Shown here: one piece after another, positions 1-64,000 of the stretch
Numbering within the stretch: the first letter of the stretch is position 1
Layout of the letters: every line of letters begins with the position of its first letter
Source: Pecten maximus
Taxonomy: Eukaryota
DNA length: 64,000 nucleotides
Assembly: GCF_902652985.1 (NCBI RefSeq)
Contig: NC_047016.1
Coordinates: 20,708,001 to 20,772,000, forward strand
Direction: 5' to 3'
Notes under the pieces: generated by a model
What the model was told of the DNA's origin: nothing
The model's input: only the letters and a program-made list of their open reading frames with translations
The model's database searches: none
Program-made: the position numbers and the translations under genes

Positions 1-198
1 ACAATGCTTGCCATCAAATAACCTCAAATGGAGGTACATAAAACACAGAAGGTGTCGATGAATTAAGCTTGTGAGTTTATTCTGTAATGACATGGCGATA
101 ATACATCACACAAGCCTTTTAAGGCTTACATCGATGTCATACTGTGATTACTGTGATTACTGAGTGTTTCCATGATTTTCACGACGTTTTTTTAAATA

Positions 199-560
199 TC
201 CACTCTTTACACTACCATTCATTATTCCAAACTTAAGGAAAGCCTTCGCTGTTTTGTAATGAAAACATTCCAAGATGAGCAAACGGCGATATAGGACTTG
301 TAACTCTACTATAAACATACTACTAAGGGAAGATAAAATACCACAAATATGAAATCGTGAGAATGGACGGAATTCTGGTTGACAATATCTTTGTTGAGCT
401 TTTGTGACAAGATCTTCTCACAGATCAAACTGTGCTGCTCTCTTGGCCGGATTTTTCTTGTTTTGATACGCTCTTGATTAAATTGCGGAAGAACAGATGT
501 AGAGAGCTAGCAAAGTCCTTAAGTTTCATTCATAAATATATCGATGATATGCTGTCTCAA
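199..560 (+). mobile_element. Degenerate Penelope-like (PLE) retroelement reverse-transcriptase fragment
   Basis: Frameshifted peptides STLYTTIHYSKLKESL (199-), LVDNIFVE (375-), NCAALLAG (428-) and ELAKSLSFIHKYIDDMLS occur in the order of PLE RT motifs (STLYTTIPH / LIDNIFV / NCAPLLAD / RYIDD). Recognised from memory. Confidence 0.7.
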
Positions 561-1377
561 AGAAAAAAACAACATTGTATTGATAATGCCTTTGTCCTTC
601 TACATTTGGCGCCCAACTAAAACACCCATGGAAGGGGGTGTAGGGTCTGGTGTGTGTGTCATCTGGATCCTCACGACCTCATCCTTGGTAAAACATATAC
701 TACCGATTCTGAATATCGCCTTCATTGCCTTTACCTTACTTACATCAGGTGGTATATGTCAGTAATGTCATTACCAATACTAAACATACGATATTGAGTA
801 TATAATAATAAATGTTGTTAATGTAATAATCAAGAATATTATGTAAAGAATGCAATTAAAGAAAGCCGAAAATCTGGTATTGTAATATTTATATAAGCCG
901 AATTTAACAGGTCAAGAATATATGTGGTCAATATTCCACTTCAAAATCATTGTTTAACCGTAAAGAAGGGTAATTGTATATGCTATTTTTTATCAATTGC
1001 TTCATAGTTTATCTGAAATATTATCATGTTTTAAGCGAATGATGACGCATATTCCATTTTTTAATTAAACGTTTCTTAGCCATACGCCTGTTTTTCTTCT
1101 TTTTTCCAATTTAGTTTTACCAAGGTGCATTAATGTTGACACATGGATTTATGTTTTGGTCAGGTGTTAAAAACTTGAACACCAGCAGCATAACTGCATT
1201 TCTTATAATGACTAATCTCTTTTACGGTTAAAATAGGCATTGATTTGTATGAGAGTAGGTTGTGGGAAAGGACATTTATGATTGGATTGGTTTTTTTTTA
1301 CATATTATTTAAGAAAAAGTATACATTTCAAAATTATGTTTATTTATAATGAGAATCGACTTGTTTTGTATTCAAAG

Positions 1378-1519
1378 GAATGTAACGCAACGCAAGCATT
1401 CAAAAGTTCCGTAACAGAAGTAGGACGACGGAAAAGGGCACAGAGCACGACCAACCTACAGCTTAGGTCTGAATGTTGTAATCACTCACTGTGTAACAAC
1501 TTCGATCCTTTCAATAACA
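1378..1519 (+). CDS. Internal exon (phase 0-1) of Ly6/uPAR-like + mucin gene: ECNATQAFKSSVTEVGRRKRAQSTTNLQLRSECCNHSLCNNFDPFNN
   Basis: Acceptor ttgtattcaaag at 1377 and donor gtaagt at 1520. Ends in CCxxxxCN, the C-terminal signature of LU/three-finger-like domains, and carries a basic RRKR motif. Upstream exons were not identified in the window. Confidence 0.8.
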
Positions 1520-1883
1520 GTAAGTTAACCAGTTATATCACATAAACCGTTCGTATGTAATGAGTGCTGTGTTTGTCGGTTATGCATCAACAATTTATAC
1601 AATGATAGATAAAGTAGGTTTTATCGACATAAAATGATACAAACATCGTTTTTTTATCAAGCAATTTACTTTGTATTTGATGTGCATAAAACGCCTTTTT
1701 GATATAAATTAATTCCCTTTTTTTTTGCATTGTTCCCAGCTATAAAAGGAAAATTTTAAAACCATTTCATCAGCAATAAAATGCCATAAAACAATGCATT
1801 CTTTTTAGCTTAACCCACACTTATCAGCATAAAACTTATCAGCATAAAACTTAATTGGAAATTGCTTTATCATATATTTACAG

Positions 1884-1931
1884 CGGGGCATGACAATGTA
1901 GGCAAAATCGATTCTTCAAAAGTTAATTGCC
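1884..1931 (+). CDS. Short phase 1-1 exon (TGHDNVGKIDSSKVNC) of the same gene
   Basis: tttacag acceptor, gtaagt donor, 48 nt, keeps frame between neighbouring exons. Confidence 0.65.
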
Positions 1932-2760
1932 GTAAGTATGTCTTCCTTGAAGTTATTTTCCGTGTGTCATGGTGTTTATATCAGAGAAAAACATCCGATG
2001 TGTTGAATTGTTTTTTAGGTCAAAACCGTGCGTACAACTTCACGTTCTTTCGGTGTAATCATAAACATACCTGGTAGTAGAACCCCGCTCACGGCGTATA
2101 TACTACATGAACATGTATACAATTGTAATTATGGTATAGAATTACACTGTATACCTGCTCAGCATCATCAGATGATAAAACACCATATGTTATCATTTGT
2201 AAAACGCTATACCTCAAGTATAGAGTGGGCTACCTCTCTTATCACTCCTACCACTCCATAGCTGCTGGGCCAATGACAGATGTGATCAATCTGCAAAGAC
2301 ATCGTCCCATCCTAGAGTCAATTCGTACACAGCAATATAGCACGAATTGTGTATAACAAATAAAACTGTGCAAGCATTTCGAAAATGAACGAATTATTTA
2401 CTGTTGTGCACAATTCCATAATAGACCAAGCTAATAAGAGGACGTATACGACATGCATTCCAGTGTACTTATATGGATTCCATATTATTGGACATTCTGT
2501 TGAGAGTCCAGATGTAATTTGAAGTCATTGTGTAATTGGTAACGTACATGCATTCATTGTTTAATACAAGGTCAGGCGGGATGTTTACCTGATATATTTG
2601 AAATATATTTCAGCGTGCTGTCATGGATTCTTCATAAATGAGATGCCATTGTGACTACATAATTTCTTGTTAAAATGTTTTCTGTACTTGTCTTCCAGGA
2701 GAAACCAAACCGGAACTGGTAATGAAAAATACAAATATTTTATTCGTGTTTTCTCAACAG

Positions 2761-2937
2761 CCACAACACCAGCTACAGCAACTACAACTACACCCACCCC
2801 AACGACCACACCTACAACTACAACAACTACGACAACGCCCTCAACTACGACCATCCCAACAACTACAACAACCACGCCAACAACTACTACCACGCAAACT
2901 ATAACTGTAATTACAACTCCGAAACCAACCACTCCAA
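2761..2937 (+). CDS. Thr/Pro-rich mucin-like exon (phase 1-1)
   Basis: ttttctcaacag acceptor and gtaaga donor at 2938. Open frame TTPATATTTTPTPTTTP...TTPKPTTP with variable third positions of ACN codons. Confidence 0.85.
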
Positions 2938-3146
2938 GTAAGATCCCGTGAAAAGTAAAAATGCTTCTTCCGCATTTTTGTCATTTCAATACAAAATTTG
3001 CATTGGTTGCAGTGCTTTCATTGTCTCTTGCCTGCTTTCGGTTTTATTGAGAAAAAATGAAAACGTCAATATTTCTTTAAAGCAAAAGCTTTCAACACAT
3101 GTAAATACTGTGTGGTTTACATCATCACCACCACCAACAATTACAG

Positions 3147-3623
3147 CAACGACTACCATGCCGACAACTACCACCACGCCCACAACTACAACCACACCCA
3201 CAACCACCACCACTCCTTCAACTACGACGTCCACATCAACGACTACACCTACCTCCACGCCTACAATAACAACAACGCCGACTACAACTACCACGCCCAC
3301 AACCACGACCACGCCTACTACAACAACGATACCAACAACCACGACCATGCCTACAACAACCACGACTCCTACAACCACGACCACGCCTACAACTACCACA
3401 ACGACCACGCCTACTACAACAACGACGCCAACAACTACAACCACGACTCCTACAACCACGACCACACCTACTACAACAACGACGCCAACAACCACGACCA
3501 CGCCTACAACTACCACAACGACCACGCCTACTACAACAACGACGCCAACAACTACGACCACGCCTACAACGACCACGACCACACCTACAACAACCACGCC
3601 TACTACTACTACGCTGGTACCGA
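3147..3623 (+). CDS. Large (PTTTTT)n mucin-like exon (phase 1-1)
   Basis: ttacag acceptor (weak pyrimidine tract) and donor gtaggt at 3624, in the phase needed by the next exon. About 158 codons, mostly Thr/Pro with synonymous variation. Boundaries less certain than the core. Confidence 0.8.
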
Positions 3624-3805
3624 GTAGGTCGATGGCTAATCTTTAAGAAGGATATTTGTAGTATGTTAATAGTATGTTTTAATTCAGTATCAGAATGTGG
3701 TGCGTTCATGCAGCTTATTATTTAATTTGCTTCTGGAAGGAAACGTGTGCTTGCATTTTTCGTTCGTCTTTAAAATGGTTGAAATGAGCTGATTGCATCT
3801 ATGTC

Positions 3806-4420
3806 TAACAACAGTTCACAGTCGTTTCATGGTTCATCAGTCAACAGTCAAAACTGTTTTCACGAGGTGTTGGTACTGACCAGATGAACTGTTTCCCCGA
3901 GGCCGAAGACCGAGGGAAACAGTTCACCTGGTCAGTACCAACACCGAGTGAAAACTGTTTTGACTGTTGACTGATGAGACACGAACCAACTGTTTTGTTA
4001 TCTGACCATTGAGGTGAATAAATTACCAAAATAAAAAACCCAGTCTGAAATTCAAAATTTAATAACCCACAGAACCCTTGATGGTATTCTTGGTATTAGC
4101 TTAGTCTCTGTTCTCTATTTGATTTAAAAGCCCATCATCGTTTATGTCTTCAAATTTATAAGTCATGTTTACAAACAGACGACAAGTAGTGTAGTCACTG
4201 TCATCTGTACGCTTGTAATTAGGCGCGTTCGATTGGGCAGCGCGTAGTCGGGCAACAGTTCATGGGTAGCATTCACGGTAAATCATGTGACCGGGCAACA
4301 GTTCATGGGTAGCATGTTTTATAGGAAAACAGTCAAATTTGGTTAATATCCATTTATATAGTGAGTCAGATAACAATCAAACTTGGTTAATATCCATTTA
4401 TATAGTGAGTCAGATAACAA
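3806..4420 (+). mobile_element. Intronic non-autonomous element with a long terminal hairpin (possibly Crypton-type)
   Basis: 64-bp imperfect inverted arms 3834-3897 and 3914-3977 around a CGAGGCCGAAGACCGA loop. Distal end gtcagataacaa (4365-4376) is complementary to ttgttatctgac (3995-4006). The terminal 44 bp are tandemly duplicated (4333-4376, 4377-4420). Confidence 0.7.
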
Positions 4421-4833
4421 TAAAAGCCGTCAGGACGTATGCTCATCTTTTGTAGGATCCAGGAAAATGTTTAATGTTGATTGTTGATCGATGATTCAAT
4501 ATCAGTGTTCAATAGAGACAAGATTTTATGAGTAACATAAATTCACATAATTATTTATGATATATGAAATCTCAAACAATACTTTGCTGACCATGGCACG
4601 AGATCATGAGAGAAGTAGAAAGGCAGAGTCATGTTGTTTAGAGGCATATCATTTACAGCTATTGATATACACCAAAGACATTTCAAAAGACCCGCAATTA
4701 TTTCTGTCAATGTTTGAGATATCTTAAAAAATATACTTAGCATTATTATCAATTTCTCAACCATTTAATGTAAGTTTTGTTTGGCACGGGGATTCGAGTC
4801 AATTTATTGATAAATCTTACTGACTCATTGCAG

Positions 4834-4972
4834 CCACGTGTTACGTGTGTAATGGCCCTCCGTTTCTGTGTGAGTCCCACGTGAGAGAACAGCGATGTAA
4901 TACAGTTGATCAGCAGTTCTGTCTCAACAGGTTCGTCAACAACGATGACGGCACGCGATCAGTGTTTAGAAG
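4834..4972 (+). CDS. Cys-rich exon (phase 1-2): TCYVCNGPPFLCESHVREQRCNTVDQQFCLNRFVNNDDGTRSVFR
   Basis: cattgcag acceptor and aag/gtaaat donor. CYxC start typical of LU-like domains. Not in the ORF track. Confidence 0.9.
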
Positions 4973-6061
4973 GTAAATACGTCCTTTTTATCAAGGTCAC
5001 TAACCTCTAACAGAACCAAAGTTATATAGTGTATCCCTATCATTTACTACAATAGGCCTTGATTTACAGTGTTTTGTATATGCCCTTATAGGGACCAACC
5101 AACCAATTGTTTTCCCATAGACTTTAGTGTTAACGTTTTTGAGTACATTATATATGTATTTCATTCAAATTCTTGAATTCAATATGACAATTATGGTTTA
5201 TAACAAAAGTTTAGGGTCTTATATAACACCTGATCAAAAAAAAGTTGGGTCCTTTAGCTCAACATTTCTCCAGGGTAGCCATTTTGAAAATGGGTAAATT
5301 TCGCAGTAAAAATTCTCAAAAATCTGAAAAGTTTACCTGTTAATTATTATTACCTGAACTTTTGGAAAAATTCAATCGGATAGTTACCTATCAGGCTACA
5401 TATCTATTTTCTCACTTCATAACATACTGGCCAATCAGTGACTGCCAGATATTTTATCCTTGGCTCAACTTTCTTTACACAGGGAATGTTTCAAAAATCT
5501 ATTTTTTCAATTGGTTGGTTGTTCCCTATAAGATAACCTGTTGTGTTGTGGATTATTTTTGATGTTATAAGGCACTGTCTTATAGTTGTGTTAAGTGTCG
5601 TTTTGATTGTTATACATGTATTTGCTGGCATTGGAAAATCAGCATCAAACCAATTGATAAAGAAGCTGAAAGTTATAATAGTCTTTCCTACAAAATACCA
5701 TTCATATTGATATTATTACAGTTCACATATTCATATATATTAGCCTGACTAGCATGTATTAAATGTATCCTAAATGATGCTCCTCTATGTGGAGGCGCCA
5801 TAGACATACTTCCCACTCCAGGAAAATGGCATAACGTAATGCACAATAGGTCGACATGTTGATAAATGACGTCAAATTGTTCCCATAGGGACAAGGTGCA
5901 TTTGCATATTCAGTCTAGGTTTCATTTATCGTTGTACTGAAGGACAACCGCAACTGGTCTGTGAAATAAATTTCCCTGTTGGATCACGTATTTTACTGTT
6001 TTACGTTTCTCCCAATTGTATTATGCCATATTGTTTTTATATATATTTCATTGATAAACAG

Positions 6062-6254
6062 CTGCGGTACGGAGTCCGAGTGTAAGGTACAGTGGCTGGC
6101 GGGAACGTCTGACCGACACGAATGTACTGATTACGACACGACACAACTACACCTGTACCCATTCGAATGCACCTACTGCTGCACATCAGCCCTCTGCAAC
6201 CGCAACCTGGTGCCGCCGAAGTCCGACCTGTATGTCGGACACAATCATGGATGA
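6062..6254 (+). CDS. Terminal exon (phase 2): SCGTESECKVQWLAGTSDRHECTDYDTTQLHLYPFECTYCCTSALCNRNLVPPKSDLYVGHNHG*
   Basis: aaacag acceptor at 6061 in phase with the previous exon, CCxxxxCN motif, TGA at 6252-6254, locally GC-richer. Confidence 0.9.
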
Positions 6255-6311
6255 TGTCATCGAGATGAATGGATTGATACTTTTGAAGTTTGAATATAAG
6301 TTGTATTGGCA

Positions 6312-6317
6312 AATAAA
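6312..6317 (+). promoter_or_regulatory. Putative polyadenylation signal AATAAA of the LU-mucin gene
   Basis: AATAAA about 60 nt after the stop codon. Confidence 0.5.
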
Positions 6318-6603
6318 TAATATTATTCATGAAAGTAAAGTGTGTAGATCCTCAGATTTTAGATTTCATTATGCATGAACTGTTAGGGTATACCTACCCT
6401 GATCCATACAAACCTTTCCTAGTCTATTTCAAAATTCAAAACACTTTCTTGGTTAGTCATCCTGTTGTTACCTACAGTCACGAGGTGTAATATAAACGCT
6501 TGGTGTAAAAAAAACAAACAAACAAACAAACTTTAAGGTAAATCTAGGCTCATTTTCATACGCTTATTGATTCATGTTTCACACCAAATTTACAGAAGGT
6601 AGA

Positions 6604-7998
6604 CTCTGGAACATGGTGTATATCATTACTCTATTCGTTTAGTTCACGATACTTTTGTAATCAACAAAGAGACAGGGAATGCAATGTGTTTGGGTCTAAA
6701 TTGATGATCAACTTATAAATCTAATTCCCTTCTACATACTAAAACTATTCCTAACTGCTGGATTTACACATTTACACGCTCCAACGTTCCTATAACCACT
6801 GGCGGCGCCGAAACAGCTTTACAATATTCAAATGCCCTAATCATTTATTGTGATTTATAGAATGTTTTGCTATTAGGATCAAGAGTAAGAGGAAAATAAT
6901 GTTAAAACACAACCTAAAAATATACATTTTGGTAATACTTTATACATAAAAGAATGACCCCATCTATCACACAAGTTTCCCCCTTATTCCAGATGTTTGT
7001 ACACAAGTTTCCCCCTAATTATAGATGTTTGTACACAAGTTTCCCCCTAATTATAGATGTTTGCACACACGTTCCCCCTTATTTAAGATATGTTTACACA
7101 AGTTCCCCCTTATTTCAGATGTTTGTACACAAGTTTCCCCCTAATTATAGATGTTTGCACACACGTTCCTCCTTATTTAAGATATGTTTACACAAGTTCC
7201 CCCTTATTTCAGATGTTTGTACACAAGTTTCCCCCTCATTATAGATGTTTGCACACACGTTCCCCCTTATTTAAGATATGTTTACACAAGTTCCCCCTTA
7301 TTTCAGATGTTTGTACACAATTTCCCCCCTTATTTCAGATATTTGTACACAAGTTTCCCTGTTACTTCAGATGTTTGTACACAATTTCCCCCCTTATTTC
7401 AGATATTTGTACACAAGTTTCCCTGTTACTTCAGATGTTTGTACACAAGTTCCCCCCTTATTTCAGGTGTTTGTACACAAGTTCCCCCCTTATTTCAGAT
7501 GTTTGTACACAAGTCCCCCCGCCCCTTATTTCAGATGTTTGTACACAAGTCCCCCCCCCCCCCCCCCCCCCCCTTATTTCAGATGTTTGTACAGTTTACG
7601 TATTATTTAGACTTTTCCTTTGAGACTTGTCACCATTTTGGTAGCATCTTACTGCAAAGAATGGTGTTTAAATTTAATTTGTCTCATATCAACAACAACA
7701 CATTCAGGGATTTTGAATATGTATTCATGTGTATGCTGTATCACAGAGATTTAAAGTATGTTGCCTAAATCTGCCGTCATATTTATATCTGTTTATATAG
7801 GACAAATTAGTATAAAGTGGCCAAGTGTTTACTGCTATATTACCAATTAATAACTGAATATTGTAAAATGAGGTTGAAAGGGCTTAATTTGGTGTTAGTA
7901 AAGATTCCAATGATGTGATCCAGTATACGGACATTAAGAGATACTTCGAAAAAGACAAATTGCATACACTTTAGGGACTCATGCATTAACCAGTTAAA
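6604..7998 (+). repeat. Older diverged paralog of the segments 19302-20004 and 32798-33483
   Basis: Colinear shared blocks: ctctgg.catggtgtatatcattactctattcgttt, aatgcaatgtgtttgg, cctataaccactg, gaaacagcttta, gagacttgtca, cattaagagata...catacacttt. Confidence 0.85.
6969..7596. repeat. 31-32 bp minisatellite (acacaagtttcccccttatttcagatgtttgt), about 19-20 units, with a 94-bp trimer substructure
   Basis: Direct tandem repeats; identical blocks recur at 94-bp spacing (7090, 7184, 7278). Confidence 0.95.
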
Positions 7999-8181
7999 GC
8001 CGCATACTCCCGAACAAGCTAAAATTCTAGTTGCATACGTGTATTGATGGCAATCCAAGATGCTCATTCACGCTCTACCAAAATCAAAATACCACTGGCC
8101 AGGACGCTTGACCGGGGGAGTCCTTGAGACATCAGTGTATAATCTATATTTACAGCGGGATTTGTGACGGAGCCGAGAACG

Positions 8182-9429
8182 AAGCCGTTTTAACATTTAA
8201 TCCCATTTCCTCTTAAGGTAAAATATGCTTCAAATTTATTTCACTTAAGTGAAATACTTTTTACCTTAAGGTTAAAAGGCTTTTTTTTGCATTATGTTTT
8301 ATTTCACTTAAGTGAAATAATTTTTATTCATCTTAAGGGAAAATCAGTGAAATAAAACATAATTCAAATGCTGCTGTTGAGTAAATAGGACACCCACTCT
8401 CATGAATCAGATATGGACTAGTCCATCTATTGACCAAGCATTAGGTGTTTAATTTCTGACCAATTCGAGACCTTTTCTCTACTTCATTTGTTGTTTGTAA
8501 AATCAATATTATTTCCCATATGATTTACTTTCACTTATGTTTTATTTAAGTAATAAGAACGTGTCAAAGTTAAAGTTTACTCAAGCTGTTTCTTAGTTGA
8601 CATAGCATTGGATTACAGTGTTTAATGGTTTTAACAACATCTTCTTTGTCAAAATCGGTTATCTTATTTAATTTACTTTTAAAAACTAAAAATGAAGGCG
8701 TTTATTAAGCATGATTTCTAATTAATTCCACTATTTCATTATTTTGAGAAAAATCTGTTCATACTTAATAGTATGTATAAGCGAAAGGTTTACACTGAAT
8801 ATATAAATCATAAGTGAAATAAAACAAAATGGAAATAAAACATAATGGAAATAAAACATAAGGAAAATAAATCATAAGTGAAATACAACATAATGGAAAT
8901 ATTTTTTTTTACCTTCGAAAAAATAAAACATCATGGCAATGAAACATAACATATATTGAAATGTGTTTCACTTTACTTTCATGATGATAAAAAAGTATCT
9001 TCAAGTTATGGTTTTAGATATATAAATGTGGTATAAAACCGGTTTGGAGACAGGTCTAAGGGGAGGGTTCATTCCATTATACCATTGGGTGGATAGGAGG
9101 ACAGAGTGACTTTATGAACATATGGACAGTTTTATTTACCTTAAGATGAAAAGAATTTCACTTAAGGGACAAGTATTTTGCATTATGTCTGCACACATTT
9201 TTTTTCACTTAAGTGAAATTCTTTTTGTCTTAAGGGAAGTTAACATTTATTTGCATTATGTTTTATTTCACTTAAATGAAAAAGAATTTCACTTAAGTGA
9301 AATTCTTTTCACCTTAAGGTGAATAAATTATTTGCATTATGTTTTTTACACTTAAGTGAAATTCTTTTTTCACTTAAGTAAAAAAAATATCCCCTTAAGA
9401 GGAAATGGGATTAACTGTTAAAATGGCTT
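8182..9429. mobile_element. Non-autonomous TIR DNA transposon (MITE-like)
   Basis: 37-bp inverted termini aagccgttttaacatttaatcccatttcctcttaagg (8182-8218) and ccttaagaggaaatgggattaactgttaaaatggctt (9393-9429). Subterminal repeats of the palindrome ttcacttaagtgaa. Confidence 0.8.
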
Positions 9430-9527
9430 GCCATACACTGCACATAAATTACACACATGGCCATTGTTTACATATCGAGCATACATGAACTTTGTCTAAT
9501 AATGATTTCATTTAAACATATTAAAAG

Positions 9528-9855
9528 AATACCTCCAGTGATTTGTGTAGGGTATCAGTATACCTCCAGTGATTTATGTAGGGTATCAGTATACCTCCAG
9601 TAATGTATGTAGGGTATCAGAATACCTCCAGTGATTTATGTAGGGTATCAGTATACCTCCAGTGATTTATGTAGGGTATCAGTATACCTCCAGTAATGTA
9701 TGTAGGGTATCAGAATACCTCCAGTGATTTATGTAGGGTATCAGTATATCTCTAGTAGTTTACGTTGGAAGTGAATATCACCATATCTTCAGTGATTTAT
9801 GTAGGATATACCTCCAGTAACTTATGTAGGATATCAACATACTTTGAGTGATTTA
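9528..9855. repeat. 31-bp satellite array 1 (cagtatacctccagtgatttatgtagggtat)
   Basis: Direct tandem repeats; same family as 20075-23330 and 33555-34377. Confidence 0.95.
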
Positions 9856-10851
9856 TTTATACAGATTAAGAAAATTTCCATGCTTGGGTTTGTAATCATT
9901 ATCACAAAATACTAGCGACGATATAGCTTTAACTACTAGTAAAAGGGAAGTAACTCTTCTAAGTAAGTAGATAAAAAGATTAAACACGTGCAGTTCTCTT
10001 GAAATCAAACTAATTTGTATATAACAAAACACTATATCAAACGATATCGATTGACACTGATGAATTTTAGATTATTTGTTCATAACTATATATAGACTGC
10101 ATCTAAAACATAGTTATGTTATGTATAATAAGTATCCTTTTCAGTGTTTGGTGCCGGGATCATAGTCTGGAAAGGGCATTATCTCATTATATATCTAATC
10201 ATGAAAGACATTGCCACAATTATATACACTCAGTGATCTGAAATATTAAAGATTCTACATCGCCAAATACACTGCTTTTCCCAAAAACGACACCCGTTGT
10301 ATCGAAATGTATCTAACCAACACCAACAAACTGAAAAATTGATTACTGACTCCTCATATTCATCGCTTATAAGACCTAAAGTTAAATCCAAAACATATAG
10401 GTGAAGCATGATGGATTTAATTATTTATCCATTCAAAACAAAAAGGTAAAAGGAAAACTTAATTTAGGAGGGTGCTGATAGTGTAAAGTTTTTAACTATT
10501 GGTATTTGTATGTTCAGTCGGTCATCATTATACTTTATCGAACATGTAGCATCTTTAAAGATATGTGTAGTCCCTGTCGTACTTGTTGGTGTCAAATGTA
10601 TTTCATTCACAACAATACTTAACGCAACAATAAACTGTCAACAATAAGCATTGTATTCATCCTTGTCCCAAAAGATACAACATCAGTGAAGTATTCGCAT
10701 TCCAGATCTCCAATACATTCCTTACACATAGAAAGGTAGGATATCATAGAATGTATTTTGAAATCATGTTACATTAAAAAGAATTAGAAAACATCCGGAA
10801 TTTAATAATATAATTTTTGATAAGTTTTCATTTTGTATCTACTCTATATCA

Positions 10852-10952
10852 TTATTTGCAGCAGAAGTAGTAGATGCAACACAGGACGATTATACCCGAA
10901 AATCCTCCTCCTCCGCCAAGGGCTATGAACAATGTGGAATGCGAGGACGAAT
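10852..10952 (-). CDS. Microprotein gene copy A, terminal exon: (D)SSSHSTLFIALGGGGGFSGIIVLCCIYYFCCK*
   Basis: Minus-strand acceptor tttcatttttgtttcag, phase 1. Hydrophobic TM-length segment with a Cys-rich end and TAA at 10854-10852. Confidence 0.8.
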
Positions 10953-11290
10953 CTGAAACAAAAATGAAACATTAAGTTTTCTTTAGGAAATATGTTTTCA
11001 TCCACTTCAAAGGCTAACTAGTTACTGTTTAAATAATTCTTGAATTTAGATTGATCTTTTATATAAAATGATAATGACATAGTTGTGAAAACACATTAAA
11101 TACCTTCCAAAATAAGTAAGCATATAATTGTTCATTTTGAACAATTTAACTTTACATTCCTATTGATTTCCTTAAAAAAGACGAACCGTTCTCTAATTCC
11201 CAATTTTTGTTTAAAGATATTAATATCTTAAATGTTTTTTAATAATACATTGAGATTGCAGGTAACAAAAACAGCTGCTTAACTACCTAC

Positions 11291-11416
11291 CCACAATAGA
11301 ACCACTACATACAATAGAACCACTACCTACTGTAGAACCACTACCTACAGTAGAACCACTACCTACAAGAGAGCCACTACCTACAATAGAACCACTACCT
11401 ACTGTAGAACCACTTC
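11291..11416 (-). CDS. Possible optional exon of microprotein gene A: (GSGSxV)7 from an 18-bp repeat
   Basis: Phase 1-1, 126 nt, acceptor ctattgtag and donor gtaggt at 11290; in frame with the flanking exons. Upstream out-of-frame AGs exist, so it may instead be an intronic minisatellite. Confidence 0.45.
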
Positions 11417-11634
11417 CTACAATAGAACTACTACACACAGTATAAGCCCTACATACAGCAGAAAGATGAACTTAACAATACAAATATCAATAGTTTATGC
11501 AAGTATTGAATGTTTTTTTTTAGCACAATAAGCCAAGCTATCAGTCAAGGATTTTAAGCAAGAAACCAACCAGAATATGAGTTCATTAGATGACTAATCA
11601 CGATAAAAACTGCGTGTTAGTCTCGTCAACTTAC

Positions 11635-11694
11635 CCTCATTCTCTGGCGTTGAATCATACTGGGACAACACTGGGTTTACTAGCAATGTCAGAC
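11635..11694 (-). CDS. Microprotein gene copy A, exon: (C)LTLLVNPVLSQYDSTPENE
   Basis: Acceptor tttttctgttttgtttgacag, donor G/gtaagt, 60 nt, phase 1-1. Confidence 0.8.
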
Positions 11695-12775
11695 CTGTCA
11701 AACAAAACAGAAAAATGCTAAGAAAAAAAATATTAAATTGATAAACGAGTGTGAACATGAACAACAGAACAGCATATGTATCTGCTCGGGAAGCCCGATT
11801 AGAAAACAAGTAATACCAGTTATTTCGGACGAGAAAGCTGCTTCATCGACGACGGGCCGCTATGAAAATATCGGTCGAATCAATCTTAAAAGGAGAATCA
11901 AACAAAACAAGAAATTAGCTAAAATCAAACAAAATTCATAACTTTTAATTTTATAAACGATGGATATTTTTTATAATATCAGAAAATAGCATGGGACAGT
12001 GTTTTATTTCATTGAGGTAATGAGAAAAGAAAATGAGATGTATCTACCCATCTATACTGGAGCAGATTTTCTGACAAAAATAGTCTACGAAATGTCACCG
12101 GTATATATGGGGGATTACTATTTTACAACACTTTGCTTAGTCTTGTATATCGTCCAAGATTTTGTTAGCATACCCGAGCCTCTGATGGTTCCCCTTTCGT
12201 GTTCAACTTGCTTTTATACTGGGCTTGATTCGGCAAAACAATTTTAGTAATTAATACCTTGTCTAATCCTTCTATTTCCTTTTAAGACTCACTTAAAAAG
12301 AGCTGTATCTAAGCAAAGACAAAAATAAATTCATTGAAAATGTCGATTGGATACACCCTTAATACATCAAACCTATGCGACTGTAAACATTTATATATCC
12401 GCTACTATATATATATTTCAACTAAGAACATAGTTTTAATAACCAACAAGGAACCCATTGAACTGTAGGATTAACGTGATAAGTTCCATTTCATATTGAG
12501 AATTTGCTCTTTTTTCGGTAATATATCTCCTTCAAAGTGGGATGTTGACATGTCACAGCCTAATTCACCTTTATTTAATTGTTGAGTTTTGTAATATATT
12601 GTACAAAATGAAGTTATGTCTAGTTGTTATAACCACTGCGGTAACGTGACGCTATGCTGACCTCTATTTGTACATGGCTGCTATCGCCAGGGACTTAAGT
12701 GTTGCCCGATTAAATGAAATATCATACAGCATATCCAATATAAAATGGTTTCATTAATGCCTAAGGTATACTCAC

Positions 12776-12827
12776 AGATATAACCCCACATGATGAACCT
12801 CGTAAATAGCCCGACATTGACGTCCAT
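12776..12827 (-). CDS. Microprotein gene copy A, first coding exon: MDVNVGLFTRFIMWGYI
   Basis: ATG in actATGG context, donor gtgagt in phase 1, upstream acceptor ttttgtttccag at 12860. Joins the next exon to give a signal-peptide-like N-terminus. Confidence 0.75.
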
Positions 12828-13635
12828 AGTAACCGGAACAAGTAGAAAGTGATGATGTTCTGGAAACAAAAACAAAAGAATGTATTTCAAATCAAGCAAA
12901 TAATAATCACTAGGATATCGGAGTCTTGCTCAGTACAAAATACGTTATATTCGTTAAGAATATACACTTCAAACATGTTAATGAAATATAATGGTTTTGC
13001 ATTTAGCTACGTTGAGGACAATTTATGCATTGTGAAATCGATGCACCACAAACCCTAACAACTGACTAAAATGTCTTACAATAATATGAAATGTTCATAC
13101 AAAAACGATACTAGATGTTAACATCTTTCCAATGAATTAAACTATACCATACAGCTGTTTCGTCCTTGTAGGACTCGTCGGTGATACATAGGGTCCAAAG
13201 TGACCATACTTGCTAACTGAGTGCGGAACTCAAAACATGGTCGAAAGAAGTGATGATTTCTCCCACAATGGAAATGATGGAATTGTATTACATCAACAAG
13301 CGATAACTTATTTGCGCTGGTAAAATGGAAAACGGGCAATTTCCGTTATCAGATGGTTATTTGACCCCGCAAATAACTTCACTACTAAATGCTCAATTTG
13401 CTTTGCGCATTGTCACCGCAACGAAGTATTATTAAAAAGTATTCGATTCTATTTGTTCACTACGGTAAACTAATTTGTTATCATCATTGTTATAATTATT
13501 ATGATTTCAAGGTAAAATGAATGTTATTAAAGGAAGAATTTGAATCATTATCAAATGACAAATGACATATTTCTAATGCCAAACATTAAATCACACGAAA
13601 CAATAAATCGTATGATGTCACTGATTCTCAGTCAG

Positions 13636-15520
13636 CCAATGTTTAACATAGTGTGGTTTTTACCTTCAATGTTTAACATACAGTGTGGTTTTTACCAGCC
13701 AGTAATTAACATAAAGTCTGGTTTTACCACCAATGTATCACATACAGCCACCTGGTTTTTACCAGTCAATGATTCACATACAGCCTGGTTTTTACCACCA
13801 ATGGTTAACATACAGTATGGTTTTTACCACAATGTATCACATACCGCCGCATGGTTTTTAGCAGTCAATGTTTAACATACAGCCTGGTTTTTACCAGTCA
13901 ATGTTTCACATACAGCCTGGTTTTACCACCAATGTTTAACATACAGCCTTGGTTTTACCACCAATGTTTAACAAACTGCCTTGGTTTTACCACCAATGTT
14001 TAACATACAGCATGACTTTTACCACCAATATTTAACATACAGCATGGCTTTTACCACCAATGTTTAACATAAAGCATGGCTTTTACCACCAATTTTTAAC
14101 ATACAGCCTGGTTTTTAGCAGTAAATGTTTACCATACAGCCTGGTTTTTAGCAGTCAATGTTTAACATACAGCCTGGATTTTACCACCAATGTTTAACAT
14201 ACAGCCTGGTTTTTACCCCTCAATGTTTCATATACAGCCTTGTTTTTACCGGTCAATGTTTCATATACAGCCTGGTTTTTACCGGTCAATGTTTAACATA
14301 CAGCCTGGTTTTTACCCCAATGGTAAACATACAATCTGGTTTTTACCGGTCAATGTTTCATATACAGCATGGCTTTTACCACCAATGTTTAATATACAGC
14401 CTGGTTTTTACCGGTCAATGTTTAACATACAGCCTGGTTTTTACCACCAATGTTTAACATACAGCATGACTTTTACCACCAATATTTAACATACAGCATG
14501 GCTTTTACCACCAATTTTTAACATACAGCCTGGTTTTTAGCAGTAAATGTTTACCATACAGCCTGGTTTTTAGCAGTCAATGTTTAACATACAGCCTGGA
14601 TTTTACCGCCAATGTTTAACATACAGCCTGGTTTTTACCCCTCAATGTTTCATATACAGCCTTGTTTTTACCGGTCAATGTTTAACATACAGCCTGGTTT
14701 TTACCGGTCAATGTTTAACATACAGCCTGGTTTTTACCGGTCAATGTTTAACATACAGCCTGGTTTTTACCACTAATGTTTAACATACAGCCTGGTTTTT
14801 ACCGGTCAATGTTTAACATACAGCCTGGCTTTTACCACCAATGTTTAACATACAGCCTGGTTTGTAGCAGTAAATGTTTTCCATACAGCCTGGTTTTTAG
14901 CAGTCAATGTTTAACATACAGCATGGCTTTTACCGGTCAATGTTTCATATACAGTATGGCTTTTACCACCAATGTTTAACATACAGTATGGCTTTTACCA
15001 CCAATGTTTAACATACAGTATGGCTTTTACCACCAATGTTTAACATACAGTATGGCTTTTACCACCAATGTTTAACATACAGTATGGCTTTTACCACCAA
15101 TGTTTAATATACAGCATGGCTTTTACTACCAATGTTTAACATACAGCCTGGTTTTTACCGGTCAATGTTTCATATACAGCCTGGTTTTTACCCCTCAATG
15201 TTTAACATACAGCCTGGTTTTTACCACCAATGTTTCATATACAGCCTGGTTTTTACCACCAATGTTTAACATACAGCCTGGTTTTTACCGGTCAATGTTT
15301 CATATACAGCCTGGTTTTTACCGGTCAATGTTTAACATACAGCATGGCTTTTACCGGTCAATGTTTAACATACAGCATGGCTTTTACCGGTCAATGTTTA
15401 ACATACAGCCTGGTTTTTACCGGTCAATGTTTAACATACAGCATGGCTTTTACCACCAATGGTAGACATACAATCTGGTTTTAACCAGCTAGTATTTAAA
15501 ACTCAGTCTGGTTTTAAACA
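13636..15520. repeat. 32-33 bp satellite (caatgtttaacatacagcctggtttttaccac), copy A
   Basis: Direct tandem repeats; source of the MFNIQPGFY ORFs. Confidence 0.97.
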
Positions 15521-17807
15521 CAGATTTCATGTCATGATACAACACATTTACATGTATAAGCATGGTCAAGCAGCGGTAAATTGATTACATCAGAACTAAC
15601 TCGTATTTCATCAAGGCCTCCAATAAAAACACATTTATGTCCAATACTTAAAAGAAAATCCATCAAAGGATCCCGTTAGAGTGCTGAAAAGGATGTAAAA
15701 AAGTAACGGTGACCTGCACCTTGACTCGGCAACCTCGAAAATATCATGTTCTTTTGTAATTGGTTGAAGTTTGATGATGAAAATTCCTTAATCCCTAATG
15801 AATAAAGCCGCTAGAACGTTAACAAAGTTTGGAGTTACGTCCATACAAGACGGTCTGAGAGGATCTAGCATGGTCTCCGATAAAAGTACATACACGAATT
15901 AAGGAAATAGGACACTACATAGTTTCTACATAAAAAAATAATGCTTTGATATTTATAAATACTAATGTTAATACAATTATTCCTTTAGGTTCCGCAGCAA
16001 GGCGCAATTGAATTTTCCATGGTTTTGGGAGGCATTGCCAGCTAGGTCTGTTTAATGCGCCATCACTCTATCGTAGTTATCCTCTTACAAAAAGGATTAA
16101 AATTAACACACTTGGCTATAAAACAGCAATAAGATAAACTACAATAAAGCAATATATTAATAGTAAGCAATAGTGTTAAAAATGAAAAATGTAAAAGCAT
16201 CCAGGCGGGGTTATGAAATGAAAAGAAAACGAAATAACCCTTGTTTGCAGATATTACATCGACAGATCATGACATTAGTGACCAAGCATCCTGATCTATC
16301 TAAAGTTTTCAACTCTTCGGATGGGAGACTGTTCAATACCCGAAACGCATCAAAAGAATATAACTTTTGGCAATAATTAAGGTTTTGTATATATTCATGT
16401 GATACCTTATCAATTATTTTTTAAAACATCAAACGCTATTCCCGTCAAACGCTTTACATGCAATCTGTAGAATTAAGCAATTCTCAGATTGATTGACTGT
16501 GGTTGTTGACGTCAAGCAGGTCCAGCTGCAACCTCCCCCCCCCCCCTTTAAAAACAAAAGAAAAAAAAAACCCAAATCCCCCCCAAAAAACATGCAAACA
16601 AACAAATTAATCAAATTTGCAGTCACATCAGAACATGTTAGGGATTTTCGAATACATGTACCTGATAATGGAGTTTGATACCTATATGTGCATGTTTGGG
16701 CATTAGAGGTTATCTACTCGGTTAATAAAGTTATATTAATAGTGTGATAAGAACGATACTAATGATAATTGCAAACTCAATAATGATTATAAAAGTTTTA
16801 CAGATTTCACACTTCGCGATGTTTACTCTGTCGTTCAATTTCGCTCAAGTCAAAGAGGTCCCGTGCAACTTTTTCAAGTGTCCATTGTTCCTCGTTGTAT
16901 AAACCATTGTAGATATTCCGTTAGTTTATTTTAACTGGCGAACCTTTTGTGTCATCCCATTTCGTCAACCAGAGATTGCGACAAGACGCCCTATCTGTGT
17001 ATACTTCACTTGTTGCCTAGCCCGCGCCAAACACAATTGTAAAAAAATCTCCGCCTTCCTATCAAAGTCGTTAATACTATTTTAAATGCTTGTTGTAGAA
17101 ACCTGTTTATGCAATGCATTAAAGGTATGTAGTAGATAACTAAAACTGCACTTTGAAATATTAAAATTGTTATCTATTATCTTTTAAATAGCTTTAAACT
17201 ATTTTCCCCTTCATTTCAGCGTTTCTCCGGCATAAATCATTTTAAGATAGGTCAAACGATACGATTTTATAGATATTAGGCATATCATTTCCTATTCTTA
17301 AAAAGGTAATTATGTAACAATAAGCATTTAAGTGTCAGGTAAAAACTAGTATAAACGATACATAGGTGATTTGCTAGTTTATTAACATACCTAACTTTTA
17401 GACGCTTTTATTTCAGAATATTTTATTGTATTGAATTAACGCAAAGACAGACTTAAACAACGCCACTCCACACTGACGATTATCAGTAACCATTACACAA
17501 TCAGAGCACCTGTACTTTAATCAAATGGATAGAAAAGGAATTAATATAAGTGTATAGTTTGTTTTCAGATCTTACTGATAGATGTAAGTGTATTGTGATG
17601 TAGTATAAGGGTATTTTGTATCTGGTTTAATATAATGATATCAAAGTCAACATAACCGGTGCCATGCTGTCTTACCATGAGATATTTCTCCTTTACCATG
17701 TTTACCGTAATGTCATGTTTAAATATGTTTTCCTAGTTATTATATATTTGTGCACGGTTGGTTTTTGATGTTTGTTATATTAAAGAATGATATAAATTGT
17801 TTAATAC

Positions 17808-18080
17808 CGTGACTCCTTTTACAAATATTGGATGTTGTGCAGTGACTCCCTAGACGAATATATGTTGTGTTTTTAAGTGACCCCGAAAACGAATATATTT
17901 TGTGCTATAAGGTGACTCCCAAAACGAATATATTTCGTGTTGTATGGTGTCTCCATGAACGAATATATTGGGTGTTATGCATTGACTTCTTGAAGGAATG
18001 TATTGTGTGACACTCGGAAGGCTCTTTGATGGAATGTAGTATGTGATCCGCTGGACTACCACAGGGACATATATGATTTG
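17808..18080. repeat. Degenerate 35-bp minisatellite (gtgactccc..aacgaatatat...), also at about 31307-31580
   Basis: About 7 diverged tandem units. Confidence 0.75.
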
Positions 18081-18684
18081 TCGATTGCAGCCATTGTAAC
18101 TGACTAAACATTTCAAATTGAATTGCGGGTATCATTACGTCTTAACATTTGCAATAAAACAGAATTAAATGTGTAGATTAAACACATGATAATTAATCAT
18201 CCCTGTCGTAAAACTACCCTTTTATCAGTGTTATAAAAATATCGACTTTTTACATTGCATATCAGTCTAATCAAAATAGGGTTTTCATTTTTTTTTTTCA
18301 TTTTTAAAACGCCAATGCGACGGTAAATGAGAAGATTCCCGACTCATTTCTTTAGCCTCATATGAAATTTGAACTGACATGGGCTTGTCTATATTCCAAG
18401 TAGCAACTAATACGAGGATATGAAAATCAGAAAATGTGTTAAAAAGCTTTAAATAATGAAGTAGAACACACCGACATAATATCGAATCCATCAATCTAAC
18501 TAAAAAAGAAGTTAAATCGAGGGCAAAATATAACAAAAAATACAAATTTGCACGGAGATCCCTGAAAGTGCCACAATGGAAAACAATTATAATAAAAAAG
18601 TAAGTATGCGTCGATTATAAATAACACATTTTGATTAAATAGGAATGAGGATTCTACATAAATAAAAACTAAATAAACACTTAC

Positions 18685-18750
18685 CCTGGTGTGTGTCTCA
18701 TTCAGTGCAGTTGCGGTATAGACAGCATTTTCAACGAAATGCTTTATATA
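18685..18750 (-). promoter_or_regulatory. Putative TATA box (TATATAAA, 18750-18743) and short first exon ending in CAGG/GTAAGT; candidate 5' end of microprotein gene A
   Basis: TATA about 65 nt upstream of a consensus donor at 18684, on the same strand as the downstream acceptor at 12860. Confidence 0.5.
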
Positions 18751-20074
18751 CTTGTAACCATAGTTTCATAGACCACGTGGGGAAATTTTAGAAGCAAATA
18801 TTATGTTCGACGTTTAAAATCACATTTATCATCGTCTAATATTTCATTTCTAAAATTAATCGACAAAACAAAGCCAAATAAGAAAAAATAATCAGAAAAA
18901 GTAAAAAAAAAAAACCCACTCCTACTTATATAGCATAGTTGGAGTGTACATTGGGTTAGATTACCCAGAAACACTGGAAGCGGAAGTTTATTTTCTAGGA
19001 AGAGGAGGGGAATTCCCCTTTTGTGATTTTGTACCATGTTTTCCAATTTTACTGAATTCATTATACGTGAAATAAATTCATCATATCACTGTTGCATTAT
19101 AACTACTCCGATCTGTACAAACCATCTTTAGTCTATCATAAAAGTCGATACAATTTTGGGTAAGTCATCATTTGGTTACAATAATGATGTGTAATATAGG
19201 GGGCATAGAAAGAGGGCATCAAAAATAAATGTGAGGTAAAACCTGGCTTATTTAGATAAGCTGATAAATTCATTTTCCAAACCACATTCACAGCATGTAA
19301 GCTCTGGAGCATGGTGTATATCATTACTCTATTCGTTTGGTGCACGAGACTTTTAAATCGAGAAATCGACAGTTAATGCAATGTGTTTGGATTTATATTG
19401 TTGATGCACTTAATTAAGAAGCTAATTTGCCTTCTCGTCTTCATACTAAAGCGTGGTTATATTTCTAATTGGTGGATTCCCACACTCGTCTCCCTATAAC
19501 CACTGACGCGTCGTTGACTCTGCTGAAACAGCTTTATACTATTCAAATGCACTAAATACTTATTGTGATTTCTAGAATCATTTCATATATTACTATTATA
19601 ATCAAGAGTAAGTGCTAAATACTGTTAAAACTGGACACAATGAGGTTGTGCTTTCTTTTGTTCTTAATTGTTCTTTCTCATTTTCTCAATTGTTAAATTG
19701 TTTAGAAAAAAGTACAAAAATATACATTTTGGTAATATTTATATATCATAGTACCACCCCTTCTATCACACAAGTTCTATAATCCCAGATGTTTGTACAG
19801 TTATAAGTTTAGCTAGGTATCTCCTCCGAGACTTGTCAACACTTCAGTAGCATTATCAATTCATGACGGAATAACTTATAAAGGAGTTTTAAGGGCCTAA
19901 TTAGGATTCCCGATGATGTTTTCCTGTATAAGGGCATTAAGAGATAAATCGAAGACACGGCCAAATTTCATACACTTTGGAAACTCCTGCATTCAAAGAT
20001 TAAAATGTAATTGACTGATTTCCTATAAGACACACACTTATTTCAATACCAAACACTTCATATAGTGATATATG

Positions 20075-23000
20075 TATATCAGTATACCGCCAGTAATTTA
20101 CGCAAGATATCAGCATAACTTCAATGATTTATGTAGAATATCAGTATATCTCCACTGACTTACGTAAGGTATCAGTATACCTCCAGTGATTTATGTAGGA
20201 TATCAATATACCTCCAATGATTTACGTAAGGTATCAGTATACCTCCATTAACTTATGTAGGATATCAGTATACCTCCAGTAATGTATGTAGGATATCAGT
20301 ATACCTCCAGTAATTTATGTAGGGTATCAGTATACCTCCAGTGATTGATGTAGGATATCAGTATACCTCCAGTGATTTATGTAGGATATCAGTATACCTC
20401 CAGTGATTGATGTAGGGCATCAGTATACCTCCAGTGATTGATGTAGGGCATCAGTATACCTACAGTGATTTATGTAGGGTATCAGTATACCTCCAGTGAT
20501 TGATGTAGGGTATCAGTATAACTCCAGTGATTGATGTAGGGTATCAGTATACCTCCAGTGATTTATGTAGTATAACAGTATGCCTCCAGTAATTTATGTA
20601 GGGCAACAGTATAACTCCAGTGATATATGTAGGGTACCAGTATATCTCCAATAATTTACGTAGACAATCAGTATACATACAGTGATTTACGTAGGATAAC
20701 AATATACCTTCATTGATATACGGAATTGGTGAGTATACCTCCATTGATTTGTGTAGGAGTTCCGTATACCTCCACTGATTTATGTATGATATCAGTATAC
20801 CTCCAGTGATTGATGTATGGTATCAGTATACCTCCAGTGATTGATGTAGGGTATCAGTATACCTCCAGTGATTGATGTAGGGTATCATTATACCTCCCGT
20901 AATTTATGTAGGATATTTGTATAACTCCCGTGAGTTATGTTGGATAATATTATACCTCCAGTGATTGATGTAGGGTATCAGTATACCTCCAGTAATTAAT
21001 GTAGGATAACAGTATAACTCCAGTGATTTATGTTGGGTATCAGTATACCTCCAGTGATTTATGTAGGATATCAGTATACCTCCAGTAATTTATGTAGGAT
21101 AACAGTATACCTCCAGTGATTTATGTTGGGTATCAGTATACCTCCAGTGATTTATGTAGGATATCAGTATACCTCCATTGATTTATGTTGGGTATCAGTA
21201 TACATCCAGGGATTTATGTAGGATAACAGTATACCTTTAGTGATTTATGTAGGATAACAGTATATCTCCAGTGATTTATGTAGTATAACAGTATACCTCC
21301 AATGATTTATGTAGGATAACACTATACCTCCAGTGATTGATGTAGGATAACATAATACCTCCAGTGATTTATGTAGGATATCAGTATACCGCCAGTAATT
21401 TATGAATGATATGAATATACCTCTAGTAATTTATGAAGGTGGTCAGTACACCTCCAGTGATTTATGTAGTATAACAGTATACCTCCAGTAATTTATGTAG
21501 GACAACAGTATAACTCCAGTGATATATGTAGGGTACCAGTATATCTCCAATAATTTACGTAGACAATCAGTATACATACAGTGATTTACGTAGGATAACA
21601 ATATACCTTAATTGATATACGGAATTGGTGAGTATACCTCCATTGATTTGTGTAGGAGTTCCGTATACCTCCACTGATTTATGTATGATATCAGTATACC
21701 TCCAGTGATTGATGTAGGGTATCAGTATACCTCCAGTGATTGATGTAGGGTATCAGTATACCTCCAGTGATTGATGTAGGATAACAGTATACCTCCAGTG
21801 ATTGATGTAGGATAACAGTATACTTCCAGTGATTGATGTAGGGTATTAGTATACCTCCAGTAATTTATGTAGGATAACAGTATACCTCCAGTGATTTATG
21901 TTGGGTATCAGTATACCTCCAGTGATTTATGTAGGATAACAGTATACCTCCATTGATTTATGTAGGATAACAGTATATCTCCAGTGATTTATGTAGTATA
22001 ACAGTATACCTCCAATGATTTATGTAGGATAACAGTATACCTCCAGTGATTTATGTTGGGTATCAGTATACCTCCAGTGATGTATGTAGGATAACAGCAT
22101 ACCACCAGTAATTTATGTAGGATAACAGTATACCTCCATTGATTTATGTAGGATAACAGTATATCTCCAGTGATTTATGTAGTATAACAGTATACCTCCA
22201 ATGATTTATGTAGGATAACAGTATACCTCCAGTGATTGATGTAGGATATCAGTATACCTCAAGTAATTTATATAGGATAACAGTATACCTCCAGTGATTT
22301 ATGTTGGGTATCAGTATACCTCCAGTGATGTATGTAGGATAACAGTATACCTCCAGTAATTTATGTAGGATAACAGTATACCTCCAGTGATTTATGTAGG
22401 ATAACAGTATATCTCCAGTGATTTATGTAGTATAACAGTATACCCCCAATGATTTATGTAGGATAACAGTATACCTCCAGTGATTTATGTAGGATAACAG
22501 TATACCTCCAGTGATTGATGTAGGATATCAGTAAACCTCCAGTAATTGATGAATGATATGAATATACCTCCAGTAATTCATGAAGGTGGTCAGTACACCT
22601 CTAGTAGTTTACGTAGGAAGTGAATATCAGCATATCTTTAGTGATTTATGTACGGTATCAGTATACCTCCAGTGATTTATGTAGTATAATAGTATACCTC
22701 CAGTAATTTATGTAGGATAACCGTATAACTCGAGTGATATATGTAGGGTACCAGTATATCTCCAATAATTTACGTAGACTATCAGTATACGTACAGTGAT
22801 TTACGTAAGAAAACAATATACCTTAATTGATTGATGGAATTGGTGAGTATACCTCCATTGATTTGTGTAGGAGTTCCGTATACCTCCACTGATTTATGTA
22901 TGATATCAGTATACCTCCAGTGATTGATGTATGGTATCAGTATACCTCCAGTGATTTATGTAGGGTATCAGTATACCTCCAGTGATTGATGTAGGATATC

Positions 23001-23330
23001 AGTATACCTGCAGTAATTTATGTAGGATAACAGTATACCTCCAGTGATTTATGTAGGATAACAGTATATCTCCAGTGATTTATGTAGTATAACAGTATAC
23101 CTTCAATGATTTATGTAGGATAACAGTATACCTCCAGTGATTTATGTAGGATATCAGTAAACCTCCAGTAATTTATGAATGATATGAATATACCTCCAGT
23201 AATTTATGAAGGTGGTCAGTACACCTCTAGTAGTTTACGTAGGAAGTGAATATCAGCATATCTTTAGTGATTTATGTAGGATATACCTCCAGTAACTTAT
23301 GTAGGATATCAACATACTTTGAGTGATTTA
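20075..23330. repeat. 31-bp satellite array 2 (about 100 units) at the duplication junction, with higher-order blocks
   Basis: Direct tandem repeats; a diverged multi-unit block containing ggagttccgtatacc recurs near 20756, 21655 and 22870. Confidence 0.97.
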
Positions 23331-24328
23331 TTTATACAGATTAAGAAAATTTCCATGCTTGGGTTTGTAATCATTATCACAAAATACTAGCGACGATATA
23401 GCTTTAACTACTAGTAAAAGGGAAGTAACTCTTCTAAGTAAGTAGATAAAAAGATTAAACACGTGCAGTTCTCTTGAAATCAAACTAATTTGTATATAAC
23501 AAAACACTATATCAAACGATATCGATTGACACTGATGAATTTTAGATTATTTGTTTTCATAACTATATATAGACTGTATCTAAAACATAGTTATGTTATG
23601 TATAATAAGTATCCTTTTCAGTGTTTGGTGCCGGGATCATAGTCTGGAAAGGGCATTATCTCATTATATATCTAATCATGAAAGACATTGCCACAATTAT
23701 ATACACTCAGTGATCTGAAATATTAAAGATTCTACATCGCCAAATACACTGCTTCTCCCAAAAATGACACCCGTTGTATCGAAATGTATCTAACCAACAC
23801 CAACAAACTGAAAAATTGATTACTGACTCCTCATATTCATCGCTTATAAGACCTAAAGTTAAATCCAAAACATATAGGTGAAGCATGATGGATTTAATTA
23901 TTTATCCATTCAAAACAAAAAGGTAAAAGGAAAACTTAATTTAGGAGGGTGCTGATAGTGTAAAGTTTTTAACTATTGGTATTTGTATGTTCAGTCGGTC
24001 ATCATTATACTTTATCGAACATGTAGCATCTTTAAAGATATGTGTAGTCCCTGTCGTACTTGTTGGTGTCAAATGTATTTCATTCACAACAATACTTAAC
24101 GCAACAATAAACTGTCAACAATAAGCATTGTATTCATCCTTGTCCCAAAAGATACAACATCAGTGAAGTATTCGCATTCCAGATCTCCAATACATTCCTT
24201 ACACATAGAAAGGTAGGATATCATAGAATGTATTTTGAAATCATGTTACATTAAAAAGAATTAGAAAACATCCGGAATTTAATAATATAATTTTTGATAA
24301 GTTTTCATTTTGTATCTACTCTATATCA

Positions 24329-24429
24329 TTATTTGCAGCAGAAGTAGTAGATGCAACACAGGACGATTATACCCGAAAATCCTCCTCCTCCGCCAAGGGC
24401 TATGAACAATGTGGAATGCGAGGACGAAT
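24329..24429 (-). CDS. Microprotein gene copy B, terminal TM exon
   Basis: Same sequence as 10852-10952. Confidence 0.8.
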
Positions 24430-24770
24430 CTGAAACAAAAATGAAACATTAAGTTTTCTTTAGGAAATATGTTTTCATCCACTTCAAAGGCTAACGAGTT
24501 ACTGTTTAAATAATAATTCTTGAATTTAGATTGATCTTTTATATAAAATGATAATGACATAGTTGTGAAAACACATTAAATACCTTCCAAAATAAGTAAG
24601 CATATAATTGTTCATTTTGAACAATTTAACTTTACATTCCTATTGATTTCCTTAAAAAAGACGAACCGTTCTCTAATTCCCAATTTTTGTTTAAAGATAT
24701 TAATATCTTAAATGTTTTTTAATAATACATTGAGATTGCAGGTAACAAAAACAGCTGCTTAACTACCTAC

Positions 24771-24896
24771 CCACAATAGAACCACTACATACAATAGAAC
24801 CACTACCTACTGTAGAACCACTACCTACAGTAGAACCACTACCTACAAGAGAGCCACTACCTACAATAGAACCACTACCTACTGTAGAACCACTTC
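24771..24896 (-). CDS. Possible optional (GSGSxV)7 exon, copy B
   Basis: Same sequence as 11291-11416. Confidence 0.45.
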
Positions 24897-25112
24897 CTAC
24901 AATAGAACTACTACACACAGTATAAGCCCTACATACAGCAGAAAGAAGAACTTAACAATACAAATATCAATAGTTTATGCAAGTATTGAATGTTTTTTTA
25001 GCACAATAAGCCAAGCTATCAGTCAAGGATTTTAAGCAAGAAACCAACCAGAATATGAGTTCATTAGATGACTAATCACGATAAAAACTGCGTGTTAGTC
25101 TCGTCAACTTAC

Positions 25113-25172
25113 CCTCATTCTCTGGCGTTGAATCATACTGGGACAACACTGGGTTTACTAGCAATGTCAGAC
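25113..25172 (-). CDS. Microprotein gene copy B, internal exon
   Basis: Same sequence as 11635-11694 with intact splice sites. Confidence 0.8.
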
Positions 25173-26247
25173 CTGTCAAACAAAACAGAAAAATGCTAAG
25201 AAAAAAAAATTAAATTGATAAACGAGTGTGAACATGAACAACAGAACAGCATATGTATCTGCTCGGGAAGCCCTAAGAAAACAAGTAATACCAGTTATTT
25301 CGGACGAGAAAGCTGCTTCATCGACGACGGGCCGCTATGAAAATATCGGTCGAATCAATCTTAAAAGGAGAATCAAACAAAACAAGAAATTAGCTAAAAT
25401 CAAACAAAATTCATAACTTTTAATTTTATAAACGATGGATATTTTTTATAATATCAGAAAATAGCATGGGACAGTGTTTTATTTCATTGAGGTAATGAGA
25501 AAAGAAAATGAGATGTATCTACCCATCTATACTGGAGCAGATTTTCTGACAAAATTAGTCTACGAAATGTCACCGGTATATATGGGGGATTACTATTTTA
25601 CAACACTTTGCTTAGTCTTGTATATCGTCCAAGATTTTGTTAGCATACCCGAGCCTCTGATGGTTCCCCTTTCGTGTTCAACTTGTTTTTATACTGGGCT
25701 TGATTCGGCAAAACAATTTTAGTAATTAATACCTTGTCTAATCCTTCTATTTCCTTTTAAGACTCACTTAAAAAGAGCTGTATCTAAGCAAAGACAAAAA
25801 TAAATTCATTGAAAATGTCGATTGGATACACCCTTAATACATCAAAACTATGCGACTGTAAACATTTATTTATCCGCTACTATATATATATTTCAACTAA
25901 GAACATAGTTTTAATAACCAACAAGGAACCCATTGAACTGTAGGATTAACGTGATAAGTTCCATTTCATATTGATAATTTACTCTTTTTTCGGTAATATA
26001 TCTCCTTCAAAGTGGGATGTTGACATGTCACAGCCTAATTCACCTTTATTTAATTGTTGAGTTTTGTAATATATTGTACAAAATGAAGTTATGTCTAGTA
26101 ATAACCACTGCGGTAACGTGACGCTATGCTGACCTCTATTTGTACATGGCTGCTATCGCCAGGGACTTAAGTGTTGCCCGACTAAATGAAATATCATTCA
26201 GCATATCCAGTATAAAATGGTTTCATTAATGCCTAAGGTATACTCAC

Positions 26248-26299
26248 AGATATAACCCCACATGATGAGCCTCGTAAATAACCCGACATTGACGTCCAT
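26248..26299 (-). CDS. Microprotein gene copy B, first coding exon: MDVNVGLFTRLIMWGYI
   Basis: accATGG context. Differs from copy A by a synonymous CTA/TTA and a conservative F11L change; donor gtgagt intact. Confidence 0.75.
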
Positions 26300-27107
26300 G
26301 GTAACCGGAACAAGTAGAAAGTGATGATGTTCTGGAAACAAAAACAAAAGAATGTATTTCAAATCAAGCAAATAATAATCACTAGGATATCGGAGTCTTG
26401 CTCAGTACAAAATACGTTATATTCGTTAAGAATATACACTTCAAACATGTTAATGAAATATAATGGTTTTGCATTTAGCTACGTTGAGGACAATTTATGC
26501 ATTGTGAAATCGATGCACCACAAACCCTAACAACTGACTAAAATGTCTTACAATAATATGAAATGTTCATACAAAAACGATACTAGATGTTAACATCTTT
26601 GCAATGAATTAAACTATACCATACAGCTGTTTCGTCCTTCTAGGACTCGTCGGTGATACATAGGGTCCAAAGTGACCATACTTGCTAACTGAGTGCGGAA
26701 CTCAAAACATGGTCGAAAGAAATGATGATTTCTCCCACAATGGAAATGATGGAATTGTATTACATCAACAAGCGATAACTTATTTGCGCTGGTAAAATGG
26801 AAAACGGGCACTTTCCGTTATCAGATGGTTATTTGAACCCGCAAATAGCTTCACTACTAAATGCTCAATTTGCTTTGCGCATTGTCACCGCAACGAAGTA
26901 TTATTAAAAAGTATTCGATTCTATTTGTTCACTACGGTAAACTAATTTGTTATCATCATTGTTATAATTATTATGATTTCAAGGTAAAATGAATGTTATT
27001 AAAGGAAGAATTTGAATCATTATCAAATGACAAATGACATATTTCTAATGCCAAACATTAAATCAAACGAAACAATAAATCGTATGATGTCACTGATTCT
27101 CAGTCAG

Positions 27108-28935
27108 CCAATGTTTAACATAGTGTGGTTTTTACCTTCAATGTTTAACATACAGTGTGGTTTTTACCAGCCAGTAATTAACATAAAGTCTGGTTTTACC
27201 ACCAATGTATCACATACAGCCACCTGGTTTTTACCAGTCAATGTTTCACATACAGCCTGGTTTTTACCACCAATGGTTAACATACAGTATGGTTTTTACC
27301 ACCAATGTATCACATACCGCCGCATGGTTTTTACCACCAATGTTTAACATACAGTGTGGTTTTTACCAGCCAGTAATTAACATAAAGTCTGGTTTTACCA
27401 CCAATGTATCACATACCGCCGCATGGTTTTTACCACCAATGTATCACATACAGCCTGGTTTTTACCACCAATGTATCACATACAGTATGGTTTTTACCAC
27501 CAATGTTTAACATACAGCATGGTTTTTACCACCAATGTTTAACATACAGTGTGGTTTTTACCAGCCAGTAATTAACATAAAGTCTGGTTTTACCACCAAT
27601 GTTTAACATACAGCCTGGTTTTTACCACCAATGTATCACATACAGCCTGGTTTTTACCGGTCAATGTTTAACATACAGCCTGGTTTTTACCACCAATGTA
27701 TCACATACAGCCTGGTTTTTACCGGTCAATGTTTCATATACAGCCTGGTTTTTACCGGTCAATGTTTAACATACAGCCTGGTTTTTACCGGTCAATGTTT
27801 AACATACAGCATGGCTTTTACCATCAATGTTTAATATTTCAATTTCTACTCAAGTTGGACTCAATGAAACTACCAAACTTAATCTGTTTCATTTGCTCAT
27901 GAATTTGACCAGATTAACACTGATCAGTGCGTATGAGTACATGGTTAAAATCCTTCCGCGGAACGATTTCACTTTGTCTATATATTGTTGGTATAAACAT
28001 GGAATAATTATTAAAATCATCAAATTTATAATGTATTCTTGTATTCTATGAAAGACCAGATATGCTAGATACTTCTATTTTGACAAAATAATGCTGTTTT
28101 CAATCCTAAAATTGCGGACTATTTTACTCGACCGACTAGACATGCACAATCTGGAACTCCTCGGGCTTTTCCGCATTTGGACTTGCACAAGCTTCGAGAC
28201 ATTAGACCGACTTTTTTATTCGAAAAAAAAAAAACAATTGAAATATAAGGATTGAATCTTGATTTGGTCGATTTCATGGGGTCATGAATTGAGTTGCTCT
28301 TGAGACAAATGTAATGAATGAGAAAAATTCAACATGAACTGCTTCGCAGTTCATTACATTTGTCTCAAGAGCAACTCAATTCATGACCCCATGAAATCGA
28401 CCAAATCAAGATTCAATCCTTAAACATACAGCATGGCTTTTACTACCAATGTTTAACATACAGTCTGGTTTTTACCGGTCAATGTTTCATATACAGCCTG
28501 GTTTTTACCACCAATGTTTAATATACAGCCTGGTTTTTACCACCAATGTATCACATACAGCCTGGTTTTTACCGGTCAATGTTTAACATACAGCCTGGTT
28601 TTTACCACCAATGTTTAACATACAGTATGGTTTTTACCACCAATGTTTAACATACAGCCTGGTTTTTACCGGTCAATGTTTCATATACAGCCTGGTTTTT
28701 ACCCCTCAATGTTTCATATACAGCCTGGTTTTTACCACCAATGTTTAACATACAGCCTGGTTTTTACCAGTCAATGTTTCATATACAGCCTGGTTTTTAC
28801 CGGTCAATGTTTAACATACAGCCTGGTTTTTACCGGTCAATGTTTAACATACAGCATGGCTTTTACCACCAATGGTAGACATACAATCTGGTTTTAACCA
28901 GCTAGTATTTAAAACTCAGTCTGGTTTTAAACACA
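27108..28935. repeat. 32-33 bp satellite, copy B (shorter, interrupted by an insertion)
   Basis: Same unit as 13636-15520. Confidence 0.97.
27835..28424 (-). mobile_element. Young hairpin-ended non-autonomous element inserted in the satellite, present only in copy B
   Basis: Perfect 73-bp inverted arms 28246-28318 and 28350-28422; inner atgaactGCTTCGCagttcat hairpin; distal end tatttcaatt (27835) complementary to aattgaaata (28236-28245); splits the unit aatgtttaa/catacagc. Confidence 0.9.
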
Positions 28936-31900
28936 GATTTCATGTCATGATACAACACATTTACATGTATAAGCATGGTCAAGCAGCGGTAAATTGATTA
29001 CATCAGAACTAACTCGTATTTCATCAAGGCCTCCAATAAAAACACATTTATGTCCAATACTTAAAAGAAAATCCATCAAAGGATCCCGTTAGAGTGCTGA
29101 AAAGGATGTAAAAAAGTAACGGTGACCTGCACCTTGACTCGGCAACCTCGAAAATATCATGTTCTTTTGTAATTGGTTGAAGTTTGATGATGAAAATTCC
29201 TTAATCCCTAATGAATAAAGCCGCTAGAACGTTAACAAAGTTTGGAGTTACGTCCATACAAGACGGTCTGAGAGGATCTAGCATGGTCTCCGATAAAAGT
29301 ACATACACGAATTAAGGAAATAGGACACTACATAGTTTCTACATAAAAAAAATAATGCTTTGATATTTATAAATACTAATGTTAATACAATTATTCCTTT
29401 AGGTTCCGCAGCAAGGCGCAATTGAATTTTCCATGGTTTTGGGAGGTATTGCCAGCTAGGTCTGTTTACTGCGCCATCACTCTATCGTAGTTATCCTCTT
29501 ACAAAAAGGATTAAAATTAACACACTTGGCTATAAAACAGCAATAAGATAAACTACAATAAAGCAATATATTAATAATAAGCAATAGTGTTAAAAATGAA
29601 AAATGTAAAAGCATCCAGGCGGGGTTATGAAATGAAAAGAAAACGAAATAACCCTTGTTTGCAGATATTACATCGACAGATCATGACATTAGTGACCAAG
29701 CATCCTGATCTATCTAAAGTTTTCAACTCTTCGGATGGGAGACTGTTCAATACCCGAAACGCATCAAAAGAATATAACTTTTGGCAATAATTAATAGTGT
29801 TTTTTTCGGGTATATCTACTTTCTGTTCCTTTCTGAGGTAATACATGGAAATTTTGAGTAAGGTTTTGTATATATTCATGTGATACCTTATCAATTATTT
29901 TTTAAAACATCAAACGCTATTCCCGTCAAACGCTTTACATGCAATCTGTAGAATTAAGCAATTCTCAGATTGATTGACTGTGGTTGTTGACGTCAAGCAG
30001 GTCCAGCTGCAACCTCCCCCCCCCTCCCCCCCTTAAAAACAAAAGAACCCCCCCCCCCCCCCCCCCCCCCAAAAAAAACCCCATGCAAACAAACAAATTA
30101 ATCAAATTTGTAGTCACATCAGAACATGTTAGGGATTTTCGAATACATGTACCTGATAATGGAGTTTGATACCTATATGTGCATGTTTGGGCATTAGAGG
30201 TTATCTACTCGGTTAATAAAGTTATATTAATAGTGTGATAAGAACGATACTAATGATAATTGCAAACTCAATAATGATTATAAAAGTTTTACAGATTTCA
30301 CACTTCGCGATGTTTACTCTGTCGTTCAATTTCGCTCAAGTCAAAGAGGTCCCGTGCAACTTTTTCAAGTGTCCATTGTTCCTCGTTGTATAAACCATTG
30401 TAGATATTCCGTTAGTTTATCTTAACTGGCGAACCTTTTGTGTCATCCAATTTCGTCAACCAGAGATTGCGACAAGACGCCCTATCTGTGTATACTTCAC
30501 TTGTTGCCTAGCCCGCGCCAAACACAATTGTAAATAAATCTCCACCTTCCTATCAAAGTCGTTAATACTATTTTAAATGCTTGTTGTAGAAACCTGTTTA
30601 TGCAATGCATTAAAGGTATGTAGTAGATAACTAAAACTGCACTTTAAAATATTAAAATTGTTATCTATTATCTTTTAAATAGCTTTAAACTATTTTCCCC
30701 TTCATTTCAGCGTTTCTCCGGCATAAATCATTTTAAGATAGGTCAAACGATACGATTTTATAGATATTAGGCATATCATTTCCTATTCTTAAAAAAAGTA
30801 ATTATGTAACAATAAGCATTTAAGTGAAAGGTAAAAACTAGTATAAACGATACATAGGTGATTTGCTAGTTTATTAACATACCTAACTTTTAGACGCTTT
30901 TATTTCAGAATATTTTATTGTATTGAATTAACGCAAAGACAGACTTAAACAACGCCACTCCACACTGACGATTATCAGTAACCATTACACTATCAGAGCA
31001 CCTGTACTTCAATCAAATGGATAGAAAAGGAATTAATATAAGTGTATAGTTTGTTTTCAGATCTTACTGATATATGTAAGTGTATTGTGATGTAGTATAA
31101 GGGTATTTTGTATCTGGTTTAATATAATGATATCAAAGTCAACATAACCGGTGCCATGCTGTCTTAAAAAGAGATATTTCTCCTTTACCACGTTAACCGT
31201 AATGTCATGTTTAAATATGTTTTCCTAGTTATTATATACAATGTATTTGTGCACGGTTGGTTTTTGATGTTTGTTATATTAAAGAATGATATAAATTGTT
31301 TAATACCGTGACTCCCTATACAAATATTGGATGTTGTGCAGTGACTCCCTAGACGAATATATGTTGTGTTTTTAAGTGACCCCGAAAACGAATATATTTT
31401 GTGCTATAAGGTGACTCCCAAAACGAATATATTTTGTGTTGTATGGTGTCTCCATGAACGAATATATTGGGTGTTATGCATTGACTTCTTGCAGGAATGT
31501 ATTGTGTGACACTCGGAAGGCTCTTTGATGGAATGTAGTATGTGATCCGCTGGACTACCACAGGGACATATATGATTTGTCGATTGCAGCCATTGTAACT
31601 GACTAAACATTTCAAATTGAATTGCGGGTATCATTACGTCTAAACATTTGCAATAAAACAGAATTAAATGTGTAGATTAAACACATGACAATTAATCATC
31701 CCTGTCGTAAAACTACCCTTTTATCAGTGTTATAAAAATATCGACTTTTTGCATTGCATATCAGTCTAATCAAAATAGGGTTTTCATTTTTTTTTCATTT
31801 TTAAAACGCCAATGCGACGGTAAATGAGAAGATTCCCGACTCATTTCTTTAGCCTCATATGAAATTTGAACTGACATGGGCTTGTCTATATTCCAAGTAG

Positions 31901-32180
31901 CAACTAATACGAGGATATGAAAATCAGAAAATGTGTTAAAAAGCTTTAAATAATGAAGTAGAACACACCGACATAATATCGAATCCATCAATCTAACTAA
32001 AAAAGAAGTTAAATCGAGGGCAAAATATAACAAAAAATACAAATTTGCACGGAGATCCCTGAAAGTGCCACAATGGAAAACAATTATAATAAAAAGTAAG
32101 TATGCGTCGATTATAAATAACACATTTTGATTAAATAGGAATGAGGATTCTACATAAATAAAAACTAAATAAACACTTAC

Positions 32181-32246
32181 CCTGGTGTGTGTCTCATTCA
32201 GTGCAGTTGCGGTATAGACAGCATTTTCAACGAAATGCTTGATATA
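32181..32246 (-). promoter_or_regulatory. Copy B of the putative first exon; TATA box altered to TATATCAA
   Basis: Homologous to 18685-18750, with a single substitution at 32241 in the TATA motif. Confidence 0.45.
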
Positions 32247-33554
32247 CTTGTAACCATAGTTTCATAGACCACGTGGGGAAATTTTAGAAGCAAATATTAT
32301 GTTCGACGTTTAAAATCACTTTAATCATCGTCTAATATTTCATTTCCAAAATTAATCGACAAAACAAAGCCAAATAAGAAAAAATAATCAGAAAAAGTAA
32401 AAAAAAAAACCCACTCCTACTTATATAGCATAGTTGGAGTGTACATTGGGTTAGATTACCCAGAAACACTGGAAGCGGAAGTTTATTTTCTAGGAAGAGG
32501 AGGGGAATTCCCCTTTTGTGATTTTGTACCATGTTTTCCAATTTTACTGAATTCATTATACGTGAAATAAATTCATCATATCACTGTTGCATTATAACTA
32601 CTCCGATCTGTACAAACCATCTCTAGCCTATCATAAAAGTCGATACAATTTTTGGGTAAGTCATCATTTGGTTACAATAATGATGTGTAATATAGGGGGC
32701 ATAGAAAGAGGGCATCAAAAATAAATGTGAGGTAAAACCTGGCTCATTTAGATAAGCTGATAAATTCATTTTCCAAACCACATTCACAGCATGTAAGCTC
32801 TGGAGCATGGTGTATATCATTACTCTATTCGTTTGGTGCACGAGACTTTTAAATCGAGAAATCGACAGTTAATGCAATGTGTTTGGATTTATATTGTTGA
32901 TTCACTTAATTAAGAAGCTAATTTGCCTTCTCGTCTTCATACTAAAGCGTGGTTATATTTCTAATTGGTGGATTTCCACACTCGTCTCCCTATAACCACT
33001 GACGCGTCGTTGACTCTGCTGAAACAGCTTTATACTATTCAAATGCACTAAAGACTTATTGTGATTTCTAGAATCATTTAATATATTACTATTATAATCA
33101 AGAGTAAGTGCAAAATACTGTTAAAACTGGACATAATGAGGTTGTGCTTTCTTTTGCTCTTAATTGTTCTTTCTCATTTTTTCAATTGTTAAATTGGTCA
33201 GAAAAAAAGTACAAAAATATACATGTTGGTAATATTTATACATATAGTATCATCCCTTCTATCACACAAGTTTTCCCTAATCCCAGATGATGGAACAGTC
33301 ATAATTGTATCTAGGGAACTCCTTCAGTAGCATTATCAATTAATGACGGAATAGCTTATAAAGGAGTTTTTAAGGCCTTATTATGATTCCCGATGATGTT
33401 TTCCTGTATGGGCATTAAGAGATAAATCGAAGACACGGCCAAATTCCATACACTTTGGAAACTCCTGCATTCAAAGATTAAAATGTAATTGACTGATTTC
33501 CTATTAGACACACACTTATTTCAATACCAAATACTTCATATCGTGATATATGTA

Positions 33555-34377
33555 TATCAGTATACCTCCAGTAATTTACGCAAGATGTCAGCATAACTTC
33601 AATGATTTATGTAGAATATCAGTATATCTCCACTGATTTATGTAGGGTATCATTATACATTATAGTGATTTACTTAGGGTATCAGTATATCTCAACTGAT
33701 TTATGTAGGGTTATCAGTATACCTCCAGTGATTTATGTAGGGCATCAGTATACATTATAGTGATTTACGTAGGGTATCAGTTATGTTGATGATTTATGTA
33801 GGGTATCAGTATATCACAACTGATTTATGTAAGGTTATCAATATACCTCCAGTGATTTATGTAGTGCATCAGTATATGTCGGATGATTTATGTAGGGTAT
33901 CAGTATACCTCCAATGATTTATGTAGGGTATCAGTGTACCTCCAATGATTTATGTAGGGTATCAGTTTACATTATAGTGATTTATGTAGGGTATCAGTGT
34001 ACCTCCAATGATTTATGTAGGGTATCAGTGTACCTCCAGTGATTTATGTATGGTATCAGTGTACCTCCAATGATTTATGTAGGGTATCAGTGTACCTCCA
34101 GTGATTTATGTATGGTATCAGTGTACCTCCAGTGATTTATGTAGGGTATCAGTATACCTCCAGTGATTTATGTAGGGTATCAGTTTACCTCCAGTGATTT
34201 ATGTAGGGTATCAGTATACATTATAGTGACTTACGTAGGGTATCAGTGTACGTCGATGGTTTATGTAGGGTATCAGTATATCACAACTGATTAATGTAGG
34301 GTTATCAGCATACTTTTAGTGATTATACAGGGTATCAGTATATCGCCATTGATGTACGTAAGCAACCAAGGTATTAT
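33555..34377. repeat. 31-bp satellite array 3
   Basis: Same family as arrays 1 and 2. Confidence 0.95.
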
Positions 34378-34378
34378 T

Positions 34379-34633
34379 TAAGGATTAACATCAATTATTT
34401 TTTCTGTTATACAGTCATAACAGAAAAAACTGGAGTGTACTCTAAATAAACCGCGAAGCGGTTTATGAAGAGAGTACACTCCAGTTTTTTATGTTATGAC
34501 TGTATAACAGAAAAAATAATTTATGTTAATTCTTATAATTTAATTTCGTCTTATACACACCAAGATATTTCGCTTTCTTTGGCGAACTCTTTTCTGTGAT
34601 AAATTATTACCCAACGTTATCAGCCAATCAAAA
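34379..34633 (+). mobile_element. Truncated hairpin-ended element flanked by a 90-bp direct duplication
   Basis: Inverted arms about 34379-34443 and 34471-34535 around ataaaccGCGAAGCggtttat. Flanks 34288-34377 and 34634-34723 are identical but for one base. Confidence 0.85.
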
Positions 34634-35911
34634 TGATTAATGTAGGGTTATCAGCATACTTTTAGTGATTATACAGGGTATCAGTATATCGCCATTGATG
34701 TACGTAAGCAATCAAGGTATTATATTGGGATAACGTATAATATAAGTATAAAACGGTTGATTTACATAAGTATGCACATTTTGAATTACTAAATCAAATG
34801 CAACTACCTAGGTTTGATATCATAAATCCAGAAATAAGATTTTATGAGGATACATACCTGGTACACACTGGATGCACAATCAATCTCATTTTTCAAATGG
34901 ATCCGTGCAGATATGTGTCTTCGTTTATATTTTGTCCTAATTGCGAGTTAGCCTTTGTGATAATGGGAGTATAGCCTCTTGTTGATGTACTTATAAAGTA
35001 AACAGAAAACGTCCTTCACACAAATATCTCGCTTCATTTAATAAACCGTTCACTTCACAATTCTAATACATATTATCAGAAGAGGCAGCTACAGCATTCC
35101 ACTCAAACGTGCGTTCTTGATGATCTCTAGTTGCATGGTTTAGCCGACAATTTTAGCGCTTCCCCCAAAAATGGATAATAGCTGGTGTTAAAGATTTATT
35201 TTTGTTCTTGACTTCTGAAATGCAAGATAGGCTGTGATAGTGGGCATAAAACCCACCAAAGGTTGGTTGCTCGTAGTTAGGCGCTTTCACATCCCTTAAT
35301 TGATTTATAACAATGAATTCCGAGTCATCACTACAAATCATACACCTGAAGACTGGTCATTCATTTATACGATTACTCTGTATCATATATATATATATAT
35401 ATGAATCATATTGGTACATGGAATTATATTTTCTTCTAATGTATAAAAATGAAAGATTCCCATCAACCTTTAAACTCTTCAGAAACGTAATCTAACAAAT
35501 ATTCACTTCACACTAACGCTTAACACTCCGGGGAAAAAGAACTTAGACTTGGACGCCGGGTCCATCCATGAGGTTTTCTTGACTGATGCGACTACAGAAA
35601 AGCTATGTTCATGCTGACAATACATTGCAAATCAATTGAGACAGGGTTTTGTTTTAAAGGCACAGAATAGCCAGAAATTCGTAACTTCTGCATTCCACTG
35701 CATTACAGGAAAATAAAACATGACTTAACTATGCATTTTGATAATTAAATTTGCATTTCAAGTCTTTTCCATACACGAATAAAATCTTTTGCCCGCGACA
35801 GAGAATCTTCCCACGTTCTTTCTTCTTGTTCTTCGTTTTCACTGTTTTCTTCTTAAAGTATTATATACACACGTGGAATAGTTGTCGTTGTTATAAATGG
35901 CATTGTTCATT

Positions 35912-36153
35912 TAAGCATTGAACGGCTTTCAGTTGGCATTCATAGTCAATATGAATGCCAACTGGACAGAAGCAAATTCAACATGAAGCGCACCGTTCAA
36001 TGCTTATATTTACCATCTGCGATTTTTTATTTGTCGTGCAATTTTTTTTTTGAAATTTTCAGATTCAAATTTCAGTTGGCAGTTCATAAGCTGGTGAACT
36101 CGCAACTGAATTGGTAGGGTTATATAGTGGCAGTGCCATACAATGGTAAATAT
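35912..36153 (+). mobile_element. Small hairpin-ended element with the same architecture
   Basis: Outer IR taagcattgaacgg (35912-35925) and ccgttcaatgctta (35993-36006); inner cagttggcattcata/tatgaatgccaactg hairpin; distal atggtaaatat (36143-36153) complementary to atatttaccat (36006-36016). Confidence 0.7.
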
Positions 36154-37794
36154 TACGTTATAATACGAAGGCATATCCGCTGTATTTGAAAAAGAGCAAT
36201 GCGGTCGCCATGTGATAACAGCGTTCTGCTTTTTTCTTGAAGATAAAGTGTCGGATTCGCAAAAAAAACCTAACATTATATTATTTCTGACGATCTCGAT
36301 AGGCCTACTGGTAAGGAGGGCCTCTATATAGAGGACAGTGATTATTTGTTTTTATTTTTTTTTTCAAACTGGTTACACGATTCTTACAAAAAAGTTATAG
36401 AATATGATATTATAATGTAAGTAATAAAGCTACAACGTTTTCTATCGCTCCTTTTCTAAGTAGAATCAAGTGCGACTGGCATTGTTTGTTTACATCCTTT
36501 TTACTTTGTATTCATTTCGGTTCATAGTCTTACGAAACGAAACGGAGCTTACAAGGTATATATATTTATAATGCCGTGCAAATATAAATATACAACAGTG
36601 TGAAGTCATACTTATGGTCAATAAAGAAGCCACGAAAGGTCACTGGTCTTACGACACATATATAAATCAAGCATATTATATGAAATCGGTAACAAAGTCA
36701 CCGGCTTGTAATTGATTGATTAACTTATAGATAATTATTTCGGTTGTTTGGGTCTAGAAATATTGTTGTGTTAGAAACATGCATGTTCACGTTCCGGAAT
36801 ATGGCAATATTATCACTGGTTAAGATGAACGTAACAGGTGTGCTCTCTTACATTGTTTTGCAGACGGTTTTGGACCGAACAGATTAGAACTTTGACATGA
36901 GGATTTCGAGTAAATATCGGTAAATACCCGAGGCATTCAGTGATTGGATACATGCAGTTGACAGAGATGAAAAGATGTTGGTTTTATTGTTCGAAATTCA
37001 GGAGCAGAAGTATAATATTTCAGAGGGAGAAAGAGAACCTCTTGGTACACAAGACAGGGATCATTATATATATTAGAGTATTGTATTGACAAAAGATACT
37101 TTACAATCACTATGTGTTTGTAACAAGAACAGTGGTACATGTATTGAAACTTTGAATATATGCAAGCGTTCAGGCCACGATGTGTTATAGTTATTCCATA
37201 CGCCATCAAACGTTAAAAGCTGCTATGGCCAAACGATATATACATATGTGTATATATTTCTGTAAAGCTTACTGCCTCAAGAAGACATGTCTTTAGTAAG
37301 GTGCATATTTAGCTAAGCTTTAAAAAGTTTTGAAATAGACCTGAATTAGGGCATTATCAAAATAGCAAATCATGTGCACATCTTACAAAAATGTAAAGTT
37401 ATTTTACATAGGTTAATGTAAGATCAATACCAATCGATATACTTATCATCCAGTTAAGCTGACAATACCCACAACACAGAATTATTAGCTTCTGTTCTAA
37501 AATCTTAATTATCAGAATATAATCGAGCAGTACTCTTCGGAACACGTGAACGAGTGTTAGTATAGGTACATACCATTTAATATGATAGCCAAGTTGACCT
37601 TGGTCTGATGTTTTTCAATGTAGGGAGGGATTTGTAAATCTGTCGTCTGCTAATTGCCTTTGTAAACAGCTTATACTCCGTCTTCTCTCCAAATACAATC
37701 TATACCAACCGGTTATACTTACTAGGTTTAGATAAATTGATGTTATATATTTCACAATACATATTCTATTTACCTGAATTGTCCTACGTTCTAG

Positions 37795-38670
37795 GTGAGA
37801 ACGAAGGTGAGACCACAAGTGAGACCACATTTGCGATCACAGGTAAGACCACAGGTGAGGCCACAGGTGAGAACACAGGTGAGGCCAAGGGTGAGACCAC
37901 AGGTGATACCAAGGTAAGACCACAGGTAAGACCACAAGTGAGACCACATGTGAGACCACAGGTAAGACCACAGGTGACACCACAGGTGACACCACAGGTG
38001 AGATCACAGGTGACACCACAGGTGAGACCACAGGTAAGACCACAGGTGAGACCAAGGATGATACCACAGTTGAGACCACAGGTGAGACCACAGGTGAGAC
38101 CAAGGGTGAGACAACAGGTGATATCACAGGTGAGACCACAGGTGAGACAACAGGTGATATCACAGGTAGGACCACAAGTGAGACCACAGGTGAGACCACA
38201 GGTGAGACCACAGGTAAGACCACAGGTGAGACTACAGGTGAGATCACAGGTGAGACCACATATGAGACCACAGGTGAGACCGCAGGTGAGACCACAGGTA
38301 AGACCACAGGTGAGATCAAGGGTGATACCACAGTTGAGACCACAGGTGAGACCACAGGTGAGACCACAGGTGAGACCACAGGTGAGACAACAGGTGATAT
38401 CACAGGTGAGACCACAGGTGAGACAACAGGTGATATCACAGGTAGGACCACAAGTGAGACCACAGGTGAGACCACAGGTAAGACCACAGGTGAGACCACA
38501 GGTGAGATCACAGGTGAGACCACAGATGAGACCACAGGTGAGACCGCAGGTGAGACCACAGGTAAGACCACAGGTGAGATCAAGGGTGATACCACAGTTG
38601 AGACCAGAGGTGAGACCACTGGTGAGACCAAGGGTGAGACCACAGGTAAGACCACAGGTGAGACCACAGG
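37795..38670. repeat. 12-bp minisatellite (ggtgagaccaca)n, about 72 units, with an internal higher-order duplication
   Basis: Direct repeats; reads GETT, RPQV or VVSP depending on frame; a 1-nt deletion near 37912 shifts the frame. Confidence 0.95.
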
Positions 38671-39466
38671 CGCTTACATATAAAGTGTTAGTTTTGTTTC
38701 AGATATGGCGGGGGTCTGGATGCTGTGGAAAGCGCAAAACCGCATCCCACCTCACTGCAATCGACTATAAGACACATTGACTCAAACCCACACGGTGTAT
38801 TCTATATAGGACCGTCATCAAGAAACATTAAAAACACAATTATCTATGAAAACATCGCTAAATTCCTCAAATAGGACGCCATTTGCAAACTGCTCCCTCA
38901 GTCTGTCCAGATTTCTCATTTACATATACGAGGTTGAAAGAATCATTCCGTTATATAACCTGCTGTCGCCAGGTACACTTTTTCGGTCTCCGCGTGCATT
39001 TTGCCGGGGAACGGTTCAGTTATATTAAAAGTCGCAGACGATGATATATTAGTATTGATTATATATTTACTTTTAAGTCCCATTCACCGAATTTGACAGC
39101 ACATAGGCAAGCAAGCAAAGTGAGTGTCGAATTAACATCCATGTAGGCTTAGACCTTTCTTACTTGAAAATTATTAAAAAAAAAAAAGGGCTGTGCAGTA
39201 ACACACTTTTGTCACTCTCGTCAGTTTGCTGAGAACAGGACAAAAAGAAGTGTATCACGAATAAGTCTGTCATCAGCTAACCATTACAGGGACAGTGGAA
39301 TTAATACTAACTGGACATTGATTACTTCAGATATGTTTATTTATTCAACATGTACAGTCATAAGAGCTTAGGACGACGACCTGCATCCAGTTTGATCTAA
39401 TATTGTATTATTTTGTTATTTCATTAAGAAAACTTCGTTAAATATTAGGTTCCATATCATATATAT

Positions 39467-39701
39467 AAAACAACTATTTCAGGCACCCACTTTTAGTCCA
39501 ATGATGACGTCATACAGGCAGTGGTTGACTCTCTGAATAGCCAAGAAAAGGAGTGCTATAATAGTGACATTGAGGCCCTTAAACACCGGTGGCAAAAGTG
39601 TATAGATACTGAAGGGGATTATGTTAAAAAATAATACAATATGTCCGGCAAAATTCAAATCCTTTAATATGAGGCTCTGGACATATCAATCAGCCCTCGT
39701 A
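39467..39701 (+). mobile_element. 3' end of a Tc1/mariner (mariner-like) transposon: transposase C-terminus pseudogene plus right TIR
   Basis: KTTISGTHF*SNDDVIQAVVDSLNSQEKECYNSDIEALKHRWQKCIDTEGDYVKK* (39467-39634) matches the mariner RWxKCI..GDYVE end; terminus cagccctcgta followed by TA. Confidence 0.9.
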
Positions 39702-40515
39702 TATATAGACATTGAAAGACGTCAGACGGGTTTCTACAAATGTTAGTATCACCTTTTTTCACTTATATGGCCTACTTTGAGCATAGTTGGCGTCAACATG
39801 CATGAAGGAGTTGGATGTTTATTGATTGGTTTAGATGGATAAAAATGGAAGAAAATATTACCTTTGTCTATCTATATGTAACATATATTATAGTGATCTT
39901 GATTGAAGGTGAATGTCCGTTATAATTATTTTCAAATTTGTATTATAAAGAATGTCATGAGTTTCCTGTCATAGGAAATAAAGCAATATATTCCTGTATG
40001 TAGTGTTCCTATAAAACGACAAATATTTATAACAGAAATAATGCTCAGCTAGTTAAAAATATCCTGTAGGCAGCACTAGTTGACGTATGGTACTGCAATA
40101 GTTTGTGTTCTGATTTCAGAATTATTCGTTCTGATACTCATAAATAAATCGTTAGTCAAATTCAAATTTAAGCCGCGAGTTTCCTTTTACCCCAACACTG
40201 AACGATAAACATTAAGACAGACAAATCAGAAATTTGTACTTTGAAATGTTTATCGTCAAGTATTTTGGCCAGAGAGTGTCGGGCTAAAGTTCTGGTAGAT
40301 CGGTCTGTTCTCTTTGTTGTCAACCACCAAAACTTTTCCATTTCAGCATTTATATCGAAAATTCCAAAATCTTCTTCTCAAACCAAGATACTGTTAAAAA
40401 CAAAAGTTTGTTGTGGTAAAACCTCCTGAAATAAAAATATTTGGTTTCTAACAAAAACGAAGATATAGTAGAATCAAATACACCTTGTGAATTCAATGAG
40501 CCCTTAATTATGCTA

Positions 40516-40608
40516 TGATGATGATGATTGGTGATTGATGATTAATGATGTGATGAGGATGATGATGATGAGGATGATTATTGATTATTATTATTATTAT
40601 TATTATTG
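40516..40608. repeat. Compound (GAT)n/(TTA)n microsatellite
   Basis: Visible trinucleotide runs. Confidence 0.9.
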
Positions 40609-43032
40609 AGATGACAGTTTGAGGTATGCACAGTTACGTTGCCAGATGGGCATGGGCCAAAATAAGTCGAATTGACACTTAAGCAATCCCCATCTCAAGA
40701 CCAAGATATACGTGTCAAGATACACATCATTGTTATAAAGGTATTAAGTTTTATCAAAAATCTAAATTCCAATATCCCGGGCAAGCAAGAGGGTGAAGTG
40801 TACAATGTTCGAGAACAAAATATTTTTTTTAAAATTTTGTCCAGTTTTAATTGGAAATAAAATCTGACTTGAATTTTAACTCTGCGGTGTTGTTCTAATG
40901 CTTCCATAATTTTTGCCTTACCCACTCCTAGGAATCGAGTGGCCCAGCATTATGGAGTCAAATAGGCTTTAATTTTCTCTCAGAACGTCAGCGTTATACA
41001 TGTACAAAAACATCGTTGTAGAGGTCTTAATGTGCCTTTCCAAAATTGAGTTTCATTACCCTGGACAACTATGAAATATTTAAAAAGCATAATTATTCAT
41101 ACATTAAAAGTTAAAAGCAGATTATTAAGTTTGAAAATATTTAAAGATATTCTTTAGAATATTTTAAGTCTGCAAGATTTAACTATATTAACGAGAAAAG
41201 GTTTCTGCACAGATGATAGGAAGTTACCAAATCTTGGTTGATATTTGATGGTTTATCATTTTTACTGTGCAATTGATTAATCATTCTTCTTACAACAATT
41301 CAATAACAATTTAATTACTACAAGAGAAAAGAAAAGTCAGTTTTCCATTTTCATACCTTTATTCCATTTGTACCCATACTATCATACAACGAGCAGAGTC
41401 TTGTCTGTATTCTGTAAATTGTGGTCGTATTTGTAATTTATTAATTGGTTGTTTACGTTTTGGTTACATACTTACATAGTGTATATTATACAGTAGTTCT
41501 AAATCCTTATTCAATAATACATGTATCATTATGAATCAAAACTGTTCCCAGAATAAAATGGCATATAGAATGACCAATATTATTGTGATAAACTCAATAT
41601 AAACAAAACCAACAACCAGTGACAACTTCATTAAAATAAGTAATAAGCAATATTTAGATTAGGAAATTGTGAACACGACCTAGCAATTATATATTTTTAC
41701 CTATATTAAAAACATACCTTCAATGTATATGTTGTCTGTCTAAAGCGATTTGAATTTAAGCTTTTTAGAATATATACTCATTGTTTTGGGTACAAAATCA
41801 TGTGGAAAGATTAAGAAAACCATAGGCCCTTATCATGTGATTTCTGGAAACAGATGAAGGAATATTTACTTGGAAGTGCATTATAGAGTTTTAAATAAGA
41901 GTACATGTATATTGAATTCCAACATATGGCCATCATATCTATATCTTTTATTGTCTAATTAACGAGATGTTTACCCGATCTCTGCTGTGAACTTTAATGG
42001 TCGTTCTAAAGACATGTGAAGGTAATGACAGACACGCTAGCCGCCTAAACGTAATCAACATACTTCTAAATGTGAAGATTGCTTACAAATATGGATGGAA
42101 AGTTTTAATGGAATAACGTAGAGCTTTATGCAAAATCTAGATCGAAGGAACTTTTCACAACCACATTGTCTTCAAGTTAAGCAACCCTAAATTAATACCA
42201 TAAGTCGTTTCCGCGGTGACATTTTATATCCCAAGGTATTGTTTCAACTTGCCGATCAACAAATCAATATTGTATAACTAACAGTATGCTTTTCGTGTCA
42301 ATTGTTCAGTAAAATATTTTAGTATAAGATTGTAAATTTGTAAACTAACAACAATGCGTGTGCCTTACTGCACGTCAACATTTAGAGATAGCTTTTTTGT
42401 ATTTTAAACTCTGTTCAACTGACCGACATACATTTGAAAATACATTTAAACGATCACAGCAATATAAATCAGATAACCTGCTGGTTGTACATAGGTAATA
42501 AATTTGTGTACCTGTTAAGAATGTGCAACGGGGATAGCTGTATTACAAGGTTGTTTACTATTGCTATGTGTCACGGGAACAGATAACGTCTCAGATGAAT
42601 GTCTAAAACACAGTAACCAGAAATGTTGGCTTAAAGGAAGAACAGTACCATCTGACCAAGATGACCTTTGCACATGGAAGTATATTAATCTGTATTGACA
42701 TTCAAATGATGTTATTGATGATAGTTAACGGGCGGTTCAATCTGTGGCTTTTGATTAAGCATTGATTTTGACCTCAATAATACTCATTGATAGCAGTTGA
42801 TGAGCAAATCGGCATGTGATCTTAGGTAACATTTAGTTGTTTGTAAGCTACAGTCAGGTATGATGGGTGCCAAACAGAAACAATGAAAGCATGCAAGAAA
42901 GAAAGGAAAGCTTGGTATAAGTATTATATAACCTACTCTCTCTCTAAAACTTACTAAAGAGTTTATCATCAATAGGAAAATCCAAACATCTACATGAAAT
43001 GTGTCCCAAGGTGTAGAACATTTGGTACCTGT

Positions 43033-43164
43033 TCTCTCGGTTAGGTGTGCTTTAAGGCATACTAAGACATAAAGACTTGATATTCCTGGCTTCTCCTTCG
43101 CATCTTTACGTTTCTTTGTTATAGAAAAGCGATTCATGTGTTCAGCAATTTCCTCATTAGTAAA
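43033..43164 (-). pseudogene. Possible degenerate fragment of a Crypton-type tyrosine recombinase N-terminal region
   Basis: FTNEEIAEHMNRFSITKKRKDAKEKPGISSLYVLVCLKAHLTER resembles the xEELxxxLxRFxxxxRKKDGxEYPxxSLYxLxCxLxRHL segment of Crypton/ZMYM/QRICH1-like proteins. Recalled pattern, not searched. Confidence 0.4.
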
Positions 43165-43378
43165 CTTTCAAATCCCTTACTATGGTAGTCGCCTGTGGAA
43201 GACAATACCCCGTGTTTTTTTTTTTAAAGTACCACATAGCTAAGTATAAATAAAATATCGATTGAAGACTGCGAATATCAACAGCAAGCACAACCCATAT
43301 GCATTGTGTAATCGTCTGCTAATCTTCAAATTTGTTAGTTGCTGATAACGTTTTTAAATTTCCGGGAACCATATCTCC

Positions 43379-43601
43379 TTTGGTTTGTTTGGTTTGTTTT
43401 TGTGTAACGTCCTATTAACAGCCAGGGTCATTTAAGGACGTGCCATGTTTTGGAGGTGGAGGAAATCCGGAGTACCCGTAGAAAAACCACCGGCCTACGG
43501 TCAATACCTGGCAACTGCCCCACGTAGGTTTCGAACTCGCAACCCAGTGGTGGAGGGCTAGTGATAAAGTGTCGGTACACCTTAACCACTCGGCCACCGC
43601 G
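43379..43601 (-). mobile_element. tRNA-headed SINE with a V-type-like core and (caaac)n tail
   Basis: A box TGGCCGAGTGG, B box GAGTTCGAAAC, core ggtttttctacgggtactccggatttcctccacc, tail ctgttaataggacgtt...aaacaaaccaaa. Tail fragments recur at 43607-43641 (+) and 45448-45497 (-). Confidence 0.85.
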
Positions 43602-43801
43602 AGGACGATAGGACGTTAAACAAAATAAACCATAACAAACCATCAATGTGATAAATAAATTTGATACATAACTAATAAGTCACCATATCCCATTCAATGT
43701 ACAACCCTGCAAGGCATGTAACTTATTTGAAAATACTAGTTAGTAACATGATTGCACAATTTATTTTCACGTGTTGAAGACACGTAGCGCTAAAATACAT
43801 C

Positions 43802-44972
43802 ATGTCATTAGAATAAACATTGCCCATCGCCCATGTAAGGTAAATATCAGGATTGTCAATATGTCATTAGAGTACGCATTGCCCATCGCCCGTGTAAAGT
43901 AAATGTCAGGACTGTCAATATGTCATTAGATTACACATTGCCCATCGCCCGTGCAAACTAAATGTCAGGATTGTCAATATGTCATTAGAGTACACATTGC
44001 CCATCGCCCATGTAAAGTAAATGTCAGAATTTTCAATATGTCATTAGAGTACGCATTGCCCATCGCCCATGTAAAGTAAATGTCAGGATTGTCAATATGT
44101 CATTAGAGTACGCATTGCCCATCGCCCATGTAAAGTAAATGTCAGGATTGTCAATATGTCATTAGAGTACATATTGCCCATCGCCCGTGTAAAGTAAATG
44201 TCAGGATTGTCAATATGTCAGTAGAGTACACATTGCCCATCGCCCATATCAAGTAAATGTCAGGATTGTCAATATGTCATTAGAGTACGCATTGCCCATC
44301 GCCCATGTAAAGTAAATGTCAGGTTTGACGATATGTCATTAGAGTACACATTGCCCATCGCCCATGTAAAGTAAATGTCAGGATTGTCGATATGTCATTA
44401 GAGTTCACATTGCCCATCGCCCATGTAAAGTAAATGTCAGGATTGTCAATATGTCATTAGAGTACGCATTGCCCATCGCCTATGTAAATTAAATGTCAGG
44501 ATTGACGATACGTCATTAGAGTACGCATTGCCCATCGCCCATGTAAAGTAAATGTCAGGATTGACGATATGTCATAAGAGTACACATTGCCCATCGCCCA
44601 TGTAAAGTAAATGTCAGGATTGTCATTATGTCATTAGAGTACGCATTGCCCATCGCCCGTGTAAAGTAAATGTCAGGATTGTCAATATGTCATTAGAGTA
44701 CGCATTGCCCATCGCCCATGTAAATTATGTTAGGATTGACGATACGTCATTAGAGTACGCATTGCCCATCACCCATGTAAAGTAAATATCAGGATTGACG
44801 ATATGTCATTAGAGTACACATTGCCCATCGCCCATGTAAAGTAAATATCAGGATTGACGATATGTCATTAGAGTACACATTGCCCATCGCCCATGTAAAG
44901 TAAATATCAGGATTGACGATATGTCATTAGAGTACACATTGCCCATCGCCCATGTAAAGTAAATATCAGGAT
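43802..44972. repeat. 59-bp tandem satellite, about 20 units
   Basis: Unit atgtcattagagtacgcattgcccatcgcccatgtaaagtaaatgtcaggattgtcaat. Confidence 0.97.
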
Positions 44973-44991
44973 CGAACATATACAACTTCGC

Positions 44992-47580
44992 ATAGTGTGG
45001 GTCAGGAACTGAACAAAAGACACAGGCACATTATTTATAAATTGAGCAATAGATGAAAGGACAACACGCGGCTTTTTTTGTCCTTCAAGGGCACGTAAAT
45101 GAATCTAGGAGGACAGTAGAGTAAGACTTAACGAAAACCATTGCCATTATTCATCATAATTATTTCTTTTGTGTTAATTGTTGTACTTAATAAATAAAAG
45201 TAAAACGATCAATTTTGTGTCTGCATGAAAGTGCTGGTTGAAGGGGAGTAATTCCTCTTGGTAGGAAAGTCTAAAAGTCTAAACACATATTGATCAAATT
45301 ATAAGGGTAGACGTATAAGTTTACTTGAAAGGAAGCAAAAACATGTCAAGCTCTATTATGAATAGACAATGATATTACTTCCTGTCGACAATTGCTATCA
45401 TTTCATTTTCCATTGTACTCCTTACACTAACCAAAAACATCTTGTAAATTTGGTTTGGTTTATTTTGTTTAACGTCCTATTTACAGCCAGGGTCATATTG
45501 TAATGAAGTCTATCACTGCTCAGATGGATACTTTTTCACTAAACATATATAATTTTCTCATTGAATAACAGGATTTGGTTCCAACATAATTATTCTTTAC
45601 TGACTCTAGACATTTCTATCAAGCTATATCAAAATAATGTATTATATTGATATTTGATATATATTTTAACAACAAATATGGGTGAGCTTAGTTTCATTTG
45701 TCTTGTCTAACATGAAAACTACACAGAACAATGATTGAACATTTTATCTGTGCAGTCCCTCTAACTACGAGCAGTCAGCTGACACAATACAAATACGCCC
45801 CCCCCCCCCCCCCCCCTAAAATAAAAATAAGTTTAGTGATACTTATTATTCAATACATTTGCATAAATCGTTTTTGTGAAGTTCATGTATATACCATATA
45901 TGACTGAGATAAGCTTTTATAGGCTTCGTATGTTGCCTAATCCCTTTCGTATCTAGTATCAGAACAGTATAATACTTCTGAAATAAAATTAAATTATATT
46001 TCTAATTCATTCTTTTAAGGTTTTAAATAGGCTGTGTCTAATACCCTTTATGTATGGTGTTAACCATATGCATTTCAATCCATATAATCTAAACGAAAAG
46101 TCCCGATTAATATGTCATGGTATAATCGCGACATCAATATATCAAGATACCGACATGGAACATTTGTAGAGGAAGCATACGATAGTTAGCTGTAAATAGA
46201 CTTTGGTTTACCACAACAAGGATTGAATTGTTAGGCGTGAAGGGCCGATCACTACAATGTAACCACCCCGACTTAATGCAGTAGATTTTGAGTTGTCAAA
46301 GAGGTAATTCGTAATTGACAATATACAAATATTGGTATAGTGTGGGTCAGGAACGGAGCAAAAACCACTCGGGTAAGAACACTTAATTGGTAGATTTAGC
46401 AATAGATGTAACTGCAGCACTCCGTGTTTTCGTCCTTCAGGGACACCTCGATAATGCTAAAGGCCAATGGTGTGGAAATGCAGGAGAGAAGTTGGTACTT
46501 AAGTAAGAAAGGGGACGCGTACTAACCCTCTACTGTATTTTCTTAATCTTGGATTGGTATTTGACGGTTTTATTACAAAGCGGTACTACTAGGCACTATA
46601 CCTTAAATTCGTTTAGTGTTAATCGTTCTTTTTAAAACATAAAAGTAAAACGATTGATTTTGTGCATGAAGCTATTGGCAGAAGGGAAGTAACTCTTCTT
46701 AGTAAGAAATCTACTAATCTAAACACATTTAATATCATTATTAAGGCAGACGTATATATTGACTTGAAATGAAAAAGTAGACATTACAATATCAAGTATA
46801 AATAGACAATGATATAGCTTCTTGTCGGCAATCGCTATCACTCCTGTTTCCATTGTGCTCTTTACACTAACCAAAGGCATCATTTAATAAATCCAATCTC
46901 TGTCTGATTATGTTATTTCACTTAACAAACATAATTTTCTCAATGAATGTCCAGAATTGGTGCCAACATCAAGATTCAATATAATGTATCCAATAAACAA
47001 ACATGGGTTAACTTATTTTCATTTGTCTTGTCTAACACGAAAACTATACAGAACAGTGATTTGCCATATATCTGTGCACTCCATCTTACTACGAGCAGTC
47101 AGCTGACACATATCTGTCAATGCTAATACTTATGTATGCCCCCCCCCCCCCTCCTTTTTTAATGTGTGTTTGATAATCATAGTAATGATAATATATCAAT
47201 TATTCAATATATTTCCTGCTTATATCAAATCGTGTTTGTGAAGTAAACGCATAAACTGTTTATGTTTCAGATGATAGCTTCGCCTGTTGTCCAAATCCAA
47301 GTTAATAGAGGCTGTGTTCAAAACACTTTTATGAATGACATTCTCCGTGTACATTGCAATCCATATACTGGTATAGGAAAGATGCCATAATCGGTATGTC
47401 ATAGTGCCATCGCGACATCGAATGATCTAGGTATTAACAGTGGACATTTATAAAGACAGCGGATTTTTTCTATAGCGAGCTGGGAATAGATAGACTTTGG
47501 TATACCACACAAATATCGGTGAATACAATGTAACCATCAAGACTTGGTGCTGTAGATTGTGAGATGTCAAAATCATATAC
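44992..47580. repeat. Old diverged tandem duplication, about 1.3 kb unit (about 44992-46325 and 46338-47580)
   Basis: Colinear anchors atagtgtgggtcaggaac, taaaagtaaaacgat, aatagacaatgatat, actacgagcagtcagctgacaca, tcgcgacatc, tacaatgtaacca each present twice. Confidence 0.85.
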
Positions 47581-47704
47581 AATAGATGTTGTTGATCCGT
47601 TAAAAAAGTACATGATAATGACCTGCCTTATCATATCAATTAGCATCGCACACGTCTGTCTTCATATCATATAAGGAAAAGAGTATACTTCTAAATAATA
47701 AAAA

Positions 47705-48003
47705 AACCTTTTTCATGGTATTCATCAACCTGTATGTCTCGAAGCTTTAAATTTGTGTTGCTAGTCTCTCCGTCAGTAGGGACACCTGTCAAGGAAATCT
47801 GATGTAAACCCCCTAAGTAGGGGAAGCTGAAGGTCATTTTCTAGAAATAGTTAATTAACAATGAGGAAATTGGAATCATCACTCTTTTCATATAGTTTAG
47901 TTGTAAGTTGTTCCTGCTTGTTACGTTGTAAGTAAATATTGGGCTTAGTGATTGATGTTGAAGAGTCTGTTGTGACTTTAATTTCAAAGTCTATATGGTA
48001 TAT
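47705..48003 (-). mobile_element. Degenerate Penelope-like RT C-terminal fragment
   Basis: IYHIDFEIKVTTDSSTS...QLTTKLYEKSDDSNFLIVN*LFL...GVYI...DFLDR resembles the PLE segment IYPxELEIKDTT...LxTKLYDKRDDFNFxIVNFPFL...YGVYIS. Confidence 0.75.
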
Positions 48004-48259
48004 CCAAGGTCAACACAGGGTCAATAGAGTTTTTTTTTTTAAAGATAACACATACCTATCGTTGAAATTAAAGGATTTTTTTATGGTCATTGTTACATGT
48101 CTGAACATCTGTTCACCAATCTCAACAAAGTGTTTTCGTTCATGAATAAATTGTCCTCACGATTTCATCTTCATTGTATTTCTATCGCAATAGGTAATCC
48201 TATGGTTCCTGGCTTGATATACATTCTTACGTGATTATCGTGAATTCCCTTATAGGTGC

Positions 48260-48635
48260 AAGGATGATCTGACCAGGTGTTCCGGGAGAGTAAGCTTCTA
48301 TTGCTTCATCGACTACACTTGTAAATCTAGGTCAAATCCGTGTTAAGGCACATTCTAAAAGAAAAAAAGAAAAGAAAATAAGAATGGTGACAACGGAACT
48401 TGGCATATCAATAAGCACTGAACAAATCTGATTGCATAACGCACAAGGAAACAGAATATTTCCAAATGAGATCATGATATCGATCATGAAACTTCCCAAT
48501 GCTCGTCATCAACCTGCATCTCCCGAAAATCCATGTTCTTTTTCTCTCAGTAGCCGACATCTGTCACGGAAATCATGCAAGTCCTCGAATTTTGAATCAA
48601 CAGGAATATGAAAGCACCGTAGATGGGGGAGCCTT
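48260..48635 (-). mobile_element. Second Penelope-like fragment (3' end)
   Basis: PIYGAFIFLLIQNSRTC, DFRDRCRLL and GKFHDRYHDLI peptides, plus a tail gcttactctcccggaacacctggtc typical of this family. Confidence 0.65.
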
Positions 48636-51600
48636 GTATAAAAACAAAACACAATTTGGTCAACGGAGGGACAGACTTTGTTCCCAAGTATGTGTTTGTT
48701 AGCACTCTCTATTGAATCACAAAAGAACCCGTTTTATTGAATACAAGTTTGTCTTAAGTTTACCAGAAATAGCTGCGATGTCTGTGTCAATACATCCTGT
48801 GGTCTTGCATGAGTGGCGCCATTGTCATACAGATACCAATCCTGTAATACCTATCATGATCGATAACGACAGAAATGAACAGAATTGATTTTAATGACAA
48901 AGTTTCCCACGGATTCATATTCCGCAAACGTTTGTGAAGACAAAAGAAGAGACAATAACATTTTTTTTCAAACCAATTGTGTTCATGCAAGATCATTTGA
49001 AAAATAGCACAGTTATCATGGACATTGTTGTTTAGTGCTGTTCTATCACAGTATATGTTTTTAAATAAAGACAACGGCGCAGCTGGTTCGATTTCACTAG
49101 TTTTATGGAGGTGCTTATATGGTCAAACATAGCTTCATATATGGTATCATTTTAACAGGCATTCATTTGTTCATTATGTCATCTACACTTTACCTTAAAA
49201 TAGAAAAAAGAATATTTAGTTTACCATAGTAACGCGTTCTCGATCGTTCATCAGAGTAGAAGCAATTACCTATCTTATATTAAATGGATTGATCGACTAA
49301 AGTACATAAGAAAGAACAAAATCGGTCGAGTAATACATTATCCAAGAAATTAAGTTCTGAATTTAATAAAATCTCTCGAGTAATAGGCGAACAAGGTTTA
49401 TCAGCTATGATGAAAACTATATCTGACATTGCTGAATACCCGATTTATCATTTTAAATGCACGGGTTCATTTTTAACTGCTTCATGTAGAATAGCGAATT
49501 AAAATCCATGTGTCCGTTTCAGTCGTTCTTGATTAAATGATTATGGTTGTGATTGTTGGTGTGTTCATGTAATTCGGAGATTTAATTTGACTATAATTGA
49601 TTACAAGATGATGTCAATTTTAGTTTTCATCTCCGACTTTTCTACCAATGGGTGTCAATATCGATATTCAGATTACAACTATCTAATGAGAACTAATGGA
49701 TTATGTTCTGTCACTTAATCATATAATGAGGCACACATCTTTTTCATTGAATAACGAACGGGAATATGAAGACAAACTGACGATATTAACAGAGTGTGTC
49801 TATCGTCTTCCGCTTGTGGACCGCCATTGTAAATCACCACCGGACTGTATAACAATAGAAGCGGAGATATATATAGATTTTTTGATCACTGTGACTTTTA
49901 TGAAAAAAGGAAAATAATAGTGCCTCCAAGCTGGTTTCAGAACCTGTTTTCTTATAAAAATAGTTCTTGTGAAAATACATATTCAACAATGACAGAAGAA
50001 AACGACACATATCAGCAATAATGAACCTGTCACTACTTTTATTGTCGGCAAGAGGCAAATAGCAACATGGAGTTTGATGTCAGTTTAAAATTGATCCCAG
50101 TCCCATCAAGAAGCGTCTCCAGTTGGTACAAATGTATATATGTTTTATTACAAATACCTATAAATATTTCATAAAGTCATTTTATACAATGCCATTCACT
50201 CATAGAAACGAAAGATAAATAAATAAAGGTGTTATAAAGATTTCAAGCCCGTTGTTGCCTGTTCATATCTAAAAGAATGTTTTAATGAGAAGGCTTTCCG
50301 ATTTTGTCGGTTAACATGGTATATGTAGTATGAAAAAATAAAGGGAATGGACCTAAACAAGATAAGGTAAGGTATACAATTATCTAAAATATTATGGAAA
50401 GGATTAATACAAAAAGATAGAAAGAGAATGAAAGAGTAAATGGACAGTAAATTGTTTAAAATGACACAAAAATGTCGCAAACAGAATATAAAAATTATAA
50501 TATCAATAATTAGTGTGTGAGTAATTATATAAATTATGATATAGACTTTGTGTCTGTTTACATGTGTTTACACATTGTATGTCGATAATAAACTACAAAC
50601 TTTGGTAGTCTCTTGTAACATATTATACTAGATATGTATTGTATAGTAAGCTGTATCCTCATAAAAGGATTTTTCATAGCGTGATATATAACATGTTGAA
50701 AAAGTACCAAACTTGTCACTTCCTGTAGCATTAGAAAAGTCGATATTTTAAAATGAAGTGCATTTCTTGATTTTGTATGACGAATTTTTCTGACAAGAGA
50801 AATTAGTTAATTCTGTAATTACTCTTCTCACTATTACTAAGGTAATTGTCTGTTGTTTCATTTCTAATTCTATACAGGATAACACGCGTCACATGTTTCA
50901 TATTCTACTTGAGTCAATCGTGTACTTTCGGACTAAAATATGTATGTAAATGCTATATAGAACACGGATATTGTCATATAAAAAACGGAATATCATGTTT
51001 GCTTTTCTTAACAGAATTATTGCGAAATTTTTACACGTACCCGGTGCAGAAATCTATAACAGCTAGTGTCCATCATTAAGTGCTTTCGCAATAAACTCTG
51101 GCGGTCTGGCTTAATAAATACCCATCGCCTCCGAGGAATGGACTCACTATCGAATTATCCATGGCTCTTACCGTGATGGTTCTAGAACAACACTCGGTAT
51201 ATTGTCTATAATTTTGAGGTCTCTGCATGTGTACCGATTTTAGAGAGGTAATTTCTATGTCAGTGATCGAACCTGGCAGCTTTGGCTTTTCTTTAATAAA
51301 GCTTAACCTAATCATTGCTAATGAGCTAGAGAGAAATTCACACTTACCAAAAAGCAGCTTGTATTTTGCCAGGACTATAGCATGTAGTGTTAACGTGTCA
51401 CAGAGAAGCTGTGGAACTAAGTTTACCATAGTTATTCTTACGTTTTCCTAATATCATATATAATTACTTCTAACACTACATTTAGAAAAGTAACTTAACA
51501 GATGAGTTATGTAATGAGACACGGCAGTATATTAGTAGTGTGTCACACCAGATTACGATATGTGTCAGACCCTCTGTTGATACCATGTACCAGTATAGTT

Positions 51601-53205
51601 AGCAGTCTGTCATCTCCAACTAACAACTTACTCTAAACAAATATAGTTTCTCATTACATTAAGTAGAAATATCCATGTTACCAGTATGATTGGTTTTGCT
51701 GTTAAAGCGCTAGTTCTCAACAGATCTTTCATCCATTCGTTAGCATTGCCTGTTGCTCACTCAATAGAACATAAAATATGAGTTAATTATGAGGAGTTAT
51801 CTTATTACTAGATCATCTCCACCTCTCCCAACAAGTTTTGTTAACTGAGAGAGACAGAAATGTTAAAACTCCTTAAAAAGGACAGAATATTGTATACAAG
51901 CATGGATATTTACATTTACGAGTCATAAAAATGCAGCGCGCATCATGGAGTTGACATAAATCTGGCTGCAACTGTGGAAGGATTTGCTTAAGCTTTCCTC
52001 AATAGAAAAATAAGTATGGGCGAAAGTCAATGAGAATAGGAGAAATCTGTATATATATTTTCATTGAATACCAATATCGTGTGCTAAATTCTAAATGTAA
52101 CTGGTTAAAACGGTGAAAGAAATTAGTTTCACAAGATCGCGGATAGACGGAATCGAGAACTACTGTAATACTCATATCACTCGGCCGGAATTGGCAGGAT
52201 AAAATGTAGAATTATATTAGCGCGTGAATATCCATGCCTACCAAATTGATATGTTACGTGCTATTAATGATGATCATAGAACTAATTAGATATAACTAAT
52301 CGAACTCTTGACGAACAACATAATCTAAAACGAGTTCTAATTGGTTTTCATTAGCACATGCTCAGCTAGCTGTTTAGCGGAACGTATTAGGAAATACATT
52401 TAGGTATGCGTACATCTAGCTTATCAATACAAAAATTCGCCCGGCAATATTTAATTAGACTGTACTGACGTGTGATTATTTAAATGAGATGTCATCCGTA
52501 AAACGACAAGCTGAATCATTATACCAGAACGGAGCCAGCTGTTCCAAAGATTAACTAATTCCGAAGACCTACCAGGATACTTTCCGTCCGCGCGGGACAT
52601 ATTTTAAATACATGTTTTTATTTTCAATATCAAATGAATGTAGGGATAGAACATTATTTCTGTCCTACATATGCCCAAGTACTATGATTATCTATAAAGA
52701 TGGTGCCATAGGGAGGATGCGACCATAGTTAGTGGTTAGGAACCGTTATAATGAAAACACCGAGGGTAATTTCCCCGTGGTACACTTCTATATTGTAATA
52801 TAATTACTGTGTACAATATAGACTATATAGAGATAGGTCATTCAGACCTACAGATACAAGTGCTATATAGCGATAAAACAGGTGATGTTGGGAGACTGTT
52901 ATAAAGGTTATATTAGGGAAGTATATAGAGATGTGTCATTCTATCATTTCTTTAGAGAGAATAAGGTACTATCACAGCTTTTAGGATAAATATATAGATA
53001 CAAGTGTTAAACAAAGAAAATGGCACGGGAGAAAAACATGCTGTTACTGGCAAGATAAAGATATATGTTTGGTTGTACTAAATTTTGAAGAATAACGTCG
53101 TAAGTTGGTTCATGGCTAATCGATAGACATAAGCTATGGTACAGCTAGCTCGGGGATGAAACTCTATACAAAGTACCATCAATATATCAAGTTTGAATAT
53201 TCAGT

Positions 53206-53588
53206 TGTAATAAGAAAAGTGATGAAAAATACCCTGTCCAGGCTGGGGCTCGAACCACCGACCTCTCGCTCTCAGAACAAACATCCTATCACTAGGAAAT
53301 CATCTAGTCTAAGCTAGTAAGGTGACCTTATATTTTTTTTATATTTCTCCCTCCTTCACAAAGTCTTCGTCGCCGAAGACAACAACACCCCGGGTTCTAT
53401 AGCTCCCAGGAAACCTCGCAATCTCCTATAGCTTTCACCTGGAGTGGTCAACGACACCAAATGTAAGAGGAATGGAAAACTGCACGGTCAGACAGGAGTT
53501 CGAACCCGGAATCTTCGAACACTAGCCAGATGATCTACCAATTGAGTTACCTGGACGTCGATGATCGACCCGGTCCTGTTCCGCTACA
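53206..53588 (-). mobile_element. TRIM-like non-autonomous LTR element with tRNA-like sequences in both LTR-like parts
   Basis: On the minus strand: TGTAGCGG...CTTACA (53588-53462) containing a tRNA-like fold, PBS-like TGGTGTCGTTGACC, short internal region, PPT GAAGGAGGGAGAAA (53357-53344), then a second tRNA-like segment with GGTTCGAGCCC ending TTACA. Confidence 0.6.
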
Positions 53589-56500
53589 CAATTACTGTTT
53601 ATTGACAATATGAAGTCTGCAGATATTACAGGAATCTTTAAATGCGTTAATAATACTATCAGCCTTAACTACTTCCTTCATATAATCTATAAATCTTATC
53701 GGAAAACATTTAAAACTCGCCCAGGACTTAGTTAACTGGAGGAACAGCTAGTAACATGTACATGCTTCCTGAGATGACAAAAAATTACGTACTTTTTGCT
53801 ATACCAGACTTTCAAATATAGATTGAGGAGAATGAACAGCACGAAAAATCTTTTATTTAGAATTAGATTGTTAACATTTAACCTGTCCCATCATAAGAGT
53901 GCATTGATAACACACTGATGAAGACTACGATTGTGATAATTGACATCGTGCCGTTATGACGTCACACTAACGAAGCATGTCTACTGTACATTGAATCATA
54001 CGGTCGCTATAGGAACGTGTTGACGTCCAGCAGGACTTTAAGAGAACAGTTTGGCGTGTAAATGAAACCGGTATTTTTATCTTTAACGAGGATTAATTTT
54101 AATCAAAGGGTTGGTTTACGGGGGTCATTGGAAATAGTACAAACTTAATAACGCAATATGTCCCCTAAAGAAAACCTCATTACTGTAAACATAACACCAG
54201 CGGGCATATATATGCTATTGTAAAGTTTCATAATTGGTGTCATTTAACTGATTCAATACTGCCTCACGTAAGATCTATTATGTTTTACTGTTTCGACGTT
54301 TGGACAAAACAAACTATCATGACAATGCTGGAAGTCGATCTACAGTGTAATGCGGAAGCAACAGGCAATAGTCATGATGTGTTATTTCAGCTGGTTGACA
54401 CTAATATCATTATTTCAGAAGATACTGAAACGAACAGCATTCTTTTTTGGTTTTATTTCGAATCTAAATCCACCTAAACCTACATGTTTTTATTCATACT
54501 CAACTCGGTTCATAGTAACATTTTCGAATATCACCCTGCTTACATAGTATATATAAATATATTATCTCAAAACCGTAATAAATGTTTGTATCATCCTAAA
54601 GCTAGTTTAACTAAGACATGAAGTTATTCATACTCTACAGTGACCATACCTATAAAATACTTCGAGCACGATCATTTATCCGCAATACTCAGTTTTCTGT
54701 ATAAATCGTATATTACCATTTGGATTACAAACTACAATTTTAAGTAACTAGATAGATCTGTGGTCTATTAGAGCATTCTTAACACCCAAATCGTGACAGC
54801 ATTCCATGCGTATTAATACATATTCTTTACGCGCAACACAGTCATTCAATTATAAAATGATTGAAATTTCGAGGCACAACACATTGACGTTTATAATATC
54901 CAAACACAAACTTCTCTGTGGTCATGTAATTATACCATATCATAGGAACATCCATTATCTATAGCTTTGTATACGATTTAGTGATAAGATAAACAGACAT
55001 CTCAAACGAAAGCAAAGTCTACGATATTGACGAGCCTCTATGTTCCTCCCCTGTTAGCAACTACTAAATGTTGTTATGACTATATGCAGTAGTTAGTAAG
55101 CTTACGCCAAGTGTATTTGTTAACTTAAAGTACAATTTCTAAAATCAACGCGGCCGTATGAAAGTTGCGGCTCGACGGTATATAGTGAATTTATACTTGC
55201 GCAAATTTGTTCCGTGCGACGTTTGCAAAAAAAGTATACTTCATAATTTATCATCACGTTGTTCTATACAACACGAGATAATAAATAGGAGATGGTTCTA
55301 ATGATAATAAATAATGACAAAAAAATGTTTATGATTTTTTTTATTTATTTCCATACACTATTTTGTTAACCAATCTGCACGCGACTACAGGCTGTTCAAG
55401 TTGTTGAATCATAATATTGAAGCTGCCCGTAAAGCTGGCTTTTTAAATAATAACTAATTTCATCTACATGTCGTTTAAAAAGGGATATTGAAAAGATAAA
55501 TATCTGCGCGCAATATGACATTTGTCTGGCATTCATATCGACCATACATACCATATCATGACAGTTTAATGCTTAAATACTTAAACAATCACAGTGATAG
55601 TAAATGTAACAAATGTGTATACATATTGTACACCAGGAAGATAAAAAGTGCGACGTCAGACACCTTTGTCGTCGCGGAGGAACAGTTGTAATTATATGAA
55701 CAGGTATTTCCCTGTTACGTTTGCGTCCTGCCATGTTTATTTGTAAAAAGTAATTTGGTATGAATTACGTTATGCCCTTTTGTTATTTCCAATGCTACGA
55801 CCCACAACAATTATCCTTCAGGGGAATAAAAGTGTTAATTCTGTTGCACATAGGCAGCCCTTATTAATTATTTTTACTACATACTGCAAGTCTATGTTTG
55901 CGATTTACCATTGTGTTCTTGAACAATGCTACCCATGAGGTAGGTCGTCACTTGCAGTACCAGCCGCTGTCTGTGGTTCTCTGTTTACTATGACGTTGGT
56001 TTTTATGTCTCGCCTTCTTTACTGCAGTACCACATACTTGGCTTTGTGTTAAAGTGTCAACACCGTTGATGTTTATGGAGCTTCCAGACATAATTGTCCT
56101 TCATTACATGGGATGCATAATCATCTATCATGATGACACCAGTGTTCATATCGTTATAATTGCATCTGCATTACAAATACCTTGCGAAACAAACTAATGT
56201 TGTTTGATCTGATAATTAGCAGTTAATTTATTAATCAGCATCGCCCCACAAAACTATGGCCCTGAGCAGACTGATATTGACCTGCATATTTCTATTCCGT
56301 CTCTATAAAACAATAAACTGTCCAACTCCCATGTTATTATTACCTATCATAATATAATGACATCACGAGACATCTCCTATCAATTGGTTGTGTAGCTTTG
56401 TTATTCAGAACAAACGAGGCTATAAATCAAACGACTTGTGAGAGGCCATCCAATACCGTAAAAGACAACATTGTAAACAATACCTACATAAACCTATCGT

Positions 56501-58189
56501 TCCAACTTCCATTCCAGAGAGAAGACTTGTTTTTCATTGACGTTAACGGGAAAACCATAAACTGACAATCAACAAGACGTTATTTGAAAACATATTGATA
56601 GATTACCAAAAACTATTCAAATGTACATGTAACAACGCGATAAGACACGATTTGTAAACTACTGGTGTAAAGCTTGGGCGAAACCTCAAGCATAATCGAA
56701 ATAGCAATAGGTGCCAAGAAAAGGACTTGTTTCGAGTCAAAATAAAAAAAGTGATTTGGCAATCCTGTGAAGAACTTATCTACCTTATTGTCGTCATCAA
56801 CGAAAAGTGATCAAAGGAAATGAATGCTCTTTGGTAAGGAGTAACATTGGTAGGGATGAAGAGGGAATGGAAAGCTGTGACAGAAAGAAGCAAGAATGCT
56901 GATTATTTCTATTTTTCAATGAATGCGCATATCAGAGCTTCAGAAATCGGAGCAATGGGATAGGGCTTCATCGGCATCTTACAAAGATTAAGACTTCAGT
57001 CAACACGTTAATTGGTATTAAAATCCTCTGATCACAGTAAAAATAAAACGAGATGATTTGATTAATTGATCTAGCGGGCTTAACAATAACACCCGCCAGT
57101 TCAATGGGAACAGTGCAGAAGGATCGTGACACAAGTTAGGCGACTGACAGACACAAACACTGAGTAGATAGAGAGGAGATTTCTACCCCTTCACGATTGT
57201 ATGTTGAGAGATAATTAGTTGTGATGTGTTCATTAACACAGTGCCCATGAAACAATATTAGGTAATGAACTGTTAGTTTATCACTCAGGGGTCAGTGTTA
57301 CCTTTCACGAGAAATTCTGTAAAATGATATAATAATGCATGGTATGTCTTTTTTTGAATTTTTTTTTTATTCTTTTCAAAATTTTGTTTACAGAACCTAT
57401 TTAGATCAATAAAGACACTCACATTTATACACCCACAGTTACACTTCCACCCTCCAAACTATATCGATTGGTTCTTATTTATTATAATATATCTAATAGT
57501 CATTATTTAGGTGAAATACTAATATAAAAAGCCAAAACATATACATAATATACAAAAATAAAAACAAAAAAACAAAAAAACAAACTTCAAAAACAGACAA
57601 GGACAAAATAGACCTAGGTCAGATATGACGGAATTTTTCGTTTTAGATTTGTAGCCACTGCTGTTTTTGTGTATCAATATGCATTATATACTATGTCGTT
57701 CTTTATTTCTAGTATGTAAATCACACGTTTTTCGAATGCAGATATCTGTAGGATGTACCCATGTCAACAGAAAGTTAAAGGAAATACAATATTTGTCGAT
57801 GAATATGATGTCGGCCTTAAGTGTTGTAATTATCTCCATCACTCGTAACCGTGTGATGTAAGTTTTTTCCACCTTTTTTCAGCATTAGATATAGGAACAG
57901 TAACTTATATATACTATATAATGTATCTAATATATAATATCGAATCCACTCCGATATGTTAATACCACAGATAAAACTTCCTATTTTTTGTATTTAGACA
58001 TTGGCGCTTTTTATGACAAAAGACCTAATGGACAGCCTGATGGTAATCAAGCTTTACCCGATGACGTGAAATCACAAGCGCCCAGTCCAATACCTACCAT
58101 CTTCTATTTAACGATGAGTCTACGAGATTGAAGATAATGTGTCAGTGACATGTCATCTATCGGCCGTCCACTCAATCATACCCTCATTC

Positions 58190-58640
58190 CATAGCCACGA
58201 TTTTGCAATTAATCTAATGTGGATGTAGACGAATTCGAAAACAATAACATTGAAAATGCAATACAAGTAATCTGTTCGGACTCGTTGTCATTACTTCAGG
58301 GTATTAAAAATTCGAGCTCAGAGAATATTGTCACAAAGAATGCTGTTTTTTCTATCAATAGTCTTTCGAAATATATAAGCATTTAATTGGGTCTCCTGTC
58401 TTGTCTCAATAAGTTGTGGGATAAAAAATTGAATTTGTACGGCAGCACTTATCCTACGACTGAAAAGCTGTAAACTTCCTTATTCCGATTTTATATCATT
58501 CAAAGCGAAATAAATAACATATGCACGACGATCTGGCAGCATCATTTATCTAATAATAAAACTAGTCAATGTTTCCAATTAAACCTTATGTAGGTACATG
58601 TGCAAACAATTAAGCAAGAGATCGAGAGAAAACTGACCTC
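58190..58640 (+). mobile_element. Degenerate RNase H domain of an I-group LINE
   Basis: Peptides ICSDSLSLLQGIKN (58270-), KLPYSDFIS and IKPYVG in the order seen in RNase H-bearing non-LTR retrotransposons; stops and frameshifts present. Confidence 0.7.
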
Positions 58641-59397
58641 ATATGTTTCATGATATGCGGAATGAATACCACACACGCTTAAGTAAAGAAATATTATCTG
58701 TTTCACTATATATATATGTGTGATCGACATTTTGTAGTGAATTATTATTTAATTGCAGATTCAAAACATATTTGAGGTGATCTGTATCATTTAAAAAAAA
58801 ATAGCTTTATGATGCGAATTTTACATGTACGTTATATATTTTTTGTATTTACGATTCAGTTTTTTGGATCTAGTATCAATTAGCATTATCTTCATTATTA
58901 TCACCATTTTCCAACAACTAAAAACGATGCATTTTATGCAAACATAAAATCAATTAAGGATGTTGCGATTTTATTAAAACACAAATCAATATAAATCTAA
59001 ATTCTTATTTACAATTTTAATGTACAGCAATATTGTCCCGTAAGTCGGCTGCTATTTACCTTCTCTGTGAGATCCTCACTAAGCTGGGTATACGTGCATT
59101 CGTCTGCTATCTCGGCTTTCCAGGAAATTAAAGAAGACAATCACAAAGGTGAGTATACGCCTGATTGTACTTAGTTTGACTACCAGGCGGTATATAAGCC
59201 AGGAGTGCAGATGCAATCTTTATTATTATTACTGCCTTACGTCTGCTCATTCCTTGTTGTAAACATTGATTATAACCCTGTGATGTATATTGAGTCTTGA
59301 CCGTTGACGAATAAACACGAGTCACCTTTGTATTTTTTGTTCTCAGCAGAAACAATGAATATAAAAAGGTTAATATGCTCACATGAAGTGTCTTTAT

Positions 59398-60440
59398 TTT
59401 CTGTGTTGACAATAATAAAGTATTTACAGTCTGTGTTGATGATATTGACGTTCTGTGTTGAGAGTATTTACATTTTGTGTTGAGAGTATTTACATTTTGT
59501 GTTGAGAGTATTTACATTCAGTGTTGGGAGTATTTGCACTCTGTTTTGAGACTACTTATATTCTGTGTTGAGAGTATTTCCTTTCTGTGTTTTTAATTTT
59601 TGCATTATGTGCTGAAAATATTTACATTCTGTGTTGAGAGCATTAAAACTCAATGTTGAAAATATCTTCATTCTGTGTTAAGAATATTTGCATTCTTGGT
59701 TGAGAGTATTCCAATACTGTGTTGAAAGAATTTACATTCTGTATTGAGAGTATTTAAATTATGTGTTGAGAGTATTTCCTTTCTGTGTTTTTAATTTTTG
59801 CATTATGTGCTGAAAATATTTACATTCTGTGTTGAGAGTATTAAAACTCAATGTTGATAATAAAGTCATTCTGTGTTAAGAATATTTGCATTCTTGGTTG
59901 AGAGTATTCCAATACTGTGTTGAAAGAATTTACATTCTGTATTGAGAGTATTTAAATTCTGTGTTGAGAGTATTTACGTTCTGTGTTGAGAGTATTTACA
60001 TTCGTGTTGAACGTATCTACATTCGGTGTTGAGAGTATTTGCATTCTGTGTTGAGAGTATTTGCATTCTGCTTTGAGAGTATTTGCATTCTGTGTTGAGA
60101 ATATTTACATTCTGTGTTGAGAACATTTACATTCTGTGTTAAGAGTATTTGCATTATTTTTTGAGAGTATTTACCTTTTGTGTTGAGAATATATGTATTG
60201 ACGTTCTGTGTGAGGAATATATATATTATGTGTTTAGAGTTTTTACATTCTGTGTTGAGAGTATTGATGTTCTGTGTTGAGAGAATTGACGTTCTGTGTG
60301 GGGTGTATTTAAATTCTGTGTTGAAAGTATTTACATTCTGTGTTGATAATATTGACGTTCTGTGTTGAGAGTATTTGATTTATGTGTAGAGAAAGTATTT
60401 GCATTCAGTGTTGAGAGTATTTGCATTTTGTGTTGAGAGT
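59398..60440. repeat. 22-bp minisatellite (ttctgtgttgagagtatttaca) with a 198-bp (9-unit) internal duplication
   Basis: Direct repeats; the block starting at about 59564 recurs at about 59762. Confidence 0.95.
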
Positions 60441-63400
60441 GGGTGTAAACTATAAACGTTACAGTAATGTGGTCAGTGTAGGAATACAGCTTTTTGTTGT
60501 TTCAATGCAAAAGCAAAGTATACACCTGGTTTCTTTCAAAATATCACTTTTCGAGGTTTAACCATTGTTTTCTGAAAGTAAGTAATGCAATTACTAGGTT
60601 TTCGTTTTCTATAGTTTTTAATGAGTGTTGTTTATGGTGAACTTAAGAAATATATGCTTTTATGCCAGAAATTTTGACTGTTTTGCGATTTGAACTTGTT
60701 ATCATCAGTGTATTGCTAAAAAGAAAATTTGACATTTTTAGGTATACATGTTCTGCCTTCGTAAGGGTATGCCTGTGTTAACATTTGTTTGCAAGTGAGC
60801 ATTCTATATAGCGTCAAAAGATGATGTCAGTACAACATTTTTTTTAAGTTGTCAATGACAGCTTTGATTTAATGATTGCATATTGTTCAAATAGGATTGA
60901 TTTTGGAAAAAAAGTCAACATATATTAGGGAAAAAAGATTATAGCTTTATCAGATTGTAAAAGATTCCAAGTTGTGCGATGAATCTAGGGAACCTGATCT
61001 TGGCCGATTTGTCTGTGTTTTTAACGAGGCCGATTATATTGAAGAGCCTATAAGAACTTGTAGCAAATGCATGTACCTTGCAAAGATTTTACTATTTCAA
61101 TTTTCGATATACTGCTAATGTATTTTTCTATCTAAATAACTAAACAATATTGACTAGATCCATCTTATTTGTAATAAATTTAATATATTCTTTATGAATA
61201 AATAAAAAGGTATACAGTGTTTAATGTAATATTTAATATTATACAATGTATATATTCTAGATGATGAGATGAACTTAATATCAATATCTGTATGTTGGGG
61301 GTTTTAAATGGGAGTTTAAACAAACAAAATTTTGAAGAAGTGCAAATAATAATATAAACATTATAAATAAAACAAAACATTACGCATTGCCATTAAATCT
61401 GTCCAAGTGGGAAACATGCATTGTTTGTATAGTTTTCAGGAAGTTATCTAAATGCATCGATAAAACACGTTACATTGGTTTTGTTTCCACTGTCATAATC
61501 GTAATTAACGGTTGCTTTCCGCCAATACATTATTATCGTATCGATAATTGCCTACCGATTGTCAACATTAAAATGCATATTTCTCGCGTAATATTCAGCG
61601 TAGAGAGAAGTTTCATGCGTATCTACAGTTATATCAATTAAACCAGACAATGTTTTTGAGGGGAAATATTGTAGATGATATGCATTTAAACTGTTGTTTT
61701 CAGTTTGTAGACATGAATACATACATTAATTGCTAGTGGATATCTGATATAAAGTTTAGTATGCCAGCCGACGCATTATTATCATTTTCCACGGTTACAT
61801 TGTAATGAACGTATACAATTTTTAACATTATGAAATAGCTATCATGTTACTGGTGTATAAGTATAGTGCTAACCATTCTTATAATGCTGAAAATAATGTC
61901 AAGTTATTTCACAAAACATTTCTTACGATGGAGAGAAGACAGAGAGTATTATGGCCTTTAAAGTGCTTCTAGCATTACTTACGATTTATAAAGATAAAAA
62001 AAATCATATATATATATAAGTACTCGTGTATTTGTAACGTGGAGGTATATGGCGAGCGGTGATGGCCGCTATAAATTTCAGGTTCGTCGGCACCATTGCG
62101 ACAGGTCGTAGGCCTTGACATTATTCCGACTTTGGATATTCCTCAATTTATTTTGATTTTCTGTTAGTTCAGTTGACAAACGCATTAGATGAGAAAGGAA
62201 ATCTAATTAGCAAAACAACAAAAATGATTCTCTGACATTTCACAGTTCGCCAATAAGATATTAAATTACGAGCAATGCAAGACAATGTCTTTTCCTGTAA
62301 TGATTATAAAGGTTGTGTGTACACCACGGCCTGAGTCATTATTGGTCTGTCAACAGGCAGCTTTCTGATAATTAATCTATTGTTAAAGCATGCATCATTT
62401 TCGTAATTCCCGATGTCTTTAATAACATCACATTAAAGCTAACCACACACTATACCACTATTGTACAAACTGCATCTTAACTACAATTCATCAAACCATC
62501 AAAATTGTCATAGTAAGATATAAACACCTTCAAATTCTCAAATATCAACACTTTTAGGATTACCATAACTATGAGAATATCAAACAGTTTTAAAAGAAAC
62601 GTTTAGTTATTAGTAGCCTTTGAAAATCGTCCATAATAGCTTATCCAATGCTTTCTAGTATTGACTCTGAACATTTCTTAATTTCATGCAAAATAAAACT
62701 CCATTTTAGGCGATTTTATTACATTGGCATATATTTTATTATTATCACCATCCTATCGATTCAATAGGATCCTCTGGTTTTACATGACCGAATCACGATC
62801 ATTTCGCTATAAGACCGCTGTATCTATGTTGTGGCGGAGATCCAAAAACAAAGACTACACAAGTCCAATAACTATAAAAACAGAGAGGAATTGTCATATT
62901 TGAATCTATTTTAATACAGCATAGGAACATTTTATCAATTGTCCTGAAAATTCCATTGCAAGACAGAACTAGACTACAACCTCATGTACCATCAAAGCTA
63001 ACGGAATTCTGAAGTTCATCAAAGAATGAAATAGGTGTCTACGTTTTGTTTTTTAATTAACTTATTGCAGACTACACGCTGAGGAATAATTTACATACAA
63101 ACAGAGTTACAATCAAAAGAGATAATCTACTGATTGGTGATTGCCTAATAGACATGTCTCTAGTTATAGCTATCTATTTATAGGTGTTCGAATGTCGTTT
63201 CTTCAAATTCTTAGCATTCTTGCCTCACTAGTTCAACGTGTCAAATGATATCGTCCATATCCATTACCTACCGAACTGCTGTGACGGTGTTGACTGATGT
63301 ATGTCGTGTAGAATAAAAGAGTTGGTGATGTTAGTATGTTATCCGTCCCCAGCTGTTTGATTTGCCATTGAGGTCCTATTTTATATGTCTGCTATTGATT

Positions 63401-63607
63401 CTACTTTGAGGGATGCGTCACCCTTAACGTCAGAGTCAGCAGTTTGTCCTTTTAGATGTGACTACTGGACACTAGGGTATATCCATATATAACAAAATGC
63501 TGCTGATGGCAATAGTTCTAGAAAAATGTTAGACACCTTTCTTCATCTTACTGATGACGATTTAGATCAAGGGTAATTCTTATCTTATCCTTTTTACTTT
63601 TACAAAC

Positions 63608-63610
<3 letters not shown>

Positions 63611-63647
<37 letters not shown>
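63611..63647. repeat. (TA)n microsatellite
   Basis: Visible dinucleotide run. Confidence 0.95.
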
Positions 63648-63652
<5 letters not shown>

Positions 63653-63723
63653 GTGGCCTTTACTTTAGAGATTGTGACTGTCATCTGATCAATGCTGATC
63701 TTTCTATCTATATTTATGGAGGT

Positions 63724-63775
63724 ATAACACAAAAAAAACGGAGTGTACTATAAATAAACAGCAGTTAATTATAAG
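63724..63775 (+). mobile_element. Short relic of the 34379-34633 hairpin element family
   Basis: ataacacaaaaaaaacggagtgtactataaataaac closely matches ataacagaaaaaactggagtgtactctaaataaac (about 34417-34451). Confidence 0.55.
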
Positions 63776-64000
63776 CAAATGAATGTTACATGTACATGTG
63801 GGTATAAAAAATTCCAATGCCACTTTGCTGTTCATGATATTCTTTATTCCGTTAATGAAACCCTACAATTACAAGAAATACTAATCATACACACATACAT
63901 ACTAAACTACAGACATGACAATCAAGGGACATAACTCCTACATGTAACATATTTGAAACGATAACAAAGAGGTGGCACAATTACTGTTATAGATACGTTA

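What the first reader, a model, noticed from the sequence alone, without database searches (positions are those of the whole stretch)
10852..12859. Hidden spliced gene for a 70-aa single-pass membrane microprotein with a poly-Gly TM and Cys-rich tail, present twice
Seen: three minus-strand exons (12827-12776, 11694-11635, 10952-10852) with canonical GT-AG sites, all phase 1. They splice to MDVNVGLFTRFIMWGYICLTLLVNPVLS-QYDSTPENEDSSSHST-LFIALGGGGGFSGIIVLCCIYYFCCK*. The ORF track never shows this product. Copy B (26299-24329) keeps every splice site and differs only by F11L and one synonymous change. Inference: a cleaved signal peptide (VLS/Q), a 16-aa acidic ectodomain, a GxxxG-type oligomerising helix and palmitoylatable CC pairs with almost no cytoplasmic tail. 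This could be a lineage-specific adaptor or auxiliary subunit. I do not recognise the family.
Basis: partly seen in the sequence, partly recalled or inferred. Interest (0 to 1): 0.8.

Follow-up and report, generated by a model that had tools for sequence, protein, structure and literature searches.

The report
Spliced scallop membrane microprotein gene, duplicated

Summary
Copy B is as described.

RNA contigs from 2 of the 4 laid runs (both from one study) lie on exactly these exons and skip exactly both introns.

Both contigs run on past the exon-1 acceptor, so an upstream exon exists. My unconfirmed candidate is about 18720-18685, behind a TATATAAAG box. It ends in the only G|GTRAGT donor in the 7.1 kb upstream and carries an in-frame TGA.

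The second copy is not independent support. It belongs to a recent ~13.5-kb tandem duplication that is about 99% identical in introns too.

The last-exon peptide found no relative in any search.

Best reading: a signal peptide, a ~16-residue acidic Ser/Thr-rich outer peptide, and a C-terminal membrane anchor. The anchor is probably a type-I helix with cytosolic-face Cys pairs. A CD52-like GPI-anchor signal is a serious rival.

The genome matches the published Pecten maximus assembly. The function is untested and the interest is modest.

The parts
18742..18750 (-). Candidate TATA box (TATATAAAG) of copy A. Inferred, not confirmed by RNA.
   Evidence: Read. It is the only TATATAAAG, and one of 3 TATAWAAR matches, on the minus strand of 12861-20000. 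It lies 57-65 nt upstream of the candidate donor.
18685..18720 (-). Candidate non-coding exon 0 of copy A. The 5' end is approximate, set about 30 nt after the TATA box. It ends CAGG|GTAAGT and holds an in-frame TGA at 18700-18698 and a weak-context out-of-frame ATG at 18701-18699.
   Evidence: It ends in the only G|GTRAGT on the minus strand of 12861-20000. Sequence read. Both RNA contigs run on 6 and 20 letters beyond 12860, so an upstream exon exists, but the letters were not shown and this placement is inference. The copy-B equivalent lies inside 32266-32166, 100 of 101 letters identical.
12776..12859 (-). Exon 1 of copy A: 32 nt of 5' leader, then ATG at 12827 and 17 codons plus 1 base. 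The acceptor is ...tttccag|.
   Evidence: RNA contig pieces cover 12774-12860 in X1 and X2.
11635..11694 (-). Exon 2 of copy A, 60 nt, phase 1 on both sides: the end of the N-terminal hydrophobic segment and the start of the acidic Ser/Thr-rich stretch.
   Evidence: RNA contig pieces cover 11635-11692, with a 2-base ambiguity at the joint. Only the coding frame is open.
10763..10952 (-). Exon 3 of copy A: coding to 10855, TAA at 10854-10852, then at least 89 nt of 3' UTR with an ATTAAA at 10806-10801.
   Evidence: RNA contig pieces cover 10763-10952 (X1) and 10794-10952 (X2).
26248..26331 (-). Exon 1 of copy B (ATG at 26299, in the context ACCATGG).
   Evidence: Differences from copy A listed.
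25113..25172 (-). Exon 2 of copy B, identical to copy A.
24329..24429 (-). Coding part of exon 3 of copy B with its stop, identical to copy A.
   Evidence: Own-genome protein search gave 100% over 32 aa.
9526..20872 (.). Tandem duplication unit A. Its twin is 23001-34353. The unit holds a 31-nt satellite, the gene, a 33-nt satellite (13633-15516) and about 4.5 kb of unique DNA.
   Evidence: Self-BLAST, tandem repeats, binned identity.

Best explanation
This is a real, small, spliced gene of the king scallop, present as two near-identical tandem copies.

Shown: an mRNA joins exons 12859-12776, 11694-11635 and 10952 to about 10763 at GT-AG sites, and it carries at least one further 5' exon.

Inferred:
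- Translation starts at the ATG at 12827. The context is A at -3 and G at +4, and the RNA contigs read ACCATGG.
- The product has 70 residues.
- Its first ~28 residues act as a cleavable signal peptide: a 13-residue hydrophobic core after an Arg, then Asn-Pro and Val-x-Ser.
- A ~16-residue acidic, Ser/Thr-rich peptide is exposed outside the cell or in a lumen and is probably O-glycosylated.
- The last ~25 hydrophobic residues hold it in the membrane as a type-I helix. The final Lys and the two Cys pairs then sit at the cytosolic face, where S-acylation is possible.

In short, it would work as a membrane-tethered display of a very short acidic glycopeptide. It has no enzymatic or signalling domain of its own.
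For: - Splicing: contigs in X1 and X2 match all three exons and skip both introns exactly.
- Open frames: the coding frame is the only one that stays open through exon 2, and the only one that runs 32 codons into exon 3, where it ends in two stops in a row.
- Composition: exon GC is 0.42-0.47 in exons 1-2, against 0.31-0.33 in the introns.
- Splice sites: donors are GTGAGT and GTAAGT, and all three acceptors follow pyrimidine tracts.
- Candidate promoter and exon 0: they put an in-frame TGA ahead of the ATG with no in-frame ATG between.
- Hydropathy of the exon-3 peptide: 11-residue means rise from about 0.9-1.6 over the Leu/Gly-rich part to 2.0-2.65 over the last 13 residues, and a single Lys ends the protein.
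- Uniqueness: the gene body is unique apart from its twin.
Against: - The RNA support is thin: 2 runs of one study at about 4.7x word depth. The other 21 of the 23 listed runs hold next to none of the words, though they are small runs, most not on record as RNA.
- There is no evidence of translation.
- There is no ortholog or paralog, so no test of selection: 0 hits at E<=0.001 among 1.84 billion representatives, and only the twin in the genome.
- The two copies differ by 1 non-synonymous and 1 synonymous change, the same rate as the introns.
- Exon 0 is not placed by reads. If another exon 0 is used, the frame is open for 11 codons above the ATG and the protein could start earlier.
- A hydrophobic segment that ends one residue before the C-terminus is unusual for a type-I protein and typical of GPI precursors.
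- I ran no signal-peptide, TM or GPI predictor.
Confidence: 0.45

Rival explanations
1. It is a GPI-anchored micro-glycopeptide laid out like CD52 or CD24. After the signal peptide is removed, GPI transamidase cuts at one of the small residues (the Asp/Ser run, or the Gly run). That leaves only about 11-25 residues of acidic, O-glycosylated peptide on a lipid anchor. The Cys-rich hydrophobic tail would then be a discarded signal.
For: Passages of the review PMC7125958 describe GPI precursors. [quoted passage not shown] The attachment-site residue and the one two places after it are small. The signal ends in about 20 hydrophobic residues. The mature peptide can be as short as 12 residues (CD52).

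Here the hydrophobic stretch ends one residue before the C-terminus and there is no cytoplasmic tail. Ser-Ser-Ser and Gly-Gly-Gly triplets are available, and an attachment site in the Ser run leaves a 29-31-residue signal.
Against: The same passage asks for about 10 hydrophilic spacer residues. Only 3-5 lie between the Ser run and the hydrophobic stretch. If the attachment site is in the Gly run, the hydrophobic tail is only about 12-13 residues.

Four Cys in the last 9 residues would be odd in a discarded signal. No GPI predictor was run. Pfam gave no match at all at E<=10, so also none to the CD52 or CD24 families; a 32-residue query is a weak test.
Confidence: 0.25
2. The transcript is real but the ORF has no function. 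It would be a young, lineage-restricted, possibly de novo transcript between satellite arrays whose 70-codon frame is not under selection: noise, or a proto-gene.
For: No homolog was found anywhere and there is no paralog beyond the recent twin. Expression is low and patchy. The copies show 1 non-synonymous and 1 synonymous difference, at the intron rate. The locus sits between satellites, and a hammerhead-motif repeat lies in the putative intron 0.
Against: By my own estimate from composition (about 7.5% stop codons per random codon at 33% G+C), a frame open for 81 codons or more has a chance of about 0.002. The ATG context is strong. Three good acceptors and two consensus donors give a tidy phase-1/phase-1 structure. 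The product has the ordered layout of a secretory-pathway protein rather than random sequence. The two RNA contigs show no listed difference inside the 213 coding positions and 2 listed differences in the UTRs; one further 'other letter' in the exon-1 piece is not located.
Confidence: 0.2
3. It is a two-pass hairpin microprotein. The N-terminal hydrophobic segment is not cleaved and acts as a first membrane span. Alternatively, translation begins in an upstream exon and the segment is internal.
For: The region ahead of the hydrophobic core carries one Asp and one Arg, so no net positive charge. The frame is open for 11 codons above the ATG. The real exon 0 is not placed by reads.
Against: The uninterrupted hydrophobic core after the Arg is only 13 residues and is followed by Asn-Pro and a Val-x-Ser cleavage-type motif. 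That is signal-peptide length and short for a membrane span (read). The candidate exon 0 carries an in-frame TGA.
Confidence: 0.1

Closest known systems
CD52 / CD24-type GPI-anchored micro-glycopeptides (vertebrates)
   Same: A precursor of about 60-70 residues built as signal peptide, a very short Ser/Thr-rich acidic peptide, and a hydrophobic C-terminus without a cytoplasmic tail. CD52's mature peptide has 12 residues (PMC7125958 passages; abstract of PMC11982460 in the listing).
   Different: There is no sequence relation (Pfam: 0 families at E<=10). The hydrophilic spacer is much shorter than the ~10 residues described. The tail is longer and rich in Cys and Gly. The anchor type is untested. 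This is a resemblance in layout, not membership.
Small type-I single-pass membrane proteins with juxtamembrane Cys pairs (a generic class, not a family; recalled, from no call)
   Same: Signal peptide, short O-glycosylatable ectodomain, one helix, and Cys residues at the cytosolic boundary that could be S-acylated.
   Different: The cytoplasmic part here is at most 1-3 residues, so there is no tail to bind anything. No homology was found to any such protein.
CYSTM, cysteine-rich transmembrane module proteins (Pfam number recalled as PF12734)
   Same: A C-terminal hydrophobic segment that carries several Cys, in a very small eukaryotic protein.
   Different: As I recall them, CYSTM proteins are tail-anchored, with a cytosolic N-terminus and no signal peptide. 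This one has an N-terminal signal-like segment. Pfam gave no match to the exon-3 peptide at E<=10.

Membership tests
GPI-anchored protein precursor (features as in PMC7125958) | [quoted passage not shown] | tested here: inconclusive
   By eye only. Exons 1-2 encode a 13-residue hydrophobic core followed by Asn-Pro-Val-Leu-Ser. No predictor was run, because the segment spans an exon joint and the joined step was left out.
GPI-anchored protein precursor (features as in PMC7125958) | Small residue at the GPI attachment (omega) site and at the position two residues after it | tested here: met
   Ser-Ser-Ser at the start of the exon-3 peptide, and a run of five Gly.
GPI-anchored protein precursor (features as in PMC7125958) | About 10 hydrophilic residues between the attachment site and the hydrophobic stretch | tested here: not met
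   Only Ser-His-Ser-Thr (3-5 residues) precede the hydrophobic run. With the attachment site in the Gly run, the spacer is 5 residues and the tail only 12-13.
GPI-anchored protein precursor (features as in PMC7125958) | About 20 hydrophobic residues at the very C-terminus, with no cytoplasmic tail | tested here: met
   About 25 hydrophobic or Gly residues end one residue (Lys) before the stop.
GPI-anchored protein precursor (features as in PMC7125958) | Actual GPI attachment (PI-PLC release, anchor chemistry) | not testable with these tools
   Needs expression and biochemistry.
CYSTM module (recalled as PF12734) | Match to the family profile | tested here: not met
   hmmscan of the 32-aa exon-3 peptide against Pfam-A found 0 families at E<=10. 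The query is short, so this is a weak negative.
CD52 / CD24 families (Pfam) | Match to the family profile | tested here: not met
   The same scan found 0 families.
Protein-coding gene (generic) | Spliced, polyadenylated mRNA with one dominant ORF | tested here: met
   Spliced contigs in 2 of the 4 laid runs, and the frames. Polyadenylation itself was not seen; there is only an ATTAAA at 10806-10801.
Protein-coding gene (generic) | Purifying selection or evidence of translation | not testable with these tools
   No ortholog is reachable, since no other mollusc genomes are in the tools. The paralog is too recent to inform.

The most novel reading that the evidence does not exclude
This is a scallop-lineage orphan gene, perhaps born de novo between satellite arrays. 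It makes an invertebrate counterpart of CD52: a GPI-anchored, O-glycosylated acidic peptide of little more than a dozen residues on the cell surface. It was recently doubled by a 13.5-kb tandem duplication.
Probability: 0.12. Interest if true: 0.6.

Novelty: new member of a known kind. Interest (0 to 1): 0.33.

Why it matters
Small spliced ORFs like this one are the genes that automatic annotation most easily loses. This case has direct RNA support, which is useful for curating the scallop genome. If the product is made, it would be one of the smallest secretory-pathway membrane proteins described in a mollusc. It would also be a clean case for asking how orphan genes arise and duplicate next to satellite DNA. 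With no orthologs, no evidence of translation and no functional hint beyond its layout, it opens no long-standing question by itself.

Tried and rejected
- Second copy as evidence of constraint: rejected. The duplication is recent, and introns and flanks are as alike as the exons.
- Paralogs in the genome: none. The DNA search gave 81 matches, of which 2 are the two copies. The other 79 fall on query positions 1438-1623, the 18-nt intron repeat. The protein search with the exon-3 peptide gave 4 matches: the 2 copies, and 2 chance hits on poly-Gly runs at E 0.78 and 9.5.
- Homologs of the exon-3 peptide:
  - 0 of 1.84 billion representatives at E<=0.001. An identical sequence would have scored about 61 bits, and I estimate that would have been seen. 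An ortholog near 60% identity over 32 residues might not be.
  - Pfam: 0 families at E<=10.
  - PDB sequences: 0 at E<=10.
  - ESM Atlas: best 0.75, below the level the tool itself calls a lead.
- The search for related loci on metagenome contigs answered 'query too short'.
- The search for homologous proteins was not used. Its length window for a 32-aa query (18-56 aa) excludes a 70-aa product, and the representative search had no such limit.
- Exons 1 and 2 (17 and 19 whole codons) are below the minimum length of every protein tool, so they were only read, not searched.
The repeat also forms arrays on five other scaffolds. I treat it as an intronic minisatellite. Two contigs cannot exclude rare inclusion.
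- tRNA genes: 0 in the window.
- Two paper searches were only for background. One search found 0 papers.
- I did not search the literature for this gene itself, so I make no claim that it is not in print. They could show whether the gene is already annotated.

Full report
**What is in the sequence.** On the minus strand, an ATG at 12827 opens 17 codons plus one base, ending at 12776 before GTGAGT. After ...tttgacag, exon 2 (11694-11635, 60 nt) ends before GTAAGT. After ...tttgtttcag, exon 3 starts at 10952 and reaches TAA at 10854-10852. Both introns are phase 1.

Translated exon by exon, the coding frame gives:
- a 17-residue peptide that is mostly hydrophobic after an Arg;
- a 19-residue peptide that finishes this hydrophobic run (Asn-Pro-Val-Leu-Ser) and goes on acidic and Ser/Thr-rich;
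- a 32-residue peptide that starts Ser-Ser-Ser-His-Ser-Thr and is then hydrophobic to the last residue but one. It contains a run of five Gly and two Cys pairs and ends in Lys.

Other features point the same way:
- In exon 2 only this frame is open. In exon 3 the other frames stop after 9 and 35 codons.
- Exons 1-2 have G+C of 0.42-0.47, the introns 0.31-0.33.
- The ATG has A at -3 and G at +4.

**RNA evidence.** Of the 23 runs listed for this stretch, 2 (X1 and X2, one study, RNA-Seq libraries of organism A) hold 5% of its sampled words. The other 21 hold next to none.

I laid X1, X2, X9 and X3 on 9960-13620. X1 and X2 each gave one contig (341 and 324 nt, word depth about 4.7). The contigs lie on 10763/10794-10952, 11635-11692 and 12774-12860. 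The joints skip 682 and 1081 bases and end CT..AC on the plus strand, which is GT..AG on the minus strand. The second joint is movable by 2, which places it at 11694/12776.

X9 and X3 gave nothing on the exons. Both contigs read G at 12828, which is the copy-B letter and makes ACCATGG. X1 also reads A at 10797. No difference is listed inside the 213 coding positions. One further 'other letter' in the exon-1 piece is not located by the table. This is spliced RNA from one study at low depth. It shows the junctions but not the ends, the strand or the expression level.

**A further 5' exon.** Both contigs stop matching at 12860, right at the ...tttccag acceptor, and run on for 6 (X1) and 20 (X2) letters that the tool did not place or print. 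So at least one exon lies upstream.

The minus strand of 12861-20000 holds a single G|GTRAGT, at 18685. At 57-65 nt upstream of it lies TATATAAAG (18750-18742). That is the only copy of that 9-mer and one of three TATAWAAR matches in those 7.1 kb. My rough estimate for such a pairing by chance is a few per cent.

A start about 30 nt after the box gives a ~36-nt exon 0 (about 18720-18685). Its last base would open the split codon of exon 1. It carries an in-frame TGA at 18700-18698 with no in-frame ATG after it. It also carries an out-of-frame ATG (18701-18699) in a weak context. If this is the real exon 0, the ATG at 12827 is the start codon.

Copy B keeps this stretch, 100 of 101 letters identical, at 32266-32166. 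This is inference.

**The second copy.** It differs in the coding sequence at 12797 (Phe to Leu, codon 11) and 12809 (synonymous), and in the leader at 12828.

It is part of a tandem duplication of about 13.5 kb: 9526-14363 against 23001-27837, 15007-16380 against 28420-29794, and 16378-20872 against 29859-34353. In the gene core (9900-13640) I count 26 substitutions and 6 gap openings in about 3,746 columns, about 0.7%. That compares with 2 of 213 (0.9%) in the coding sequence. The copies are simply young, and kept splice sites are not evidence of selection.

The whole genome holds only these two copies.

**Organism.** G000 has 918,306,378 bases in 3,983 contigs. These are the figures given for the Pecten maximus assembly in passages of PMC7191990. 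The window is C2:20708001-20772000.

**Relatives.** The only exon long enough to search is exon 3 (32 aa). It found nothing:
- 0 hits at E<=0.001 in 1.84 billion representative proteins;
- 0 Pfam families at E<=10;
- 0 PDB sequences at E<=10;
- best ESM Atlas score 0.75, a 68-aa arthropod hypothetical, below the level the tool calls a lead.

A near-identical protein would have been found. A moderately diverged ortholog might not. No other mollusc genome can be reached with these tools.

**How it most likely works.**

Shown: a spliced mRNA with one dominant ORF.

Inferred from the layout:
- The N-terminal segment has signal-peptide proportions: a 13-residue core, a helix breaker, and small residues at -3 and -1.
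- About 16 acidic Ser/Thr-rich residues follow.
- The last ~25 residues are hydrophobic, most strongly the final 13 (11-residue Kyte-Doolittle means of 2.0-2.65).

I commit to a type-I membrane microprotein. It would display a short, probably O-glycosylated acidic peptide, with its Cys pairs and terminal Lys at the cytosolic face, where S-acylation is possible. Confidence is 0.45.

The main rival (0.25) is a GPI-anchored glycopeptide of the CD52 type. The review passages describe just this layout: a signal peptide, and a C-terminal signal of 20-30 residues that ends in about 20 hydrophobic ones. The attachment-site residue and the one two places after it are small, and the mature peptide can be as short as 12 residues. 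Here the hydrophilic spacer is too short (3-5 against about 10).

Lesser rivals are a transcribed but functionless young ORF (0.2) and a two-span hairpin (0.1).

A tail of 1-3 residues offers no docking surface.

**Verdict.** The topology is plausible and untested, and the 'present twice' argument is void. It is a new, family-less member of a known kind: small secretory-pathway membrane peptides and orphan smORF genes. Interest is 0.33.

Noticed in passing
window 13144-13187 (-) and 26616-26659 (-): A type-I hammerhead ribozyme motif (Rfam RF00163) scores 34.3 bits against a gathering score of 34 in copy A, and 33.5 bits in copy B. It is on the same strand as the gene, about 285 nt upstream of the exon-1 acceptor, so it would lie inside the putative intron 0. 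The core reads CCGACGAG where the model has CUGAcGAG, so it may be inactive. The genome holds at least 110 matches, some in 49-52-nt tandem arrays (for example C19:10086795-10088246). RNA contigs of all 4 laid runs pile up here at 90-95% identity, which must come from other copies.
   Followed up: partly
window 11287-11463: An 18-nt minisatellite (about 8 units) sits in intron 2. It reads Gly-Ser-Gly-Ser-Ile/Thr-Val in one minus-strand frame. Both RNA contigs skip it, and similar arrays lie on C7, C13, C3, C12 and C17.
   Followed up: partly
window 9400-9950, 19950-23331 and 33555-34360; also 13633-15516, 27108-27834 and 28423-28928: Two satellite families (31-nt and 32/33-nt units, up to about 105 copies) bracket the gene and mark the edges of the 13.5-kb tandem duplication unit.
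   Followed up: partly
window 2667-3646 (+): Long open frames of (Thr)5-Pro-type repeats (18- to 117-nt periods, G+C 0.42). This looks like a mucin-type Pro/Thr-rich exon on the strand opposite the microprotein gene.
   Followed up: no
window 37793-38670: A 12-nt unit is repeated about 73 times (83% matches) inside a 347-codon open frame on the plus strand. It reads Gly-Glu-Thr-Thr-like at its start and Val-Arg-Pro-Gln further on.
   Followed up: no
window 43802-44972 and 59419-60440: Two further tandem arrays: 59-nt units x 20 (93% matches) and 22-nt units x 46.
   Followed up: no
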